From Promethearchaeota archaeon (GTDB lineage: Archaea > Asgardarchaeota > Lokiarchaeia > Sigyniarchaeales > SOKP01), in the NCBI GenBank assembly GCA_019058295.1, contig JAHPZI010000018.1:2134-66133 (forward strand): a DNA stretch of 64,000 nucleotides, read 5' to 3'. Both the position numbers and the translations under genes were made by a program. A model generated the notes under the pieces. That model searched no databases. It was not told the DNA's origin and worked only from the letters and a program-made list of their open reading frames with translations. Of this stretch, positions 1-64,000 are shown piece by piece. How positions within the stretch are numbered: the first letter of the stretch is position 1; each line of letters starts with the position of its first letter.

Positions 1-682
1 TGTTTCTGCCCATATCTACTCCTTTAGCACCTTTGTCGACGGCATTTTTCGCCATTTGTAGAGCGTCTTTTTCAGGAATTTTTTTACCCCCTGCAATAAC
101 TATCGGTGCTGGACAAATGCTAGTAACTTCCTCAAAATTTTCGCAATAATATGTTTTCACGAAAGTTGCTCCCATTTCGGCAGCCATTCTACTTGCCATA
201 CCTAAATAACGCGCATCCCTCACCATTTCACGACCCACCGCTGTCACGGCTAACGTTGGAATGCCATATTGCTGACCCCAATTTACTAGTTTCGATAAGT
301 TCATGAGAGTTTGTTTTTCATATTCTCCTCCAACAAATATTGAGCACGTAATTGCTGAAACATTTAATCTAATGGCATCATCCACAGCTACATTGATTTC
401 CTCATTAGAAAGTTCTTTTAACATACTTGCTCCTGCTGACACTCTTAAAACAATTGGGGCCTCAACCTCTGAGGGGACACAATTTCTCAACATTCCCCGT
501 GTTAACATCAAGGCATCGGCATACTTAAATAGGGGTGACATCTCTTCAAAACATTTTAATTGACCGGGCACGTTTCCAAAATATCCATGATCTATTGCTA
601 ACATCACACATCGTCCAGATTTAGGCTTAATAATCCTACTGAAGCGATTTCTAAAACCCCAGTCGCCCGAAACTTGTACCAT
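1..682 (-). CDS. Class I aldolase of the DeoC/LacD/FbaB(DhnA) type, C-terminus cut by window edge
   Basis: Not in the ORF track because it runs off the window. Manual minus-strand translation from the ATG at 682 gives MVQVSGDWGFRNRFSRIIKPKSGRCVMLAIDHGYFG...GATFVKTYY...PIVIAGGKK...GAKGVDMGRN. The LAIDHG, VKTYY (Schiff-base Lys strand) and AGG phosphate-loop layout fits DhnA/LsrF/ADH-synthase-type TIM-barrel aldolases. Confidence 0.6.
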   Translation of the reverse strand, partial: MVQVSGDWGFRNRFSRIIKPKSGRCVMLAIDHGYFGNVPGQLKCFEEMSPLFKYADALMLTRGMLRNCVPSEVEAPIVLRVSAGASMLKELSNEEINVAVDDAIRLNVSAITCSIFVGGEYEKQTLMNLSKLVNWGQQYGIPTLAVTAVGREMVRDARYLGMASRMAAEMGATFVKTYYCENFEEVTSICPAPIVIAGGKKIPEKDALQMAKNAVDKGAKGVDMGRN

Positions 683-887
683 CTATTTTTACCTCACATT
701 TTAATAATTTTCAAATCGATTTTAAGTAATTTTGATTAATAAATTAAAGAAATTAAATAAATCCTTTTGAATATATTAGAGAAAATAAAGCTATGAATTT
801 AAATTGTTATTTATATATCATTGAACTCAAATGATTTTAACACAATTCTTTTCTTGATTACTTGAAGATATCTAATAAAATAAAAAA

Positions 888-3143
888 CTATTTTGGAATC
901 GGCGGAATCTGAGTTAAAAATCGTTCTGGTCGATAAAAAGATTCCACCGTTAAGTAAGCACAAATACCTGTCCAGAGATGCGGAATGCTGGTTCTTTGTT
1001 GCGGAATTAGTTTTGATTCTCCAGGCATGTTAATCCATAAGGTAACCTCCCCATAACAATCAGAGCCGGATATTGGAATTGAATTAATAACTTCATTTAC
1101 TGCGCGAGAAAGTAATGGTCGAATTTCAGGTTTTTTAGAAGCAACAATATTTAAAATAAAAACTTGTTCTGCCAGATAGACATATCCAAGGTATTTTCTT
1201 TCTGTTTTTTTTTGAACTTCCTTTGTCAGTTGATCGATGAGCAGTTTTGCCCGTTCATCATTGTAATGTTCAAACAACGGTGCTGGAAATAACGACCATT
1301 GAATCCCTCGCCATCCACTTTTATTTAAAATAGTTTTATCTTCAATCCTACGAAGAATGCCATTTCTTAATGCTATCGCAGATGTTCTCCATCGCTCTAC
1401 TTGTTTTGGATCTGCTCCCCAACGTTTTCCAGCATCTACCGCTGAGGCAAGTCCTGTCAAAACTGCTGCTGCTCCGTGTAAAGTGGCATGGGGAATTAAA
1501 TTATCGTCTTCACAGCTTTTCCCAACCCATCCTTTTTTTCTTTTAACAGTATTGTTAATCGCATTTGCCGCAAGCTCGAGCATTTCAAGAAACTGATCTT
1601 GATATGTGGAGCGCTCATTCTCCTGAATAAACTGTTCATGTCGCCAAAGATCCCAAATTATTAGGGAAGTCTCATCAATTTCATATGGAATTACTGAAAG
1701 ATTGCCTTTTTTTCCATCAGTAGATAAATTTGCATACCAATGACCACTTGGAGAATAAAAGGGAGATTTTAATCCTAAAAGCCATAAAAAATTTGCTGAA
1801 AATCGCTTTTTTCGCTGTGAGCGGCGGTAAAAATCAAGATGCTGATCTACAACTTCAGAAATTCCAGCAAGATCAAGTGCAAGGTCATAAAATGCCCCAT
1901 CGCGAGGCCAATCAAAATTATATGCAGGTTGTCGGCTCGGTGAGGCTACAATTGCCCCACTATCACGGTCACGCCCGATAAAAAGATTGGTTATTGAACG
2001 TTTAGCCACTCTTTTTTCTGTAGTTTTAGCTTGTGGTGATAGATTTATCTTTTCAGAAAGATTCAACCAATATTTTATAGTTTTTTGTTTCAATAGATTA
2101 AAATCTTGAATTTGAGCATCTTTAACAATTTTCACGCTGTCTACTGCATTATCTGCTATTGCGGTCAGTACTGTGATTTTTGTTTCTTCGTCTTTTAGTA
2201 TACATTCAAAACCAGCATCCACCGATCCAATAAATCCAGTACTTCCATTTAATCTTCCTTTCATAGCATTTTCACTTGCGCTGATTGGTGCATTCTTGGA
2301 AATAGATCTTCCCCTCCGATCCGCCCCGATTTGAAATCCGTCTGGTGGATTCAATAAACTCATTGCAATAAAAACTCCTCCTTCTGGATATAATTTATCA
2401 ATTTGTTCAGGTAATAATGTTCCATCAAGAGAAGGTAAGATCTGATTTTTATTTTTCATTTCAGGTTGAAAAAAGAGAATTATTGATTGTTCAGGTAAAT
2501 AAATTGCGGCAAAACCCCTTTTTTTTGAATCTGGCACGCCCAAATTGGGATCTAATATTTTTGATGGGGCAAATGTACCATAGTAAAAGAATTTTTCTGC
2601 AGATTTTGCCTTAATTTTGAATTCCTGTACTAATAAATCATAGTTATAATCGACCCACTGACACACTTTGATTTTTGTATTATTTCTTAGTAATTGAGTG
2701 CAAAGGTTCGGACCCCCCTCAGGTTCATATTGTCTTGAACTTGTCCACGTTGGATCTCCTAACCAGCTTAAATTTCCTTTTTCAAAATAAATTCCTCCTC
2801 TCGCACCCAAACCAGGATAAACCTCATAGGGCCTTCCATACCTTCTCCAATCCAAACTCGGTGCATCTTTACCCCAGCGTACATCCTTCAAGGATATTCC
2901 TCCTTTTAATCCGTAGGCTTTAGTAAAATATCGAAGATGATCATAATATGATAGTGTAGGCCAACGAAAATAGATTAATTCACTCCATGGACTAATTCCA
3001 ACGGTTAATCTTCCATTACCAAGTGCTCCTACTGCATTTGTTCCTCCGCCTAAACTCTCTGAGCGGAAATCGCAGTGCACCAGCGGATCTTTAAATATAT
3101 CCACCTGTTCCCAATCAAGGATTTCTTTATCCTCCTTTGTCAT
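888..3143 (-). CDS. Glycoside hydrolase family 15-like protein (glucoamylase/trehalase type)
   Basis: 751-aa ORF with the GH15-typical block IVASPSRQPAYNFDWPRDGAFYDLALDLAG and a later HLWTGICAYL. An N-terminal beta-rich region precedes an alpha/alpha-barrel-like region. No signal peptide seen. Confidence 0.6.
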   Translation of the reverse strand: MTKEDKEILDWEQVDIFKDPLVHCDFRSESLGGGTNAVGALGNGRLTVGISPWSELIYFRWPTLSYYDHLRYFTKAYGLKGGISLKDVRWGKDAPSLDWRRYGRPYEVYPGLGARGGIYFEKGNLSWLGDPTWTSSRQYEPEGGPNLCTQLLRNNTKIKVCQWVDYNYDLLVQEFKIKAKSAEKFFYYGTFAPSKILDPNLGVPDSKKRGFAAIYLPEQSIILFFQPEMKNKNQILPSLDGTLLPEQIDKLYPEGGVFIAMSLLNPPDGFQIGADRRGRSISKNAPISASENAMKGRLNGSTGFIGSVDAGFECILKDEETKITVLTAIADNAVDSVKIVKDAQIQDFNLLKQKTIKYWLNLSEKINLSPQAKTTEKRVAKRSITNLFIGRDRDSGAIVASPSRQPAYNFDWPRDGAFYDLALDLAGISEVVDQHLDFYRRSQRKKRFSANFLWLLGLKSPFYSPSGHWYANLSTDGKKGNLSVIPYEIDETSLIIWDLWRHEQFIQENERSTYQDQFLEMLELAANAINNTVKRKKGWVGKSCEDDNLIPHATLHGAAAVLTGLASAVDAGKRWGADPKQVERWRTSAIALRNGILRRIEDKTILNKSGWRGIQWSLFPAPLFEHYNDERAKLLIDQLTKEVQKKTERKYLGYVYLAEQVFILNIVASKKPEIRPLLSRAVNEVINSIPISGSDCYGEVTLWINMPGESKLIPQQRTSIPHLWTGICAYLTVESFYRPERFLTQIPPIPK

Positions 3144-3275
3144 ATGAAACTAACTCCAATGAATAATCTATAGGGATTATTTATATGTTTAAAATATTTG
3201 GAATAAAACTAGTTTCTTTTTCAATATAAAGTTAATCTTAAAATTCGCTTATTTTAATCTTACTTTTTCTTCTTT

Positions 3276-4256
3276 TTATATTTCTCTAACTCCTATTGAA
3301 AGATTATCTTTATTTTCTTTTTTTTGTGGTTTTACAATAAATATAACAGAAGTTATAACTATTATTGTTCCAATAAGATGAAAAATTGTAAATATATCAC
3401 CTAATATAATTGTTGCAAAAATAATGGTAATGATTGGCGTTCCAGAGGTCATAGCGGTACCTTTTGATGTACCTAAATATGTGAGTACTTTATACCAACA
3501 GAATAATCCTAAGCCATATGCTAAGCCCATTAATATAATAAAAAAAAAATTGATTGAGTCGAATATTAAATAAAAATTTTCAATTGGAAAGATGATGAAA
3601 TATGTAGAGATTAAAAAGAATCCACTTAAAGAATTTCTAATAAATACTAATTGAACTGGAGTTGCCTCATTCCTATCTAATACTGGTTTAGTTAATGAAT
3701 GTCCAAGCATCCAGATTGCAGCTGTTACAATCAATATTATTACACCGATATTAAATTCCAATAAATTAAATTTTCCAGCCGTAACTGCTAAAATGAGTCC
3801 GAAAAATAATACTAGTGAAAAGATAATTTGAGGATATTTTACTTTTTCCTGATTTATCAAGTATCCAAATAGAAGACCAAAAATTACCACTGTTTTTTGA
3901 GCTAGGCTACCAGATATCGATCCTGCAAGTTGATAACCCCAGAAAAAGAGAACCTGAGCTATTCCAAAATTTATTCCTATGTAGATTAATAGAATTTTAT
4001 TGTTTTTCCAGCCATTTAAAAGAGTGAATATATCTTCTTGAGGGATTAGGTCTTTCTCATGAGATAATCTAATTCTTTTTCTTTCGATGAGCATTAAAGG
4101 TAAAAAGATAATGGCTTCAACTATACATGTCGTTGCTGCAAAAAAATACGGATCTAATGAAAGGGGTCTTGAATTTGCGATAATAGGTTGCAAGCCTACT
4201 AAAAAGAGCGCACATAATGCGAAAATAATCCCTTTTGCATAATTTTCATTATTCAA
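3276..4256 (-). CDS. DMT/EamA-like 10-TM transporter (paralog 1 of 3)
   Basis: 326 aa, about 10 hydrophobic segments in two halves. Close paralog of 4305..5249 and 9988..10950, sharing KGIIFAL...LQPI.A.SRP, LNGWK..K, QLAG.I.GSLAQ and ILGD/E.FT.FHLIGT.I. Confidence 0.55.
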   Translation of the reverse strand: MNNENYAKGIIFALCALFLVGLQPIIANSRPLSLDPYFFAATTCIVEAIIFLPLMLIERKRIRLSHEKDLIPQEDIFTLLNGWKNNKILLIYIGINFGIAQVLFFWGYQLAGSISGSLAQKTVVIFGLLFGYLINQEKVKYPQIIFSLVLFFGLILAVTAGKFNLLEFNIGVIILIVTAAIWMLGHSLTKPVLDRNEATPVQLVFIRNSLSGFFLISTYFIIFPIENFYLIFDSINFFFIILMGLAYGLGLFCWYKVLTYLGTSKGTAMTSGTPIITIIFATIILGDIFTIFHLIGTIIVITSVIFIVKPQKKENKDNLSIGVREI

Positions 4257-4304
4257 GATAGAAAATAAAAAGCGATGAGATATAAAAAATTTTGTTTTAA
4301 GGAT

Positions 4305-5249
4305 TTAATCCTCTTTTTTTTCTCTTACGATAATCACAATCGAAGAAATTATTATAATTGTACCTATTAGATGAAAAATTGTGAAGATCTCACCTAAAAA
4401 AATATAAGCGAAAAAAGCTACCAATATTGGCATTGGACTCGCTATGATTGTCGCCTTACTCACTTCAATGTTATTAAGACTTTTATACCAAAACAATACA
4501 TCGAATCCATATAATACACCCATACTGATAAAAAAAAATAGGTTTATTGGATCAAATAAAAGATTTACATTTTCAAAAGGAAAAAAAATAAAATATGTAG
4601 AGATTAAGATTAATGCGCTTAGGGTATTCCTTGCAAAAACTATTTGAGTGGGGGTCATTTCATTTCGATCCATTATTGGTTTAGTCAAAGTATGAGCCAA
4701 TAACCATAATGCAGCTGTAATGATCATTATCAGTACCCCTAAGTTAAATTCAAGTAAATTAAAAGAGCCTTGAGTAATAGCAAGAAATAATCCAAAAAAT
4801 AAGAGAAATACAAAAAAAATTTGAATCTTTGAAATTTTTTCGTGATTTATTAAAAACCCAAATAAAAGCGCAAAGACTATAGTCGTTTGCTGAGCCAGCG
4901 AGCCGTTTATCGCGCCCGCAAGCTGGTAAGCTACGAAAAACAATATTTGAGCAATAGCAAAATTGATACCCAGATAAATCAAGAATTTTTTTTTTTTTCT
5001 CCATCCGTTCAAAATCAATTCAAAATTTTGAAAATTAAGTGGTTCAATTTGAATTGACGATTTTATTTTTTTTCTCTCAATTAACATTAATGGTAAAAAT
5101 ATTATTGCCTCAATTAAGCAGGTCATAGCTGCAAAAATATAAAAATCAATAATCTGTGGTCTCGCAATTGCCACAATTGGCTGTAAAGAAACTAATAAAA
5201 GGGAGATTAGCGCAAAAATAATCCCCTTAACTTGATTTTTATTGCTCAA
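4305..5249 (-). CDS. DMT/EamA-like 10-TM transporter (paralog 2 of 3)
   Basis: 314 aa. Same architecture and motifs as 3276..4256, and arranged in tandem with it. Confidence 0.55.
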   Translation of the reverse strand: MSNKNQVKGIIFALISLLLVSLQPIVAIARPQIIDFYIFAAMTCLIEAIIFLPLMLIERKKIKSSIQIEPLNFQNFELILNGWRKKKKFLIYLGINFAIAQILFFVAYQLAGAINGSLAQQTTIVFALLFGFLINHEKISKIQIFFVFLLFFGLFLAITQGSFNLLEFNLGVLIMIITAALWLLAHTLTKPIMDRNEMTPTQIVFARNTLSALILISTYFIFFPFENVNLLFDPINLFFFISMGVLYGFDVLFWYKSLNNIEVSKATIIASPMPILVAFFAYIFLGEIFTIFHLIGTIIIISSIVIIVREKKED

Positions 5250-5317
5250 GATATTGATTAAAAAACTAAGAAAAATAAAAATTATTTGATTTTAAGATTA
5301 TAAATGTGATTTCTTGC

Positions 5318-5704
5318 TTACCCTCTAATTGGTTCTAAATAATCTTGGATAAATTCCGCCAGTGAACCAAAGCCCATAGCCAATTGCAAATCGCCTTCAA
5401 TCTTTAAATCTCCACTCATATATGCCGAAGTGGCGTCTACTTGTCCTAAAAAGAAGCCTCTGGCCACTTCAGCATCCTCAATTGTCATAGTGAGGTCTGC
5501 ATCGTCAATTTCCTCATCCATCTTAAAAGAATATTTGCCCTCTTCAATGACTTGATACCCTTTAAAACTCGCGATTTTCCATTGTATTTTGCCATCAAAA
5601 TCTTCCATTTCTTCTTGTAAGTCCTCGTCAACCTTTGCAATCTCTTCTAAACTTTTGCACATTATGAAAAACATCATTTTTGCCTGAAACTCAACTTTAT
5701 CCAT
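5318..5704 (-). CDS. SCP2 (sterol-carrier-protein-2-like) lipid-binding domain protein
   Basis: The C-terminal block AEVARGFFLGQVDATSAYMSGDLKIEGDLQLAMGF is SCP2-like. I prefer the ATG at 5704, which has a GGAGGTGA Shine-Dalgarno-like motif about 9 nt upstream inside the end of the preceding gene, over the GTG at 5716 used by the ORF track. Confidence 0.6.
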   Translation of the reverse strand: MDKVEFQAKMMFFIMCKSLEEIAKVDEDLQEEMEDFDGKIQWKIASFKGYQVIEEGKYSFKMDEEIDDADLTMTIEDAEVARGFFLGQVDATSAYMSGDLKIEGDLQLAMGFGSLAEFIQDYLEPIRG

Positions 5705-5708
5705 AAAA

Positions 5709-6107
5709 TCAGTCACCTCCCATACCTTGCATATATTCTCCTACAGTCTCTAATATAAAACCAAGTTTCTGGACTGTTGCGGCATCTCCATTAATTTTAA
5801 GTTTTCCTGCCGATATTATTTTAGTTATATCCGTATCCCCTCTTTGTGTAAATAGAGCTAATGCATCAGAGACATCAGGGACCTCAAAGGTTATTGTTGG
5901 ATTTGATGCCGTTCCATCAGATGCTTTTATTTTCTGATCTTTTATTTCAGTGTAATATGCGATATCGTCACCGATTTTCCATTGGATAACCTCACTTATT
6001 CCTTTTAATTTTCCTTTGAATTCTTCGTCGACTATCGCAAGTTGTTCCGTGGCGTAGCCAATCATGGCTCCAAGGACTCGCACACATACTTTTTCTTCTG
6101 TTGACAT
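5709..6107 (-). CDS. SCP2 lipid-binding domain protein
   Basis: 132 aa. The ALALFTQRGDTDITKIISAGKLKINGDAATVQKLGF block is SCP2-like. Paralog of the downstream gene. Confidence 0.6.
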   Translation of the reverse strand: MSTEEKVCVRVLGAMIGYATEQLAIVDEEFKGKLKGISEVIQWKIGDDIAYYTEIKDQKIKASDGTASNPTITFEVPDVSDALALFTQRGDTDITKIISAGKLKINGDAATVQKLGFILETVGEYMQGMGGD

Positions 6108-6325
6108 TTTTCTAAACTCCTCTATTTTGAAAAAATTATTTTATGTATTATTTGGAAAAACAGATTAATATTATATAAATCTTTCATTCATGAATGTTTT
6201 AAAAAGATATTTTAGAGTAATTTAAAAAAAATCAGATGTAAAATATATAGAAAATTAGGATTATACTTTAAATAAAATTATTAAAAAAAAGAAATATATA
6301 AAAATAGACTCTCTTCTATAAGAAT

Positions 6326-8653
6326 TTACTGCTTAGACATTTCTGACCGATAATACGCCTCAGCGCGCTTGCGTCTATCCCCTTTCAGCTTTTCCCCTGA
6401 AGCTCTTCCCGCAAAAATATCCAGTGACGTAAAAGGTCCTTTGTATTCTGGAACATCGATAATTATGCGATGAATAACCCCGGAAAATTTAAAAGGTCCT
6501 TCATAGTCATTAGTAATGGGAGAAAGGTTGTCTTGACCGATATCCATACCTGTGGAAGAGAAAATATAAAGAATGTATGGAATTGGGATTGAACCACACT
6601 CTTTTCCATTTATTGAAAGAGTGAGGGTCCCTTTTCTTTTTTTCCTCACGAAATGAGCGCGAACCGTGGATTCTCCAGTAGGTACCGTTATATCAGAACG
6701 TACTACATGATGCTCCATGAACATGTTAAAATCAAAAACCAAATGAGAATCTTTGATATAAAACGTAAATCCTCCATTCATCGTACCTAAAGAAATAAGA
6801 ACACCTTCGTCGGTATCACTAGCTCGTTGGATTTCTACATCCATTGTCCATGTATGACCTCCCATTTGTGGAGCTGCATCTGCTGGTATGTGGCTCATAG
6901 GGGGATAATAGATATAATGACGCTTTTCATGCACGGATCCCGGTTGATATCGACTTCCAAATAATTCAAGGAGCCTATCATCAAGCGGTAGCACATCATA
7001 GCGCCCAGCCTCAGCCCACCATAGATCAATCATTTCTTTTAGTTTTTCAGGCTTCTCTGAGGCGAGATTATGGCATTCAGAAAAATCTTCGTCTAAATGA
7101 TATAGCTCCCATTCTCTCACATCAAATGGGTGCCCCTTAATGTGATGAGTAACGGCTTTCCAACCATCGTGTACAATACCCCTGTGACCAAACATTTCAA
7201 AATATTGAATGTCCTTACGAGTCTTTTCTTCAGGTCCATCGAAGGTATAAACCATTGATGTTCCTGATATTGGGATCTGATCATATCCTTTATAAGATGG
7301 AGCGGGTTCTATATCAAGAAGTTCTAAGATGGTAGGAACGATATCGGTAACATGGTGAAATTGATTTCGGATCCCGCCTTTATCTTTAATTCTTTTTGGC
7401 CAATGCATGATTAAAGGATCTCGAACTCCCCCTCCGTGTGTGTTCATTTTGTACCATTTGAGTGGAGTATTGCCCACTTGGGCCCATCCCCATGGATAAT
7501 TTGAAGAACTATTTGGTCCGCCAATATCATCTAAGCGATCTTGAATGGCGTCTACATCTGTTGACCTTGCATTAAAATATCTCAATACATCCATCATTCC
7601 TTCTTGACCGCCTTCTTGACTCGCTCCATTGTCAGACAACAAGATGATTAATGTATTTTCTTTTTCATCGATTTCTTCAAGGAACGAGATTAATCGTCCG
7701 ATTTGATGATCTGTATGATCAAGAAAAGCTGCAAATGCTTCTTGCAATCGACATGCGAATCTTTTTTGATTTTCGGATAATTCATCCCATGCTTGCACAC
7801 CTTTATTACGTGGAGCCAAATCTGTTCCTGGTGGAATGACGCCCATTTCGAGCTGTCTTTTGTACCATTCCTCTCGCGTGATGTCCCAACCAGCGTTAAA
7901 TTTCCCTCGATATTTTTGCCGATACTCTAGCGGAGATTGATGTGGAGCGTGAGTCGCGCCAAAGGCTAAATATAAAAAGAAAGGTTTGTCAGGTCGTATG
8001 GATTTTAGATCCCGGATGAATTCAATGGAACGATCAACGAGATCTTCACTAACATGATATCCATCTTCAGGCCCATACGGAGGATCAACGGGGTGATTAT
8101 CGTAAGTTAATTCAGGGTAGAACTGATCGGTTTCGCCTTGCATGAAACCATAATACCGATCAAATCCTCTCCTGATAGGCCAAGTATCAAATGGTCCACC
8201 CATCGTTGCTTCCTCCATTGGAGTAAGATGCCATTTTCCTGTCATTAATGTGGCATAGCCATCTTCTTGTAAGATTTCTCCAAGAGTCGCTGCGTTTTTT
8301 GAAATGGAACCACGTAGATTAGGGAACCCCGAAATCATGTTTGAGAGTGCCCGCATTCCAACGGTGTGATGATTACGCCCAGTTAACAAGCAAGCCCTCG
8401 TCGGGGAGCATAATGCCGTAGTGTAGAAATTTGTATATCGCAACCCTCCATAGGCGAGCTTGTCAATGTTTGGAGTATCAATGGAAGAACCAAAGCAACC
8501 AAAATGCGAAAAGCCAGTATCGTCAAGCAAGATCACGATTACATTTGGACTTCCATCGCCAAGTCGCTTCGGTGTCGGCCACCAGGGTTCTGATTCATCA
8601 AGTGTGCGACCGATCTTTCCTTTAAAAATTTCTTTTCCAGTCATTTTAATCAA
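6326..8653 (-). CDS. Arylsulfatase (Cys-type formylglycine sulfatase) with C-terminal lectin/LamG-like extension
   Basis: 775 aa. NVIVILLDDTGF metal site and the CSPTRACLLTGRNHH formylglycine (C-x-P-x-R) signature. GKWHL and LSDNGA blocks. Confidence 0.9.
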   Translation of the reverse strand: MIKMTGKEIFKGKIGRTLDESEPWWPTPKRLGDGSPNVIVILLDDTGFSHFGCFGSSIDTPNIDKLAYGGLRYTNFYTTALCSPTRACLLTGRNHHTVGMRALSNMISGFPNLRGSISKNAATLGEILQEDGYATLMTGKWHLTPMEEATMGGPFDTWPIRRGFDRYYGFMQGETDQFYPELTYDNHPVDPPYGPEDGYHVSEDLVDRSIEFIRDLKSIRPDKPFFLYLAFGATHAPHQSPLEYRQKYRGKFNAGWDITREEWYKRQLEMGVIPPGTDLAPRNKGVQAWDELSENQKRFACRLQEAFAAFLDHTDHQIGRLISFLEEIDEKENTLIILLSDNGASQEGGQEGMMDVLRYFNARSTDVDAIQDRLDDIGGPNSSSNYPWGWAQVGNTPLKWYKMNTHGGGVRDPLIMHWPKRIKDKGGIRNQFHHVTDIVPTILELLDIEPAPSYKGYDQIPISGTSMVYTFDGPEEKTRKDIQYFEMFGHRGIVHDGWKAVTHHIKGHPFDVREWELYHLDEDFSECHNLASEKPEKLKEMIDLWWAEAGRYDVLPLDDRLLELFGSRYQPGSVHEKRHYIYYPPMSHIPADAAPQMGGHTWTMDVEIQRASDTDEGVLISLGTMNGGFTFYIKDSHLVFDFNMFMEHHVVRSDITVPTGESTVRAHFVRKKRKGTLTLSINGKECGSIPIPYILYIFSSTGMDIGQDNLSPITNDYEGPFKFSGVIHRIIIDVPEYKGPFTSLDIFAGRASGEKLKGDRRKRAEAYYRSEMSKQ

Positions 8654-8728
8654 CTTTTTTGAATAAAAATTATACTATTCCTAATTGTTTCATATATCAT
8701 AATATAATTAAAATTGAATTTAAATTTA

Positions 8729-9937
8729 TTATTTCATACAACAATCTTTATATTTTTTACCGCTTCCACAAGGGCATGGATCATTACGACCAATTTTTGG
8801 TATTTTAATTGGAATATGAGTCTTAATATTGCGTTCAGTTCTAATTTGCTGCGCTATTCTTTTAAATTGCGTTAAAGTATGTGCATAAAACATCCTCCAG
8901 CCTTTGCATAGAAGACTTAATGTTCTTGATGATTTAGAACCACCAATTCGAAATTTTTGGCAATCTCCATGACAGAGATTTAGATAAGGACAGTTATTAC
9001 AATACTCATTCCAATTAACTTTTTGGCGTCCAAAGCGAAGATATAACGGAGATTTTAAAAAACCATCCCAAGTACCTGTTTTCAGATTTCCAAGTAAAAG
9101 ATCTTTGCGAACAAAAAAATCGCATGGATAAACATTACCATCATATTCAACAACAAAATACTGACAACAATTATTATTCATGAAGCAAACATTATACCGT
9201 CCATATACTAAATATTCCAAAATTGAATCAAATAAACGGATAGAAATCTTATACATATCCTCTTTTATCCATTCGTCAAATAATTCGCATAGAAAAGTTC
9301 CCCATTCTTTTCCAGTTATTGAATAGCTATGAGGTTTATTATTTTTATCAAATTCAATACAAGGGATATATTGATGATAGAAAAAACCTTGTGACTTCAT
9401 ATATTGATATATTTCCCTTGCCTTCTTTACAGTTTTATTATTAACTAAAATTAAGATGTTAAACTCTACATTTTGTTTTTTTAGAATCTCAATACCACGC
9501 ATAACTAAAGAATGAGTTGGTGTCTGACCGAGAGTTTTTCTATAATAATCGTGAAGATATGGAGGTCCATCTAGGCTCACTCCAAGAAGGAATTTATATT
9601 TTCCAAAAAGTTTAGCCATTTCTTCCGTAATTAACGTCCCATTTGTTTGAAGGCCATTACTTACAGCAGCACCAGGAGTTCCGTATTTTTTTTGGAATTC
9701 TACAACCTTTTCAAAGAATTTTAATCCCATTAATGTAGGTTCCCCTCCTTGCCATCCAAAAGAATAGTTATTATATTGATTTGTGTTCATATAACTTTTA
9801 ATCAAAATCTCTAATGTTTCATCAGACATGCGAGGAGCATTTGTTCCCTCTTCTAAATGGTCTATATAAAAACAATATTCACATCTGAGATTACAATCTG
9901 CTGAAGCGGGTTTTATCAATAGCGAAAAAGGTTTCAA
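8729..9937 (-). CDS. Anaerobic sulfatase-maturating enzyme (radical SAM, SPASM) with C-terminal SEC-C motif
   Basis: N-terminus [19 protein letters not shown] (CxxxCxxC), typical of anSME. Cys-rich SPASM region ([14 protein letters not shown]). Tail [18 protein letters not shown] is a SEC-C-type zinc motif. Lies adjacent to the sulfatase. Confidence 0.85.
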
Positions 9938-9987
9938 TGTATTATTATAAAAATTATTTTAATTTTTAATTAATTTTTATTTCATAT

Positions 9988-10950
9988 TTAATTTATTTCA
10001 TACTGTTGTTCATCACTCTTTCTTTCTCTTACAATCATTATTATTGAAAATATTACTATAATGGTTCCAATTAAGTGAAATAACGTAAAAGCATCTCCCA
10101 ATATAAAAAAAGCAAATAAAGCTGTAATAATCGGCGTAGGAGCGACTAGTATTGTAGCTTTTGAGATCTCCATGTACGAAATCGTTTTATACCAACAAAA
10201 TAAACCTAATCCTTGAACAACTCCAATAGCTATAAAATAAAAAATATTAACAGGGTCGTAAAACAGATTGACTTGAAAGGGAAAGAACAATAGATATGTA
10301 GAAAATAAGACTATTGTTCCTATAATGCTTCTTATAAAAACTATTGAAACCGGTGTAGCTTCTTTATTGTCAATAATAGGTTTAGTCTGGGTATGAGCCA
10401 AAGTCCAAAAACCACATACAATTACTAAAATTATTACTCCAAGTATTATTTCGGCATTAAACTCAGATACATCCACCTTCAACTCAGTTACAGCTAAAAA
10501 AAGACCAAAAAACAAAAAAATTGAAAAAACTATTTGTTTTTTTGAAATTTTCTCATTTAAAAACAAATAACCAAATACTAATGCAAATATTATCCTTGTC
10601 TTCGTTGCTAATGCACCATTAATTGCCCCTGCTAATTCAAATCCTATGAAGTAAAAAATACGTCCAAGACCAAATAAAACTCCTAAATATATTAAAAATT
10701 TTTTATTTTTTTTCCAACCATTTAAAAGAGATTCACTCTCATCTTGAGTTAATAGCCCATTTTCATATTTCGCTTTAAGATTCTTTCTCTCTATTATCAT
10801 TAATGGCAGAAACACAATACTCACAATTAAGAACGATGTAGCTGCGAATATATAAGGATCCAGAACTACTGGTCTTGAGAGTATTACTATTGGTTGTAAC
10901 CCAATTAAAAATCCACAAATAATGCCGAAGATATACCCTTTTTTTTCCAA
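9988..10950 (-). CDS. DMT/EamA-like 10-TM transporter (paralog 3 of 3)
   Basis: 320 aa. Same motifs as 3276..4256 and 4305..5249 (LNGWKKNKKFLIYLG, ELAGAINGALATKT, ILGDAFTLFHLIGTIIV). Confidence 0.55.
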   Translation of the reverse strand: MEKKGYIFGIICGFLIGLQPIVILSRPVVLDPYIFAATSFLIVSIVFLPLMIIERKNLKAKYENGLLTQDESESLLNGWKKNKKFLIYLGVLFGLGRIFYFIGFELAGAINGALATKTRIIFALVFGYLFLNEKISKKQIVFSIFLFFGLFLAVTELKVDVSEFNAEIILGVIILVIVCGFWTLAHTQTKPIIDNKEATPVSIVFIRSIIGTIVLFSTYLLFFPFQVNLFYDPVNIFYFIAIGVVQGLGLFCWYKTISYMEISKATILVAPTPIITALFAFFILGDAFTLFHLIGTIIVIFSIIMIVRERKSDEQQYEIN

Positions 10951-11021
10951 GATATAGATAAAAAAGAGGAGAAAATTAAAAACTTTGAGAAACTTAACAA
11001 ATTAAAAAAGAGGTAAAAATA

Positions 11022-11519
11022 ATGAATTTAAGAGAAGTGTTTGAAAAGAGAAAGAGCATTCGCAAGTTTACAGGCGAGCCAATTAAAGAGGATCAAATCA
11101 AATTAATTATGGAAGCTGCACAAATCGCTCCATCTGCATCTAATAAGCAACCTTATAAATTCATTGTAATAAAAAATGATGAATTCAAGAAGGTATTGAG
11201 AAAAAAAGCTGTACCACAGCGTTTCATAGAGAAAGCAGCCGTGATTTTTGTAGCATTAGGAAATAAAAAAGAAGCTGATTATTTTTATAAAGTGGATATT
11301 GGAATAGTAGTTCAACACATGGCTTTACAAGCAGCGGAATTAGGTTTGGGATCTTGCTGGTTGGGAGCAATTAAGAGAGATGAGCTCAGGGAATTGTTAA
11401 AAGTTCCAAATGATTGGGAAATAGTTGCCTTATTGGCAGTTGGCGTTCCTGGTCAAGATCCTCCTGCCAGACCGCGTAAGTCTTTGGATGAATTATTTGT
11501 CAATGACAGTTTTCAATAG
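11022..11519 (+). CDS. Nitroreductase-family flavoprotein
   Basis: 165 aa. The KRKSIRKFTGEPI...APSASNKQPYKF start is typical of the NADH-oxidase/nitroreductase fold. Confidence 0.75.
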   Translation: MNLREVFEKRKSIRKFTGEPIKEDQIKLIMEAAQIAPSASNKQPYKFIVIKNDEFKKVLRKKAVPQRFIEKAAVIFVALGNKKEADYFYKVDIGIVVQHMALQAAELGLGSCWLGAIKRDELRELLKVPNDWEIVALLAVGVPGQDPPARPRKSLDELFVNDSFQ

Positions 11520-11610
11520 ATTTAACTTATAAGTTATTAAAGAAGAAATAGAAAATGATATTTGTTTTGATGTTTTTTAACAAATAAATAGAATGAATAC
11601 AAGTGATTGA

Positions 11611-12981
11611 ATGTCCAAGAAATTTTCTAAGGAGCCATTAAGGGGGATGCGGGATTTTTACCCGACTGATTTAAGGGAAGTAAATTGGATAAAGAGCATT
11701 ATAGAGGGGATTGCAGATATATATTGTTATGAAGAATTTGAGGGCCCACTTCTGGAGCCAATAGAGATTTTCGCTGCGAAATCCTCTGATGAATTGGTAA
11801 ATGAGCAATCGTTTGTTGTTGAAAAGAAAAAAGGAGAGAGATTACTTTTAAGACCAGAGCTTACTCCAACGCTTGCGAGAATGATTGCTAAAAGAAGTCA
11901 GGAAATTAAGAAGCCCATACGTTGGTATTCAATCCCTATTTGTTATAGATACGAACGACCTCAAAAAGGGCGTCGAAGAGAGTTTAAGCAAGTAAATTTT
12001 GATATTTTAGGCGAAGATAGTCTTTATGCAGAATTAGAGATATTTAACATCAGCGTTGATATTTTTGTGAGTTTTGGTGCAACCGCTGATCAATTTCAGA
12101 TTTTTTATAATAATCGTAGATTTATAGACGCTATTTGTGAGCTTATTCTTGAGATTCCCGAGGATAAAATACCTCTGGTCTTTAAGATTTTAGATAAATC
12201 AGATAAAATGGAAGAGAGCGAATTTGAGAAGTATGTCATTGATTCCTTCCAAGATGAATTCATTGTTCAAGGAATCTTGAAACTGAAGGATTCTGACGGA
12301 ATAAAAGAATTATTGGATAAATTTGATAATATTCCTGAAAAATTTTACGATTCTGAGGGATATAAAGAAATTAAATCTTTAGAGGATTTAATCAATGAAA
12401 CGGGGCTTTCAGATTATTGTACATTCTCGTCGAGTGTCGTAAGAGGATTAGATTATTATACTGGAACTGTATTCGAGGTATTTGACACAGGGAAAGAAAA
12501 TATAAGAGCTATTTTTGGTGGTGGAAGATATGACGATTTATTATCTTTATTTTCTGATGAGCAATTATCTGGGATTGGATTTGGAATGGGAGTGTTGATG
12601 TTCTCTTTATTTTTAAAAACGTATAATTTAATTCCAGAGTTTGTTTATGAAAGGGATTTCTCTGATACAGTTTATATCACATGCGTTAACGAAAATGTAG
12701 CTAATTACGCTATTCAGCTCGCAGATATTATTCGGAGTGAAGATTTTCCTTGTATTATAGATTATAAATTTAAAAATTTAAAAAGTCAATTGAGCAGAGC
12801 GAGTGAGTTAGGGATTTTAATAGCTTTAATCATTGGAGAAGAAGAAATGGAACAAAATAAAGTCTCAATAAAAAATATGGCTGCAAATGAACAAAAAACG
12901 ATAAATTCTGAAGATATAATAGAGGAAATTTACAAAATTCTTGATGAATTTGAAGAGAAAAATGAGATTGAAGATAATTAA
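11611..12981 (+). CDS. hisS: Histidyl-tRNA synthetase (class II)
   Basis: 456 aa. LRGMRDFYP, RPELTPTLARM, RWYSIPICYRYERPQKGRRREFKQVNFDILG and GGGRYDDL motifs, plus a C-terminal anticodon-binding-like domain. Confidence 0.85.
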   Translation: MSKKFSKEPLRGMRDFYPTDLREVNWIKSIIEGIADIYCYEEFEGPLLEPIEIFAAKSSDELVNEQSFVVEKKKGERLLLRPELTPTLARMIAKRSQEIKKPIRWYSIPICYRYERPQKGRRREFKQVNFDILGEDSLYAELEIFNISVDIFVSFGATADQFQIFYNNRRFIDAICELILEIPEDKIPLVFKILDKSDKMEESEFEKYVIDSFQDEFIVQGILKLKDSDGIKELLDKFDNIPEKFYDSEGYKEIKSLEDLINETGLSDYCTFSSSVVRGLDYYTGTVFEVFDTGKENIRAIFGGGRYDDLLSLFSDEQLSGIGFGMGVLMFSLFLKTYNLIPEFVYERDFSDTVYITCVNENVANYAIQLADIIRSEDFPCIIDYKFKNLKSQLSRASELGILIALIIGEEEMEQNKVSIKNMAANEQKTINSEDIIEEIYKILDEFEEKNEIEDN

Positions 12982-13153
12982 TTTTATAACTTTCAAAAAT
13001 AAATAAGAAAGTGTGATATTTTCACAAAATTTTTAGAAAAAGAATATTTTTTTATTTTCTTATTCATTATACTTTTTTGTTAAGGAAAAGCTCTTTTAGG
13101 CTTTTAATCATCATTAAATATTAATTTGTAATTGAAAAGGGTGAAATACTAAA

Positions 13154-14263
13154 TTGAATATAAATATTGGTGTAATTGGTACGGGATTGATTGGATTAAT
13201 TCATTTATTCTCATTAAAACAAATAAAAGAAGAAAATTTAATATCTAAAAATGGAGTAAATATCAATATTAAACAAATCGCTGATATTGATGAAAATAAA
13301 TTGAATAAATTAAAAAAAAATAATCCTTATAATGTGGAGCGTTTTACGACTAATCCAGAGGACTTAATTTATGATAATTCAATTGATATCATATACATAG
13401 CGACTCCCACGAAATTTCATAAAGAATTTTTTTGTAAAGCGGCCGAGGAAGGTAAGAATATTTTCTGTGAAAAACCAATAGCTTTTTCTTTAGATGATAT
13501 CAAAGAAATGATTTCTTATGAAAAAAAATATGGAATTCTTACACAAACAGGATTAGTTTTGAGATATTGTCCGATATTCTGGAAATTCAAAGAAATTTTA
13601 TTAGATAAGAATCTACAATTTGGAGAGAGATTATCATTCATATTTCGAGATACACAGGAATGGCCTTTAGGAACTCAAACTCATCCGTCTGAATGGAGAA
13701 AAGATCCTTCCTTAGCGTATGCTGGTTGTTTATATGAACATGGTATTCATGATGTGGATTTGTTAAACTACCTTTTTAATGAAGAAGCTGAAATTTCGAA
13801 ATTAAAAGCTAAAATACGCTATGTTTCTCAATTAACGCAGGGAAGCATTGAAGATGTTGCAATCTTAAACATTGAATATTTAGATGGATTTTCGGGCAAT
13901 TTAATCGGAATTTGGAATAATGCTAGAATGGATGAGAGGCGGTTTGAAGTCTCTTTTGAAAATGGATTTCTGGTTTTGGATGGATATACTGGATTTTCTC
14001 TTAATAAATTTGAATATCTAATTAAAAAGAAAAAAAAAAGATTCACTATGAAAGATGTTACAATAGAATATTTGGAACAGAAAAATTATCCAAAGACAAC
14101 TTCAAACTTAGGGCCTTATTTATACGAGAATTTAAGTTTTTTAAATTCAGTGCTTAATGAGGAGAAACCATACCCTGGATTAGAAATTGGATATAAAGCG
14201 CATAATATTATTGAACTTGCTTATCAATCTTCAAAGGAAAATACAATAATTAATTTTAATTAA
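13154..14263 (+). CDS. Gfo/Idh/MocA-family NAD(P)-dependent oxidoreductase
   Basis: TTG start. NIGVIGTGLIG Rossmann start and the FCEKPIA (EKP) motif. Confidence 0.7.
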   Translation: MNINIGVIGTGLIGLIHLFSLKQIKEENLISKNGVNINIKQIADIDENKLNKLKKNNPYNVERFTTNPEDLIYDNSIDIIYIATPTKFHKEFFCKAAEEGKNIFCEKPIAFSLDDIKEMISYEKKYGILTQTGLVLRYCPIFWKFKEILLDKNLQFGERLSFIFRDTQEWPLGTQTHPSEWRKDPSLAYAGCLYEHGIHDVDLLNYLFNEEAEISKLKAKIRYVSQLTQGSIEDVAILNIEYLDGFSGNLIGIWNNARMDERRFEVSFENGFLVLDGYTGFSLNKFEYLIKKKKKRFTMKDVTIEYLEQKNYPKTTSNLGPYLYENLSFLNSVLNEEKPYPGLEIGYKAHNIIELAYQSSKENTIINFN

Positions 14264-14296
14264 TAGAAGATAATTAATTGAATTTTTAAATAAATT

Positions 14297-14893
14297 ATGG
14301 AAACCATTAAACCAATTTTAAATATAGATGAAAAAATTTTATGGAAAAGTAATCCCTCATTTTATAAATCAAAACGAGCAATATTAATTACTTATATTGT
14401 ATGTGAATTATTCTCAAGCTTCTTGTTAATTATTAGTATAATAAAAATAGATTTATTTTGGATTATATGGTCACTAATTTATATGGTTTTCTTTAATATA
14501 ATAATCTATCTAGGGCATATACTTTTAAAAAATGTTGAAAAATCTATATATTTGATTACAGACAAACGAGTTATTGAAAAATCCTCTATAGTTCGCCGAA
14601 TCGATTTTTCTAAGGCTCCAAGTAATTCTTTAAAAGTTGAAGGAGATATAGTTGCTGTTGATATTTCATCAATTAAAAGAATTATAATTAAAAGGTTTGA
14701 ATTATCTTGGAAATTTGAATTCTATATAAATTTGGAAAAAGATGTTTATTCTTGGATAACTTTTCGAGGAATTACCGAATTTTCGGAAATAAAGAAAATT
14801 TTAGCTAAATTAATCCCTTTCAGAGAAGAAAGGATAAAAAAAAGAAATAAACTTAAAAAAATTATCCTTTTAAGAGAAAATGGAACGATTTGA
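14297..14893 (+). CDS. Membrane protein, possible bacterial-PH (YdbS/DUF304-like) domain
   Basis: 198 aa. Two central TM segments followed by LITDKRVIEKS. Weak family assignment. Ends in TGA. Confidence 0.3.
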   Translation: METIKPILNIDEKILWKSNPSFYKSKRAILITYIVCELFSSFLLIISIIKIDLFWIIWSLIYMVFFNIIIYLGHILLKNVEKSIYLITDKRVIEKSSIVRRIDFSKAPSNSLKVEGDIVAVDISSIKRIIIKRFELSWKFEFYINLEKDVYSWITFRGITEFSEIKKILAKLIPFREERIKKRNKLKKIILLRENGTI

Positions 14894-14943
14894 TGTTAAT
14901 ACTTTTAATTTTTTAAGATTATGAAAATTAATTAAATAGAAAA

Positions 14944-16659
14944 ATGTTGAGGACTTTGGATATCACATTATTTAAAGACGCAGAAATCATTACTATGGAC
15001 AAAGATAATTCGATATATGATTGCATGGCGGTTTATAATGACACAATTTTAGATATTGGAGAATATAATAATGTTATAAAGAATGTAAATAAAACTATCA
15101 AAGATATTGAAGAAAAAGAAAATAAAAAAATAACATTTAAAGAGAAGATCTTAAAGGGATGCTGTATTGTTCCTGGTTTTATCGATGGTCACCTCCATCC
15201 AATCATAGCAATTTATTTTAAAACACAGATTGAGTTATCAAATATTAAAAGTTATTCACAATTGAAAGACGTTTTAATAAATGAAGATAAAGTGAGAGAA
15301 AAAGATGAATGGATTTTAGGTTTTGATTTAATGGAAGATAGATTTATAAATGAAGAAGAAAGATATTTTCCAAATAGAACGAAATTGGATGAATTTGGTT
15401 TAAATAGACCAATTGCAATTTTTAGATCTGATGGTCATATATGCGGAGTAAATTCTATCGCTTTAGATTTGATGGGTATAAATCAGTCAAATGTTAAGGA
15501 AATGATTCTTACATTTGGAGAGATTCAAATTGATAGAAAGGGCATCCCAACGGGCATATTTATAGAAGACGCAAAAAATATCATTTTAGAAAGAATACCT
15601 GTCCCCAGTATTGAAAGAATTAAAGAAGCAATCCAATTGTTTTCTGATGAATTAGCATCATATGGAATAACATCATTTGGATGTTTTGTACAGGAGGGTG
15701 AAAAGGGATTCACTGGGAAAATCGGGAGGGTAGAAATACAATTATTAAAATATTTGATTAAAGAGAATTTAATCAAACAAGATTTCACTATTTTTTTGGA
15801 TACTGAGAAACCTAAAAAACTAAATCGTTTAAACAATACTATAATCAAGTTAATTGGTAATAATGAAAAAATTAATGTGGGAGGTATCAAAGGTTTTGCT
15901 GATGGTACTTTCGCGGCTTTCACAGCATATATGTATGAACCTTTTTCTGATTCATTAGAAAAGAAGACAGGATTTTTGGTAAAAGAAAAAGAAGATCTTT
16001 TTCAACTTTTTAAAGAATCTTTCAATTTAAAATATCACTTAGCATGTCATGCTATTGGTGATAGAGCCAATAGAATCATTGTAGATGTTTATAAAGATAT
16101 TATAAAGAATGATGGTAATAATCCATCTTTAAAAAACAACAATCAACCCATAAGATTTAGAATTGAACATGCTTCTCTAATTAACGATGAAACTATAAAA
16201 GATGCAGCAGACCTTGGCATTATTATAGTAAGCCAACCTCTCTTTATAGACAGTGATCATACTTTGTTAGAAAAAAGATTAGGACCTGAACGGATAAAGA
16301 ATTGCTATCCATTTAGGTCTATTATTGATTCAGGTATAATCTTAGCAGGAGCTTCCGATGCGCCAGCCGAACCCCCCGATATATTAAAGGCAATTCAAAT
16401 TTGTATTACTAGAGACGGATTTGTTCCAGAACAAGCAATTACAGTAAAAGAAGCTTTAAAAATGTTTACTTATAACGCAGCTTATTCACTCGGGCAAGAA
16501 AAAAAGAAAGGTAGTTTAGAGAAAGGGAAACTAGCTGATTTCGTCATTTTAAATCGAGATATTACGTCAATTTCTATTGATGAAATTACAAATACTAAAA
16601 TATTAGGTACATATCATAGAGGAAACAAAATATATTCAAAAAAAAATATTAACGAATAA
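14944..16659 (+). CDS. Metal-dependent amidohydrolase (Amidohydro_3-like)
   Basis: 571 aa. VPGFIDGHLHP metal-binding start, HAIGDRA, RIEHAS and GASDAP blocks. Confidence 0.7.
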   Translation: MLRTLDITLFKDAEIITMDKDNSIYDCMAVYNDTILDIGEYNNVIKNVNKTIKDIEEKENKKITFKEKILKGCCIVPGFIDGHLHPIIAIYFKTQIELSNIKSYSQLKDVLINEDKVREKDEWILGFDLMEDRFINEEERYFPNRTKLDEFGLNRPIAIFRSDGHICGVNSIALDLMGINQSNVKEMILTFGEIQIDRKGIPTGIFIEDAKNIILERIPVPSIERIKEAIQLFSDELASYGITSFGCFVQEGEKGFTGKIGRVEIQLLKYLIKENLIKQDFTIFLDTEKPKKLNRLNNTIIKLIGNNEKINVGGIKGFADGTFAAFTAYMYEPFSDSLEKKTGFLVKEKEDLFQLFKESFNLKYHLACHAIGDRANRIIVDVYKDIIKNDGNNPSLKNNNQPIRFRIEHASLINDETIKDAADLGIIIVSQPLFIDSDHTLLEKRLGPERIKNCYPFRSIIDSGIILAGASDAPAEPPDILKAIQICITRDGFVPEQAITVKEALKMFTYNAAYSLGQEKKKGSLEKGKLADFVILNRDITSISIDEITNTKILGTYHRGNKIYSKKNINE

Positions 16660-16826
16660 AAGCCGATTAATATTTAACATGGAACTTGGAAAGATTGATA
16701 ATGATCAAAGGGCAATAGGTAATATTATATGGTTATTTAGAGAATGCATGAGAAAGGATTATATGTCCGTGTTGATTGATTTAAAAGTTTCTAATCCATA
16801 CTATATTAATATAAATTAAAAGAGAA

Positions 16827-17996
16827 TTATTTTTCAATAGATATTGCGGGTTTAACTGCATATTTTTCTAATGCTTTTTCATCTAATTTAACGCCCCATC
16901 CAATACCGTCAGGGACTTCCACAGTACCCTTATCATATTTAAGAGCATCAACAATTAGATCATCTTCAAACATAATATATCCAAATAATTCTGGATGAAA
17001 TCCCAATGAATCAAATTTAGCTGTAGCTAAATGAATAAGAGCTGCTGATGAAATACCTAAAGGTTGACTATTTATAATTGTGCCCATTCCTTTTTGCTTG
17101 GCATAATCAATTACTTTTATAATATTGGAAATTCCTCCAGGGAGCTCCATATTCACTCCCGCAGCTCTAACCGCACCAAGTTCAACTAAGACAGTGAAAT
17201 CTCTGAAAGAATAAAAACCCTCATGAGCAAATATCGGGATATTAACATTTTTTTGAACAAAAGCCATTCCAAGATAGTCATCTTTATCAACAGGTTGTTC
17301 TGCGGCTTCAATTCCGAAAATCTCAATTGCATTGATTGCGCGAATGGCTTCTTCTGTTTTATAAGCTTGATTATAATCTACGCGTAATCTTATATCAGAT
17401 CCAACTTCATCCCGGATGTTTTTAGAGATTTCTATGTCCTCCTCAACATTTCTGCCCAATTTATATCTAATAGTTTTATAACCTGACTTTACATATCCTT
17501 TAGTAATAAATTTCATGGTATTTAAATCAGCAAGAGGAACTAAAGCTGTTAACGGGATTTTATCAACTTGTTTTCCTCCTATTAGATCATATACAGGTTG
17601 ACTAGAGATTTGTCCTATTAAATCATAACAAGCCATATCTAATATACCTTTAGCAACTTCAGTTCGAGCGACATTATCATTCATTTTTTTATTGATTTTA
17701 TTAAAATTTTGAGGGTCTTCACCTAATACATACTTATATAATTCATTTTCAATAGCATCAATTATTTGGTTAGGTGATACTCCCGTCTCAGGTAACCAAA
17801 CCACCATCTCACCAAGACCCATTGTTCCATCTTTAGTAAATATTTGACAAATAACAGCTTCTCCTCCCTGCCAAGGTTCATCTGTATGAATTGCCATCCC
17901 ATGCCCTCCTTCGCTGGAATCCATAATTGCTCTTACAGCTTTTTTAAATGGCACAAAAATAGGAGTTAATCTTATTTCTACAATCTCATTGGTCAT
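16827..17996 (-). CDS. Enolase-superfamily enzyme (mandelate racemase / muconate lactonizing / dipeptide epimerase-like)
   Basis: 389 aa. YKLG...RVDYNQAY...AEQP...HEG pattern of metal ligands typical of the MR/MLE subgroup. Confidence 0.7.
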   Translation of the reverse strand: MTNEIVEIRLTPIFVPFKKAVRAIMDSSEGGHGMAIHTDEPWQGGEAVICQIFTKDGTMGLGEMVVWLPETGVSPNQIIDAIENELYKYVLGEDPQNFNKINKKMNDNVARTEVAKGILDMACYDLIGQISSQPVYDLIGGKQVDKIPLTALVPLADLNTMKFITKGYVKSGYKTIRYKLGRNVEEDIEISKNIRDEVGSDIRLRVDYNQAYKTEEAIRAINAIEIFGIEAAEQPVDKDDYLGMAFVQKNVNIPIFAHEGFYSFRDFTVLVELGAVRAAGVNMELPGGISNIIKVIDYAKQKGMGTIINSQPLGISSAALIHLATAKFDSLGFHPELFGYIMFEDDLIVDALKYDKGTVEVPDGIGWGVKLDEKALEKYAVKPAISIEK

Positions 17997-18060
17997 AATT
18001 TATATTATATACTGATTTTATTATACTTTTTTATTAATAGGAAGTTCAATTATAAATTAT

Positions 18061-19188
18061 TCATTCAATAAATTGTTTAATTTTAATAGGTTTCCCTCTC
18101 GAACGAGCTGATTGAGATGCAGCCATTCCCGCTATACAGAAATTTGCCCCGATTTTCGCATGTATTGGTGATTTTTTATTTTTTTCAATTGCGGTTAGCC
18201 ACTCATTCATAATCCGAGTTGAAGCCCCATAATGAAGACCATCTAAAGGTGGAACAATTTCAGCTAATTGATCTTTATCAATTTTTTTTGATCTTCCTTT
18301 TCTATGGAGATTTTTCGTGATTTTATGCCCATCTGCCAGGAAAAATTTACCTGGTTTACCAATTTGATAGCATTCATAGGTTCCCGTCCTACCAACAACT
18401 TGGATTATAAGGCGATTAGGCTCCCGGGCAAAAATGTATGCATTGGCACATTTCGCAATTGCTCCCGTTTCGGTTCTAAATAGTCCTACATGAAACGCTT
18501 TAGCAGGATTGCATATAGCCTTCCCTTCAAATCCCCCAATATCATTTGAATAGCTTACTACTTCTATAAAGGGCATAGGAGTCTCAATACCACCCATAGC
18601 AACTTGAGCAGGACCAATAGAATGAGCATACATTAAAGGATCAAACTGCTGATACCAAGAGTCCACACGTGGGACATCAATATCCCCGTGTCTTTCTTCT
18701 CTCCATCGATAAGTAACATCATGTAGATATTCAGATTCTGCATATACAATTGGACCAATTTTTCCAGATGAAGCAAGATAACCTGCGTATAATACCTCGG
18801 AAAAAAAGCAATAATTTTCTCCTAAGAGATATATTTTTCCTGATTGTTCTTCAGCAGCGATAATTTTCTCAAGATATTTTTCCTCTATTGCCATTGGTAC
18901 TTCAGAAAACACGTGTAAACCAGCCTCCAATGCAGCAACAGCTTGTTCTGCATGAAATCGTGGTGGACTACTAATAATTATAGCATCAAGTTCGGGAGTA
19001 TCCAGAAAATCATCAAATGACTCAGCTGCTTTAATCTCATTTAATTCCTTTAATTTTTGAGTAGCTTCTGGATTTGGATCAAATCCTGCAATTAGGATGG
19101 AGCGTCCTTGAAGTATTGGAAATTTCGAAAGCTCCATTACATGACTGAAACCATTAAGTCCATACCCTACTAATCCATAATTTATCAT
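18061..19188 (-). CDS. Gfo/Idh/MocA-family oxidoreductase
   Basis: 375 aa. N-terminal YGLVGYGLNG Rossmann start and an EVPMA (EKP-like) motif. Confidence 0.7.
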   Translation of the reverse strand: MINYGLVGYGLNGFSHVMELSKFPILQGRSILIAGFDPNPEATQKLKELNEIKAAESFDDFLDTPELDAIIISSPPRFHAEQAVAALEAGLHVFSEVPMAIEEKYLEKIIAAEEQSGKIYLLGENYCFFSEVLYAGYLASSGKIGPIVYAESEYLHDVTYRWREERHGDIDVPRVDSWYQQFDPLMYAHSIGPAQVAMGGIETPMPFIEVVSYSNDIGGFEGKAICNPAKAFHVGLFRTETGAIAKCANAYIFAREPNRLIIQVVGRTGTYECYQIGKPGKFFLADGHKITKNLHRKGRSKKIDKDQLAEIVPPLDGLHYGASTRIMNEWLTAIEKNKKSPIHAKIGANFCIAGMAASQSARSRGKPIKIKQFIE

Positions 19189-19314
19189 TATAAAATTATT
19201 AAATCTATATTAATTGAGACTAATAATAATTATAGATTATAATATGCTAAAAGTTAATTGATTAAAAAAAATATAATTCTCAATAATTAAAGTTATTTAC
19301 ATCAAGAATGAAAT

Positions 19315-20232
19315 ATGATCTTTGTAGAAAAATTAATTGAACTAATCAAAGAGAAGAAAAGTGTTGTTTGTATGGGGCTTGATCCCCGAATGGACGACAG
19401 AGGGCAAATTCCTAAGTACTTAGTTGATGATCTTAATGAACCAAACGAAATTATCACAGAATTCAATAAAACCTTAATTGATAATGCATACGATTTAATC
19501 CCAATTATTAAACCTCAAATTGCCTTCTATGAAAAATATGAAGCATTAAGCGCTTTAAAAGAAACTATAAACTATGCTCATAAAAAAGACTTATTAGTAA
19601 TTTTAGATTCTAAGAGAAATGATATTGGATCAACTTCTGAAGCATATGCTCATTCTAATTTTAAAGTATATGGTGCTGATGCTTGCACTGTAAATGCTTA
19701 TTTTGGAATTGATGGCGTCCAACCTTTTTTGGACTATAAAGATAAAGGCGTATTTATTCTCGTAAAGACTTCAAATCCAAGCAGTCGAGAATTTCAAAAT
19801 ATTTTTAGTGCTGAGATAAGAGGCATTCCTGATACTCAAATTGAGATGATTGCAAAAGAGATAAAATTAGAGCGAAATTATATCTATATGGCAAGATTGG
19901 TGAATAAATGGGGTAAAAATTTAACAGATTTTTCCGGATATCATAATCTTGGTGTAGTTGTTGGTGCTACTTATCCTGATGAATTAAAACAAATCAGAGA
20001 GATACTAAAAAATTCATTTATTTTAATTCCTGGGTATGGTGCTCAAGGGGCTCAAGCAAAAGATATTAAATATGGTTTTAATGATGATGGTTTAGGGGGA
20101 ATTGTAAATTCATCACGAAAAATAATGTTTGCTTACCACTATAGGAAAATAAAACCAACAGAGTATGCTAAGGCTGCAAGAGAAGAAATTATTGATATGA
20201 ACATAAAAATAAATAAAGAAATAGGAATCTAA
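19315..20232 (+). CDS. pyrF: Orotidine 5'-phosphate decarboxylase, type 2
   Basis: 305 aa. VCMGLDPR, KPQIAFYE, ILDSKRNDIGSTSEAY and PGYGAQG blocks. Confidence 0.8.
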   Translation: MIFVEKLIELIKEKKSVVCMGLDPRMDDRGQIPKYLVDDLNEPNEIITEFNKTLIDNAYDLIPIIKPQIAFYEKYEALSALKETINYAHKKDLLVILDSKRNDIGSTSEAYAHSNFKVYGADACTVNAYFGIDGVQPFLDYKDKGVFILVKTSNPSSREFQNIFSAEIRGIPDTQIEMIAKEIKLERNYIYMARLVNKWGKNLTDFSGYHNLGVVVGATYPDELKQIREILKNSFILIPGYGAQGAQAKDIKYGFNDDGLGGIVNSSRKIMFAYHYRKIKPTEYAKAAREEIIDMNIKINKEIGI

Positions 20233-20257
20233 ACATTTAGTTTAGGAATTTAAAATT

Positions 20258-20674
20258 TTAGGTTGGAATAAATTGAACTATCAACGCAATGATAGAAAAT
20301 GAAACGATTAAAAAAGGAGCCACCATTAATCCAAAGACGAGCAATGCTCGTTTTATTCCAAGTCGGTGAAGAATATTTAAAATATTAACCTCCATAAATA
20401 ATACTAAAACTAAAAATATAATTATTAAAATTATTTCAGGACCTTGTTCTCCAAAAGCACCTGAGAGACCCAAGAATATCAAAGGAAGGCCAATAAAAAA
20501 GAACATTCCAACTTGAATTCCAAAACTTCCTAAAAGCCATTTAAATCCGGTTCTAGTTTCAGCTTTGCTAATTACTAATCCAATTTTTAACAAAATTAAT
20601 CCTACTATGAAAGCTATAATAATTACATAAATTATTACTATGACCCAGTATGGTCCACCATTTTGAAGTAACAT
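20258..20674 (-). CDS. Small integral membrane protein (4 TM), unknown function
   Basis: 138 aa, almost entirely hydrophobic segments. No recognisable family. Confidence 0.35.
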   Translation of the reverse strand: MLLQNGGPYWVIVIIYVIIIAFIVGLILLKIGLVISKAETRTGFKWLLGSFGIQVGMFFFIGLPLIFLGLSGAFGEQGPEIILIIIFLVLVLFMEVNILNILHRLGIKRALLVFGLMVAPFLIVSFSIIALIVQFIPT

Positions 20675-20883
20675 ACTACAAGTAATTCTTTAAAAATTAG
20701 TAAATTTTATTTTTAAATTAAATTTTGTTTCTTAACTTATAAAACATATAAGCAAAATTTTTGATTTAAATTTATTTTTTCACAATTAGATATTTTATAT
20801 TACATTGTGTATTTAAATTCTTAATTATATTTTACAATAATTTAAGGAGGAATAACCAAAAAATTAGAAAGGAATGATTTGCA

Positions 20884-22863
20884 ATGGTAGAAACTAAAAG
20901 CGATATTTCTAAAGATAACGAGGAAATTCGAATTTTCGTTGCTGTCTGTCAATGAGGAATTAACATTAGCGAGATTATAGACTGTACTGCTCTTGTAGAA
21001 TTCTCAAAGACGCTTCCGAATGTTGTTGAGGCCTCAGAATATATTAGTCTTTGCACAGAACCGGGCGCTGAGTTTATAAAAGAAAAAATGACTGAAAGTA
21101 ATGCAAATAGATTAATAGTAGCCTCTTGTACTCCAAAAACTCACGAACCTGTTTTTAAGAGTGTATTAGAATCAATGGATTTGGACTCCTCCTACTTAGA
21201 ATTTGTAAATATCCGTGAACATTCAAGCTTTGTACATCGTAATGATAAACCAGGAGCCCAAAAAGTAGCTGAAGACGCAATTAGGTCTGCAGTTGCCAGA
21301 GCTGCAGTTTTAGAACCTATTTTGGTAAAAGAAGTTGATATTACTAAGAAGGCCTTAATAATTGGTGGTGGAGTTGCGGGTTTAACGGCTGGAATTGATT
21401 TAGCAGAGCAAGGTTTTGAAGTCCACTTAGTTGAAAAAAACCCTACTATAGGAGGAAAAATGGCTAAATTAGATCGTACATTTCCAACAGACGATTGTAG
21501 CATATGAATTCTTGGTCCAGTAATGCTTCAGTCTGCTAGAACTCCAGGGCTCAATCTTTACACTTATAGTGAGCTAGAAGATGTAGAAGGATTTATTGGT
21601 AATTTTAAAGTAAAAATAAGAAGGAAGGCTCGATATGTTACAAATGATTGTAATGGATGTGGGGCATGCTTTGAGGTATGTCCTGCGTTTGGATATAACG
21701 AGTTTAACGAGGGAATGGATCCAAGAAAAGCTATTTATGTCTCGTTTGCTCAAGCTGTTCCATCATTAGCACAAATTGATATGGATCGCTGTATAAGATG
21801 TGAATTATGTACAAATGCATGCGAACTTGAAGCTATAGATTTTAATCAAGAAGATGAAATTATTGAGCTAGAAGTTGGTTCAATTATAGTTGCTACAGGT
21901 TGGGATGAATATATACCTGAAACCGGCTATTTAGGTTATAATATCTATCCGAATGTAATCACAGAGTTACAACTCGAAAGAATATTAGCACCGAATGGAC
22001 CGACTATAGGGCATCTTGTTAGACCATCTGATGGTAAACGACCCAAAAGAATTTTATTTATTCAATGCGTAGGATCACGGGATTTAAACAAAAATACCTA
22101 TTGTAGTGCTGGAGTCTGTTGTATGATTGCAATTAAAAATACGAAACTAATCAAACAACATTATCCAGATACAGAAATCGATGTTGCTTACATGGATATA
22201 CGGGCTGCTGGAAAAGATTACGAAGAATATTTTACAGCATCTAGAAAAGAAGGGATAAGATATATTAGAACAAACATCTCTAAATTAAAAGATGATCCTT
22301 TAACTGGTAATATTAAAGTCATAATGCAAAATACGCTAAGAGAATCGCTTGGATTAAAAGAAATGGAATATGATTTAGTTGTTTTATCTGCGTCAATGAT
22401 GCCTGCCCAAGGAATTGGAAAAATCGAAAAAATGCTAAAACTTGAAACAAGCCAAGATGGATTCTTCAAGGAGTTTCATTCGAGATTAAATCCTATTGAC
22501 ACAAAAATACCTGGTATTGCGCTTGCAGGGGTTGCTCAAGGACCTAAATCTATCGCTGAATCTATTGCACATGGGAGAGCTGCGGCTTCGTCTTTAGCTA
22601 GGTTAATGTCTAAAGATAAGTATCGTATACTCTTAATTCGAGCAACTGTTGATAAAGAAAAGTGTGCTAAATGCGGTTTATGTGAATTGAACTGCCCTTA
22701 CATGGCAATTACTATAAATGATGACGGAGCTGAAGTAAACGAGATACTATGTAGAGGATGCGGATCATGCTTAGCAAACTGTCCTTCTGAAGCTATAACC
22801 CTCAGATATTATCGAGAACCTCAATATGAAAAACAAATAGATGCAATATTAGAAGAGATTTAG
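20884..22863 (+). CDS. hdrA: Heterodisulfide reductase subunit A (FAD, multiple 4Fe-4S) with two in-frame TGA (putative selenocysteine) codons
   Basis: One reading frame joins the unlisted 5' segment (ATG 20884) with ORFs 21088..21507 and 21523..22863. TGA 20953-20955 falls in VAVCQ-U-GINIS (HdrA VCHCGxNI motif). TGA 21505-21507 falls in TFPTDDCSI-U-ILGP (HdrA DCSxCILAP motif). GGGVAGLTAG FAD site and four CxxCxxCxxxCP ferredoxin motifs. Confidence 0.85.
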
Positions 22864-22864
22864 A

Positions 22865-23350
22865 GTGGTGATAAAAATAACAATAAATAATGAGAGTAAG
22901 ATTCTGGCTTTTTTATGCTGGAAATGAGGTTATGGCGCCGGAGATATGGCTGGAACAATTCGAGCTCAATATCCTGCGACAATTAGACCTATAAGAATTA
23001 ATTGTACCGGAAGAGTAACACCTAGTTTAATCATGAGAACAATTGGAAAAGGCGCTGATGGTGTAATGATTGCTGGATGATACAAAGGTGAGTGTGATTA
23101 TGAAACCGGGAATTTAGTTGCTGAAAGAAATGTAGAATATGTAAAGAATATCTTGAAGGCAACTGGAATATCACCTGAAAGAATTCAAATGGTTCACTGT
23201 AGTGCAGCTGAAGGGCAAGTATTTCAAAATGAAGTAATTCGGATTTCAGAAATAATTGAAAATTTAGGCAGCAATCCCTTGAAAGAGTCTTTATCTTCAC
23301 ATCCTGAAGCTAAGGATTCCGAAAAAGGTAAAAAAAATAAAACCGAATAG
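22865..23350 (+). CDS. mvhD: MvhD/VhuD-like (FlpD family) 2Fe-2S electron-transfer subunit with two in-frame TGA (putative selenocysteine) codons
   Basis: Manual translation from GTG 22865 gives VVIKITINNESKILAFLCWK-U-GYGAGDMAGTIRAQYPATIRPIRINCTGRV...GADGVMIAG-U-YKGECDYETGN...RIQMVHCSAAEG. TGAs at 22925-22927 and 23078-23080 sit where the family has Cys (CNWCaY, GChpgdCHY). The start is 1 nt after the hdrA stop. Confidence 0.8.
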
Positions 23351-23450
23351 AATGAATATCCAATAAAAATTGTAGATTGGATATGACTGACCCATAGCAT
23401 GGGATTCGGAAAAAATAGCATTAATTTATATTAATTAAAATAAGTATTTT

Positions 23451-23481
23451 ATATCCCGAAGCTCAGGTTTCATGGGAATAT
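23451..23481 (+). promoter_or_regulatory. Imperfect hairpin in the mvhD 3' UTR; candidate SECIS-like element or terminator
   Basis: ATATCCC-GAAGC-TCAG-GTTTC-AT-GGGAATAT. It has a G-C-closed lower stem, a GAA immediately above it and an unpaired A/AT on the 3' side. It only loosely recalls the archaeal GAA_A SECIS layout. Confidence 0.2.
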
Positions 23482-23525
23482 CTAAAAACAATTTCATATA
23501 CATTAGATTCATACCGAGTCAAAAA

Positions 23526-23849
23526 TTATAATTTGAATTCCTTATTTAATATATTGATGACGATGGCGTGTTCTTCTTCATCTAAGTCTTTTAAATCCCT
23601 AGACTGATTATATTCAATAAAAAGTTCTTTTGTATTTTTTTCTTTGTTTTTATTTTTTAATTCTGCTCCACATTTTTGGCAGAATTTGCTAAAGCCACGA
23701 TTTTTTGAATGACATATAGGGCAAGAAATTATCATACTTTTCTTTTTAAAATCTTCTACCAAATTCTCAAAACGTTCTCGATAGTATTCTTTTGGACTCT
23801 TACCCCTCAACTCCTCAATTCCGGTTATCCAATTTATTTTTGCTTCCAT
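23526..23849 (-). CDS. Zinc-ribbon protein, unknown function
   Basis: 107 aa. CPICHSKNRGFSKFCQKCGAEL double CxxC. Confidence 0.45.
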   Translation of the reverse strand: MEAKINWITGIEELRGKSPKEYYRERFENLVEDFKKKSMIISCPICHSKNRGFSKFCQKCGAELKNKNKEKNTKELFIEYNQSRDLKDLDEEEHAIVINILNKEFKL

Positions 23850-23896
23850 AGCATTTTTTCACCTCAATTAAATAAAAATAAAAAAATCAATTTCTG

Positions 23897-24055
23897 TTAA
23901 ATTTTGCTTTCTTTTTCTGTTTTAATAGAGTTCTTTAGTAGATCTACACCGCAATAAGAACAGATATTTTGCTCATTTTCTTTAAATTCAGATAATAAGG
24001 AGCCACAATAAAAACAAGATCTAACCTTATTTTTATTTACTTTAATATTTATCAC
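23897..24055 (-). CDS. Possible 52-aa zinc-ribbon miniprotein
   Basis: Manual translation from GTG 24055 gives VINIKVNKNKVRSCFYCGSLLSEFKENEQNICSYCGVDLLKNSIKTEKESKI, with two CxxC pairs. Below the ORF-track size cutoff. Confidence 0.3.
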   Translation of the reverse strand: MINIKVNKNKVRSCFYCGSLLSEFKENEQNICSYCGVDLLKNSIKTEKESKI

Positions 24056-24428
24056 CTATATGTAAATAATAAAATCTTTAATTAGATAAAAGAGATTTAG
24101 AAATTTAAATAATCTGTAGTCCAATTCTTGTCTAAATCTATAATTATAAAAGATATACTTAATTAATATAAGTATTTTCACTCAAATAATTTTAAAATAT
24201 AAAATTTTTGAGTAAAAACTTATTAAGTTTTTATTAATGGTTAGAACTTAAGAAATCTTATATCTTAATAGATAATAATATCAGATTATCAATAAGGTCG
24301 ACTGAGTAGAATAATAAACCTAATAAAAAAGACCAAAAATTTACGCTTTCACACTAAAAATTTTATATAATTATTTTAATTCATAATTTTAACACTAAAG
24401 ATTAGTGTAAAACTTATAAGTATTTAAT

Positions 24429-25739
24429 ATGCCTAAAGATCCTCTTATAGAAGCTGAAAAAAAGTTAAGTAAAGCAGAGTTATTTTTTAATGCTGATCAA
24501 TTTAAAAAAGCGGGAAAATTATTCAATTCCGCAGCAGATTCATTTTTTAAACAAAAAGAATATAACTTAGCAAGGGAATGTTATAATAATGCGGCAAGTT
24601 CTTTTATTCATTTAAAAAGATACAGCCTCGCAATTGGAGCCTTAAGAAATGCAGGTGATTGTTCTTTATTTATTAACGAATACTCCGATGCGAATAGATT
24701 TTTCAAGAAAGTTATTAATTACCTACCTAATTATAAGAAAACGGCAGATCGTGATTATCTTTACATCCTATTTTCATCCTTATCGTATTTATGTTTATTT
24801 GTTGAAGGGAAACAAGACCAAGGATTAGATTTTATTAAACAAATAAAAAAAAACGTAGATAGTGGATTTTTTAAGGAATCTCCAACCATTAGTCTTGTAA
24901 AGAATTTAACAATAGCGGTCCGAGATAAAAACAAAGATTATCTTGATAAGGTAATTAAGAGTTTTAAAAAATATGATTTTCATATAGTTGAAGAAAAACT
25001 TTTAAGAGAAGTATTGGTGGCAGCTAAATCAATTCTCTCTTTAGAAATAAAATTAAGCCTTGATAAAGAACAATACACTACTAAGGATATAATAAATTTA
25101 AAGATAGATCTAAATACACAACCTTTATTAGAGATTTCTCAAAATTCTTTTTATAATTATAATATTGAGAGAATAAAAGTTACAAACATTGGGTTAAACC
25201 TTTCTGAAAATATTATTGCTCAAAAAAAACCTAATCTACCAGTAACAATAAATGCTGGTGAGAGTTATCAGTTCGAAATTCTCTTAAAGTCCCACTTTCA
25301 AGTTGATGAGCCTTTTATTGGCCCTATTTCTTTAAATTGCGAGATGGACGATAAATTCATGTTTCTGCTTCAAGAAAAAGAAGCCATAAAACCAAATATA
25401 ATATCTCCTCCTCCTTCATTAGATATTTCTATAAAAAATCTGAGACCTCCGTTAATCAGTCAAACATTTCCGTTAGAAATCTTAATCGAGAATAATAGTC
25501 AGGGAGATGCTCTCGAACTTAATATTAATATTGACTTCCCTAAAGAACTTAAAATAATGAGAGGTACAACTAAAAAGCAAGTATATTATCTTAGTTCAAA
25601 CGATAATATAAAGTGGGAAATTAATCTTAAACCTCTTGAAGCAGGGGATTATATTATAAAAATGGATATAAGTTTTAAAGACCCCGATCAAAATTTAGTT
25701 GAAGAACAAAAAACCTTTCCATTTTCAATAAAATTATAA
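24429..25739 (+). CDS. Hypothetical protein: TPR-like helical N-terminal half plus CARDB/DUF11-like beta-sandwich C-terminal half
   Basis: 436 aa. The N-terminus has repeated helical A..AG/Y..A patterns. The C-terminus has two segments resembling adhesin-type beta-sandwich repeats (VTNIGLNLSENI..., ENNSQGDALELNINIDFP...). No signal peptide. Confidence 0.35.
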   Translation: MPKDPLIEAEKKLSKAELFFNADQFKKAGKLFNSAADSFFKQKEYNLARECYNNAASSFIHLKRYSLAIGALRNAGDCSLFINEYSDANRFFKKVINYLPNYKKTADRDYLYILFSSLSYLCLFVEGKQDQGLDFIKQIKKNVDSGFFKESPTISLVKNLTIAVRDKNKDYLDKVIKSFKKYDFHIVEEKLLREVLVAAKSILSLEIKLSLDKEQYTTKDIINLKIDLNTQPLLEISQNSFYNYNIERIKVTNIGLNLSENIIAQKKPNLPVTINAGESYQFEILLKSHFQVDEPFIGPISLNCEMDDKFMFLLQEKEAIKPNIISPPPSLDISIKNLRPPLISQTFPLEILIENNSQGDALELNINIDFPKELKIMRGTTKKQVYYLSSNDNIKWEINLKPLEAGDYIIKMDISFKDPDQNLVEEQKTFPFSIKL

Positions 25740-25795
25740 GTGATTTTTTTTTTATATCTCTAGTTCTTAAAAACATAATAAAAGGTCGATGATAT

Positions 25796-27325
25796 ATCAA
25801 GCTTGTAGTAAAGAAAATCAATTTTGAAACTGGCACCACTAAGGATGTTATCATTAATGCTAATGATGCGAAAAAACTCAATTTAAAAGCTGGAGATCGT
25901 ATTAATATAAAAAATCCTGAATCTAAGTCTATAGATGACAAATATCGCGTTGCAATTATACAGATTGCTTATTCAGATTCTATTGTAGCTCCGGGTGAAA
26001 TTGGCATTTTCATAGATACTATTAAAGAGATTCAAAATAATACGGAAGTTTCAATACGGCCAATAGATCCTCCAGATTCCTTTAAATTCATAAAGAAAAA
26101 AATTAATGGATTAAAATTAACTAGTGAGGAAATTAATAGGATCATTTCAGATTCAGTTTCAGGTCATCTTTCTCCAATTGAATTAGCTTCATTTATTACA
26201 GGTGTTTCTATAAATGGTATGGATAACGAAGAGATGACAGCTTTGACTCTAGCAGAAACTAAAAGTGGAAATACCTTTGATTTTGGTCCTGAAGTCTATG
26301 ATAAACATTCAACAGGCGGAGTCCCCGGTAATAAAGTTAGTCTAATTATCGTTCCAATTGTTGCTACTGCTGGGTTGACTATTCCCAAGACAAGTACTCG
26401 TGCAATTACATCACCGTCGGGAACTGCTGATAGTATGGAAGCGTTGGCACCTGTTGCTTTTGATTCAGAGGAGTTAAAGAAAATTGTTTCTAAATTAAAA
26501 GCTTGCATTGTCTGGGGGGGTGCTCTTGATTTGGCTCCAGCAGATAATATCATGATTGAAATCGAACGACCACTGCGGATGGATCCATTCGGTTTGATGA
26601 TTCCCTCTATATTGACGAAAAAGCTATCTGTTGGCGTAAAAAAAATAGTCTTAGATATTCCAGTTGGACCAGGGACAAAATTTACGACCCCCAACGATGG
26701 AAAGAAATTCGCTCATTTGTTTAAAGAAATAGCTAAAAATGTTGGTCTTGAGGCAGAATGTGCGCTAACTTTAGCCCATCAACCTATTGGTCATAGTATT
26801 GGACCTGCAATTGAAGCTAAGGAAGCCTTAACTTTGCTTAGAGATTATAATGCGGGTCCTAATTCCTTAATTGAAAAATCAACTTCTTTAGCGGGAATAA
26901 TTCTTGAAATGGGGGGAAAAGCGGAAAAAGGACAGGGTCAAAGTTTAGCAAAGGAGATCCTGCGATCCGGGAAGGCTTACGAAAAAATGAAGCAAATTAT
27001 TGAAGTTCAGGGAGGTGATCCCAACATTCTGCCTGAAGATATTAAATTAGGGACTTATGAGAGAGAATTTTACTCCACTAAGGAAGGACATATTACAGAT
27101 GTAAACAACGCAATTATCAATCAAATAGCTAAAGCAGCTGGCTGTCCAAATTCAAAAACTTCTGGTGTATATATCTTTAAGAAACAAGGAGCTAGAGTTA
27201 AAGAAGGGGAAATAATTTTCAAGGTCTATTCGAACAGTCAATCCAATTTGAAAAGGGCAGAAAAAATTTATAATTCCACAGGCGGACCTGTTATCCTAGG
27301 TGGAATGATAATTGAGACGATTTAA
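25796..27325 (+). CDS. deoA: AMP phosphorylase (archaeal thymidine-phosphorylase-family DeoA); no canonical start codon
   Basis: The ORF track starts at an internal Met (26219). The same frame is open from 25793 and encodes IKLVVKKINFETG...DAKKLNLKAGDRINI...IKKKINGLKLTSEEI...SFITGVSINGM. This is the AMPpase-specific N-terminal domain plus the alpha-helical domain. Downstream are HSTGGVPGNK and TSTRAITSPSGTAD. ATC at 25796 sits where the homolog Met is. Confidence 0.8.
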   Translation: MKLVVKKINFETGTTKDVIINANDAKKLNLKAGDRINIKNPESKSIDDKYRVAIIQIAYSDSIVAPGEIGIFIDTIKEIQNNTEVSIRPIDPPDSFKFIKKKINGLKLTSEEINRIISDSVSGHLSPIELASFITGVSINGMDNEEMTALTLAETKSGNTFDFGPEVYDKHSTGGVPGNKVSLIIVPIVATAGLTIPKTSTRAITSPSGTADSMEALAPVAFDSEELKKIVSKLKACIVWGGALDLAPADNIMIEIERPLRMDPFGLMIPSILTKKLSVGVKKIVLDIPVGPGTKFTTPNDGKKFAHLFKEIAKNVGLEAECALTLAHQPIGHSIGPAIEAKEALTLLRDYNAGPNSLIEKSTSLAGIILEMGGKAEKGQGQSLAKEILRSGKAYEKMKQIIEVQGGDPNILPEDIKLGTYEREFYSTKEGHITDVNNAIINQIAKAAGCPNSKTSGVYIFKKQGARVKEGEIIFKVYSNSQSNLKRAEKIYNSTGGPVILGGMIIETI

Positions 27326-27351
27326 GATTTTAACTTAATTTAAAAATCTAT

Positions 27352-28767
27352 TTATTCACTCAAAAGACCAAATCTTTTAAGACCTTCCCTCATTTCGGCT
27401 TGAAATGGACCCGGAGTTCCTTTTATGAATGCTTCAATAATATCTTGATCTTCTATCCTATTTGAGGAACGCTTTTTAGCCTTTTCCTCTGCAAGAGAAG
27501 AAATAGCCATCCTTGCCATGGATTGAAATGCCGGAGGGGATAATTGTATAAGCTCCTCAAAGACATTTGCAGTTTCAGGATCCCAGTCTAATCCCTTTTT
27601 TGTTTCTTCACTAGGCTCAGAAAGATTAAGCCCAAATTCACGACTTGTAATGATGTTTTTTAAATATTCCCTTAAGGACTGAACATAACGTGGAGATTTT
27701 TCTTGATCAAGAACCACTGCTTTTTTTGCCCATTCTTTACAATAGTTACAGTCATCGCACATTGCTACACAATCTTGCTTTTTAAAGAAGTCGATAAAGC
27801 CATCTAGTTTGGTGTTGTCAATATATAATTTAGATTTTGATTCTTTTCCAATAGTTTTAGTTATTCCTATATTAGGATCTTTCTCTTCCAATCCACCGTG
27901 AGACATCGAAAATCCTTGAATAATATCAACAAGATTACCTTCATATTTTCGTGATGAAAAAGCTTTTACAGACCTTAGGATCCAATCAGTGGTCATACGC
28001 CTTCCCGCGATTTTAAAATCAGTAATCCCAATCTCTTCATAGTGAACTAAATCTTCTGGACGAACCCAACGACATTTCAATACTTCTTCTGGTGTAGAAA
28101 ATTTAATGATACTACAATTGATTATACATGTATCTACATAATTACGTTCAAATTGTTGATATGTCTGTGAAGCATGTCCTAGGGTATTATAATGATAATA
28201 TCTAAAAGGACATTGATATAAACATCCATCAGTTAAAAGTAATACGATCTTACATTTTACTGCTTTCTTTATTTTACTGAGCGTCTTAAAATCACGATTA
28301 ATCATTATATCCGGAGTTATTTCATCCGCCCCAAGCATCTCATAAAATTTAGCTCGATTCACACTATTTACGTGTGAGATGGTAGAAACTCGGACTTTAA
28401 GCTTAGGAAACTGTTCTTTAATCAGCTGTATTAAAAAGGGGATAGTTACAATTACGCTATCGCTACCAATATCACTAATCCATTGAATATACTCGATAAG
28501 CTTGCTATGATAATGCGAATCATACTCAATATTGTTCATACAGGGAGCATTTAGCAAATAAGAAAATTTCATTTTTTTCTTATGTACTTTATCGATATAT
28601 TCTGCTATATCTCCTTTTGAAATGTCTGGTAATAAAAATGAAGGGCGCCCTCCTCCCACTATTGAATGATTAGAAACTCCATAGAGATCTGTCACAGGAT
28701 ATTTAGCCAATTCTTCTATTAAGCTTAAGTCCCAATTAGTTGCAACATAAAATTGAATTAATATCAC
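27352..28767 (-). CDS. U32-family-like (UbiU/V-type) Fe-S TIM-barrel protein with C-terminal PCP_red-like domain
   Basis: 471 aa. The core is paralogous to 28867..30903 (GGGRPSFLLP, TDGCLYQCPFRYYHY..HASQT, DFKIAGRRMTTDW resembling the U32 KIEGR block). Extra CVAMCDDCNYC motif. The last ~80 aa (LDWDPETANVFEELIQLSPPAFQ...AEEKAKK...PGPFQAEMREGLKRFGL) match the domain at the N-termini of the 32102, 34762 and 36187 ORFs. Confidence 0.6.
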   Translation of the reverse strand: MILIQFYVATNWDLSLIEELAKYPVTDLYGVSNHSIVGGGRPSFLLPDISKGDIAEYIDKVHKKKMKFSYLLNAPCMNNIEYDSHYHSKLIEYIQWISDIGSDSVIVTIPFLIQLIKEQFPKLKVRVSTISHVNSVNRAKFYEMLGADEITPDIMINRDFKTLSKIKKAVKCKIVLLLTDGCLYQCPFRYYHYNTLGHASQTYQQFERNYVDTCIINCSIIKFSTPEEVLKCRWVRPEDLVHYEEIGITDFKIAGRRMTTDWILRSVKAFSSRKYEGNLVDIIQGFSMSHGGLEEKDPNIGITKTIGKESKSKLYIDNTKLDGFIDFFKKQDCVAMCDDCNYCKEWAKKAVVLDQEKSPRYVQSLREYLKNIITSREFGLNLSEPSEETKKGLDWDPETANVFEELIQLSPPAFQSMARMAISSLAEEKAKKRSSNRIEDQDIIEAFIKGTPGPFQAEMREGLKRFGLLSE

Positions 28768-28866
28768 CTATTATTTTGGGTTATTTTTTGTTTATGTACA
28801 TTTTTTTTCTTATTTAATACTTAAATAAAAATATTTTAGATTTAGATTATTTTCTTTTTAGCTTTT

Positions 28867-30903
28867 TCATTTATTTGCTATTTCATGAGCTTTTGCGTTA
28901 AGCGGTAATAAAGGTGCACATGCCATAAGTTTATTAACATCTCCTTCTACGATATATGTTCCTGCCATCGTTGCTTGAATCGGATCTGACTCTCCCGAAT
29001 TAACCTTTTGGATGGTGGCAAAATCCGTTTTATGAATAATTTTTGGGGCGTCAGGTCCTGAATATTCACCCATCCCCCAATCCATCTTATCTTTATCAAC
29101 AAATTGCCAGTAATTCATTTCAGGTTTATCACTTATATTATATTGAAAGATTAATGGAGCAATAGGTTCTAATAAAGGCTTTAAATCCGGCAATTCATTA
29201 TAAGCTTTCATGAAACGCATAAGATATGCTTCCCATTCTTCCTTTGTATCCAATTTAATTATCACCTCCTTTAATTTTTGTTTTTCGTCTAATTTAGATT
29301 CTTTATTTACTTCTCCCACCTTTTTTACCTTCTGAGAGATGAGTTCAGTACTTAACGGGAGAGATGTTATATATTCAATCTCATCTCCCGTCATATATTG
29401 ATTTATATTAATATTCTTTTTAATTAAAAAATCGATATAATCATGTTTAAACGGTTGAGGAACTAATTCAATTATTATAGCTATCAATAAATCCTTAGTT
29501 ACCCTCTTTAATTCTTGCTTTTCTGCAGTTCTTTCTGCAGTAAATCCAATTCCCTTGGTTGCAGCCTCATGCATCTCTCTGGGAATTAGGTCCATTACTT
29601 CTTTCAAAAATTTTTTTGCATCATTATCCCAAGGAATCCCAAAATATGTTCCTATTTCGGCTGATTTAACAGGACTTTTAAGTTTTCGCTCTTCTTTGGA
29701 TAAAAACATATCTCCTGTATTTAGATATTTTAAGAGATATGCCATATATTCCTTATATGATTCTGTAATTCCTCCTTCAGGTTGAGAATAAGCTATTTTT
29801 GTTAGACTATGACAATAAAAACATGTGATTCCACAAGTTTCTACGCATCTAGCACCTCTATGTGGCATATTTTCAATGAATGTAGTCAGCTTGTTCCCAT
29901 CTAATACTGCATCAAATTCGGGCACGCTTAACAGTAGACTTTGGTTATCCGTGTCAGTTCCCATTTTAACTTGCCTAGCGGAAAATTCATTGAATTGATT
30001 ACCAGCTAAAATTAACGGATCAGATTCGAATGAATAACCATTAAAAATTTTACCGAGGTTACCATTGGAATTCTTATAACTATAAGCTTTTAATGCATTA
30101 AATAACCATTTGGTCCCATATCTCCTTCCAGATATCTTAAAATAATCAATACCAATCTCAATATATTTATCAAGATCTGCTGGTTGAATCCATTTAGACA
30201 TTACTATCTGTTCTTGATTAAAACATTTTTGATTCTGACAGGCAATAGTAGCCCAATCATTATAATATCCTTCTAAACAATCATGGGTTTGGCTTGCGTG
30301 GGAGCATTCAGTATAATGAAAAAAACGAAAAGGGCATTCATTAAGACAGCAATCGTTAGTCAATAATTCTATATCACACTTTACTGCTTTTCTAATTTCT
30401 TCTAAAAGGGGAAAATTACGATTAAGCATTATAGATAAAGTCAATACACCATCAGTACCAATTATTTCTTCCCATTCCAAAGCCCGGGTAAGAGAATTGA
30501 CTTCAGCTATTACAGAAACCTTTAATTTTAATTTAGGATGATAGGTTTTAGCAAATTGAGCGAGATAAGGATCTGTAACTGTTAAATATTCTACGCCCAA
30601 ATCATCTAACCAGTCTAATTCGTATAGTGCTTTTGTTTGTTCTTTGGAATTAAATTTATAATATCCAAGACACTCACCATTCCATAGCCATGTAAATTTG
30701 AAATTTAAATCATGAACTTTATTAATAAATTTTTCAATTTCAGCTTTATCTCGTTTAGCCATTAAAAAAAAGGGTCGCCCAGATCCAGTGAAACTCATGT
30801 CGGAAGCGCCATAAAAATCATTTATAGTTTTCATTAAATGATTATCATTTTCTATGAGAGTCAATAAATCTATTTTCCAATTGCATGCTAATGATATTCT
30901 CAA
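28867..30903 (-). CDS. U32-family-like protein fused to an internal PCP_red-like domain and a C-terminal SCP2 lipid-binding domain
   Basis: 678 aa. Residues 1-300 are U32-like (SGRPFFLM, NDCCLNECPFRFFHY..HASQT, YFKISGRRYGTKW). 4-Cys motif CVETCGITCFYC at ~353-364. Residues ~422-495 are PCP_red-like (IPWDNDAKKFLKEVMDLIPREMH...AERTAEK...PQPFKHDYIDFL). Residues ~555-670 are SCP2-like (DFATIQKVNSGESDPIQATMAGTYIVEGDVNKLMACAPLL). Confidence 0.6.
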   Translation of the reverse strand: MRISLACNWKIDLLTLIENDNHLMKTINDFYGASDMSFTGSGRPFFLMAKRDKAEIEKFINKVHDLNFKFTWLWNGECLGYYKFNSKEQTKALYELDWLDDLGVEYLTVTDPYLAQFAKTYHPKLKLKVSVIAEVNSLTRALEWEEIIGTDGVLTLSIMLNRNFPLLEEIRKAVKCDIELLTNDCCLNECPFRFFHYTECSHASQTHDCLEGYYNDWATIACQNQKCFNQEQIVMSKWIQPADLDKYIEIGIDYFKISGRRYGTKWLFNALKAYSYKNSNGNLGKIFNGYSFESDPLILAGNQFNEFSARQVKMGTDTDNQSLLLSVPEFDAVLDGNKLTTFIENMPHRGARCVETCGITCFYCHSLTKIAYSQPEGGITESYKEYMAYLLKYLNTGDMFLSKEERKLKSPVKSAEIGTYFGIPWDNDAKKFLKEVMDLIPREMHEAATKGIGFTAERTAEKQELKRVTKDLLIAIIIELVPQPFKHDYIDFLIKKNININQYMTGDEIEYITSLPLSTELISQKVKKVGEVNKESKLDEKQKLKEVIIKLDTKEEWEAYLMRFMKAYNELPDLKPLLEPIAPLIFQYNISDKPEMNYWQFVDKDKMDWGMGEYSGPDAPKIIHKTDFATIQKVNSGESDPIQATMAGTYIVEGDVNKLMACAPLLPLNAKAHEIANK

Positions 30904-30907
30904 AATT

Positions 30908-31969
30908 TCACCTCTGTATTACTCCATTTTCCATAATTTTCATTTTTTCATCTATTAATCTTAAGATTTTAGCTTTCTCTTCTGCATTTCCATTCCTTAG
31001 CTTTTTGGAAAATTCAATGCAATAATTATTTATTTCCTTTTCTGAAGGATAGTGAGAATCATAAGAGTAATTATTGCAAAATTCATTAACAATTTCAGAT
31101 TTCAACTCAAATAGAGAATTTTTAACATTATCATAAGGCCAGAATTCACCATAAGGTTGAGGAATATTGATAAATTCATTAAAGTTAACTTTTAATTCTC
31201 TTTGGGTGTAGCTTCTAATTATTTCAATTATTTTTTTAGAAGTAAATCCCCCAGTATATAGAGAAAATGTATTATATCCAAGATCTTCATACAATTTTAT
31301 ATTACTTGGTGAAATCCATCCAGCTTTCAAGAGATTTTCAGGTTTCTCTAACCTTTTTTTCCAGCAGTAGAGTAGTGGGTAATCAAACTCATCTTCAACA
31401 TCGGATAATTCTTCTTGATTTGAAAAAACAGGGGAACCTATTGTTCTATGACTTTGTAAGTTATGATGTTGATACCAATGAATACACCCCCAATTACACC
31501 CAATATTCAATGGTAAGATATAATCAAGATCTTCAGATCCTTTAAATTTGTTCTTAAGCTTAATAAAATTTTCTAATACTTTAAAATATCTCAAGATATC
31601 AGGATTTAAAATAATAATATCAGCACCAATTTCAAAAAAGATTTTCCCACGATTTAATGAAGTGACACATTGTGAATATGATAAGTAAATTTTCATCATT
31701 GGAGCATTTTCTTTAAAAAATCCAATATTATTTGGAGATGATAATAATACATCTTTGTATCCCAACTTCTTTAAATTTTGAATTAAATCTTTTGTAGCTC
31801 TATATTGTTGAAAATGAGCTTCTAAATTCCCTTGACAAGTTGAATCCAAACCTGCTATTGGAATTATTCCGTTTTCTTGAATTATTTTAGTATATTCTTC
31901 AAATTCTTTAATTGATGGGAGATTTCTTGGAAGAAATATTGAACTATTCCCAATAGGATTTTGTGGCAC
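30908..31969 (-). CDS. Divergent U32-family-like protein (third paralog); N-terminus probably extends upstream
   Basis: GTG start in the ORF track. Core blocks ILPLNIGCNWGCIHWYQHH..SH and WISPSNIKLYEDLGYNTF parallel the two neighbours. The frame stays open to 32089 and encodes FRIKFIIDGDYHKDLIALINKEKLPVSHIIVH, which aligns with the paralog N-termini. Confidence 0.5.
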   Translation of the reverse strand: MPQNPIGNSSIFLPRNLPSIKEFEEYTKIIQENGIIPIAGLDSTCQGNLEAHFQQYRATKDLIQNLKKLGYKDVLLSSPNNIGFFKENAPMMKIYLSYSQCVTSLNRGKIFFEIGADIIILNPDILRYFKVLENFIKLKNKFKGSEDLDYILPLNIGCNWGCIHWYQHHNLQSHRTIGSPVFSNQEELSDVEDEFDYPLLYCWKKRLEKPENLLKAGWISPSNIKLYEDLGYNTFSLYTGGFTSKKIIEIIRSYTQRELKVNFNEFINIPQPYGEFWPYDNVKNSLFELKSEIVNEFCNNYSYDSHYPSEKEINNYCIEFSKKLRNGNAEEKAKILRLIDEKMKIMENGVIQR

Positions 31970-32101
31970 GTGAACAATAATATGACTAACTGGTAATTTC
32001 TCTTTATTAATAAGAGCAATTAAATCCTTATGATAATCTCCATCAATTATAAATTTTATTCTAAAATCACTTTTTCTGTTTTTATCTTTTTAAAAAAAAA
32101 T

Positions 32102-33274
32102 TTAATTATAAGATTCAAGTCCCGCCTTACAACCCATTGATAAAAAGTCTACCATCGTGCCGTTATAATCGTTCTCAATCTTGTAATAAAATCCTTTTTG
32201 AGAGAATGTAGCGCCCCAAATAAATTTCTTAGAATCGCTTTGGAGAGGTGTTTTTTCTATGAAATCCCTCATTAAAGGATGAAGATGGGAAGGAACTTCT
32301 TTTGGATAATCACATGTGATCCCAAAACATAGTCGCTCGATTTTATTTGAATCCCAACTAAAAGTATAGTTAAGATGTGCTGCTTTACGACATCCCTCCA
32401 TCACCTCTTTGGACGCAGGCTCGAATCCTAGATCTTTCACCAGTGAAACGCAACTCTCATAAGAAGACTCAGCTGGTTGTTTAAGCATGAAATAAATATT
32501 AGTCGTATTATGAAGGAAATCGAATGCAAAAAGACTAAATGAGGTTAATCCATGCTTATTGAAGTAATCCTTATATGCGTTCATACTCTCTGGAATTGAT
32601 TTCATGGAATAAATTGGATCAATTGAACCGGGCACAACAAATGGCCAAATTTTTGATAACCCAGTTTCTGCATCAACATCTACTCCATATCCCATTATCT
32701 CGAATGAATTTATAGCTTCAACAATCATTTTATGGATAGGATGTCCATTTTTTTCTAGTAATCCTTCATTAATTGCAGTTGTATATGGGTCTGGATTATG
32801 AGGGATAAAAAATTCAACATATCTTACCGCTACATCTCTTTTTCCAATGGGTTTAGCGGTGGTTCTTATGGATACGGGAGCTCCTCTAAAAAACTTTTCA
32901 TAAGTATTAAAGGATTTCCAAATTGCATCCTTATTACATTTTACACCAGCGATATCGCAAATTTTAGCCATATCTTCAACCATTTTATTAAGATCGGTAT
33001 TACATTTAAAATCACTTTTCACTTTAGCCATATATCTATCATAGTCCACTCCAAGTTTAGTTAAGTCCTCAATCATTGTTGGTTGAAATGCAGGTGGCGT
33101 TACTTCAAACAACGCAACTACTAAATCAACTTCTGCGACTTCTGTTCCACTTCTTTCCATACATTTTTTTTCTGCTCCTTCGAGGAGTGCAGGTTTTACG
33201 GCGGGGCGTACCATCTCAGGTACTCCTAATAACACTTTTTCAAAAAGTTGTTTTACTTCTGGTTGCCATTCCAT
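32102..33274 (-). CDS. PCP_red-like N-terminal domain fused to an ABBA-fold aromatic prenyltransferase (NphB/CloQ/Orf2 family)-like domain
   Basis: 390 aa. Residues 1-85 are MEWQPEVKQLFEKVLLGVPEMVRPAVKP...AEKKC...TPPAFQPTMIEDLTKLGVDYDRY. The remainder shows blocks I recall from NphB: PDPYTTAINEGLL..NGHPI (cf. GDPYATVVEKGLF..TGHPV), TNIYF (cf. VNLYF), NKIERLCFGI (cf. GKIDRLCFAV) and GFYYKIENDY (cf. EEYYKLGAYY). Confidence 0.65.
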   Translation of the reverse strand: MEWQPEVKQLFEKVLLGVPEMVRPAVKPALLEGAEKKCMERSGTEVAEVDLVVALFEVTPPAFQPTMIEDLTKLGVDYDRYMAKVKSDFKCNTDLNKMVEDMAKICDIAGVKCNKDAIWKSFNTYEKFFRGAPVSIRTTAKPIGKRDVAVRYVEFFIPHNPDPYTTAINEGLLEKNGHPIHKMIVEAINSFEIMGYGVDVDAETGLSKIWPFVVPGSIDPIYSMKSIPESMNAYKDYFNKHGLTSFSLFAFDFLHNTTNIYFMLKQPAESSYESCVSLVKDLGFEPASKEVMEGCRKAAHLNYTFSWDSNKIERLCFGITCDYPKEVPSHLHPLMRDFIEKTPLQSDSKKFIWGATFSQKGFYYKIENDYNGTMVDFLSMGCKAGLESYN

Positions 33275-33313
33275 TATGTTCTACCTCTTTTTTTTTTTTA
33301 TTTTTTTTTTTAT

Positions 33314-34738
33314 TTATTGTAAATATTTAGCAAATTGAACTTGGCTCATTTCTGCAAATCCCTCTGGATTATTAAAACCAAGCCCAGGCATCATCCATCT
33401 TGGATTTGATTCCCCATACTTTCTTACTATTTGAAATAGATCTACTTCCTTGATTTTTGGGGAAATATAAAATTTAGGTTTTAAGAGATTTTCTCCTTTT
33501 TGGATAACCCCTTCTTCTTCAGCAATTTGCTGAAGAATTGTATGAGGATAAATTCTCATACCTATAAAGATGATTACATCTCCATCGCCTTGCCATAAAT
33601 TTCCTTGATAACTCTCCATAGTCTCAAGTCGATCTAAAGAAACTTGGATTGTTTCTAGAGTTTCTCCTGGACCTCCAACAATAACATGCAATAATTGCTC
33701 AATTTCCAAATCTATACACTTCTTTGACGTAAGAATCGCGTCATCTGGAGATCTCGATTTATTCATATTTTTTAACATCTCTTCTGAGAGAGATTCGATA
33801 CCAGTTGCAAAATGAACCGCACCACTCTCTTTCATGAGAGGCATTAAATCTATAAATTTTTTGTTGGGGACATAATTTACGCCCCAGTTTAGGGCTATTT
33901 TATTATTAATTATTTCTTGACAGGTATTTTTTACGTGATTATAATCCAAATTGAAAACACTGTCCACGATAAATATATTTTTAATTCCGTAATTATTTAC
34001 AATTAAATCGAGTTCTTTAGCAATATTTCCGGGGGATCTATATCGAACATTAGAATCCTCAATATACCTATAACTACAGTAAATGCATTTCATAGGACAA
34101 CCACGTTTAGTTTGAATATTACCCCAAACTGGACCTGATTTATTCATTGGATCTATAAGATAGGCATCATTTTCCAGCAATTCCCTTGTTGGTATTGGGA
34201 GATCATCTAGATTCTCAACCCGCCAAGGTGGTTTATGATGATATTTTCCTTTTTGATCTATAAAACAAATACCCTTCTCAATTGTTCTAGGATCGTCATC
34301 GTTTTCAATCTTTTTTAAAAATTCCGCAAAGACATATTCACCATCCCCAATTACCCCTATATTATGATTTAAATCTCTAAGAATTTCCTCTGAAAAAATT
34401 GAAAAACCAGCACCTCCTAACACAATTGGAATTTCCGGTTCTACAAGTTCTTTAATATATAAAATAATATTTTTTACTGGTAAGTAAAAGAATAGATTTC
34501 CCGGGTATGTTGTTGAGTCAACATTACGAATTGAAATCCCTATTAAATGAGGATTAAAATCATAAATTACTTTTGAAACATCTTTTTTATAATCATTACT
34601 AAGAGTTAAATCAAGCAATTTAACCTCATGACCTTGACTAAGAAGGTAAGCTGCAAGATATGCTTCTCCTAAGGGAGGGACCATAACATGAACAATCTCC
34701 CTACTCCCAGAGATTATTAATACACGCAATTTAATCAC
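33314..34738 (-). CDS. Class B (B12-binding-domain) radical SAM enzyme
   Basis: 474 aa. N-terminal Rossmann-like B12-type domain (PPLGEAYLAAYLLSQGHEVKLLD...LIGISI...VLGGAG...VIGDGE), then KRGCPMKCIYCSY (CxxxCxxC). Confidence 0.8.
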   Translation of the reverse strand: MIKLRVLIISGSREIVHVMVPPLGEAYLAAYLLSQGHEVKLLDLTLSNDYKKDVSKVIYDFNPHLIGISIRNVDSTTYPGNLFFYLPVKNIILYIKELVEPEIPIVLGGAGFSIFSEEILRDLNHNIGVIGDGEYVFAEFLKKIENDDDPRTIEKGICFIDQKGKYHHKPPWRVENLDDLPIPTRELLENDAYLIDPMNKSGPVWGNIQTKRGCPMKCIYCSYRYIEDSNVRYRSPGNIAKELDLIVNNYGIKNIFIVDSVFNLDYNHVKNTCQEIINNKIALNWGVNYVPNKKFIDLMPLMKESGAVHFATGIESLSEEMLKNMNKSRSPDDAILTSKKCIDLEIEQLLHVIVGGPGETLETIQVSLDRLETMESYQGNLWQGDGDVIIFIGMRIYPHTILQQIAEEEGVIQKGENLLKPKFYISPKIKEVDLFQIVRKYGESNPRWMMPGLGFNNPEGFAEMSQVQFAKYLQ

Positions 34739-34761
34739 TCTTAGTCTTTACAAATTTAATT

Positions 34762-36174
34762 TCATTCAATTAATTCGATTTCTTCTTCAATTTCTTCTTT
34801 TTGAGAAACATCAACTTCATGTTCATGATCATTTTCATGCCAGCAGAACGGAAACGATCCAAAGAAATCACCCGTGATATATTCCGCAGTTACACGACAT
34901 CCCCCACCGCAATATTTTAAATGATGGCAAGAGGCACATTTTCCTTTAATCTTCTTTCTATCACGAATATCCCTGTAGAGCTGTGAATTTAATACATCTT
35001 CAAAATCATCCTCCAATGCATTACCAAGAGTCAATGTTGTAGGATATCCCGCAGGGAATATTGTTCCATCTATACCAATTCCCATCATTGTCCTACAAGC
35101 TAAACAACCTACTCCCCATTCAATCGCTGCCAATTCTTTATCATTTTTTGGATGTTCCATAAAGGGCATCATATCATATATTTCATAAGCAGGTAATGTA
35201 CCTGCCTTACCTTTCCTTATCGTCTCAATAGCATGTTTGTATTTGAAATCATACATTTTTTTATATTCTTCTGAATTAAGACCGATTTCATCCCAAAATT
35301 CAGCAGCCCGATTTTGTTTCACTACACATCGAAAATATGGTTGTGATCCCCATTTTTCTGATAATATTTTAATCTCTTCTAATTCATCAATGTTTTGCTT
35401 CATAATTGTAATTGAAGAGCATACAAATATTCCATATTTCAAACAAAGATCTATTGCTTTCTTAGCATAATCTAAGGAATTGGGAAACCCACGAATCTCA
35501 TCATTTTTCTTAGGATCAACACTGTCAAAACTAACAAATATATGACTAATATTGTTATCTTTACACATTTTGGCGAAATCTTCATCGAATCTCACTCCAT
35601 TGGTGATAAGAGCGTGAATATAATCCTTCTCTTTACAAAATCTCATAATCTCACCAATGTCTTTTCTCAAAGTGGGCTCACCACCAAACCATATAAAGCA
35701 GGCATGTCTTCCTTGTTTTCGCAAACCTGTTTCAACATTTTCTATTATTTGACACCATTTCTCTGCTGATAATTCTGGCCGTGCTATTTGATCATCCGCA
35801 GCACAGTGAATACATTTTTGATTACATTTGTCAGTCAAATACATGGCAAAGTGTATATTTCCGGGATGAAACCCCCGCTCTAGTTTTTGCCATGAAACCT
35901 TCAATCGATCCTTGATTTCCTTCAGTTCTATATAACGTTCGACATCAATTCCTAATTTTGTTAAATCTTCTACCATTATTGATTTAAATGCTTCAGGAAT
36001 TATGTCAAAAATACCCAGAACAACATCAGCATCATTAATATAAGCAGCATTCCGATCAAGACATCTTTTTTCTGCAGCCTCTATGATTAATGGTTTCACG
36101 GAAGGACGAAATCCTTGTGGCATTTGTTCTACTATTCTACCAAATAATTTCTGTGTCTCCTTTTCCCATTCCAT
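34762..36174 (-). CDS. PCP_red-like domain + radical SAM + SPASM-domain enzyme
   Basis: 470 aa. N-terminus MEWEKETQKLFGRIVEQMPQGFRPSVKP...AEKRC...IPEAFKSIMVEDLTKLGIDVERY. TDKCNQKCIHCAA (CxxxCxxC). GGEPT. SPASM Cys blocks GVGCLACR... and GKCASCHHLKYCGGGC. Tail PFCWHENDHEHE. Confidence 0.8.
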   Translation of the reverse strand: MEWEKETQKLFGRIVEQMPQGFRPSVKPLIIEAAEKRCLDRNAAYINDADVVLGIFDIIPEAFKSIMVEDLTKLGIDVERYIELKEIKDRLKVSWQKLERGFHPGNIHFAMYLTDKCNQKCIHCAADDQIARPELSAEKWCQIIENVETGLRKQGRHACFIWFGGEPTLRKDIGEIMRFCKEKDYIHALITNGVRFDEDFAKMCKDNNISHIFVSFDSVDPKKNDEIRGFPNSLDYAKKAIDLCLKYGIFVCSSITIMKQNIDELEEIKILSEKWGSQPYFRCVVKQNRAAEFWDEIGLNSEEYKKMYDFKYKHAIETIRKGKAGTLPAYEIYDMMPFMEHPKNDKELAAIEWGVGCLACRTMMGIGIDGTIFPAGYPTTLTLGNALEDDFEDVLNSQLYRDIRDRKKIKGKCASCHHLKYCGGGCRVTAEYITGDFFGSFPFCWHENDHEHEVDVSQKEEIEEEIELIE

Positions 36175-36186
36175 AGAATTTCACCT

Positions 36187-37554
36187 TTAAGCACAATTAT
36201 CATGCTCATGGTCATCATCATGCCAACAAAACGGGAGCTCAGCTAGAAAATCACCAGTTACGGTTTCAGCATGGACCCTACAACCCCCACCACATAAGTC
36301 AAGATGATGACAAGTAGAGCATTTCCCTTTTATTTTTCGATCTCTAATTTTTTTAAACATTTCGGTTTCCATAATTTCATCCCAACTTTGCTCAAGAATG
36401 TTGCCTAAGATTAAATCAGAAGGATAATCACAAGGGAATACATCTCCATTGGTATCAATCCCAGAAATTGAGCGGCAAGCTTGGCATCCTGTGCCCCATT
36501 CGATCGCAGTCCTTTCTTCATCATTTACAGGACACTCCATAAATGGCACCATATCCCATGTATAGAATTTATTAAGCGATGAAGCTTCTCCTTTTCTGAT
36601 AGCTTCTATAGCATGTTTATATTTGAAATCATAGAATTGTCGATATTCATCCATATTTAAGCCAATTTCGTCCCAATTTAAATCGGCCGAACGTTGTTTG
36701 ATCAGGGGTCTGTAAAAGGGAGTTACTCCTCTAGAGTTAAAATATTCCCTTAATTTATCTAATTCATCAAAGTTCTCTTTTTGTGCAGTTACATTAGCAA
36801 TTGTAAAAAGTCCATATTTTGCAGCTAAATCTAACGCTTTTTCCCCTGCTTCGTATGCTTTTGGGTGCCCTCTAATTTTTGCAGCCCGTTTGGGATCTGT
36901 ACTATCATAACTAATAAAAACATGGCTCATTTTAGCATCTGCGCATATTTTCGCCAATTCATCATTAAATAAAATTCCATTGGTCGCAAGTGATTGATAA
37001 TAACCCTTCTCACCGCAATATTTAATTAAATCTTTAAGATCTTTACGAATTGTAGGCTCCCCGCCAAACCATATATAACATCCTCGACGACCACGTTTTC
37101 GTAAGCTTTGTTCAAGATCCTCAATAATTTCAATCCATGTTTCAATGGGTAATTCTGGACGTTTATCCATTACCGAAGCAGCACAATGAAGACAATTTTG
37201 ATTGCATCGGTCAGTGAGATATATAGTAAAATGATAAACCCCGGGTAAAAAGGCACCACTAATTTCATCCCATGTACGTGCATATTTTGTTCTAATTTCT
37301 GATAATTTTACATAGCGATCTGTATCAATATCTAATTTTTTTAAATCTTCGACTACTGCTGGTTGAAATGCCTCGGGTGTTATCTCAAATAGTGCAGAAA
37401 GCAAATCATCTTCACTTACAAATCCAGAATTCCTAAGTCGTGCTGTTTTTTCAGCAGCTTCTCGCAACATAGGCTTAACAGAAGCACGAAATGCCTCAGG
37501 TACTTGATCTGTGATTTTTCCAAACATTTGTTCCATTTCTATATTCCATTCCAT
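36187..37554 (-). CDS. PCP_red-like domain + radical SAM + SPASM-domain enzyme (paralog)
   Basis: 455 aa. Same architecture: TDRCNQNCLHCAA, GGEPT, GTGCQACR, GKCSTCHHLDLCGGGC, tail PFCWHDDDHEHD. Confidence 0.8.
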   Translation of the reverse strand: MEWNIEMEQMFGKITDQVPEAFRASVKPMLREAAEKTARLRNSGFVSEDDLLSALFEITPEAFQPAVVEDLKKLDIDTDRYVKLSEIRTKYARTWDEISGAFLPGVYHFTIYLTDRCNQNCLHCAASVMDKRPELPIETWIEIIEDLEQSLRKRGRRGCYIWFGGEPTIRKDLKDLIKYCGEKGYYQSLATNGILFNDELAKICADAKMSHVFISYDSTDPKRAAKIRGHPKAYEAGEKALDLAAKYGLFTIANVTAQKENFDELDKLREYFNSRGVTPFYRPLIKQRSADLNWDEIGLNMDEYRQFYDFKYKHAIEAIRKGEASSLNKFYTWDMVPFMECPVNDEERTAIEWGTGCQACRSISGIDTNGDVFPCDYPSDLILGNILEQSWDEIMETEMFKKIRDRKIKGKCSTCHHLDLCGGGCRVHAETVTGDFLAELPFCWHDDDHEHDNCA

Positions 37555-37662
37555 ATTTTTTTCACCTTATTATGATTTTTTACTCTCTTTTTTCTAAAAA
37601 TAATTCATTTTTAAGTTTAAATTGCAAATTAATTTTAAAATCATAGGTAATAACAAATTTTA

Positions 37663-38346
37663 TCATTTTTTTCCCCCCTCCCGTATAAAATGTTTATTAA
37701 AATCAGCAAAATTATTAATTTTGGGATGGCAATAATGATTGATTAAACGAAAAATCAAAAAACTTTCAAAATCAGAATGATAACAGAATACTTTGAGATT
37801 ATTGTAGCGATTATTTAATATATACTTGGTTTTTCTATGCAAAATTCTGTTTTGAATAAAATTAATTCTATAAATTTTTCTTCTCAAATTGTCATTAAAA
37901 TTATGAATTCTCTCATTTAAGCTATAATCTCTTTTATTTCGATCTCCTTTATTCTTATTATCGAGATATTCTATCGATTCATCATTTAGTCCAAGAGAAC
38001 CCAAACTTATATAAAAAAATATTTTTGTATCTTCATTTAAGAATGCATTTTTAACATAATGATAAAAAGCCGTATCAATATAACAAATGATATTATAAAT
38101 TATGATGATGTCAATCAAATGACCGAGGCTAAACTGGATTGTGTGAGATTCGTGAGGCAAAAATCCTAATATATTGATGTAAGGTAAAATAGGAATGAAA
38201 ATTGACTTGCCAGAGGTAATATATTCAGTTAATAAAGAAGAAAAAACTGGAACATCTCTTAAAAACATGAAAATGAACAAGCTCGTGAGATAAGAAAAAA
38301 TAACGCTAAAGATCAAGACTATTTTCAAAATTTTAAGTTTATGCAC
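37663..38346 (-). CDS. Hypothetical membrane protein
   Basis: 227 aa, GTG start preceded by GAGAGAGGA. About 3 N-terminal TM segments, then a basic, Asn/Arg-rich C-terminal half. No family recognised. Confidence 0.35.
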   Translation of the reverse strand: MHKLKILKIVLIFSVIFSYLTSLFIFMFLRDVPVFSSLLTEYITSGKSIFIPILPYINILGFLPHESHTIQFSLGHLIDIIIIYNIICYIDTAFYHYVKNAFLNEDTKIFFYISLGSLGLNDESIEYLDNKNKGDRNKRDYSLNERIHNFNDNLRRKIYRINFIQNRILHRKTKYILNNRYNNLKVFCYHSDFESFLIFRLINHYCHPKINNFADFNKHFIREGGKK

Positions 38347-38474
38347 GTATTTAATCCTCTCTCTATCATTAATAATTGATTATAATCTTAGAGTTATTGA
38401 ATAATGAAAATACTGAAGCATTAGTTATAAATATAACTGTGATTAAATAATCAGATAATGCAATAATTAAATCC

Positions 38475-39965
38475 TTATTTATCTCTCTTTTTAGGATATT
38501 TCGAACTAGATGTTAGAAGCATAGGTGCAGTGCTTAAAAATAATAGCATGTTTGCATAACGAATAAAACCTCCAGAAAAATGTTTCTTATCATAGTTAAT
38601 TACATTATAAAAATAGGATGGTTTAGTTCGCTTGAAAATGTTAACAATCTGCGGAAAAGAATTAAATTTTAGTTTTATTTTAAATTTTTCAGGAGATTCA
38701 TGGGCAGGAGAACCAGGGAAAATATGATAAGGTTCACTCATAATTGTAATTGGTTTGAAATTGGAATTACCATATTTTAAAAGGCATTTAGTCGCAAAAT
38801 GAAAATCCTTAAGAATATCAAACCGATTTTGGAAAGGAAGACCGATAGTTAACCATATCCGTAATAATATTTGAGATAAATTTGCATTTTTTATTAAATC
38901 ATTAATTTGACTTTCTGGAAATTTAAATGTTGGATCACAAGTTTTAGCTATTTTTTGCTGAACTTTAGCTGATAATGTTCGAGGAGAAATACTGATTGAT
39001 GAATATCTACGAGCAAAAGTCTTCTCAAAGATTCTCCACATTTCTTTAGGAAAGGGTAGCCGCCATATCTCTAAATCTCCACTAATATCAATTTTTTCCT
39101 TTTGAATCAGCCCAAATAATTTTTTCCAATATTTTAAATTAGCAGGATATGTACCATGTCCGAAAAAGACACTTGGAACTTTATAATTGTCGAGAATATT
39201 GTGGAGATCTTCTATTATTTTTTCTGGACTTCTGAGAACGACCTCATTTCGACCCGTTAGTTTTTGCTGAGCTCTTTGACCTCCTCCACAAAAAGGACAA
39301 TTAAATGGACAGCCCCTTCCAATTGGAAGATTGAGAGAGATTCCCATAATCTTTCTGCTATACTCAAGATATTGTTTTGCATTATTTAGAAGTGATACAT
39401 TAATAAAATTCAAATCATCCAATGTTTTTGCTGTATAGGAAAGAGAATTAACTTTTATGTGTTTAGAGGTATCTCGATAAGATAAATTGGGAACAGAATC
39501 TAATGATTGATTTTTATTAATCTTTTGAACATATTTTAAAAATGGAACTTCCCCTTCGCCTCTAATTATACCGTCAATTTCTTTATAGTATTTTAATAGT
39601 TCACTATGGTAATATGAAGCACTAAAACCTCCAAGAATTACATTAGCATGGGGATTTACTTTTTTTACGATTCTAGCAACTTCAATAGCACCATTTGCAT
39701 TATGTATCCAATGTAAATCTATTCCACATACATCAAAATTAATATTTTTAAGAAAGTCGGCTAATGACCAATTACGATTTAGATATTGCTCTAATGGATA
39801 ATTTATAATTTTAACTCCAAAACCCCCTTTCTCAAGCAAATCGGCAATGCTAAAAACACCCATTGGAATGAATAAATATTCCCCTCGTTTAAATTTGGAT
39901 CTTTTATTATTAATAGGTTTTACTACTCTAGGTGGATGGATGAGTAAAACATCGTAGCTTTTCAA
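38475..39965 (-). CDS. Class B (B12-binding-domain) radical SAM enzyme
   Basis: 496 aa. B12-type N-terminal domain (PMGVFSIADLLEKGGFGVKIIN...CGIDLHW...ILGGFS...IRGEGE), then GRGCPFNCPFCGG (CxxxCxxC). Confidence 0.75.
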   Translation of the reverse strand: MKSYDVLLIHPPRVVKPINNKRSKFKRGEYLFIPMGVFSIADLLEKGGFGVKIINYPLEQYLNRNWSLADFLKNINFDVCGIDLHWIHNANGAIEVARIVKKVNPHANVILGGFSASYYHSELLKYYKEIDGIIRGEGEVPFLKYVQKINKNQSLDSVPNLSYRDTSKHIKVNSLSYTAKTLDDLNFINVSLLNNAKQYLEYSRKIMGISLNLPIGRGCPFNCPFCGGGQRAQQKLTGRNEVVLRSPEKIIEDLHNILDNYKVPSVFFGHGTYPANLKYWKKLFGLIQKEKIDISGDLEIWRLPFPKEMWRIFEKTFARRYSSISISPRTLSAKVQQKIAKTCDPTFKFPESQINDLIKNANLSQILLRIWLTIGLPFQNRFDILKDFHFATKCLLKYGNSNFKPITIMSEPYHIFPGSPAHESPEKFKIKLKFNSFPQIVNIFKRTKPSYFYNVINYDKKHFSGGFIRYANMLLFLSTAPMLLTSSSKYPKKRDK

Positions 39966-40103
39966 AATGCCAACCGAAATTATGATTAGAAATGAATGTT
40001 AATTAAATTAAGGTTTAAGATATAAATATTAAACTTTGTTACTTATTATTTTGGAAATGTAAATTTTCTATTAATATTAAAAATTAAAGTATCTAAAAAA
40101 CCA

Positions 40104-40123
40104 AAATTTAAATATTTAAATTT
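40104..40123. promoter_or_regulatory. 20-bp perfect A/T palindrome in the divergent intergenic region
   Basis: AAATTTAAATATTTAAATTT equals its own reverse complement. It lies ~30-40 nt upstream of the CDP-alcohol phosphatidyltransferase start and also has TATA-box-like composition. Confidence 0.3.
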
Positions 40124-40152
40124 CAATAGTTTAAATTACTAATTCAGAACTA

Positions 40153-41136
40153 TTGAATAAAATGAGTGATATGGCAAATATTTTAGAATATATGAATTTA
40201 GCAGATTTTTTATTTATTGTTGTATTTCCATCAGTTTTACTTTTACTACTTTTAATTATCTTTATAAGTGGATTATTTAAAGAAAAACCAAAGCATGAGC
40301 TTATGACATTGGATGAATTCATGATGGATTGGCTTAAAGATCACGGACAAGCTCACAAATTGGAAGAACAGTTTGCGAGAATGAAAAAAGATCCAGCAGG
40401 GAAAATTTATATGCCATTAACATATCATGGCGGAATAATTGCTATAAAATGTGGTTTAACTCCAAATAAGGTATCTTATATAAATCTAATTTTATCCTTT
40501 TTCATATTTTGGGCTGTAATAATGATTAGTAAAGGTCATACTCTAAATCTATTTTCTAAACAACCGTACTTTGGCTCTTGGTTTATTCCTCTTGCCTTTT
40601 TAGCCTTATTTACAGGAATTATTGATGGGATTGATGGAGCGATAGCTAGGATATTGGATATAAAGTCTAAAAGTGGTGCGTGGTTAGATAATGTGATTGA
40701 CAGAATTAGTGATATATTATTACTTGTTTGTTTCGTTCCAACTAGTTTTATGGTTGTTTCGATATTAGGATTTAAGTTTGATTTTACATGGATAGTTTGG
40801 ACGAATATTTTCCTAATTTTTCTCTATGAATACATGAGAGCGAGACATGAAGGGTTAGGTTTACATGAAACCAAACCAACTATAGGAGAAAGAATAACTA
40901 GATTTTTTGTAATCTTTATATTCTTTTTAATTTACGGTATTTCGAGCTTCTTTGTATTATTAACAAATTGGATTAATCCCAATGCTACGAAGATATGGAC
41001 TGATTCGCACATTGGCACAATTACTTGGAATATGCTAATTTATCAGATAACTCTATTTTTGATTATGATCTTCTCATTGATTAAATTAGGGAGTTATAGT
41101 TTTAAAAACCTGAAGAAATTGGATAGTGGAGATTAA
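40153..41136 (+). CDS. CDP-alcohol phosphatidyltransferase-family membrane enzyme
   Basis: Complete signature D-x2-DG-x2-AR-x8-G-x3-D-x3-D in IIDGIDGAIARILDIKSKSGAWLDNVIDRISD. Multiple TM segments. The true start may be the ATG at 40162 rather than the TTG at 40153. Confidence 0.85.
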   Translation: MNKMSDMANILEYMNLADFLFIVVFPSVLLLLLLIIFISGLFKEKPKHELMTLDEFMMDWLKDHGQAHKLEEQFARMKKDPAGKIYMPLTYHGGIIAIKCGLTPNKVSYINLILSFFIFWAVIMISKGHTLNLFSKQPYFGSWFIPLAFLALFTGIIDGIDGAIARILDIKSKSGAWLDNVIDRISDILLLVCFVPTSFMVVSILGFKFDFTWIVWTNIFLIFLYEYMRARHEGLGLHETKPTIGERITRFFVIFIFFLIYGISSFFVLLTNWINPNATKIWTDSHIGTITWNMLIYQITLFLIMIFSLIKLGSYSFKNLKKLDSGD

Positions 41137-41239
41137 AAAATAAAAAAAGAGGTTATGAAATATCAATTTCAAAGGTTTTATATACTTAGTTGTACTGGTA
41201 ATCTTTTTTGTTCTATTACATATTTATTTTCCCCCTTAT

Positions 41240-42511
41240 TTGTCATCTGGAACTAAAGAAGCAATAGATACATTCATTGCCGACCCTTTGACTTATTGGT
41301 GGTTTGTATTTCCATTATTTGGATTAATCATGTGGTTAGTATTGATTATATATTATGGAAAATATTTCTTAGCATCATTTGGTCGTGGTTATCGAACCAA
41401 AACACCTTATTATCCAAAAATAAGTATAATGATCGCTTCTAAAAATGAAAGAAAATTATTAGAAAGAACATTAAATTCGATTGTTAAAACAGACTATCCA
41501 AAAGAGAATATCCAAATAATTATAATAACAAGTGGATCAACAGACGATACAACAGAATTTAGTCAAAATTTTGCAAAAGAGCATCATACAATAGATATAG
41601 AAGTGTTATCAGAGAATTTACCTAAAAAAGGAAAGCCTCCAGCTATGAATTACGGTCTAAAATATGTAAAAAATGATATTATTGTCCTTTATGATTCAGG
41701 TTGTATTTTACAAATAGATACATTGAGAAATTTATTATCCCCTTTTCAAAAGAATAAAATTAATGCTGTTATTGGACCTGTTTTAGTTGAAAATTGGAAG
41801 ACTAATACATTGACTAGAGCTATTTACCTTGATTATGCTTTTTTATCTGGTGGTGGATTATTATTTGAATCTAAAAATAGATTAGGTAAATCAGCTTTTT
41901 CATATGGAAGAAATTTTGCTGTTAGGACGAAATACCTTAAGAAATATGGAGGTTTTAATGAAGATTCATGCACAGAAGATCTTTATCTTTCTGTGCTTTT
42001 AAATATGGATGGAATAAAAATTTACTTTTCACCTAAAGCAAAAGTTTATGAATATGTACCTACTACTTGGGAGATCTTAACAAAACAACGAGAACGATGG
42101 CTCGCAGGATATATCTTTGATATGCCACAATTAATGGCAATGGAAGGAGAAAAAAAGAATGGGAAATCGATAATTATTTCAAGAAATATGACAATGACAT
42201 TCATAGGGAATATGGATTCGTGGATGCCCATATTTATTGGATTAGCAATACTCTTTTTCTTAATTGGAGAGTTTTATCTCTTAAGTTGGACCCTCGCTTG
42301 TTTATTTTTTCAATTTGGATTTTTGTTCAATTCAGTACGTAAGTATGGAGATTGGCATATGAGCATTTTGTTTTTATGGCCATTATCGGGTTATATACAT
42401 CTTTATATGTTTCTACATCAGTTCCATTTACCAAGAGAAATAAGTTGGGAAAAAACTCCAATGTTATTAGAAAAACAAGAGGAAGAAATAGAAGCTTTAT
42501 CTGCTAAATAA
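41240..42511 (+). CDS. Family-2 glycosyltransferase, processive-type (QxxRW) with flanking TM segments
   Basis: 423 aa, TTG start. ISIMIASKNE...DYP...IIIITSGSTDDT, YDSG and TEDLY blocks, QRERW (Q-x-x-R-W) motif. One N-terminal and several C-terminal TM segments. Confidence 0.75.
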   Translation: MSSGTKEAIDTFIADPLTYWWFVFPLFGLIMWLVLIIYYGKYFLASFGRGYRTKTPYYPKISIMIASKNERKLLERTLNSIVKTDYPKENIQIIIITSGSTDDTTEFSQNFAKEHHTIDIEVLSENLPKKGKPPAMNYGLKYVKNDIIVLYDSGCILQIDTLRNLLSPFQKNKINAVIGPVLVENWKTNTLTRAIYLDYAFLSGGGLLFESKNRLGKSAFSYGRNFAVRTKYLKKYGGFNEDSCTEDLYLSVLLNMDGIKIYFSPKAKVYEYVPTTWEILTKQRERWLAGYIFDMPQLMAMEGEKKNGKSIIISRNMTMTFIGNMDSWMPIFIGLAILFFLIGEFYLLSWTLACLFFQFGFLFNSVRKYGDWHMSILFLWPLSGYIHLYMFLHQFHLPREISWEKTPMLLEKQEEEIEALSAK

Positions 42512-42644
42512 CTTTGTATAAACACTAATCAATTTTATTTATATGAAATTAAGGTCTCTCTTTAACTATTATCTCTCTATTATATTTTAATAAGATTAAA
42601 AATAAAAAAATAACTACTAAGGTTAATTAAGGAGTATTTTTTTA

Positions 42645-44090
42645 ATGAAAATCAATCTTATTAATCCCGCACCTTCAAAAATAAAAGATGGCCAAACCGA
42701 AACATTGTTTTATGCTTCTGCTCCTCCATTAGGATTAATGTACCTTGCCACATATTTGAAAGATGCAGGTCATAAAATTTCTATTTTAGATCAAGCAGCT
42801 GTTAATTATGAAAATAGAGATGTTATTAATTGGGTTAAAAAGAGAAATCCAGATGTAGTAGGTTTTTCAATTTTATGCGCTTCCGTAGAGAATGCAAAAT
42901 TAATATCTAAAGCATTAAAAACCCTAAATCCGAATCTAAAAATCATTTTTGGGAATTATCTTGCTACATTCTATGCAAGAAAAATCTTAGAACATTATGA
43001 TTGGGTGGATATATGTGTGAGAGGGGATGGTGAAATAACTTTCTCAGAGCTTATTGAAAAAATAGAATTGAATAAAGATCTTAATGATGTCGATGGAATA
43101 ACATACAAACGTAATGGTAAAATTAAAGAGAATAAGAATCGACAGCTATTAAAAAATCTTGATACATTACCATTTCCTGACCAAAAATTGATTCCAAATG
43201 TATATAAGAATCGAATCGGTGGAATTGATGTTTCACCGCGAAAATTTACTACGATGGTTACTTCTCGAGGATGCCCTTTTGGATGCAATTTCTGCGCATG
43301 CACAGCATTCTCTCAAGGGCTATGGAGGACTCGATCAGTAAATAATATATTTGAAGAGATTTGTGAATTAGCTAATCAAGGTTTTCAAGAAATCCTTTTT
43401 GTTGATGATAATTTTACATTAAATACGAAAAGAATTATTAAGTTATGTGATAAAATTAGGAAAGAAAAATTGGATATGGTATTTGTATGTGATGGAAGAG
43501 TAAACAAGAGCTCTATTGGTTTATTAAGAACCATGAAAAAAGCAAAATTTGAAATCTTAATGCTTGGATTAGAAAGTAGTTCTCAAAGAATGTTAGATTT
43601 TTATAATAAAAAAATAACACCACAGATGAGTGAAACTGCTGTGAACAATGCCCGTAAAGCGGGTTTCAAGATGATTGTTGGTTCGTTTATGATTGGTGGA
43701 TTCGATGAAACCTATACTGAGGCAATTAATACTCTTAAATTTATTTCAAAACTTGATATTGATTTTCCTCATATAATTTTTACTCGTGCATTACCTGGAA
43801 CTAAACTTTTCAATAATTTAATTCAAAATAATGTTATAGATGAAGATAAATATTGGGAAAGAGGTGTAGATCTTATTGATTTACCTGGTGCGAAAATGAA
43901 ACGCGAGATAATCTATCAAATAATAAAGGAACAATTCCATAAAAATTTCTTAAGACGAAAATATTTGATTAAAGCTTTTATACGAACAATAATGAGCAAA
44001 TACAGACAAGATATGATTTTAAGTCATCTTAATTTTCATGATATAGATAAATTTGTAAAGTTAATCAATAATCCCCCTGATTTATTTTAG
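42645..44090 (+). CDS. Class B (B12-binding-domain) radical SAM enzyme
   Basis: 481 aa. PPLGLMYLATYLKDAGHKISILD...VVGFSI...VRGDGE, then SRGCPFGCNFCAC. Confidence 0.85.
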   Translation: MKINLINPAPSKIKDGQTETLFYASAPPLGLMYLATYLKDAGHKISILDQAAVNYENRDVINWVKKRNPDVVGFSILCASVENAKLISKALKTLNPNLKIIFGNYLATFYARKILEHYDWVDICVRGDGEITFSELIEKIELNKDLNDVDGITYKRNGKIKENKNRQLLKNLDTLPFPDQKLIPNVYKNRIGGIDVSPRKFTTMVTSRGCPFGCNFCACTAFSQGLWRTRSVNNIFEEICELANQGFQEILFVDDNFTLNTKRIIKLCDKIRKEKLDMVFVCDGRVNKSSIGLLRTMKKAKFEILMLGLESSSQRMLDFYNKKITPQMSETAVNNARKAGFKMIVGSFMIGGFDETYTEAINTLKFISKLDIDFPHIIFTRALPGTKLFNNLIQNNVIDEDKYWERGVDLIDLPGAKMKREIIYQIIKEQFHKNFLRRKYLIKAFIRTIMSKYRQDMILSHLNFHDIDKFVKLINNPPDLF

Positions 44091-44118
44091 TGATAAATTA
44101 AAAATGTGAGATATAAAT

Positions 44119-45624
44119 TTGAAAATTGCGTTAATAAATCCAAGTTTAGAAACAAAAATTTATTCCCCGTGGCCTCCATTAGGAATATTATATTTAGGAA
44201 CAATATTGAAAGAGAATGGGTTTACAGTTAAATTATTGGATGCGGCAGCTAAATTTTATGGAAAAAATGAAGTTTTAAATTGGTTAAAACATGTAAAACC
44301 TGATATAGTAGGTATTTCTGTCTTTACAATAGCATTTCTTCCAGCAATAAATCTCATTAAAGTAATCAAAAACTGGAATCCTTCCATAAAAATCGTAATA
44401 GGGCATTATCATCCCACTATGGAGGCAGAAAACATACTTCGTAAGTATGGAGATTATGTTGATTATTGCGTAAGAGGAGAAGGAGAGTATACTCTCTTAG
44501 AACTATGTGAATTTTTAGATAAGAATGACAATAAATTACCAAATGATATCAAAGGTCTCGCATTTCGAGATTCTAATAAGAAAATTGTTTTAACTCCTGA
44601 AGCTCCTTTAATAATAGATTTGGACTCGCTTCCGTTTCCTGATAGAAGATTGCTTGATTTTGAATATAAATGGAATTTCTCAGGATTTGAGTTCTCGAAA
44701 TCAAAATTAACTTCGCTAGTGTCGTCTCGAGGGTGTCCATTTAATTGTTCATATTGTGCATGTACTAAATTTGCGAAACGTCGATTTAGACCAAGAAGTC
44801 CTGAGAATATTATAAATGAGATGCTTCTAATTCAAAATCATGGGTATACACAATTAAATTTTGTCGATGATAATTTTACATTACAACCGAAAAGAACCAT
44901 AGAAATATGTCGACTAATGAAAAAAGAGAAGATTGATATCAATTGGCATACAGATGGACGAGTTGACCAAACGTCCCAAGAGATGCTGAATCTGATGAAA
45001 AAAGCTGGATGTAAATCGATATGGTTTGGATTTGAAAGTGCAAATCAGAGAATTCTGAATATATATAATAAGAGAACAAAAGTGTCTCAATTCTATGAAG
45101 CGATTCGTAAAACACGGAAAGCAAATATAGAACTTATTGTTGGATTATTTATGCTCGGTGCACCGACAGAAACGTTAGATGAAGTGAAAAGGACTATAGA
45201 ATTTGCAGTTAAATCTGATATCGATGTGCCATTTTTTAATGTTGTAGAGATTTTTTCAGGAACAAAATTTTGGGATGATTACAATTCAAATGGAAACATC
45301 AATCAATATGATAAAGTAAAAGCTCTCGTAGGTGAGGAAATCTATGAAGTTGAGCGATGGGAGACAACAACTAGAGTAATGGACTTTTTATTATCCCCAG
45401 AAGAACGAGAACAAATGTTAAATGAAATTCAAACTGCATACCAAACATTTTTCTCTTTTGAGCGCAAGATGATATTTATGTGGAAGATGCTCTATCGTAC
45501 AGTAAGAAGTAGATTCATGCTAAATATGGCATACAATATTATGAGAAACTTTAAAGGGGCTTTGGGAGCAATATCTGCATTTAGGAATTCTAAACCTCGA
45601 GGTTTTGGTACCTACGATGAGTAA
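44119..45624 (+). CDS. Class B (B12-binding-domain) radical SAM enzyme
   Basis: 501 aa, TTG start where the paralogs have ATG. PPLGILYLGTILKENGFTVKLLD...VRGEGE, then SRGCPFNCSYCAC. Closest paralog is 51872..53350. Confidence 0.85.
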   Translation: MKIALINPSLETKIYSPWPPLGILYLGTILKENGFTVKLLDAAAKFYGKNEVLNWLKHVKPDIVGISVFTIAFLPAINLIKVIKNWNPSIKIVIGHYHPTMEAENILRKYGDYVDYCVRGEGEYTLLELCEFLDKNDNKLPNDIKGLAFRDSNKKIVLTPEAPLIIDLDSLPFPDRRLLDFEYKWNFSGFEFSKSKLTSLVSSRGCPFNCSYCACTKFAKRRFRPRSPENIINEMLLIQNHGYTQLNFVDDNFTLQPKRTIEICRLMKKEKIDINWHTDGRVDQTSQEMLNLMKKAGCKSIWFGFESANQRILNIYNKRTKVSQFYEAIRKTRKANIELIVGLFMLGAPTETLDEVKRTIEFAVKSDIDVPFFNVVEIFSGTKFWDDYNSNGNINQYDKVKALVGEEIYEVERWETTTRVMDFLLSPEEREQMLNEIQTAYQTFFSFERKMIFMWKMLYRTVRSRFMLNMAYNIMRNFKGALGAISAFRNSKPRGFGTYDE

Positions 45625-45644
45625 TTAGATGGGGGATCTTTATT

Positions 45645-47084
45645 ATGAAAATTGCGCTAATTTTTCCGGTTCCGATGGACTTAAAACGAGAAGACCCTCG
45701 TCCCATGTTTTCATCATTTGCGGAACCCTTGGGACTATTATATATCGCAGGAGTCTTAATAGATGGGGGATATGATGTATCGATATTAGATCATGGTGCA
45801 ACAGATTATACATTCGATGATGTATTAAATTGGATAAAAAAACAGAATCCTGATGTCCTTGGTATTTCAGTTTTAACCCGATCTTTTCAATCGGGAATAA
45901 GAATAGCGAAATTAGCAAAAGAGTGGAACCCAAACCTAACCATAATTTTAGGTAATTATCAAACTGTCTGCGCTGAAAGGATATTACAGAAGTATAACTT
46001 CATAGATTTGTGTGTCCGTGGTGAAGGTGAATACACTATGTTAGAGCTACTACCATTGATTCAAAAAAATAACACCAACTATGAGAATATTAAAGGAATA
46101 TATTATAGAAAAAACGGAATTGTCAAATCAACTCCGCCTCGTGAACTAGAAAAAAATCTAGATAAATTCCCAATTCCCAATCGTACATTAATTGAAGGAG
46201 TAAAATATAAAATGTCTATGGGAGGATTAGAGCTTTCTAAAGAGAAATCGGCAACTATTATGATGAGCCGGGGATGTCCTTATCAATGTAGATTCTGTTC
46301 AGTTAATCATGAGAGTTGGAGGCATAGATCAGCTCACAATATAATTCAAGAGCTACATCTTATGGAATCTCAAGGGTATCGAGAAATCATGATTATGGAT
46401 GATAACTTTACAATAAATCCTAAATGGGTAATTGAGATATGCAAAAATATTATGAAAGAAAAAATCGATTTAGTATTTCATTGTGAAGCTAGAATTGAAG
46501 GAACAAAAGAAATGTATGAATATATGAACAGAGCTAATGTTAAAACTATTTTTTATGGTATGGAAAGCGGTAGTCAACGAGTTTTGGATTATTACAAAAA
46601 AAATATTACCCCTGCTCAGTGTAAGTTGGCTTTAAAAAAAGCAAGAAAAGCGGGAATTGATATGTTATTCGCTTCTTTTATTGTTGGTGCCCCAATCGAA
46701 ACAATCAATGATATACAAAAAACAACAAATTTAGCTTTGAGTCTGGACATTGATTATGCGATGTTTCATGTGTTTGAAGTATTTCCAGGTATTAAAATCT
46801 GGGATGAATTAGTAGAACAAAATAAGGTTGATGAAAATAAATATTGGGAATCTGGTGTTCGAGTAGCTGAACTTCCGTTTTATAATATCAATCTTGATGT
46901 TTTAATAGAAACAATAAGAAGAACTTATAAAAAATTTTATTCATTAGCAAGACCAAAATTCATTTTCAAGCAATTTTTAAGGTCAATAAAAAGTAATTAT
47001 CGTCGTGATAAATTAAAAAATCTAGGAAAAGATTTTCATTCATCGTTAAAGATGTTGGAGTCATTAAGTGAAAAAAGATTCTGA
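45645..47084 (+). CDS. Class B (B12-binding-domain) radical SAM enzyme
   Basis: 479 aa. EPLGLLYIAGVLIDGGYDVSILD...VRGEGE, then SRGCPYQCRFCSV. Ends in TGA. Confidence 0.85.
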   Translation: MKIALIFPVPMDLKREDPRPMFSSFAEPLGLLYIAGVLIDGGYDVSILDHGATDYTFDDVLNWIKKQNPDVLGISVLTRSFQSGIRIAKLAKEWNPNLTIILGNYQTVCAERILQKYNFIDLCVRGEGEYTMLELLPLIQKNNTNYENIKGIYYRKNGIVKSTPPRELEKNLDKFPIPNRTLIEGVKYKMSMGGLELSKEKSATIMMSRGCPYQCRFCSVNHESWRHRSAHNIIQELHLMESQGYREIMIMDDNFTINPKWVIEICKNIMKEKIDLVFHCEARIEGTKEMYEYMNRANVKTIFYGMESGSQRVLDYYKKNITPAQCKLALKKARKAGIDMLFASFIVGAPIETINDIQKTTNLALSLDIDYAMFHVFEVFPGIKIWDELVEQNKVDENKYWESGVRVAELPFYNINLDVLIETIRRTYKKFYSLARPKFIFKQFLRSIKSNYRRDKLKNLGKDFHSSLKMLESLSEKRF

Positions 47085-47139
47085 ATACGATTATTCTAAA
47101 AAATTTATTAAATTTGAAAATAAGAGATACTAATTAAAA

Positions 47140-47727
47140 TTAGAAAATTATGAAAATTACTACTATAAATATAAGGGAAGCTATCAATGCTATTGCATTA
47201 CCTATAATCCCCAAAATCCCAAAAATGCTTCCCACTTTCTCCAGATTATTTACTGGTTCAGAATTCTTTGCTTTCGCCCTATTCACTCTAGATAAAATTC
47301 CAAATATTGTTCCTACAATATGAACTATTATGAATATAATTATTAAAACTAATAATAATATTAGTAAGTCTTTTGTTTGATAAATAGAGTAATAATTAGA
47401 GTAAAAATTCTGGAAAATTGTTCTATAAACTAAATAATTTAAAATATTAGAACCAATATAGTAACCAACTAATATTATACAAATAGATAATATTCCAAAG
47501 ATTAAACACTTTTTTGAATGTGGACCCGGGATCGTTCTCTCTTTCTTTCTAACTGGAATTTGAATATCAGCGGAAATTGGTTTGGTTCTAGGTATCGCTA
47601 CGTAGTATTGAGTATTATTGGTTCTTGATTGAGAAGTTTTAGAAATAATTGTGAGCTCATTTCCACAGTAAATACAAAACCTTTGATTTGGTATTTTCAA
47701 TTCTTTACCACAATTCGGGCAAAACAT
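47140..47727 (-). CDS. Zinc-ribbon + C-terminal multi-TM (DUF4190-like) membrane protein
   Basis: 195 aa. MFCPNCGKELKIPNQRFCIYCGNEL, then 3-4 TM segments with a GILSRVN..KAK loop. Confidence 0.55.
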   Translation of the reverse strand: MFCPNCGKELKIPNQRFCIYCGNELTIISKTSQSRTNNTQYYVAIPRTKPISADIQIPVRKKERTIPGPHSKKCLIFGILSICIILVGYYIGSNILNYLVYRTIFQNFYSNYYSIYQTKDLLILLLVLIIIFIIVHIVGTIFGILSRVNRAKAKNSEPVNNLEKVGSIFGILGIIGNAIALIASLIFIVVIFIIF

Positions 47728-47777
47728 TTTTTTACATCCAAATAGATTTCTATTAATTTAATATGGATTATTAAAAA

Positions 47778-48326
47778 TTATAAAAATATTAATATTAAAT
47801 TTTTTTCATTTTGTAAATTAATAAATAGTAGAAATGGGAATACAAGAGATATAACTACTAATGCTATTAAATTAATGATCATTCCTATTATCCCAAACAC
47901 GTTTCCAACTTGCTGATAAGTGTTAATTGGTTCCGTCTTATCCGCTTTCACACTTTTTTGTTTAGATAGAATCCCAAATATTAATCCTACCACATTAGTC
48001 GCTAGGCATATTATGAAACCTACAATATACCATCCGAATCTTATTATTGGACCTGATATTATAATTCCAATAATTGCCAATACAATTGAAGTTATTGCAT
48101 AACCTAAACAACGTCTTGAATTTTGGTACAGATCATCTGGCAATGATTTATTAACAGAAATATAAGTATATCCTGAGTCTTTTTGCGATATAGTAGGTGA
48201 TTCATACTGAGGTCTTTCAGTTCTTAATTGAGCTGTTGTAAAAATAATTTTAAGGTCAATTCCACAGATGTGACAAAACCTTTGGTTTGGGTTTACTAAT
48301 TCTGTACCACAGTTTGGGCAAAAAAT
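47778..48326 (-). CDS. Zinc-ribbon + multi-TM membrane protein paralog whose start codon is ATT
   Basis: The ORF track begins at an internal TTG (48143). The frame is open to 48326 and encodes I-FCPNCGTELVNPNQRFCHICGIDL.... The upstream context gataaagtATTttttgcccaaactgtggtacagaattagtaaa equals the paralog context gataaagtATGttttgcccaaactgtggtacagaattagtaaa except for the start-codon G-to-T change. Confidence 0.5.
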   Translation of the reverse strand: MFCPNCGTELVNPNQRFCHICGIDLKIIFTTAQLRTERPQYESPTISQKDSGYTYISVNKSLPDDLYQNSRRCLGYAITSIVLAIIGIIISGPIIRFGWYIVGFIICLATNVVGLIFGILSKQKSVKADKTEPINTYQQVGNVFGIIGMIINLIALVVISLVFPFLLFINLQNEKNLILIFL

Positions 48327-48403
48327 ACTTTATCATCCAAATAGATTTCTATTAAATAATATTATTAAATAAAATTTAAAGATTAGTTTATTAACTAAAA
48401 CTA

Positions 48404-49006
48404 TTAGAGGCTGGCAACTGCGATAACAATCCCAATAATTGTTAGGGCTAATCCCAATTCTATTATATTGAAGCTAAGCCCTAGAATCCCAAACACGCTT
48501 CCAACTGTTTTAACAGAATTTGATGTTTCTGACTTTCCAGCTTTTGTATTATTTACTCTAGATAAAATTCCAAATATTACCCCTACACTATTAGCTAATA
48601 TGGATACTATAAATCCTATTAACCCAACAAACGCATACCTCGAAATATTAATTAATATTAATATAGCACCCCCCGAAAACACACAGAATATTCCTATCGC
48701 AAAAGAAACTATAGAGAAGGCTAAACACTTTTTTGAATATGATCCTACCTCTCTTTTTTTAACTAACATTTGCTGACTAACTGGAAAACTGGTATATACT
48801 GGCGTTGACTGTGATTTAGCTATTGCTGCATCTTGTCCTCTCTCAGTTCTTAATTGAGGTGTTTTAAAATTTATCGGTGTTGGCTGTGATTTAGCTATTG
48901 CTGCATTTTGGCCTCTATTAAGAATAAGTGAAAGGTTAATTCCACAAGTTTGGCAAAATTTTTGGTTTATTTTTACTAATTCTGTACCACAGTTTGGGCA
49001 AAACAT
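48404..49006 (-). CDS. Zinc-ribbon + multi-TM membrane protein paralog
   Basis: 200 aa. MFCPNCGTELVKINQKFCQTCGINL. The linker contains an internal duplication (RGQNAAIAKSQPTP / RGQDAAIAKSQSTP), seen as an exact 23-nt repeat at 48809-48831 and 48884-48906. Confidence 0.55.
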   Translation of the reverse strand: MFCPNCGTELVKINQKFCQTCGINLSLILNRGQNAAIAKSQPTPINFKTPQLRTERGQDAAIAKSQSTPVYTSFPVSQQMLVKKREVGSYSKKCLAFSIVSFAIGIFCVFSGGAILILINISRYAFVGLIGFIVSILANSVGVIFGILSRVNNTKAGKSETSNSVKTVGSVFGILGLSFNIIELGLALTIIGIVIAVASL

Positions 49007-49119
49007 ACTTTATCAACTAATTAGATTTGTATTAAATAATTCAATATTGTCCTATTAAATAAAATTAAAATTTTAGTTTATAAACTTTTATCATACCTTA
49101 ATGAGTGAATAATAATAGG

Positions 49120-50211
49120 TTAAAACTTTTTATCAACCTCTTCTTTTTCAGCTTCATTTAATTGGCGCACTATTTTAGCCGGGGAACCATATGCTATTGA
49201 ATATGGTGGAATATCCTCTGACACGATTGATCCCGCTCCTATAATCGATCCTCGACCAATTGTGACTCCAGGTAATATGATAGAATATGCACCAATTCTC
49301 GCATTTTCGCAAACTTTAATAGGCCCAAAGCTGAATGTCCCATGTTTTATATGCATCGCATTGTGAGTTAAAAATTTAGTACCAATCCCACAACCGCTCC
49401 CATCTTCAAATTCAATTAATTCAGGTAAAAGTGGATCAGGTATTGCTTTTTGAGAAATATGGCAATTTTTTCCTATTTTCATTCCTATAAATCGAAATAA
49501 TTTATTTCTGCCTCGCGGCCATCCAGCTAAATATGTAGTAAGTAAGGAAAATAAATGATTAAACGCTCCTTTGATAAACCAAGAAATTGAAAATCCTTGA
49601 CTCTGAAGATATTTTGCAATAATTAACATTGGGATAGGTGTAAAAAGAAAGTCATCAGTTTCTATATTTATATATGTTATTTTGCCCTTAACTTCAATTT
49701 TAAATTCAGGCCTTTTATGCTTCCAAATTTTTCTCGCCTTTCTTAAATCTTTATAAAAGATAGACAAATCTGTAATAACTACAACTAAGATTAGACTTAG
49801 CGCAAAAATAATAGGTAGAAAGAGTATGATTAACATCAACCTTGTATTAAGTGTTAAATTCTCATTAAATAAGATACCAAAATAAGCATAATAAATTCCG
49901 ATGAATGTATTCAAAACAAATCCTAATAGACTAAAGACATATAGTTTTGAACCGGTTAATTGTCTAGATTTTGCTAAGTTGTATCCAAAGACGTATAATA
50001 GAAGTAGAACAGCATAAGCAATTATAATTCCACCATAGATAAATACACTAAATGTGTAAAAAACTAATGACAACCAAAATACAATAGAATCATATATCAT
50101 ATTAATCCATGGAATTGAAAAAAAAATACGATGTATTACGAATAAAACGACAAGTACTACATTTGAAAGTAAAAGAATAAATGAAATTATAAATCCTTTT
50201 TTCATTTTCAC
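49120..50211 (-). CDS. Membrane-anchored hexapeptide-repeat (LbH) acetyl/acyltransferase
   Basis: 363 aa. About 5 N-terminal TM segments. The C-terminus IGAYSIILPGVTIGRGSIIGAGSIVSEDIPPYSIAYGSPAKIV is typical of the WbbJ/maltose O-acetyltransferase type. Confidence 0.7.
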   Translation of the reverse strand: MKMKKGFIISFILLLSNVVLVVLFVIHRIFFSIPWINMIYDSIVFWLSLVFYTFSVFIYGGIIIAYAVLLLLYVFGYNLAKSRQLTGSKLYVFSLLGFVLNTFIGIYYAYFGILFNENLTLNTRLMLIILFLPIIFALSLILVVVITDLSIFYKDLRKARKIWKHKRPEFKIEVKGKITYINIETDDFLFTPIPMLIIAKYLQSQGFSISWFIKGAFNHLFSLLTTYLAGWPRGRNKLFRFIGMKIGKNCHISQKAIPDPLLPELIEFEDGSGCGIGTKFLTHNAMHIKHGTFSFGPIKVCENARIGAYSIILPGVTIGRGSIIGAGSIVSEDIPPYSIAYGSPAKIVRQLNEAEKEEVDKKF

Positions 50212-50324
50212 AATTAATTTATTATTTAATTTATAACTTTGATAGAATAATTAGAAATCATCATTAAATAATTAATATATTTTCTTAACTCAAATGATTA
50301 ATCAAAATGTTTTAAAAAAATAAA

Positions 50325-51095
50325 ATGAACACATTTAATCAGAAAAAGAAGCCAAGAATTTCTATTATCGTACCCACCTACAATGAGGAGAATCATTTAA
50401 AAGAAACATTAATCGCTATTAAAAAGCAAAGATGTGATATTTCTTATGAAATCCTTGTCGCTGATGGAAAAAGCACCGATAAAACCGTTTCTATTGCTGA
50501 AAATTATGCAAAAGTATTTATTTCACCACAAAAAGGTAAGGCCTTTCAATTAAACTATGTTGCACCAAAAACTTCTGGTGATTTACTTATATTTTTAGAT
50601 GCCGATACATTAATAGAACCATTTTTTTTACAGAAAATTCACAAAATTTTCAAAAGAGATAAAAATCTTTTTGCCTGTAGTGCTAGAGTTAAATATTATG
50701 ATGGAAAATGCCTAACCTTTAATTTGGGTTCTCTGACTTTTACTATAACAAGTTATTTTTTTCTTAATATTAATGCGCACTTATATTATTTTTTCAAAAC
50801 GTTATTTGGCTATCCTGAACTTTCAGGCACTAATATAATTGTTAGAAGAGACATATTTTTTAAAGCTGGTGGATTTAAGCAACCACCAGAGTCATTAGGA
50901 ATCGACAAGGTTTTCTCAGATTCCTTATTATATTTGAAAAGAAAACTAAAAAGGGGCAAAATTAAAACCTTAAATTTCATTTCAGTATTTACAAGTGGAA
51001 GACATTTAACCATGCGTCGTAGTTTTAAACGTATTAGCCAATACCATTCTAAAAAAGAGATATATTATGAATTAGCAAAAGAAATAAATAAATGA
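50325..51095 (+). CDS. Family-2 glycosyltransferase (short, non-processive type)
   Basis: 256 aa. ISIIVPTYNEENHL and FLDADT (DxD) motifs. Confidence 0.7.
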   Translation: MNTFNQKKKPRISIIVPTYNEENHLKETLIAIKKQRCDISYEILVADGKSTDKTVSIAENYAKVFISPQKGKAFQLNYVAPKTSGDLLIFLDADTLIEPFFLQKIHKIFKRDKNLFACSARVKYYDGKCLTFNLGSLTFTITSYFFLNINAHLYYFFKTLFGYPELSGTNIIVRRDIFFKAGGFKQPPESLGIDKVFSDSLLYLKRKLKRGKIKTLNFISVFTSGRHLTMRRSFKRISQYHSKKEIYYELAKEINK

Positions 51096-51107
51096 ATTAA
51101 TATTATA

Positions 51108-51869
51108 ATGAAGATTGCACTGACCTTTGATATTGAACGCGATATTCCTACTGTTTTAGATACATATTTTGGAGTGAAAGTTGGATTATTGAAAATATTA
51201 CAAATATTAGATAATTTTAATATCAGAGGAACTTTTTTCTGTACTGGAAATGTTGTTGAGCATCTGCCTGAGCATATAAAATTAATTGAGCGTAAAGGCC
51301 ATGAAATTGCTTGTCATGGTCTAAATCATGAACGATTAAATCAATTGAATTTTAAAGAATGTCAAGAAATAATTGATCAAAACAAAAAGATAATAGAAAA
51401 GACATGTCCAAATTCAGAGATTATTGGTTTTCGAGCTCCTAAATTAAGACCTCCAAAATTTCTTTTCAAAATATTAAGCAATTTAGGATTTAAATATGAT
51501 TCTTCAATCAGATCTCCTGAAAAGTTAAAATCTTATCAAACAAAAGATAATCAAATTCAAGAATTTCATCCTTCAAATTTCAATATATTATTTAGATTAC
51601 CTCAACCTATGGGTGATTCTTTAATACGAAAATGGATCTTTAAAAAAGAGGTAGTTATATTATTATTTCATCCTTTTGAAGCAATAGATATGAAAAATTT
51701 AATATTCAATATAAAAAATGTTTCCGGTATATTTAAAAATGTTTTCTTTAGACCAGATCGTTTGGGTCATACAGGAAATAAATTTAATACAGGATTGAGC
51801 AACTTTATCAAGGAATCTATTTCTAGAAAAGCCGAATTTGTTAGCTTAAAACAATTAATTAGTGAATGA
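51108..51869 (+). CDS. Polysaccharide deacetylase (CE4 / NodB-homology) family protein
   Basis: 253 aa. LTFDIERD start, GTFFCTG, and HEIACHGLNH (His-His metal motif). Confidence 0.7.
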   Translation: MKIALTFDIERDIPTVLDTYFGVKVGLLKILQILDNFNIRGTFFCTGNVVEHLPEHIKLIERKGHEIACHGLNHERLNQLNFKECQEIIDQNKKIIEKTCPNSEIIGFRAPKLRPPKFLFKILSNLGFKYDSSIRSPEKLKSYQTKDNQIQEFHPSNFNILFRLPQPMGDSLIRKWIFKKEVVILLFHPFEAIDMKNLIFNIKNVSGIFKNVFFRPDRLGHTGNKFNTGLSNFIKESISRKAEFVSLKQLISE

Positions 51870-51871
51870 GA

Positions 51872-53350
51872 TTAATAAAGTGGGGTTTTATCATCAGAAA
51901 ACCTTCCAAAACCTGACATTTTTAGATGTCTAAATTGCATAATCATTCTCATTCCAGTAGGGAAATGTTTCAAGAAATTTAAACCAAGATTTCTCTTATA
52001 TGGACTTAATAGCATACTAGGAAGGAACTTTACATTTCTAAATGAAATATGTTGCCTATAAGCTTTTCTAATCAACCCCAATATAAGTTTTCTCTGTCTT
52101 TCTGTGTGAGTAAAATCCATTACTCTAAGTGAAGTCTCCCAATTTTTATCTTCATCAATAAGTCCCTTTGAGACTAGATCATCCCACATTGGGATTCCGG
52201 GCCAAGCTTCAACTACATTTAAAAAGAAAAAATCCAAACCGGACTTCAATGCAAATTGTATTGTGTTTTGGCACTCGGATATTGTTTCATATGGAGCACC
52301 AACCATAAATAATCCAATTACAAAATCTATTTTAGCTTCTTTTGCCATTTTAATAGCTTTTAAAGACTGGTCAGGTGTTATATTTTTATTATAATAATTT
52401 AAAATTCTTTGATTAGCACTCTCGATTCCAAAACTAATAGATTTACAACCAGCCGATGCCATTTTTTCGAAAAATTCCCTTGTAACTCTATCAACCCGCA
52501 TTTCAGCATGCCAATTGATGTCAAGATTTTCATTTTTTAGTAATTTACAAAATTTTAACACATTCTTAAGATTTAGTGAAAAATTATCATCTACAAATGC
52601 AATTTCAGAATATCCTTGTGAAGCTAAATATGAAAACTCTTCAACTAAACGTTCAGGAGATTTAGTTCTATATTGTCTATTGGAGAATTTAGCCACGGCG
52701 CAATAAGCACACCCATAAGGACAGCCACGAGTAAAAAAAGTTGTAGCTAATTTTGAATCCATTAATTCTATTCCTGCTAAATTCTGCCGATATTGAATAT
52801 TGATAAGTGAACGATCAGGAAAAGACAGATCATCTAAATTTTTAGTAACTGGACAATCAGGATTGTGTCTAATTTTTCCATTAAATTGATAACTTATTCC
52901 TAATATATCAGTAGGTTCACGAATAGGATGTTTTTCCAGATAATTAATTAAATTAGATAAAATATATTCATTTTCTCCTCGAACACAATAATCTACGAGA
53001 TGATTATACTTTCTTAAAATATTATCCGCACAAATTGTTGGATGATAATGTCCTAATACAATTTTTACATTTGGATTCCATTTTTTAACCATCTGGGATA
53101 TTTTAATGGAAGATAAAAATCCTACAGTAAATGTTGTAATTCCAATAATTTCAGGATCTACTTTTTTTATCCATTTTAATACTTCTTCAAAACTAAATCC
53201 GTTCGATGCTTGATCTAATAATTTAACCTGATGCCCCTGTTCTTTTAAAATCGTTCCTAATAAAATAATTCCTAATGGAGGCCATTTTTGTCCATAAAAT
53301 TGTTCCTTTTCTCCTAAAACTGGACTAGGATTGATGAGTGCAATTTTCAA
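51872..53350 (-). CDS. Class B (B12-binding-domain) radical SAM enzyme
   Basis: 492 aa. PPLGIILLGTILKEQGHQVKLLD...VRGENE, then TRGCPYGCAYCAV. Close paralog of 44119..45624. Confidence 0.85.
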   Translation of the reverse strand: MKIALINPSPVLGEKEQFYGQKWPPLGIILLGTILKEQGHQVKLLDQASNGFSFEEVLKWIKKVDPEIIGITTFTVGFLSSIKISQMVKKWNPNVKIVLGHYHPTICADNILRKYNHLVDYCVRGENEYILSNLINYLEKHPIREPTDILGISYQFNGKIRHNPDCPVTKNLDDLSFPDRSLINIQYRQNLAGIELMDSKLATTFFTRGCPYGCAYCAVAKFSNRQYRTKSPERLVEEFSYLASQGYSEIAFVDDNFSLNLKNVLKFCKLLKNENLDINWHAEMRVDRVTREFFEKMASAGCKSISFGIESANQRILNYYNKNITPDQSLKAIKMAKEAKIDFVIGLFMVGAPYETISECQNTIQFALKSGLDFFFLNVVEAWPGIPMWDDLVSKGLIDEDKNWETSLRVMDFTHTERQRKLILGLIRKAYRQHISFRNVKFLPSMLLSPYKRNLGLNFLKHFPTGMRMIMQFRHLKMSGFGRFSDDKTPLY

Positions 53351-53613
53351 GTTATCTGACCTGCTGTTTTATTTTTTTCTTTCCGATTTTAATTATGAGT
53401 ACTTATTACTAATGTGTTGTATTTTAATATGATGAGAAGATATTAATAACTTTTTTTAAGTTAATACATATTTCATTTTTTTCCCGAGTCTTTTTATAAT
53501 TATATTTAAATGAAATTGTTATTATCATAGTTTGAAATATAAATATTATTGAACCTAATTATAATATTAAACACAAATTTAATTTAACAATAAAGTAAGG
53601 TTGGTAAAGTAAA

Positions 53614-54108
53614 ATGACAATAATGGAAGGTTGGGAAGTTTCGCCTGATAGAATTGATATGTATGAAAAAATGCAATCTATGGACGCAATAGGTGAACCA
53701 ATAATTACCTCAAAATGCGTACTGGATAAAGATAATGGCTTTTTAGTAGTCAGTGATGATGGTTTTGCTTGGAGAATCAAAATGGGGATGAGACAGGCAG
53801 GTATAATGAGGGCAGCGATGTCAAGTGGAAAAAGTAAATGGGTAAGATGGCATGATGTCGCTAATATTACACCGAAAAAAAATGGTCAAATATTAGTACA
53901 TTTAAAAATAAGAAAAAAGGGAGCTCTATTAAAAGATAAAAAAGGCAATTATAAAGTAAAGAAGTGGAAACTCACAATTAGAAAAGCAAAAGGAGAAGAA
54001 AAAGATTCTTTTAAACAGAGATTAGAAACTTTCAATACTATTATGTTAGAAATTTTTAGCCGGAACGCCGTAAAAGAAGATCCTCCTACAAGTGATTCTA
54101 GAATGTAA
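53614..54108 (+). CDS. Hypothetical protein (possible PH/GRAM-like fold), paralog A
   Basis: 164 aa. MEGWEVSPDRI...GFLVVSDDGFAWRIK...WVRWHDVANI...KKWKLTIRKAKGE...DPPTSDSRM. Paralog of 54347..54979. Confidence 0.4.
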   Translation: MTIMEGWEVSPDRIDMYEKMQSMDAIGEPIITSKCVLDKDNGFLVVSDDGFAWRIKMGMRQAGIMRAAMSSGKSKWVRWHDVANITPKKNGQILVHLKIRKKGALLKDKKGNYKVKKWKLTIRKAKGEEKDSFKQRLETFNTIMLEIFSRNAVKEDPPTSDSRM

Positions 54109-54346
54109 AAGGTTATTATTTCAACTTTAAAAATTCAACATTTTTTTTCTCTTTCTATAATTTTTTTAGTATTTCCACCTTAGTAAAGAATTTTTTTATA
54201 AATTTTATTGAAGAATCTTTTTCTTCCTTTATATTGAATTGGAATAAAAAATATATTATCGTAAAATAATACTAGAATTAAATCCATATATTATATCTAA
54301 GAAAAAAATTAAAGGTTTATCTTTTAATTAGAATGAAGGGGAAAAA

Positions 54347-54979
54347 ATGGTTCAACAAGAGAAAACTACATGTCCTGCATGTGGTAAAGCTATAAAAGTT
54401 GGGTTTAATTTTTGTATCAATTGTGGAGTTAAATTAAGTGAATTAGATGTAAGGGAAATCCCTTCTGAGGTTTCACCACCGCCACAAACTACTCCTGTTA
54501 TAAGAGGAACTTTGCTAATGGAAGGATGGGAAGTTTCCCCTGGTAGAATTCCAAAATATCATAAAATGATGACTATGGATCCAATCGGTGATCCAATCAT
54601 AACTTCAAAATGCAAACTTAATAATCAAAATGGCTTTTTAATAGTCAGTGACAACGGTTTTGCTTGGAGATACCAGGGAAGTTCAATGTATTCAGCAGGA
54701 AAAAGAAAATGGATAAGATGGCATGATGTAGCTAATATTATCCCAATAAAATATGATCAAGTACTAGTAGAACTAAAAATTCGAAAATATGGATCTTTAA
54801 TATTAGATGGAAGCGGTAAACTAAAAATAAAAAGGTGGAAACTCACAATAAGAAAAGCTAAGGGTGAGCAAGACGCTCAATGGCGACAAAGATTGGGAAC
54901 TTTCAATCAGATTATGCTAGAAATATTTAATCGTAATAAAGTAGAAATAGATCCTCCTACAAGTGATTCTAGAATGTAA
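54347..54979 (+). CDS. Zinc-ribbon + same domain, paralog B
   Basis: 210 aa. N-terminal CPACGKAIKVGFNFCINCGVKL, a Pro-rich linker, then the domain shared with 53614..54108, including the identical C-terminus DPPTSDSRM. Confidence 0.45.
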   Translation: MVQQEKTTCPACGKAIKVGFNFCINCGVKLSELDVREIPSEVSPPPQTTPVIRGTLLMEGWEVSPGRIPKYHKMMTMDPIGDPIITSKCKLNNQNGFLIVSDNGFAWRYQGSSMYSAGKRKWIRWHDVANIIPIKYDQVLVELKIRKYGSLILDGSGKLKIKRWKLTIRKAKGEQDAQWRQRLGTFNQIMLEIFNRNKVEIDPPTSDSRM

Positions 54980-55009
54980 AATGTTAAAGATTCAAAATAT
55001 CATTTTTTT

Positions 55010-56464
55010 CTAATTTTTCTTTATTGATATAATTTTACGTGAGAATGGGTCGTATTCAATTGAATCTCTTTTACTAATTACTTTTTCAATTACTTTTCTA
55101 AAAATTTTAAAGAATAAATTTTCAAATCCGGCGCTGAAAACTTCATTTTTCCATCTAAAATTCGCCGGATGTTTAATCAATTTAAAAATTGGCACGTTAT
55201 TGGATTCAAAAACTTTTTTCCCTATGATTGCACTAGTAATTGAAATCATTTCTAGAAAATTCTTATGTCTTAAATAGTCTGGAGCATGCTCTCTACGAAT
55301 ATTAGACCAGCTAACAAGGTTAGATGGTGGTGTGAAACCAGATTTTATAGCCTGTTCATATATTAATGTTTGGGGATAGGGAAAGAGTATTTTTATTGAA
55401 AATTCACTTTCAGGATTTATTTCTCTTACGTTTTTTATTAAAGAAATGGTTTTTCTTATATCTTTTTTAGTTTCACCTGGAATACCAATCATCCAACTAT
55501 ATTCAGCGATGATATCTAATTTATTAGTAATTTCTGCACTCTTGATTATATCTTTTATTGAAATGTTTTTATTCAAGATATTTAATACGCGTTGAGAGCC
55601 TGATTCTGCCCCAAAATACATATTACTACAACCATGTTCCTTTGCCTCTTTAGCTAATGAGTAATTCATTTGATCAACACGCAATTCAGCTTTCCATATT
55701 ATATCTTTTTCTTTAAAATATTGGAATAAAATTTTAATCCGATTTGGATTTGCGAAGAAATAATCATCATAAAAAGTTATTTTCTTAACTCCAAATTTAA
55801 ATATTTTATTAAACTCTTCAATGCATTTTTCAGCAGTCCACCCTCTCCAAACATTATTAAATAGAGCATTATAACAAAAAGCACATTTAAACGGACAACC
55901 ACGACTGGTTATCATGTTGAAATTACCACTTTTTAAATAACGCCTTGGATTTATCAAATCCCATGGAATACTTAATTCATTTAATTCAGAACTTTTTAAC
56001 AAGGCGCGGTCAGGATTATGAAAAATTTTGGCGCCGTTTTTTAATGAAAGACCATTTATTTGACTTTTATTTTTACCACTTACTAATTCATGATAAGATT
56101 TTTCACCCTCTCCACGAATAACAAAATCTATTAACTTATTTTGAAGGGTTTGGGTTGGAAGAATAGTTGAATGGATCCCGCCCCATACAATTTTAATTTT
56201 TTTAAATTCTTTCTTAATTGATTCACAAATCTTCAATGCATAATAAATCTGCGGACCAGTCATTACAGAAATGCCAATATACTCGGGCTCAATATCTGAA
56301 ATGGCATTCTTTACTTGATGGAGTGAATCAAATCTTAAATCGAAGATTTTTACATTCACGTTTCGTTTAATCAGGTAATCCGCAATAAATAAAATAGAAT
56401 AAGGGGGAGTAGGGATTTGAGTCCCAATAAATTCAAGTTGGGGATAAATTAATATAGTATTCAT
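55010..56464 (-). CDS. Class B (B12-binding-domain) radical SAM enzyme
   Basis: 484 aa. PPYSILFIADYLIKRNVNVKIFD...IGISVM...IRGEGE, then SRGCPFKCAFCYN. Confidence 0.8.
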   Translation of the reverse strand: MNTILIYPQLEFIGTQIPTPPYSILFIADYLIKRNVNVKIFDLRFDSLHQVKNAISDIEPEYIGISVMTGPQIYYALKICESIKKEFKKIKIVWGGIHSTILPTQTLQNKLIDFVIRGEGEKSYHELVSGKNKSQINGLSLKNGAKIFHNPDRALLKSSELNELSIPWDLINPRRYLKSGNFNMITSRGCPFKCAFCYNALFNNVWRGWTAEKCIEEFNKIFKFGVKKITFYDDYFFANPNRIKILFQYFKEKDIIWKAELRVDQMNYSLAKEAKEHGCSNMYFGAESGSQRVLNILNKNISIKDIIKSAEITNKLDIIAEYSWMIGIPGETKKDIRKTISLIKNVREINPESEFSIKILFPYPQTLIYEQAIKSGFTPPSNLVSWSNIRREHAPDYLRHKNFLEMISITSAIIGKKVFESNNVPIFKLIKHPANFRWKNEVFSAGFENLFFKIFRKVIEKVISKRDSIEYDPFSRKIISIKKN

Positions 56465-56711
56465 CTTATTTCTGGTTTAATATAAAAAGAATAGGATGTA
56501 ATTCTAAATATTTATTTTATATATTATTTTTCATTTTAAAGATATTATTATATTATATACTATTTTGCTTTTATTTTTACCATTAAACTAAAAATTGAAG
56601 ATTCCTTAAAGAATTATCTCGAATATAACAACTTATTAAAATTGTAAGTTAAGTACTATTAGACCTATAAAAATATAAAAAAAAATTTTAAAATAAATTA
56701 AAATATTCGAT

Positions 56712-57224
56712 TTAATCTATTTCTGTACCACAGTCGCCACAAAATTTTTCTGATCCATCCATTGGGGTCCCACAATTTGGGCAAAACATCTTATTTCCAC
56801 TTGAAGCAGGTTCTGGTTGTGCTGGTTGAACTTGTGCTGCGGGTGTTGCTACTGGTGCTGGTGCTGGTGCTGGTGTGCCTGGCATGCTAGTAATTTCAGC
56901 GTAGATAGTACTCCAAATTTTTTGGTTAGGCACTTTATTACCGTGAATTGGACAAGTACACTTAATTATTGTCCAAGGCCCTGCTATTTTAATAAGATTT
57001 GGTGTTGCATCTTGTCCGCATTTAAAACATTTAAAGACTGAATTACGAATGTAAGGCATAACAAGATCTTTTTGCATTAAAGGAAGTTTAATAGTTCTTC
57101 CTCCATGGGTTGGGCACCTTTGTTTTATGATCATTTGAGTTCCTGCAAGTTTTACAAGAAAAATAGCACCCATGGTTCCACATCGAGGGCAACTAAATAT
57201 GGTACTATAATCTATGTGACTCAT
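56712..57224 (-). CDS. Multi-zinc-knuckle protein with Pro/Ala-rich linker and C-terminal zinc ribbon
   Basis: 170 aa. Internal repeat CPRCG...IIKQRCPTHG / CFKCGQ...IIKCTCPIHG. Linker PGTPAPAPAPVATPAAQVQPAQPEP. Tail FCPNCGTPMDGSEKFCGDCGTEID. Confidence 0.5.
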   Translation of the reverse strand: MSHIDYSTIFSCPRCGTMGAIFLVKLAGTQMIIKQRCPTHGGRTIKLPLMQKDLVMPYIRNSVFKCFKCGQDATPNLIKIAGPWTIIKCTCPIHGNKVPNQKIWSTIYAEITSMPGTPAPAPAPVATPAAQVQPAQPEPASSGNKMFCPNCGTPMDGSEKFCGDCGTEID

Positions 57225-57423
57225 TAAATTTTCTCTCCAATTTTAATTTACAAAAAACTAATAACTTTTATTATATTTATAAAATCTTTAAAAAAATAAT
57301 GAAAACATTTACTTAAATTTTTATGTAGCATAAAAAACTAAGAATTTGAGAAATACCTAATTAAATCCTATTTGACATTTAAATATGAAAAAAAATATTT
57401 TTAGAAAAGTAATAATCTTCAAT

Positions 57424-57906
57424 TTAGTCTATTTCTGCGCCACACGTGCCGCAAAATCTCCCTGATCCTTCTATTGGTGTTCCGCAATTTGGACAAAACT
57501 TATTTTCGTCGTTTGGAGTAGGTTGTGCTGGTTGAGGTTGTGCTGGTTGAGGTGTTGTATGGCCCTTGCTAGATATTTCAGCGTAAACAGAACTCCAAAT
57601 CTTTTGGAAGGGCAGTTTATTTCCGTGAGTAGGACAATTACATTTGATTACAGTATAAGGTCCTTTTATTTTCACTTGATCCTCTGTAGCTTTTTGTCCG
57701 CATTTAAAACATCGAAAAACTCCACTTCGAAGGAGATCGATATAATATTGTTCCTGCAAATAAGGCACTCTGAAGCTTCTTGCTCCATGTTTAGGACATT
57801 TTTGTTTTATGACCATTGAATTTCCAGCCATTTTTACGAGATAAACAGTACCTATAGCTCTACATCGAGGGCAGCTAAACATCTTATTATAATCCATATA
57901 AGCCAT
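57424..57906 (-). CDS. Multi-zinc-knuckle protein, paralog of 56712..57224
   Basis: 160 aa. Same Cys/His layout. Linker TPQPAQPQPAQPTP. Tail FCPNCGTPIEGSGRFCGTCGAEID. Confidence 0.5.
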   Translation of the reverse strand: MAYMDYNKMFSCPRCRAIGTVYLVKMAGNSMVIKQKCPKHGARSFRVPYLQEQYYIDLLRSGVFRCFKCGQKATEDQVKIKGPYTVIKCNCPTHGNKLPFQKIWSSVYAEISSKGHTTPQPAQPQPAQPTPNDENKFCPNCGTPIEGSGRFCGTCGAEID

Positions 57907-58061
57907 TAGTTTTTCTCACCAATATTAAATTATTAAGAAAAAAAGATATGATTCACTTAAACTTTTATTATGTTAATTAAATTAAGAATTATTTTGTTTT
58001 TACTTAAATATAATTCTTTGAGGGATTTGAATGGATTTAAGATTAAAGAAAAAGCTAGGAT

Positions 58062-58742
58062 TTATGATTGAATTTCCAAAGAAATATCAATATGACTTTC
58101 TTCCTTTTTGCTTGAAAGATGAATATCTTCAACATTACATATGACTTTTATATCTAAATTCCTCAAATATATTCCCTCGGTAATTCCGCACACTACATAA
58201 AAAAAATAAATGAAATCATCAGTATTGTCTAAATATTCTGAATTTTTAATTCTATATAATACTTTATTTTGATAAAGTTCTAAAATCGAAATATCTATAT
58301 CATCTTGAAAAAAATCAAATGAATTATAGAATTCTCTAAAAAGTTTTAAAAAAGCTTTAGTATCAGAATTTTTTCTGAGTTTTTCTATTTCTTTACGGTA
58401 AGGATCTCCAAGAGAAAATTCAAAGTGGTCTAAAATTTTTAAACCAACTTCTTTACAAAGATCCTCCTTATTTGGAAGTTTGCTTTTTAACGCATATAGC
58501 AATGCTTGAATAAAATTATTAACTAGTTTCTTACGGATAAATTTTCTTTTTTTACTATAGTATAGTCGCGCAGCGCCTATGTCCTTTTTATTTACTAATT
58601 CTTCAGCTTCTAAGATGCCTAAATATTTTGAAACAGTATTGCGATGAATTTTTGCTTTACTTGAAATTTCTGTAATTGTTAAGCCAGAAGCAGAATCGGA
58701 CAATGTATTTAATATTTTAGATTTATAATCGTTTTTTTCCAT
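58062..58742 (-). CDS. Winged-helix (HTH) transcriptional regulator with uncharacterised C-terminal domain
   Basis: 226 aa. N-terminus LSDSASGLTITEISSKAKIHRNTVSKYLGILEAEELV is a typical archaeal wHTH. Divergent from the rSAM pair. Confidence 0.55.
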   Translation of the reverse strand: MEKNDYKSKILNTLSDSASGLTITEISSKAKIHRNTVSKYLGILEAEELVNKKDIGAARLYYSKKRKFIRKKLVNNFIQALLYALKSKLPNKEDLCKEVGLKILDHFEFSLGDPYRKEIEKLRKNSDTKAFLKLFREFYNSFDFFQDDIDISILELYQNKVLYRIKNSEYLDNTDDFIYFFYVVCGITEGIYLRNLDIKVICNVEDIHLSSKKEESHIDISLEIQS

Positions 58743-58955
58743 TATTATTAAAATGAATGAATTATTATTTATATGTTATTGTGCTTTTATTGTTGTGCTT
58801 TATTGCTTACATATCTTATTTTGAAGAGAAAATGTATTTTTATAACTGAATTTGCTAAATTTTATTTTTAATTAATGCACAGCATTTAAATATTTTTCCA
58901 TCCTTCTAAATTATGATAACTAATTAAATGTAATATAATAAAAAAAGGTCTAATT

Positions 58956-60797
58956 ATGATATCAGATAGAATTTTATTAACGACACCTTGTTATCCCTAT
59001 CCTACTCTCCCTGCTAACGATTCCCTTACAGATGCTACTGGTCAGCGTTTTACTCATGGTGATGAACTTTTTACTATTGTTTCACATACTCACTGCTACG
59101 CAAACCATATTCTGGCTCAAAATATTGATATTCCTGCCACCTTGCTTGAATATCCTAGATGGGATAATTTTACTGAAGAAGTAGATAAAGGCTATGCCAC
59201 AATCGGCATCAGCTCGTTTCCAGTTCATCTTGATATGGTCATGAAAATGTGCGAATACATCCGTAAAGCATCCCCTGAAACAAAAATACTTTTGGGTTCC
59301 TATGGGGCTCAGGCATTTGACGCGCAATACGACGAGGAAACTAAAAAAAAATATGTGGATCATGTGGTAAAAGGTGAGGGGGTAAAATGGCTTCGTGAAT
59401 ATTTAGGTGAGGATACAAACCGCCCTATTTCACAAAAGTTAATGCCTAAATGTGGTGGTGCGCCACCATTTCTAAATAAATATCCTAGAGGCGGTATCGG
59501 TTTTCTTGTAACAGGCTTAGGCTGCCCTGGTGGATGCGACTTTTGCTCAACAACCGAAATGTACGGCCAAAAACGGATTGAAATGCTTACGCCAGACGAA
59601 TTTGTAAATAATGCTCAACTTTATCGTAAGAACTTTTCGAGGTGTACTTCACTTTTTGTAATAGAAGAAGATCATTTCCGTCATCCCCGATGGCTCGTTA
59701 AAACTAGGGAACGATGGCTGCAAGACAATGATCTTATAGAAAATATGGACTGGACTGGTTTTGGTTCAGTGGATTTTATCTGGCATTTTGCTAAAAATTA
59801 TGGATGGGATGCCATTCCTGAATCAGGAATAGGAGCGATTTTCATAGGTGTGGAATCCAAGTTCGCTGGCGAACATGGTTATAGGAAAGTTAAAGAAGCT
59901 GATGCTCGAGATGTGTTTTATAAGCTTCATTCGATGGGGATTCGTACACTTGGAGCATGGATATGTGGTTGGGATTTTCATAACCATTCAAATATGTACG
60001 AAGATCTTAATTATTTCGTAGCTTGTAAACCGACTTACGAACAGCTCACTCGCATGTCCCCGTTCCCTGGTACCGAATTATGGCGTAAGCTTAAAGATCA
60101 GGGACGTGTAATGGACGTGCCTTGGGAAGATGTACATTTTTGGAGCGGTGCGCAAAAAAACATCTCTATGGAAACCCACGAAACCTTAAATTTGACCGAA
60201 TATGGATATGAGTTATTGTATAAAACGTGGGGCCCGTCCATACTTAGAAGGTTTGAATGTACACTCAACGGTTATGAACACTGTATGAATTCTGATAATC
60301 CCTTGATGAGGGATATCAGATCCAATTTATTCAAACGAGGATGCGTGGTAACATGGATGATGTTAGGTGCAATGGATCGCTTTGCGCCAAATGGTGTTGT
60401 AAGACGAAGAGTCATAAAAGCAGATGAAAAATTTAGGGATCTTTTTGGTGAACCCTCCCCAATAATGCAATTAATCTCCAGTGCTGTTGAACAGAAAGCA
60501 TTGCAATTTAAAAAGAAACACCAGTTTGATCCATTTAATCGAAGACCACGAGAAGAACCGGCTAAGATCTATCTTTACGAAAAGGATGGATCCCTGAAAG
60601 ATGAAGATATCCCTTACCAAACAGTATATCCAAATAAAATACCGGAAAAGATCCAGAAAGAAATGGACGCTAGTGAAACTTTTTATACAAATTTAGTCGA
60701 AACTTATATGAATTCTGCGAGACCAAGCAATGCAAGAAACAAGTTAGATGAGTATCTTATAAAAAATATAGGAGAGCGAAGCTACGGCGGATTCTAA
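58956..60797 (+). CDS. B12-domain-type radical SAM enzyme (distinct subfamily), tandem copy 1
   Basis: 613 aa. ATIGISSFPVHLDMVMKMCEYIRKASPETKILLGSYGAQ...VKGEGV (B12-type domain), then GLGCPGGCDFCST (CxxxCxxC). Confidence 0.7.
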   Translation: MISDRILLTTPCYPYPTLPANDSLTDATGQRFTHGDELFTIVSHTHCYANHILAQNIDIPATLLEYPRWDNFTEEVDKGYATIGISSFPVHLDMVMKMCEYIRKASPETKILLGSYGAQAFDAQYDEETKKKYVDHVVKGEGVKWLREYLGEDTNRPISQKLMPKCGGAPPFLNKYPRGGIGFLVTGLGCPGGCDFCSTTEMYGQKRIEMLTPDEFVNNAQLYRKNFSRCTSLFVIEEDHFRHPRWLVKTRERWLQDNDLIENMDWTGFGSVDFIWHFAKNYGWDAIPESGIGAIFIGVESKFAGEHGYRKVKEADARDVFYKLHSMGIRTLGAWICGWDFHNHSNMYEDLNYFVACKPTYEQLTRMSPFPGTELWRKLKDQGRVMDVPWEDVHFWSGAQKNISMETHETLNLTEYGYELLYKTWGPSILRRFECTLNGYEHCMNSDNPLMRDIRSNLFKRGCVVTWMMLGAMDRFAPNGVVRRRVIKADEKFRDLFGEPSPIMQLISSAVEQKALQFKKKHQFDPFNRRPREEPAKIYLYEKDGSLKDEDIPYQTVYPNKIPEKIQKEMDASETFYTNLVETYMNSARPSNARNKLDEYLIKNIGERSYGGF

Positions 60798-60853
60798 TAT
60801 TATTTATAGAAAAAAAATAAATAAAAATTTTTTAAAAACAATTCAAAAGTATG

Positions 60854-60883
60854 GTAAATAATTAAAAAGTAAATAATTAAAAA
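60854..60883 (+). repeat. Exact 2 x 15-nt tandem direct repeat upstream of the second rSAM copy
   Basis: GTAAATAATTAAAAA occurs at 60854-60868 and again at 60869-60883, 24 nt upstream of the ATG at 60907. Confidence 0.6.
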
Positions 60884-60906
60884 AAATATAAAAAAAAGGG
60901 CTAAAT

Positions 60907-62754
60907 ATGATATCAGATAGAATTTTATTAACGACACCTTGTTATCCCTATCCTACTCTCCCTGCTAACGATTCCCTTACAGATGCTACTGGTCAGCGTT
61001 TTACTCATGCTGATGATATTTTTACTCTTATTTCACATACTCACTGTTACGCAAACCATATTCTGGCTCAGAATATTAAAATTCCTGCCACTTTACTTGA
61101 ATATCCTAGATGGCAAAATTTTACCGAAGAAGTGGATAAAGGCTATGCCACAATCGGCATCAGTTCGTTTCCAGTTCATCTTGATATGGTCATGAAAATG
61201 TGCAAATACATCCGAAAGGTATCCCCTGAAACAAAAATACTCTTGGGTTCCTATGGGGCTCAGGCATTCGATGCGCAATATGACGAGGAAACTAAAAAAA
61301 AATATGTGGACCATGTGGTAAAAGGTGAGGGTGTTAAATGGCTTCGTGAATATTTAGGCGAGGATACAGACCGCCCTATATCACAAAAGTTAATGCCTAA
61401 ATGTGGTGGTGCCCCAGCATTTCTAAACAAATATCCTAGAGGTGGTATCGGTTTTCAAGTAACAGGCTTAGGCTGCCCTGGTGGATGCGATTTCTGTTCA
61501 ACAACCGAAATGTATGGTAAAAAACGAATTGAAATGCTTACACCAGACGAATTTGTAAATAATGCTGAACTTTATCGTAAGCACTTCCCGGATTGTTCTT
61601 CACTCTTTGTAATAGAAGAAGATCATTTCCGCCATCCCCGGTGGCTCGTTAAAACTAGGGACAGATGGATGCAAAACAAAGATCTTATAGAAAATATGGA
61701 CTGGACTGGTTTTGGTTCAGTGGATTTTATCTGGCATTTTGCTAAGAATTATGGATGGGATGCCATTCCCGAAACAGGAATGGGAGCGGTTTTCGTTGGT
61801 GTGGAATCCAAATTCGCTGGCGAACATGGTTATAAGAAAGTTAAAGAAGCTGATGCTCGAGATGTGTTTCATAAGCTTCATTCATTGGGGATTCGCACAC
61901 TTGGAGCGTGGATATGTGGTTGGGATTATCATAACCATTCAAATATGTACGAAGATCTTAATTATTTCGTAGCTTGTAAACCAACTTACGAACAGCTAAC
62001 ACGCATGTCCCCGTTTCCCGGTACTGAATTATGGCGTAAGCTTAAAGAACAAGGACGTGTAATGAACGTACCTTGGGAAGATGTCCATTTCTGGAGCGGT
62101 GCGCAAAAAAATATCTCTATGGAAACCCACGAAACCTTAAATCTGACTGAGTATGGGTATGATTTATTGTATAAAACATGGGGGCCATCAATACTAAGAA
62201 GGTTTGAAGTTCAACTCAATGGGTATGAGCATTGTATGAATTCTGATAATCCCTTGATGAGGGATATCAAATCCAACTTCTTCAAACGAGAGTTGGCAGT
62301 AATATGGATTATGTTAGGATCTATGGATCTATTTGCGCCAAATGGTGTTGTTAGACGAAGAGTTATGAAAGCAGATGAAAGATTTAGGGACCTTCTTGGT
62401 GAACCTACTCCAATGATGGAATTAATTTCACGTGGTATTGAAAAGAGAGCTATAAAATTCAAAAAGAAACATATGTTTGATCCATTTAATCGAAGAGCAC
62501 GGGAGGAACCGGCTAAGGAATATCTTTACGAGAAGGATGGATCCATTAAAGATGAAGATATCCCTTACAAAACTATATATCCAAATAAAATTCCGAGAAA
62601 AACAAGAAGGGAAATGAGGCGTGTAAATAGGAGATACGGTGCAATAAGTAATTTCTTAAGTTGGAGATATAAAATTAAATCAGACAAAAAAGGAAACGAG
62701 TTAGATGCAATTGTTGCGAAAAATATAAAAAAGCAAACTTACCCCGGATTTTAA
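60907..62754 (+). CDS. B12-domain-type radical SAM enzyme, tandem copy 2
   Basis: 615 aa. The first 33 residues are identical to copy 1, and identity is high through ~residue 560. GLGCPGGCDFCST. Confidence 0.7.
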   Translation: MISDRILLTTPCYPYPTLPANDSLTDATGQRFTHADDIFTLISHTHCYANHILAQNIKIPATLLEYPRWQNFTEEVDKGYATIGISSFPVHLDMVMKMCKYIRKVSPETKILLGSYGAQAFDAQYDEETKKKYVDHVVKGEGVKWLREYLGEDTDRPISQKLMPKCGGAPAFLNKYPRGGIGFQVTGLGCPGGCDFCSTTEMYGKKRIEMLTPDEFVNNAELYRKHFPDCSSLFVIEEDHFRHPRWLVKTRDRWMQNKDLIENMDWTGFGSVDFIWHFAKNYGWDAIPETGMGAVFVGVESKFAGEHGYKKVKEADARDVFHKLHSLGIRTLGAWICGWDYHNHSNMYEDLNYFVACKPTYEQLTRMSPFPGTELWRKLKEQGRVMNVPWEDVHFWSGAQKNISMETHETLNLTEYGYDLLYKTWGPSILRRFEVQLNGYEHCMNSDNPLMRDIKSNFFKRELAVIWIMLGSMDLFAPNGVVRRRVMKADERFRDLLGEPTPMMELISRGIEKRAIKFKKKHMFDPFNRRAREEPAKEYLYEKDGSIKDEDIPYKTIYPNKIPRKTRREMRRVNRRYGAISNFLSWRYKIKSDKKGNELDAIVAKNIKKQTYPGF

Positions 62755-62792
62755 AATTTTTTAAAGAAGTAGCGATATAATTGGTGATTTAA

Positions 62793-63878
62793 ATGAGCGT
62801 CAAAAAAAATCCAGATTCCATTCCAAGTAATACACCAGTCAGTAGCATTCCAGCTGATTATTATCCACAAGGATGCGGATTCTGGTATGAAATAACAGAA
62901 GGACTTGATGCTGGGAAAAAAATTTTCTACAGAGATAGCATTCATGGATCAGGAAATCCAGAAAACACAATTGTATTTGTTCATGGCAATCCCGAATGTT
63001 CCTACACATATAGAGATGTTATCAGTAACTTGATCAGTTCTGCCAAGAAACCTTTCAGGGTCGTTGCAATGGATCATATTGGTTTTGGCTTATCTGATCA
63101 AGCGTCATTTGAAATGGTTTGTATGGATCATGCCGAGAATCTATTAGAACTTATAGAGCATCTTGATTTGAAAAATGTAACTCTAATAATACATGATTGG
63201 GGTGGTCCAATAGGTGTTGGCGCTTTCTTGAAAGTTCCTGATCGAGTAAAAAATCTTGTCATATTAAATACTACTGTTTTTCCGATACCAGATACAGGAT
63301 TGACTTACCTTAATTATCCTTCTCCACGCTCTCCATGGGCTGGATCACCTAAATTTATTCCAAACAAGAATTGGGGGTCTTTTGCTGCAACCATCATCTT
63401 TATTGAACCTATGGAATCAAAAGAATTGGTAGCACATTTGATGAATTCTATGCGTGAAAAAGAGATGGGAAATTTTGTTCCTGAGAAGAAAACGGCTCAA
63501 ATGATTTTTAAAGAACAATTTGAGACGGAAGCAAATGCTTTAAGCTCAAAACGATTAGTACTTCAAACGCCAGTATGGGGTCATGGAAATACATATAAAG
63601 ACCCCAATCTTGGTGATCGGGATACAACTCCCTTCTATCGCTTTATACAAGACAATATTAGTAAATTGTGGGGCCCTAATGGTCAAAATATTGGAGTCCG
63701 TGCCGTTTTAGGAAAATGGGATCCCTCAGCTAAAGATGAAGTTATGCAACAATGGATTGACCATCTGCCTCAACTTGAAGGACATGTTAAAGAATTTGAA
63801 AACATAAGTCATTTCATTGAAGAACACAAACCAGAAGCAATTGCGAATGCTATTATTGATGTGGCTAGCTTAAAATAA
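62793..63878 (+). CDS. Alpha/beta-hydrolase, haloalkane-dehalogenase/epoxide-hydrolase-like
   Basis: 361 aa. VFVHGNPECSYTYRDV and IIHDWGGPIG (nucleophile-elbow Asp) blocks. C-terminal ISHFIEEHKPE (catalytic His region). Confidence 0.7.
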   Translation: MSVKKNPDSIPSNTPVSSIPADYYPQGCGFWYEITEGLDAGKKIFYRDSIHGSGNPENTIVFVHGNPECSYTYRDVISNLISSAKKPFRVVAMDHIGFGLSDQASFEMVCMDHAENLLELIEHLDLKNVTLIIHDWGGPIGVGAFLKVPDRVKNLVILNTTVFPIPDTGLTYLNYPSPRSPWAGSPKFIPNKNWGSFAATIIFIEPMESKELVAHLMNSMREKEMGNFVPEKKTAQMIFKEQFETEANALSSKRLVLQTPVWGHGNTYKDPNLGDRDTTPFYRFIQDNISKLWGPNGQNIGVRAVLGKWDPSAKDEVMQQWIDHLPQLEGHVKEFENISHFIEEHKPEAIANAIIDVASLK

Positions 63879-64000
63879 ATAGGAATCTTTTTATTAAAAA
63901 AAAATAAAAATTTTTTTTTATTTCGTTATTTTTGTTAGTTAATCATTTCTATCTGAATTAGGAGGTCTGTTGATTGAAAGAATTTAATATTTTCCAATAT

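Follow-up and report, generated by a model that had tools for sequence, protein, structure and literature searches.

Introduction

In the bacteriohopanetetrol cyclitol ether pathway of HpnI, HpnK and HpnJ, a membrane GT2 enzyme (HpnI) places a sugar on the lipid, a deacetylase (HpnK) acts, and a B12-dependent radical SAM (rSAM) enzyme (HpnJ) remodels the sugar; this pathway and calditol synthase (Cds) are described precedents for the logic proposed here (PMC13459092). Archaeal class-B rSAMs, namely GrsA/B, Gmm, Cgm, the GDGT methylase and Ted, diversify membrane lipids and are similar in size (about 480–500 aa) to the enzymes described below. All of these work on biphytanyl tails; their genes typically stand alone or beside Tes, Gms, Grs or Hgs. 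In the natural-product clusters with cobalamin-rSAM methylases of the TokK/ThnK, CysS and GenK types, multiple class-B rSAMs or iterative action extend alkyl branches. Among head-group enzymes, archaetidylinositol-phosphate synthase (AIPS), bacterial PIP synthase and DIPP synthase/AF2299 share a CDP-alcohol signature motif and a 6-TM catalytic fold, and among membrane glycosyltransferases PgaC/IcaA, NodC, HAS, BcsA, Chs and PcManGT share a GT-A domain that carries the D, DxD-like, TED and Q(R)xRW motifs.

Here we analysed a stretch of 64,000 nucleotides (the window) of about 30% GC from an Asgard (Promethearchaeota) genome, which holds 11 rSAM genes and an island in which enzymes of these kinds lie side by side.

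Gene layout of the island

Five ORFs lie on the same strand, all motifs given for them in the preliminary description were found, and all their Pfam matches exceed the gathering thresholds (Table 1). The intergenic gaps are 103, 133, 28 and 20 nt, in essence the 19–133 nt reported before, and the spacer to the divergent gene has the length claimed. None of the island components reached a curated equivalog cut-off among the NCBIfam profiles, so any substrates assigned to the island enzymes are putative, and none of these enzymes has a characterised homologue.

Table 1. Features of the island and its surroundings, with positions in the window.
Feature	Position	Strand	Details
Rdiv, fourth B12-rSAM, TIGR04190/Ta0216-like	38475-39965	-	TIGR04190 248 bits vs cut-off 500
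Divergent intergenic region, Rdiv/transferase	39966-40152		187 nt, 16% GC
Five ORFs	40153-41136, 41240-42511, 42645-44090, 44119-45624, 45645-47084	+
CDP-alcohol phosphotransferase paralog, Asgard-specific	40153-41136	+	327 aa ORF; PF01066 47.7 bits
Catalytic signature D158-x2-D161-G-x2-A-R166-x8-G175-x3-D179-x3-D183	40624-40701	+	regex on translation
Cellulose-synthase-like membrane GT2	41162-42511	+	ORF from TTG 41240, 423 aa; about 449 aa from ATC 41162 (likely start)
R1, B12-binding radical SAM	42645-44090	+	481 aa; CPFGCNFC at nt 43272-43295
R2, B12-binding radical SAM	44119-45624	+	501 aa; CPFNCSYC at nt 44734-44757
R3, B12-binding radical SAM	45645-47084	+	479 aa; CPYQCRFC at nt 46275-46298
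Three paralogous zinc-ribbon + TM small proteins	47140-49006	-	Pfam Zn_Ribbon_1 / DUF7575
Tailoring module: Hex, GT2b, Deac, Rb51	49120-53350		Pfam/NCBIfam
Hexapeptide O-acetyltransferase-like (Hex)	49120-50211	-	Pfam/NCBIfam
Small GT2b	50325-51095	+	Pfam/NCBIfam
CE4 polysaccharide deacetylase (Deac)	51108-51869	+	Pfam/NCBIfam
Rb51 B12-rSAM	51872-53350	-	closest paralog of R2, 45%

The first gene encodes a specialised CDP-alcohol phosphotransferase

The CDP-OH_P_transf match of the first gene exceeds the gathering threshold, and its signature (DGIDGAIARILDIKSKSGAWLDNVID, aa 158–183), correctly recognised before, is invariant in 16 orthologs (alignment A1). The identical database protein (P0001) has 324 aa, and the ATG at 40162 is the probable start codon. 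The 6-TM catalytic core is preceded by one additional TM helix at the N-terminus and by a cytosolic segment that is conserved (aa ~50–100). A total of 246 homologues were found; the best 120 of the 246 are at least 61% identical, with all named sources Asgard, and an exhaustive search for the family gave only about five strong 50%-identity clusters.

The AF2 model (pLDDT 76.8) has AF2299/PIPS/DIPPS as its closest structures. The best NCBIfam matches are likewise AIPS, PIP synthase and DIPP synthase (61.9, 46.4 and 43.3 bits), a group that outranks the PGP, PS and PC synthases by NCBIfam, PDB sequence profile and Foldseek (TM 0.35–0.46); the enzymes of this group work with inositol phosphate or CDP-inositol. 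However, the scores lie far under the equivalog cut-offs of the group (170–580 bits; 180 for AIPS), the protein is longer than its members (about 190–220 aa), and the highly conserved segment of about 50 aa and the extra helix are found in its family alone. Unlike the AIPS group, it pairs with a GT2 and coexists with a separate AIPS-like gene of about 210 aa, which scores 120–140 bits over its full length against the AIPS model. The results thus showed a specialised paralog and not the housekeeping AIPS. Two closed genomes, P. syntrophicum MK-D1 and Ca. Harpocratesius repetitus, show the AIPS-like paralog alone, indicating that the transferase–GT2 system is dispensable.

The second gene encodes an Asgard-type membrane GT2

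The GT2 frame has no stop codon from 41159 on, and the 27 codons upstream of the TTG encode an N-terminal TM helix conserved in 450-aa orthologs, so translation likely begins at a non-canonical ATC and the real gap to the transferase gene would be about 25 nt. The QRERW motif was confirmed (aa 283–287, nt 42086–42100), together with TED (aa 245–247, nt 41972–41980) and DSG (aa 152–154). Pfam scores were 119 bits for Glyco_tranf_2_3, 77 bits for Glyco_trans_2_3 and 38.7 bits for GT21, and the top NCBIfam match was PgaC/IcaA (112 bits; cut-off 422). With an AF2 model (pLDDT 74.7), the best Foldseek matches were PcManGT, HAS, BcsA and Chs (E 1e-16 to 1e-10), which have an interfacial helix and a C-terminal TM bundle in common with the GT2, whereas identity in the structural alignments is 15–18%, about 4–5 TM helices are predicted, and processivity is putative, being read from QxxRW only. 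In JGI annotation, GT2 orthologs are named 'cellulose synthase/PNAG synthase-like'. The family (153 homologues at E ≤ 1e-20, all named sources Asgard) is almost confined to Asgard archaea and coupled to the CDP-alcohol transferase, unlike PgaC, HAS, BcsA and Chs.

An alternative is that the GT2 is a processive exopolysaccharide synthase of the PNAG or chitin type, in which case the product of the island would be a polysaccharide, either secreted or at the cell surface. The CE4 enzyme would partly deacetylate this polymer, which would also be O-acetylated; the rSAMs might C-methylate it, and the transferase would add a phospho-alcohol substituent or supply a lipid primer or anchor. The PgaC/IcaA match, TED and QRERW, the HAS, BcsA and Chs matches (TM about 0.5), the JGI label and the recurrent CE4 deacetylase, with acetyltransferase, Glf and sulfotransferase also present, are in line with this reading; the deacetylase domains of PgaB/IcaB are CE4 family members too. 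We nevertheless consider it distinctly unlikely: the score is far under the PgaC cut-off, the solved structure nearest to the GT2 (PcManGT) is non-processive, the predicted TM helices are few for a translocation channel, and a deacetylase lies within 10 kb in only 15 of 43 core (transferase–GT2) loci. To our knowledge, no member of the CDP-alcohol phosphotransferase family decorates a free polysaccharide.

R1, R2 and R3 form an ancient trio of B12-radical-SAM enzymes

The calls of three class-B rSAMs were borne out by their cysteine motifs and by B12-binding and Radical_SAM domains in all three (80.5 and 82.6 bits, respectively, in R1). Orthologs of R1 are 66–85% identical and in each case the first gene of a trio; those of R2 form about 47 clusters at ≥60%, the named ones Asgard, with a mean column identity of 84% in alignment A2. 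As R1, R2 and R3 are 36–41% identical to one another and each has orthologs at 66–88%, the triplication is older than the sampled lineages. The order R1-R2-R3 is kept in every trio-bearing locus. Their close spacing is consistent with co-transcription, which is putative across the AT-rich 133-nt gap between GT2 and R1.

The proposal that the trio are methylases of the HpnP/HpnR type was not upheld: HpnR scored 116–127 bits against a cut-off of 650, and the best profiles were BchE and HpnJ (166–218 bits over R1–R3; 174 and 166 bits for R1, both under the cut-offs). The nearest PDB structures to R2 are AprD4, 9ccb, OxsB and TokK. The families nearest the trio (BchE, HpnJ, AprD4, OxsB and TokK) are mostly non-methylating or sugar-modifying, and AprD4, OxsB and HpnJ act on sugars. 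R2 matches TokK and CysS in the PDB, but weakly and with partial coverage (E 1e-10 and 5e-5); in contrast to the TokK, CysS and GenK clusters, the trio has no neighbouring gene for a natural-product scaffold (NRPS, PKS or RiPP precursor).

The trio might instead modify archaeol or GDGT isoprenoid tails by methylation, desaturation or cyclisation, in the manner of Grs, Gmm, Cgm and Ted, and its place beside the transferase and GT2 would then be a general membrane-lipid neighbourhood with no common head group. In the literature consulted, the experimentally characterised archaeal membrane-lipid B12-rSAMs (those four) are all tail-acting, Gmm and Ted homologs have been reported in Asgardarchaeota, and the non-Asgard relatives of R2 (about 42%) stand alone in housekeeping surroundings, as known lipid-tail rSAMs often do. 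The trio is also separable from the transferase–GT2 pair, and the neighbouring Rdiv matches TIGR04190, a model that presumably covers Grs-type enzymes. Still, R1–R3 prefer BchE and HpnJ over TIGR04190 (103–130 bits), and the genes recognised next to the trio include no Tes, Gms or GGR. The genes that consistently accompany the trio are LuxE, glycan-tailoring genes and a deacetylase, and where it is decoupled it lies among carbohydrate-metabolism and not lipid genes. In gene context R1–R3, which adjoin LuxE, glycosyltransferases and deacetylases, differ from Grs, Gmm, Cgm and Ted, and we regard tail modification as unlikely.

The island is modular across Asgard loci

The five genes are two modules, the transferase with GT2 and the R1-R2-R3 trio. 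The former two are adjacent in 48 of 53 orthologous loci, with gaps of 2–80 nt or overlap, and a LuxE-like adenylating enzyme usually comes next (34/49). The trio follows the pair in 10 of 45 core loci and is absent from 35; in close relatives LuxE, and sometimes also an opposite-strand gene, lies between GT2 and trio. LuxE, the most constant partner of the trio, is absent throughout the 64-kb window. Two lineages carry LuxE-R1-R2-R3 with neither transferase nor GT2 within 10 kb, in a carbohydrate-metabolism context (phosphorylase, amylase and NDP-sugar pyrophosphorylases). Since the trio is often absent and separable, whatever dependence it may have on the product of the transferase is not obligatory in cis. 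Of the preliminary description, the domain assignments, the specialised transferase and the synteny in other genomes are supported, whereas the single five-gene unit and the HpnP/HpnR-type methylases are not: the conserved unit is transferase plus GT2 (with LuxE elsewhere), the trio is accessory, and its occurrence independently of the pair, named there as a finding that would speak against the model, was seen in part, in those two lineages.

The island is near-exclusive to Asgard archaea, with one diverged copy on a distant contig of 56% GC (L102) that has transferase-like (36%), GT2 (39%), LuxE, Hex, R2-like (55%) and R1-like (49%) genes. The trio also follows the core in L101, three B12-rSAMs lie directly upstream of the pair in L109, and a second type of triplet adjoins Deac-Glf-GT2b-Hex in L086–L089, L040 and L042. 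Because B12-rSAMs of the R subfamily recur beside the pair and beside the acetyltransferase–GT2–deacetylase module, the 56% GC contig included, a functional linkage of the B12-rSAMs with the pair is likely.

Conservation of the pair in 48/53 loci and of the R1-R2-R3 order in every trio locus places the adjacency of the island genes far beyond chance. That the trio merely landed beside the pair in an rSAM-rich Asgard genome is very improbable. The number of rSAM genes in the window, the many core loci that lack the trio and its separability would fit such an account, yet independent rearrangements retain R-subfamily rSAMs beside the pair, Hex, GT2b and Deac (L102, L109, L086–L089, L108), across 36–88% identity and 30% versus 56% GC.

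Neighbouring tailoring genes

Within 10 kb, Hex is found in 27, GT2b in 23 and Deac in 15 of 43 core loci. The convergent Deac–Rb51 adjacency of the window is kept in L006, L007 and L108. Across loci the island recurrently holds the CE4 deacetylase, the hexapeptide acetyltransferase, the small GT2, Glf (240 bits), a sulfotransferase and LuxE paralogs, of which Glf, sulfotransferase and the LuxE-like acyl/aryl-acid activating enzymes occur in the islands of relatives. Trio and Hex module are negatively associated within 10-kb flanks (p=0.008), which may be a distance artefact. In most loci, homologues of the zinc-ribbon small proteins (28–75%) flank the core or the trio, and L101 has eight copies in tandem.

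Rdiv and the divergent cluster

The divergent neighbour of the transferase gene, not singled out before, is itself a B12-rSAM (Rdiv). Its orthologs (62–79%) lie beside the core in several arrangements, upstream on the same strand in L109; Rdiv belongs to the island but has no fixed place in it. The cluster at 27–40 kb contains two U32 proteins (one SCP2-fused), an ABBA aromatic prenyltransferase, a B12-rSAM and two SPASM rSAMs. A possible coupling to it, suggested previously, gained support: such a cluster lies within 10 kb of the core in 12 of 29 loci, with enrichment among the trio-bearing ones (6/9 versus 7/34 core loci; Fisher p=0.014).

This enrichment, the gene composition of the cluster and the faint similarity of the LuxE-like enzyme to enzymes that adenylate aryl acids, such as DhbE/EntE and PaaK, would suit a scheme in which the trio, and perhaps LuxE, serves the cluster to give a prenylated aromatic quinone-like lipid, which the transferase–GT2 pair might conjugate. 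We find this improbable, as the trio occurs without the ABBA cluster (L035, L044, L049, L100 and L103) and the cluster without the trio (L012, L026, L028, L031, L032, L048 and L050), the position and orientation of the cluster relative to the core vary, and the LuxE PDB matches are not significant (E 0.2–0.7).

Proposed pathway

We tentatively favour a mosaic island that makes and tailors a lipid-anchored glycoconjugate, either a glycosylated phospholipid head group or a short lipid-linked glycan; the substrates, the order of steps and the type of rSAM reaction are those that we infer. The transferase would first form a phosphodiester-linked lipid distinct from the housekeeping AIPS-like product. 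The GT2 would then glycosylate this lipid at the cytoplasmic face of the membrane, probably from UDP-GlcNAc or UDP-hexose, and the sugar would be tailored by the CE4 deacetylase, the O-acetyltransferase and the small GT2, joined in relatives by Glf, sulfotransferase and the LuxE-like enzymes. Finally, R1-R2-R3 and Rb51 may perform radical chemistry on the sugar or on an acyl decoration, with C-methylation, ring contraction and deoxygenation as candidate reactions.

By analogy, this logic would resemble that of HpnI, HpnK and HpnJ and of calditol synthase: the window contains GT2, GT2b, the CE4 deacetylase and HpnJ-like B12-rSAMs, and among the profiles matched by R1–R3, Rb51 and Rb55 HpnJ ranks first or second. 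The scores, however, are 149–182 bits for HpnJ against a cut-off of 577 and 35.8 bits for HpnI against 310. The deacetylase is of the CE4 and not the HpnK type, HpnK being YdjC-like. The lipid acceptor would be a phospholipid and not a hopanoid, three or four paralogous rSAMs stand in place of one, and Cds is likened by description only. If this reading is true, the island would give Asgard archaea a tailored sugar-bearing membrane lipid or surface glycan distinct from the housekeeping AIPS-like product.

Organisation of the island

Judged from sequence and gene order, the region holds a conserved, almost Asgard-only island in which an undescribed CDP-alcohol transferase family is tied to a GT2 family of its own. 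Variable radical SAM and glycan-tailoring cassettes join this transferase–GT2 core. The five plus-strand ORFs of the preliminary description, namely the transferase, GT2 and three B12-radical-SAM (B12-rSAM) genes R1, R2 and R3, were all found where it had placed them, and Pfam agreed with the proposed domain type for each, with every score above the gathering threshold. The expected motifs were present in the translations: the transferase signature, QRERW in GT2, and CPFGCNFC, CPFNCSYC and CPYQCRFC in the radical SAM proteins. A short spacing of 19-133 nt had been described, and the intergenic gaps measured 103, 133, 28 and 20 nt; the divergent spacer was 187 nt, as claimed. The window has a GC content of about 30% and 11 radical SAM genes, and no tRNA or Rfam matches were found in it. 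Named close homologs were all from Asgard MAGs (labels Promethearchaeota/Lokiarchaeota, Hod-, Hermod-, Thor- and Odinarchaeota).

Features of the island and its flanks (window coordinates)
Feature	Position	Strand	Content
Upstream cluster, whole	27352-39965	-	ABBA/U32 cluster and Rdiv
ABBA/U32 cluster	27352-37554	-	Two U32 proteins (one fused to SCP2), 353-aa gene, ABBA aromatic prenyltransferase, B12-rSAM, two SPASM rSAMs
Rdiv	38475-39965	-	B12-rSAM
Transferase (CDP)	40153-41136	+	CDP-alcohol phosphotransferase
GT2	41240-42511	+	Glycosyltransferase, from first canonical start
GT2 upstream open frame	41159-41239	+	27 codons
R1	42645-44090	+	B12-rSAM
R2	44119-45624	+	B12-rSAM
R3	45645-47084	+	B12-rSAM
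Zinc-ribbon genes	47140-49006		Three small zinc-ribbon membrane (multi-TM) proteins
Hex, GT2b, Deac	49120-51869		Hexapeptide acetyltransferase, small GT2, CE4 deacetylase
Rb51	51872-53350	-	B12-rSAM
Small gene	53614-54108		Part of Rb55 mini-module
Rb55	55010-56464		B12-rSAM
Small gene	56712-57224		Part of Rb55 mini-module
Tandem paralogs	58956-60797, 60907-62754		613/615-aa proteins

Lying 28 and 20 nt apart here (in relatives, -4 to 87 nt), R1, R2 and R3 almost certainly form a single transcript. The transferase and GT2 are probably coupled, with a gap of about 25 nt if the ATC start described below is correct; their spacing in relatives was 2-80 nt, or the genes overlapped. The 133-nt gap between GT2 and R1 has 17% GC and contains TATA-like stretches and T-runs, and read-through across it is possible. 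Relatives carry at this site a LuxE-like adenylating enzyme (LuxE, PF04443). Because the intergenic regions are so AT-rich (14-35% GC; 16-22% in the three longer gaps), TATA-like matches were uninformative. A sigma-70 promoter and terminator scan was set aside, as its model is inapplicable to archaeal promoters.

The transferase compared with housekeeping synthases

The transferase scored 47.7 bits against the Pfam CDP-alcohol phosphatidyltransferase domain (PF01066; threshold 22), and its signature DGIDGAIAR-x8-G-x3-D-x3-D (aa 158-183, on TM2-TM3) was invariant across the ortholog alignment (A1). An identical database protein (P0001) starts at ATG 40162 and has 324 aa. In Foldseek, the predicted model matched AF2299, PIPS and DIPPS with a probability of 1.00; by sequence profile and fold together, the nearest solved structures were AF2299, PIP synthases and DIPP synthase, with PGP and PS synthases ranking lower.

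Against the AIPS equivalog NF040950, the transferase reached 61.9 bits with partial coverage (20-163 of 191 model positions), below the cut-off of 180, and the PIPS, DIPPS, PC, PGP and PS synthase profiles all scored lower than this. A genome-collection scan found orthologs in 59 loci at 57-85% identity, the taxon-labelled ones all in Asgard MAGs. Beyond this set, identity fell sharply to about 30%, where the matches were AIPS-like proteins of 206-219 aa that fit the AIPS profile over its full length at 120-140 bits. Such an AIPS-like gene coexists with a transferase ortholog in the MAGs DZ1M.51, DZ2M.348 and Bin_204, so that the transferase is not the sole inositol-type transferase of its genomes, as a housekeeping AIPS would be. 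P. syntrophicum MK-D1 and Ca. Harpocratesius repetitus, both with closed genomes, showed only the AIPS-like gene and no transferase ortholog. Set against housekeeping synthases, with which the preliminary description had allowed that it might cluster, the transferase separates from AIPS both by score and by the AIPS-like paralog in the same MAGs. These comparisons indicate that it is a distinct family, nearly confined to Asgard archaea, and not a housekeeping synthase.

The size of the family was assessed with a profile run exhaustively against 1.84 billion representatives. About five full-length clusters scored strongly (at least 247 bits) and some seven more distant full-length relatives lower (54-97 bits), followed by generic enzymes of about 200 aa at about 60 bits. 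The family stands out by an additional TM helix at the N-terminus and an almost invariant cytosolic segment of about 50 aa (DWLKDHGQAHKLEEQF...MKKDPAG.LYMPITY). About 57 species-level genomes carry the core transferase, labelled Loki-/Promethearchaeota, Thor-, Hod-, Hermod- and Odinarchaeota.

The GT2 partner and its start codon

GT2 matched PF13641 (119 bits), PF13632 (77 bits) and GT21 (38.7 bits), with the motifs DSG (aa 152-154), TED (245-247) and QRERW (283-287). Its family has 153 members at E<=1e-20, and all named ones are Asgard, including Heimdall-, Hel- and Odinarchaeota. The family co-evolves with the transferase and extends, in Heimdall- and Helarchaeota, beyond the labelled range of the latter.

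The best HMM match of GT2 was PgaC/IcaA (TIGR03937), at 112.2 bits against a cut-off of 422. Its predicted AF2 model (pLDDT 74.7) has an interfacial helix and a TM bundle as in BcsA, HAS and Chs, and its best Foldseek match was PcManGT, a minimal non-processive archaeal mannosyltransferase (E = 4e-16), followed by HAS (2e-14), BcsA (8e-13) and Chs1 (5e-11). The matches to PcManGT, HAS, cellulose synthase and chitin synthase settle the fold class of GT2, not its processivity; the QxxRW motif is found in non-processive lipid glycosyltransferases too. A PNAG- or chitin-like exopolysaccharide, the product that the PgaC/IcaA and Chs1 matches would bring to mind, is distinctly unlikely in our judgement.

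From 41159 onward the GT2 frame is uninterrupted, and the 27 codons before the first canonical start encode the N-terminal TM helix that is conserved in the 450-aa orthologs. An ATC codon (Ile) at 41162 stands where the ortholog P0400 has Met, and likewise in L005, L006 and L002. Since Ile replaces Met in an open frame, GT2 probably starts at the non-canonical ATC 41162, about 25 nt past the transferase. A frameshift or N-terminal truncation was rejected as less likely, the frame being continuous and the Ile-for-Met pattern shared by relatives. The pattern suggests non-canonical initiation that gene callers overlook.

Gene order in related genomes

Synteny was counted over 57 de-duplicated loci, with denominators that vary by feature. 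GT2 adjoined the transferase in 48/53 loci and LuxE came next in order in 34/49, while the R1-R2-R3 trio was present in 10 of 45, always in that order. Hex (27/43), GT2b (23/43), the CE4 deacetylase (15/43) and a GT2-rSAM-hydrolase cassette (16/43) also recurred. Gene order was conserved for the transferase–GT2 pair and within the trio, but contiguity of the five genes as a block was limited to the window, L006, L007 and L054. These same four lack LuxE, and no LuxE homolog or remnant was found in the 133-nt gap or the rest of the 64-kb window. Elsewhere LuxE is interposed, with or without an opposite-strand gene (which in close relatives also lies between GT2 and LuxE), or the trio is missing. 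The trio and the GT2c330-rSAM343-hydrolase cassette seemed to exclude each other (0 versus 16 loci), but this reading was dropped, because the cassette starts at the locus edge in L005 and L044.

In trio loci that have LuxE, the trio sits directly behind it, as in L101, which has the complete order CDP-GT2-x-LuxE-R1-R2-R3. About 47 ortholog clusters of R2 were found at >=60% identity, the source-named ones Asgard; a metagenome scan with the R2 alignment, in which peptide patterns were saturated, gave 15 loci with one true ortholog, beginning at a contig edge. In L100 (a 1.17-Mb contig) and L103 (MAG BC1), the order is phosphorylase-LuxE-R1-R2-R3, flanked by amylase and NDP-sugar pyrophosphorylases, and the transferase and GT2 are absent within 10 kb; the pair of MAG BC1 lies on a different contig (L060). 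The trio can thus stand apart from the pair, with LuxE as its most tightly linked gene. The preliminary description had counted independent occurrence of the radical SAM genes against its operon; such occurrence is seen in L100 and L103, although the subfamily still clusters with the pair elsewhere.

Two further observations concern these loci. MAG DZ2M.219 has two full CDP-GT2-LuxE-R1-R2-R3 loci, L005 and L033 (85% and 65% identical to the window transferase), which points to a genuine duplication, a transfer or a mixed bin. A glycogen-phosphorylase-family gene (PF00343) lies upstream of the transferase in the Hodarchaeota-labelled L003, L051 and L052 and directly upstream of LuxE in the decoupled L100 and L103, a pattern that would fit an ancestral phosphorylase-CDP-GT2-LuxE order from which the pair was excised or moved elsewhere.

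Radical SAM genes related to the trio recur beside the pair and the glycan-tailoring genes in other arrangements. Rb51 is 45% identical to R2; it and the CE4 deacetylase gene are transcribed towards each other in the window and in L006, L007 and L108. A second triplet type (about 40% identical to R1) lies beside Deac-Glf-GT2b-Hex in L086-L089, L040 and L042, and L109 has the order GT2b-Hex-Rb51(64%)-Rdiv(62%)-GT4-R1-like-unk37-like-CDP(63%)-GT2(71%). On the 56% GC contig L102, a diverged transferase, full-length and with the N-terminal extension (315 aa aligned at 36% identity), overlaps a GT2 (39%), with a LuxE paralog, Hex, R2-like (55%) and R1-like (49%) genes and a third B12-rSAM nearby. 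A neighbourhood without functional link could accommodate the L100 and L103 arrangement, but we regard it as highly improbable, because the association has persisted through rearrangements and over deep divergence, which speaks for a functional link of the radical SAM genes with the core and the tailoring genes, without a fixed operon. The L102 transferase (2606-3610, minus strand) reads DGVDGALAT in place of DGxDGxxAR and scores just under the Pfam threshold (20 versus 22 bits); the change of the conserved Arg to Thr may mean altered chemistry.

The radical SAM trio and its nearest families

Each of R1-R3 matched PF02310 (71-80 bits) and PF04055 (77-104 bits) and has the CxxxCxxC motif, which places them in class B. 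Their best profiles were BchE (TIGR02026; 174-218 bits, cut-off 481.35) and HpnJ (TIGR03471; 166-182 bits, cut-off 577.6), with 103-130 bits against TIGR04190, and no equivalog cut-off was reached. A likeness to the lipid methylases HpnP and HpnR, which the preliminary description had cited, was not supported: HpnR scored 116-127 bits against a cut-off of 650, and HpnP was absent among the listed matches. The nearest solved structures were AprD4, 9ccb (an unnamed entry), OxsB and TokK. HpnJ, AprD4 and OxsB carry out sugar remodelling, not lipid methylation. Orthologs of R1, R2 and R3 are 66-88% identical to their window counterparts and the three paralogs only 36-41% identical to one another, indicating that the triplication is old. 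Non-Asgard relatives of R2 (about 42%) lie in housekeeping neighbourhoods, where an adjacent 493-aa rSAM matches no named family, and were uninformative.

Class B enzymes include the non-methylating BchE, HpnJ, OxsB and AprD4, and in the hopanoid route the GT2 HpnI adds GlcNAc, the HpnK deacetylase follows, and the radical SAM enzyme HpnJ contracts the ring to a cyclitol ether (a 2026 review, PMC13459092). Analogously, Cds turns a glucose head group into calditol (PMC13459092). Asgard homologs are reported for the archaeal tail-modifying B12-rSAMs Grs, Gmm, Cgm and Ted (Garcia et al.), and the trio might likewise modify lipid tails; with R1-R3 scoring higher against BchE and HpnJ than against TIGR04190, we consider this unlikely. 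No curated NCBIfam models exist for Grs, Gmm, Cgm, Ted or Cds, and a text search on Ta0216/TIGR04190 gave no match.

Tailoring genes and neighbouring clusters

In relatives, the tailoring module contains an inserted UDP-galactopyranose mutase gene (240 bits, cut-off 304) and, at some loci, a sulfotransferase gene. Such inserts were seen in L015, L021, L034 and L045, between GT2b and Deac, and in L018 (14409-15530). They imply galactofuranose and sulfate in the product of those lineages; the window itself had no recognisable copy of either gene. Rb55 (best profile HpnJ, 149 bits) and its small flanking genes form a mini-module that adjoins the core in L025, L033, L057, L087, L089 and L101. The zinc-ribbon and multi-TM proteins stand beside the island in most loci (28-75% identity), with an array of about eight tandem copies in L101 (12090-20414). 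The tandem 613/615-aa paralogs have a weak radical SAM signal (Pfam about 21 bits; HpnJ 31-35), and in L006 and L007 an ortholog with 66% identity precedes the island.

By its gene content, the ABBA/U32 cluster looks like an anaerobic prenylated-aromatic, possibly quinone-like, pathway; its two U32 proteins, one with a fused SCP2 lipid-binding domain, recall UbiU/UbiV/UbiT-type O2-independent hydroxylation. The trio could work for this adjacent cluster, which lies within 10 kb of the core, in varying orientation, in 12 of 29 loci. We hold this to be improbable.

Proposed pathway and significance

The most economical model, which we put forward tentatively at somewhat short of an even chance, is a lipid-anchored glycoconjugate or head-group pathway. 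The transferase would make a specialised phospholipid, to which the coupled GT2 would add a sugar, and lineage-variable cassettes would tailor the glycosylated product, with the B12-rSAM sets acting on the sugar or on a LuxE-activated acyl group.

A bolder version, to us a long shot, is a GPI-anchor-like or lipoglycan-like surface glycolipid in most Asgard lineages. Here a dedicated inositol-type phospholipid synthase would be followed by a cellulose-synthase-like GT2 transferring GlcNAc or a hexose, a CE4 enzyme would de-N-acetylate, LuxE-like activation and the hexapeptide transferase would provide acylation, and the B12-radical-SAM set would convert the sugar to a carbocyclic (calditol- or cyclitol-like) or C-methylated head group. 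Such a route would parallel the opening steps of GPI synthesis in eukaryotes by analogy, without homology, and it apparently does not apply to the two closed Lokiarchaeia genomes scanned. If true, the head group would be one not yet seen in any lipidome; literature searches for precedents of GlcN-archaetidylinositol found nothing relevant.

The enzymes all come from known superfamilies, and the logic of the favoured glycoconjugate or head-group pathway has precedents in HpnIJK and Cds. The two core families and their pairing, like the link to LuxE and the multi-rSAM cassettes, are uncharacterised and nearly confined to Asgard archaea; the searchable literature held nothing relevant on an Asgard CDP-alcohol transferase cluster, LuxE or head groups. 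To our knowledge, next to nothing has been reported on Asgard lipids apart from core lipids from one or two cultures. Should the product prove to be an ordinary surface glycan, the result would amount to useful annotation and not to a discovery. The distribution of the island predicts where the product is present or absent, and MK-D1 and Ca. H. repetitus appear to be without it. The island supplies clonable candidates for the unknown polar lipids or lipoglycans of Asgard archaea and for novel reactions of B12-radical-SAM enzymes with sugars or acyl groups.
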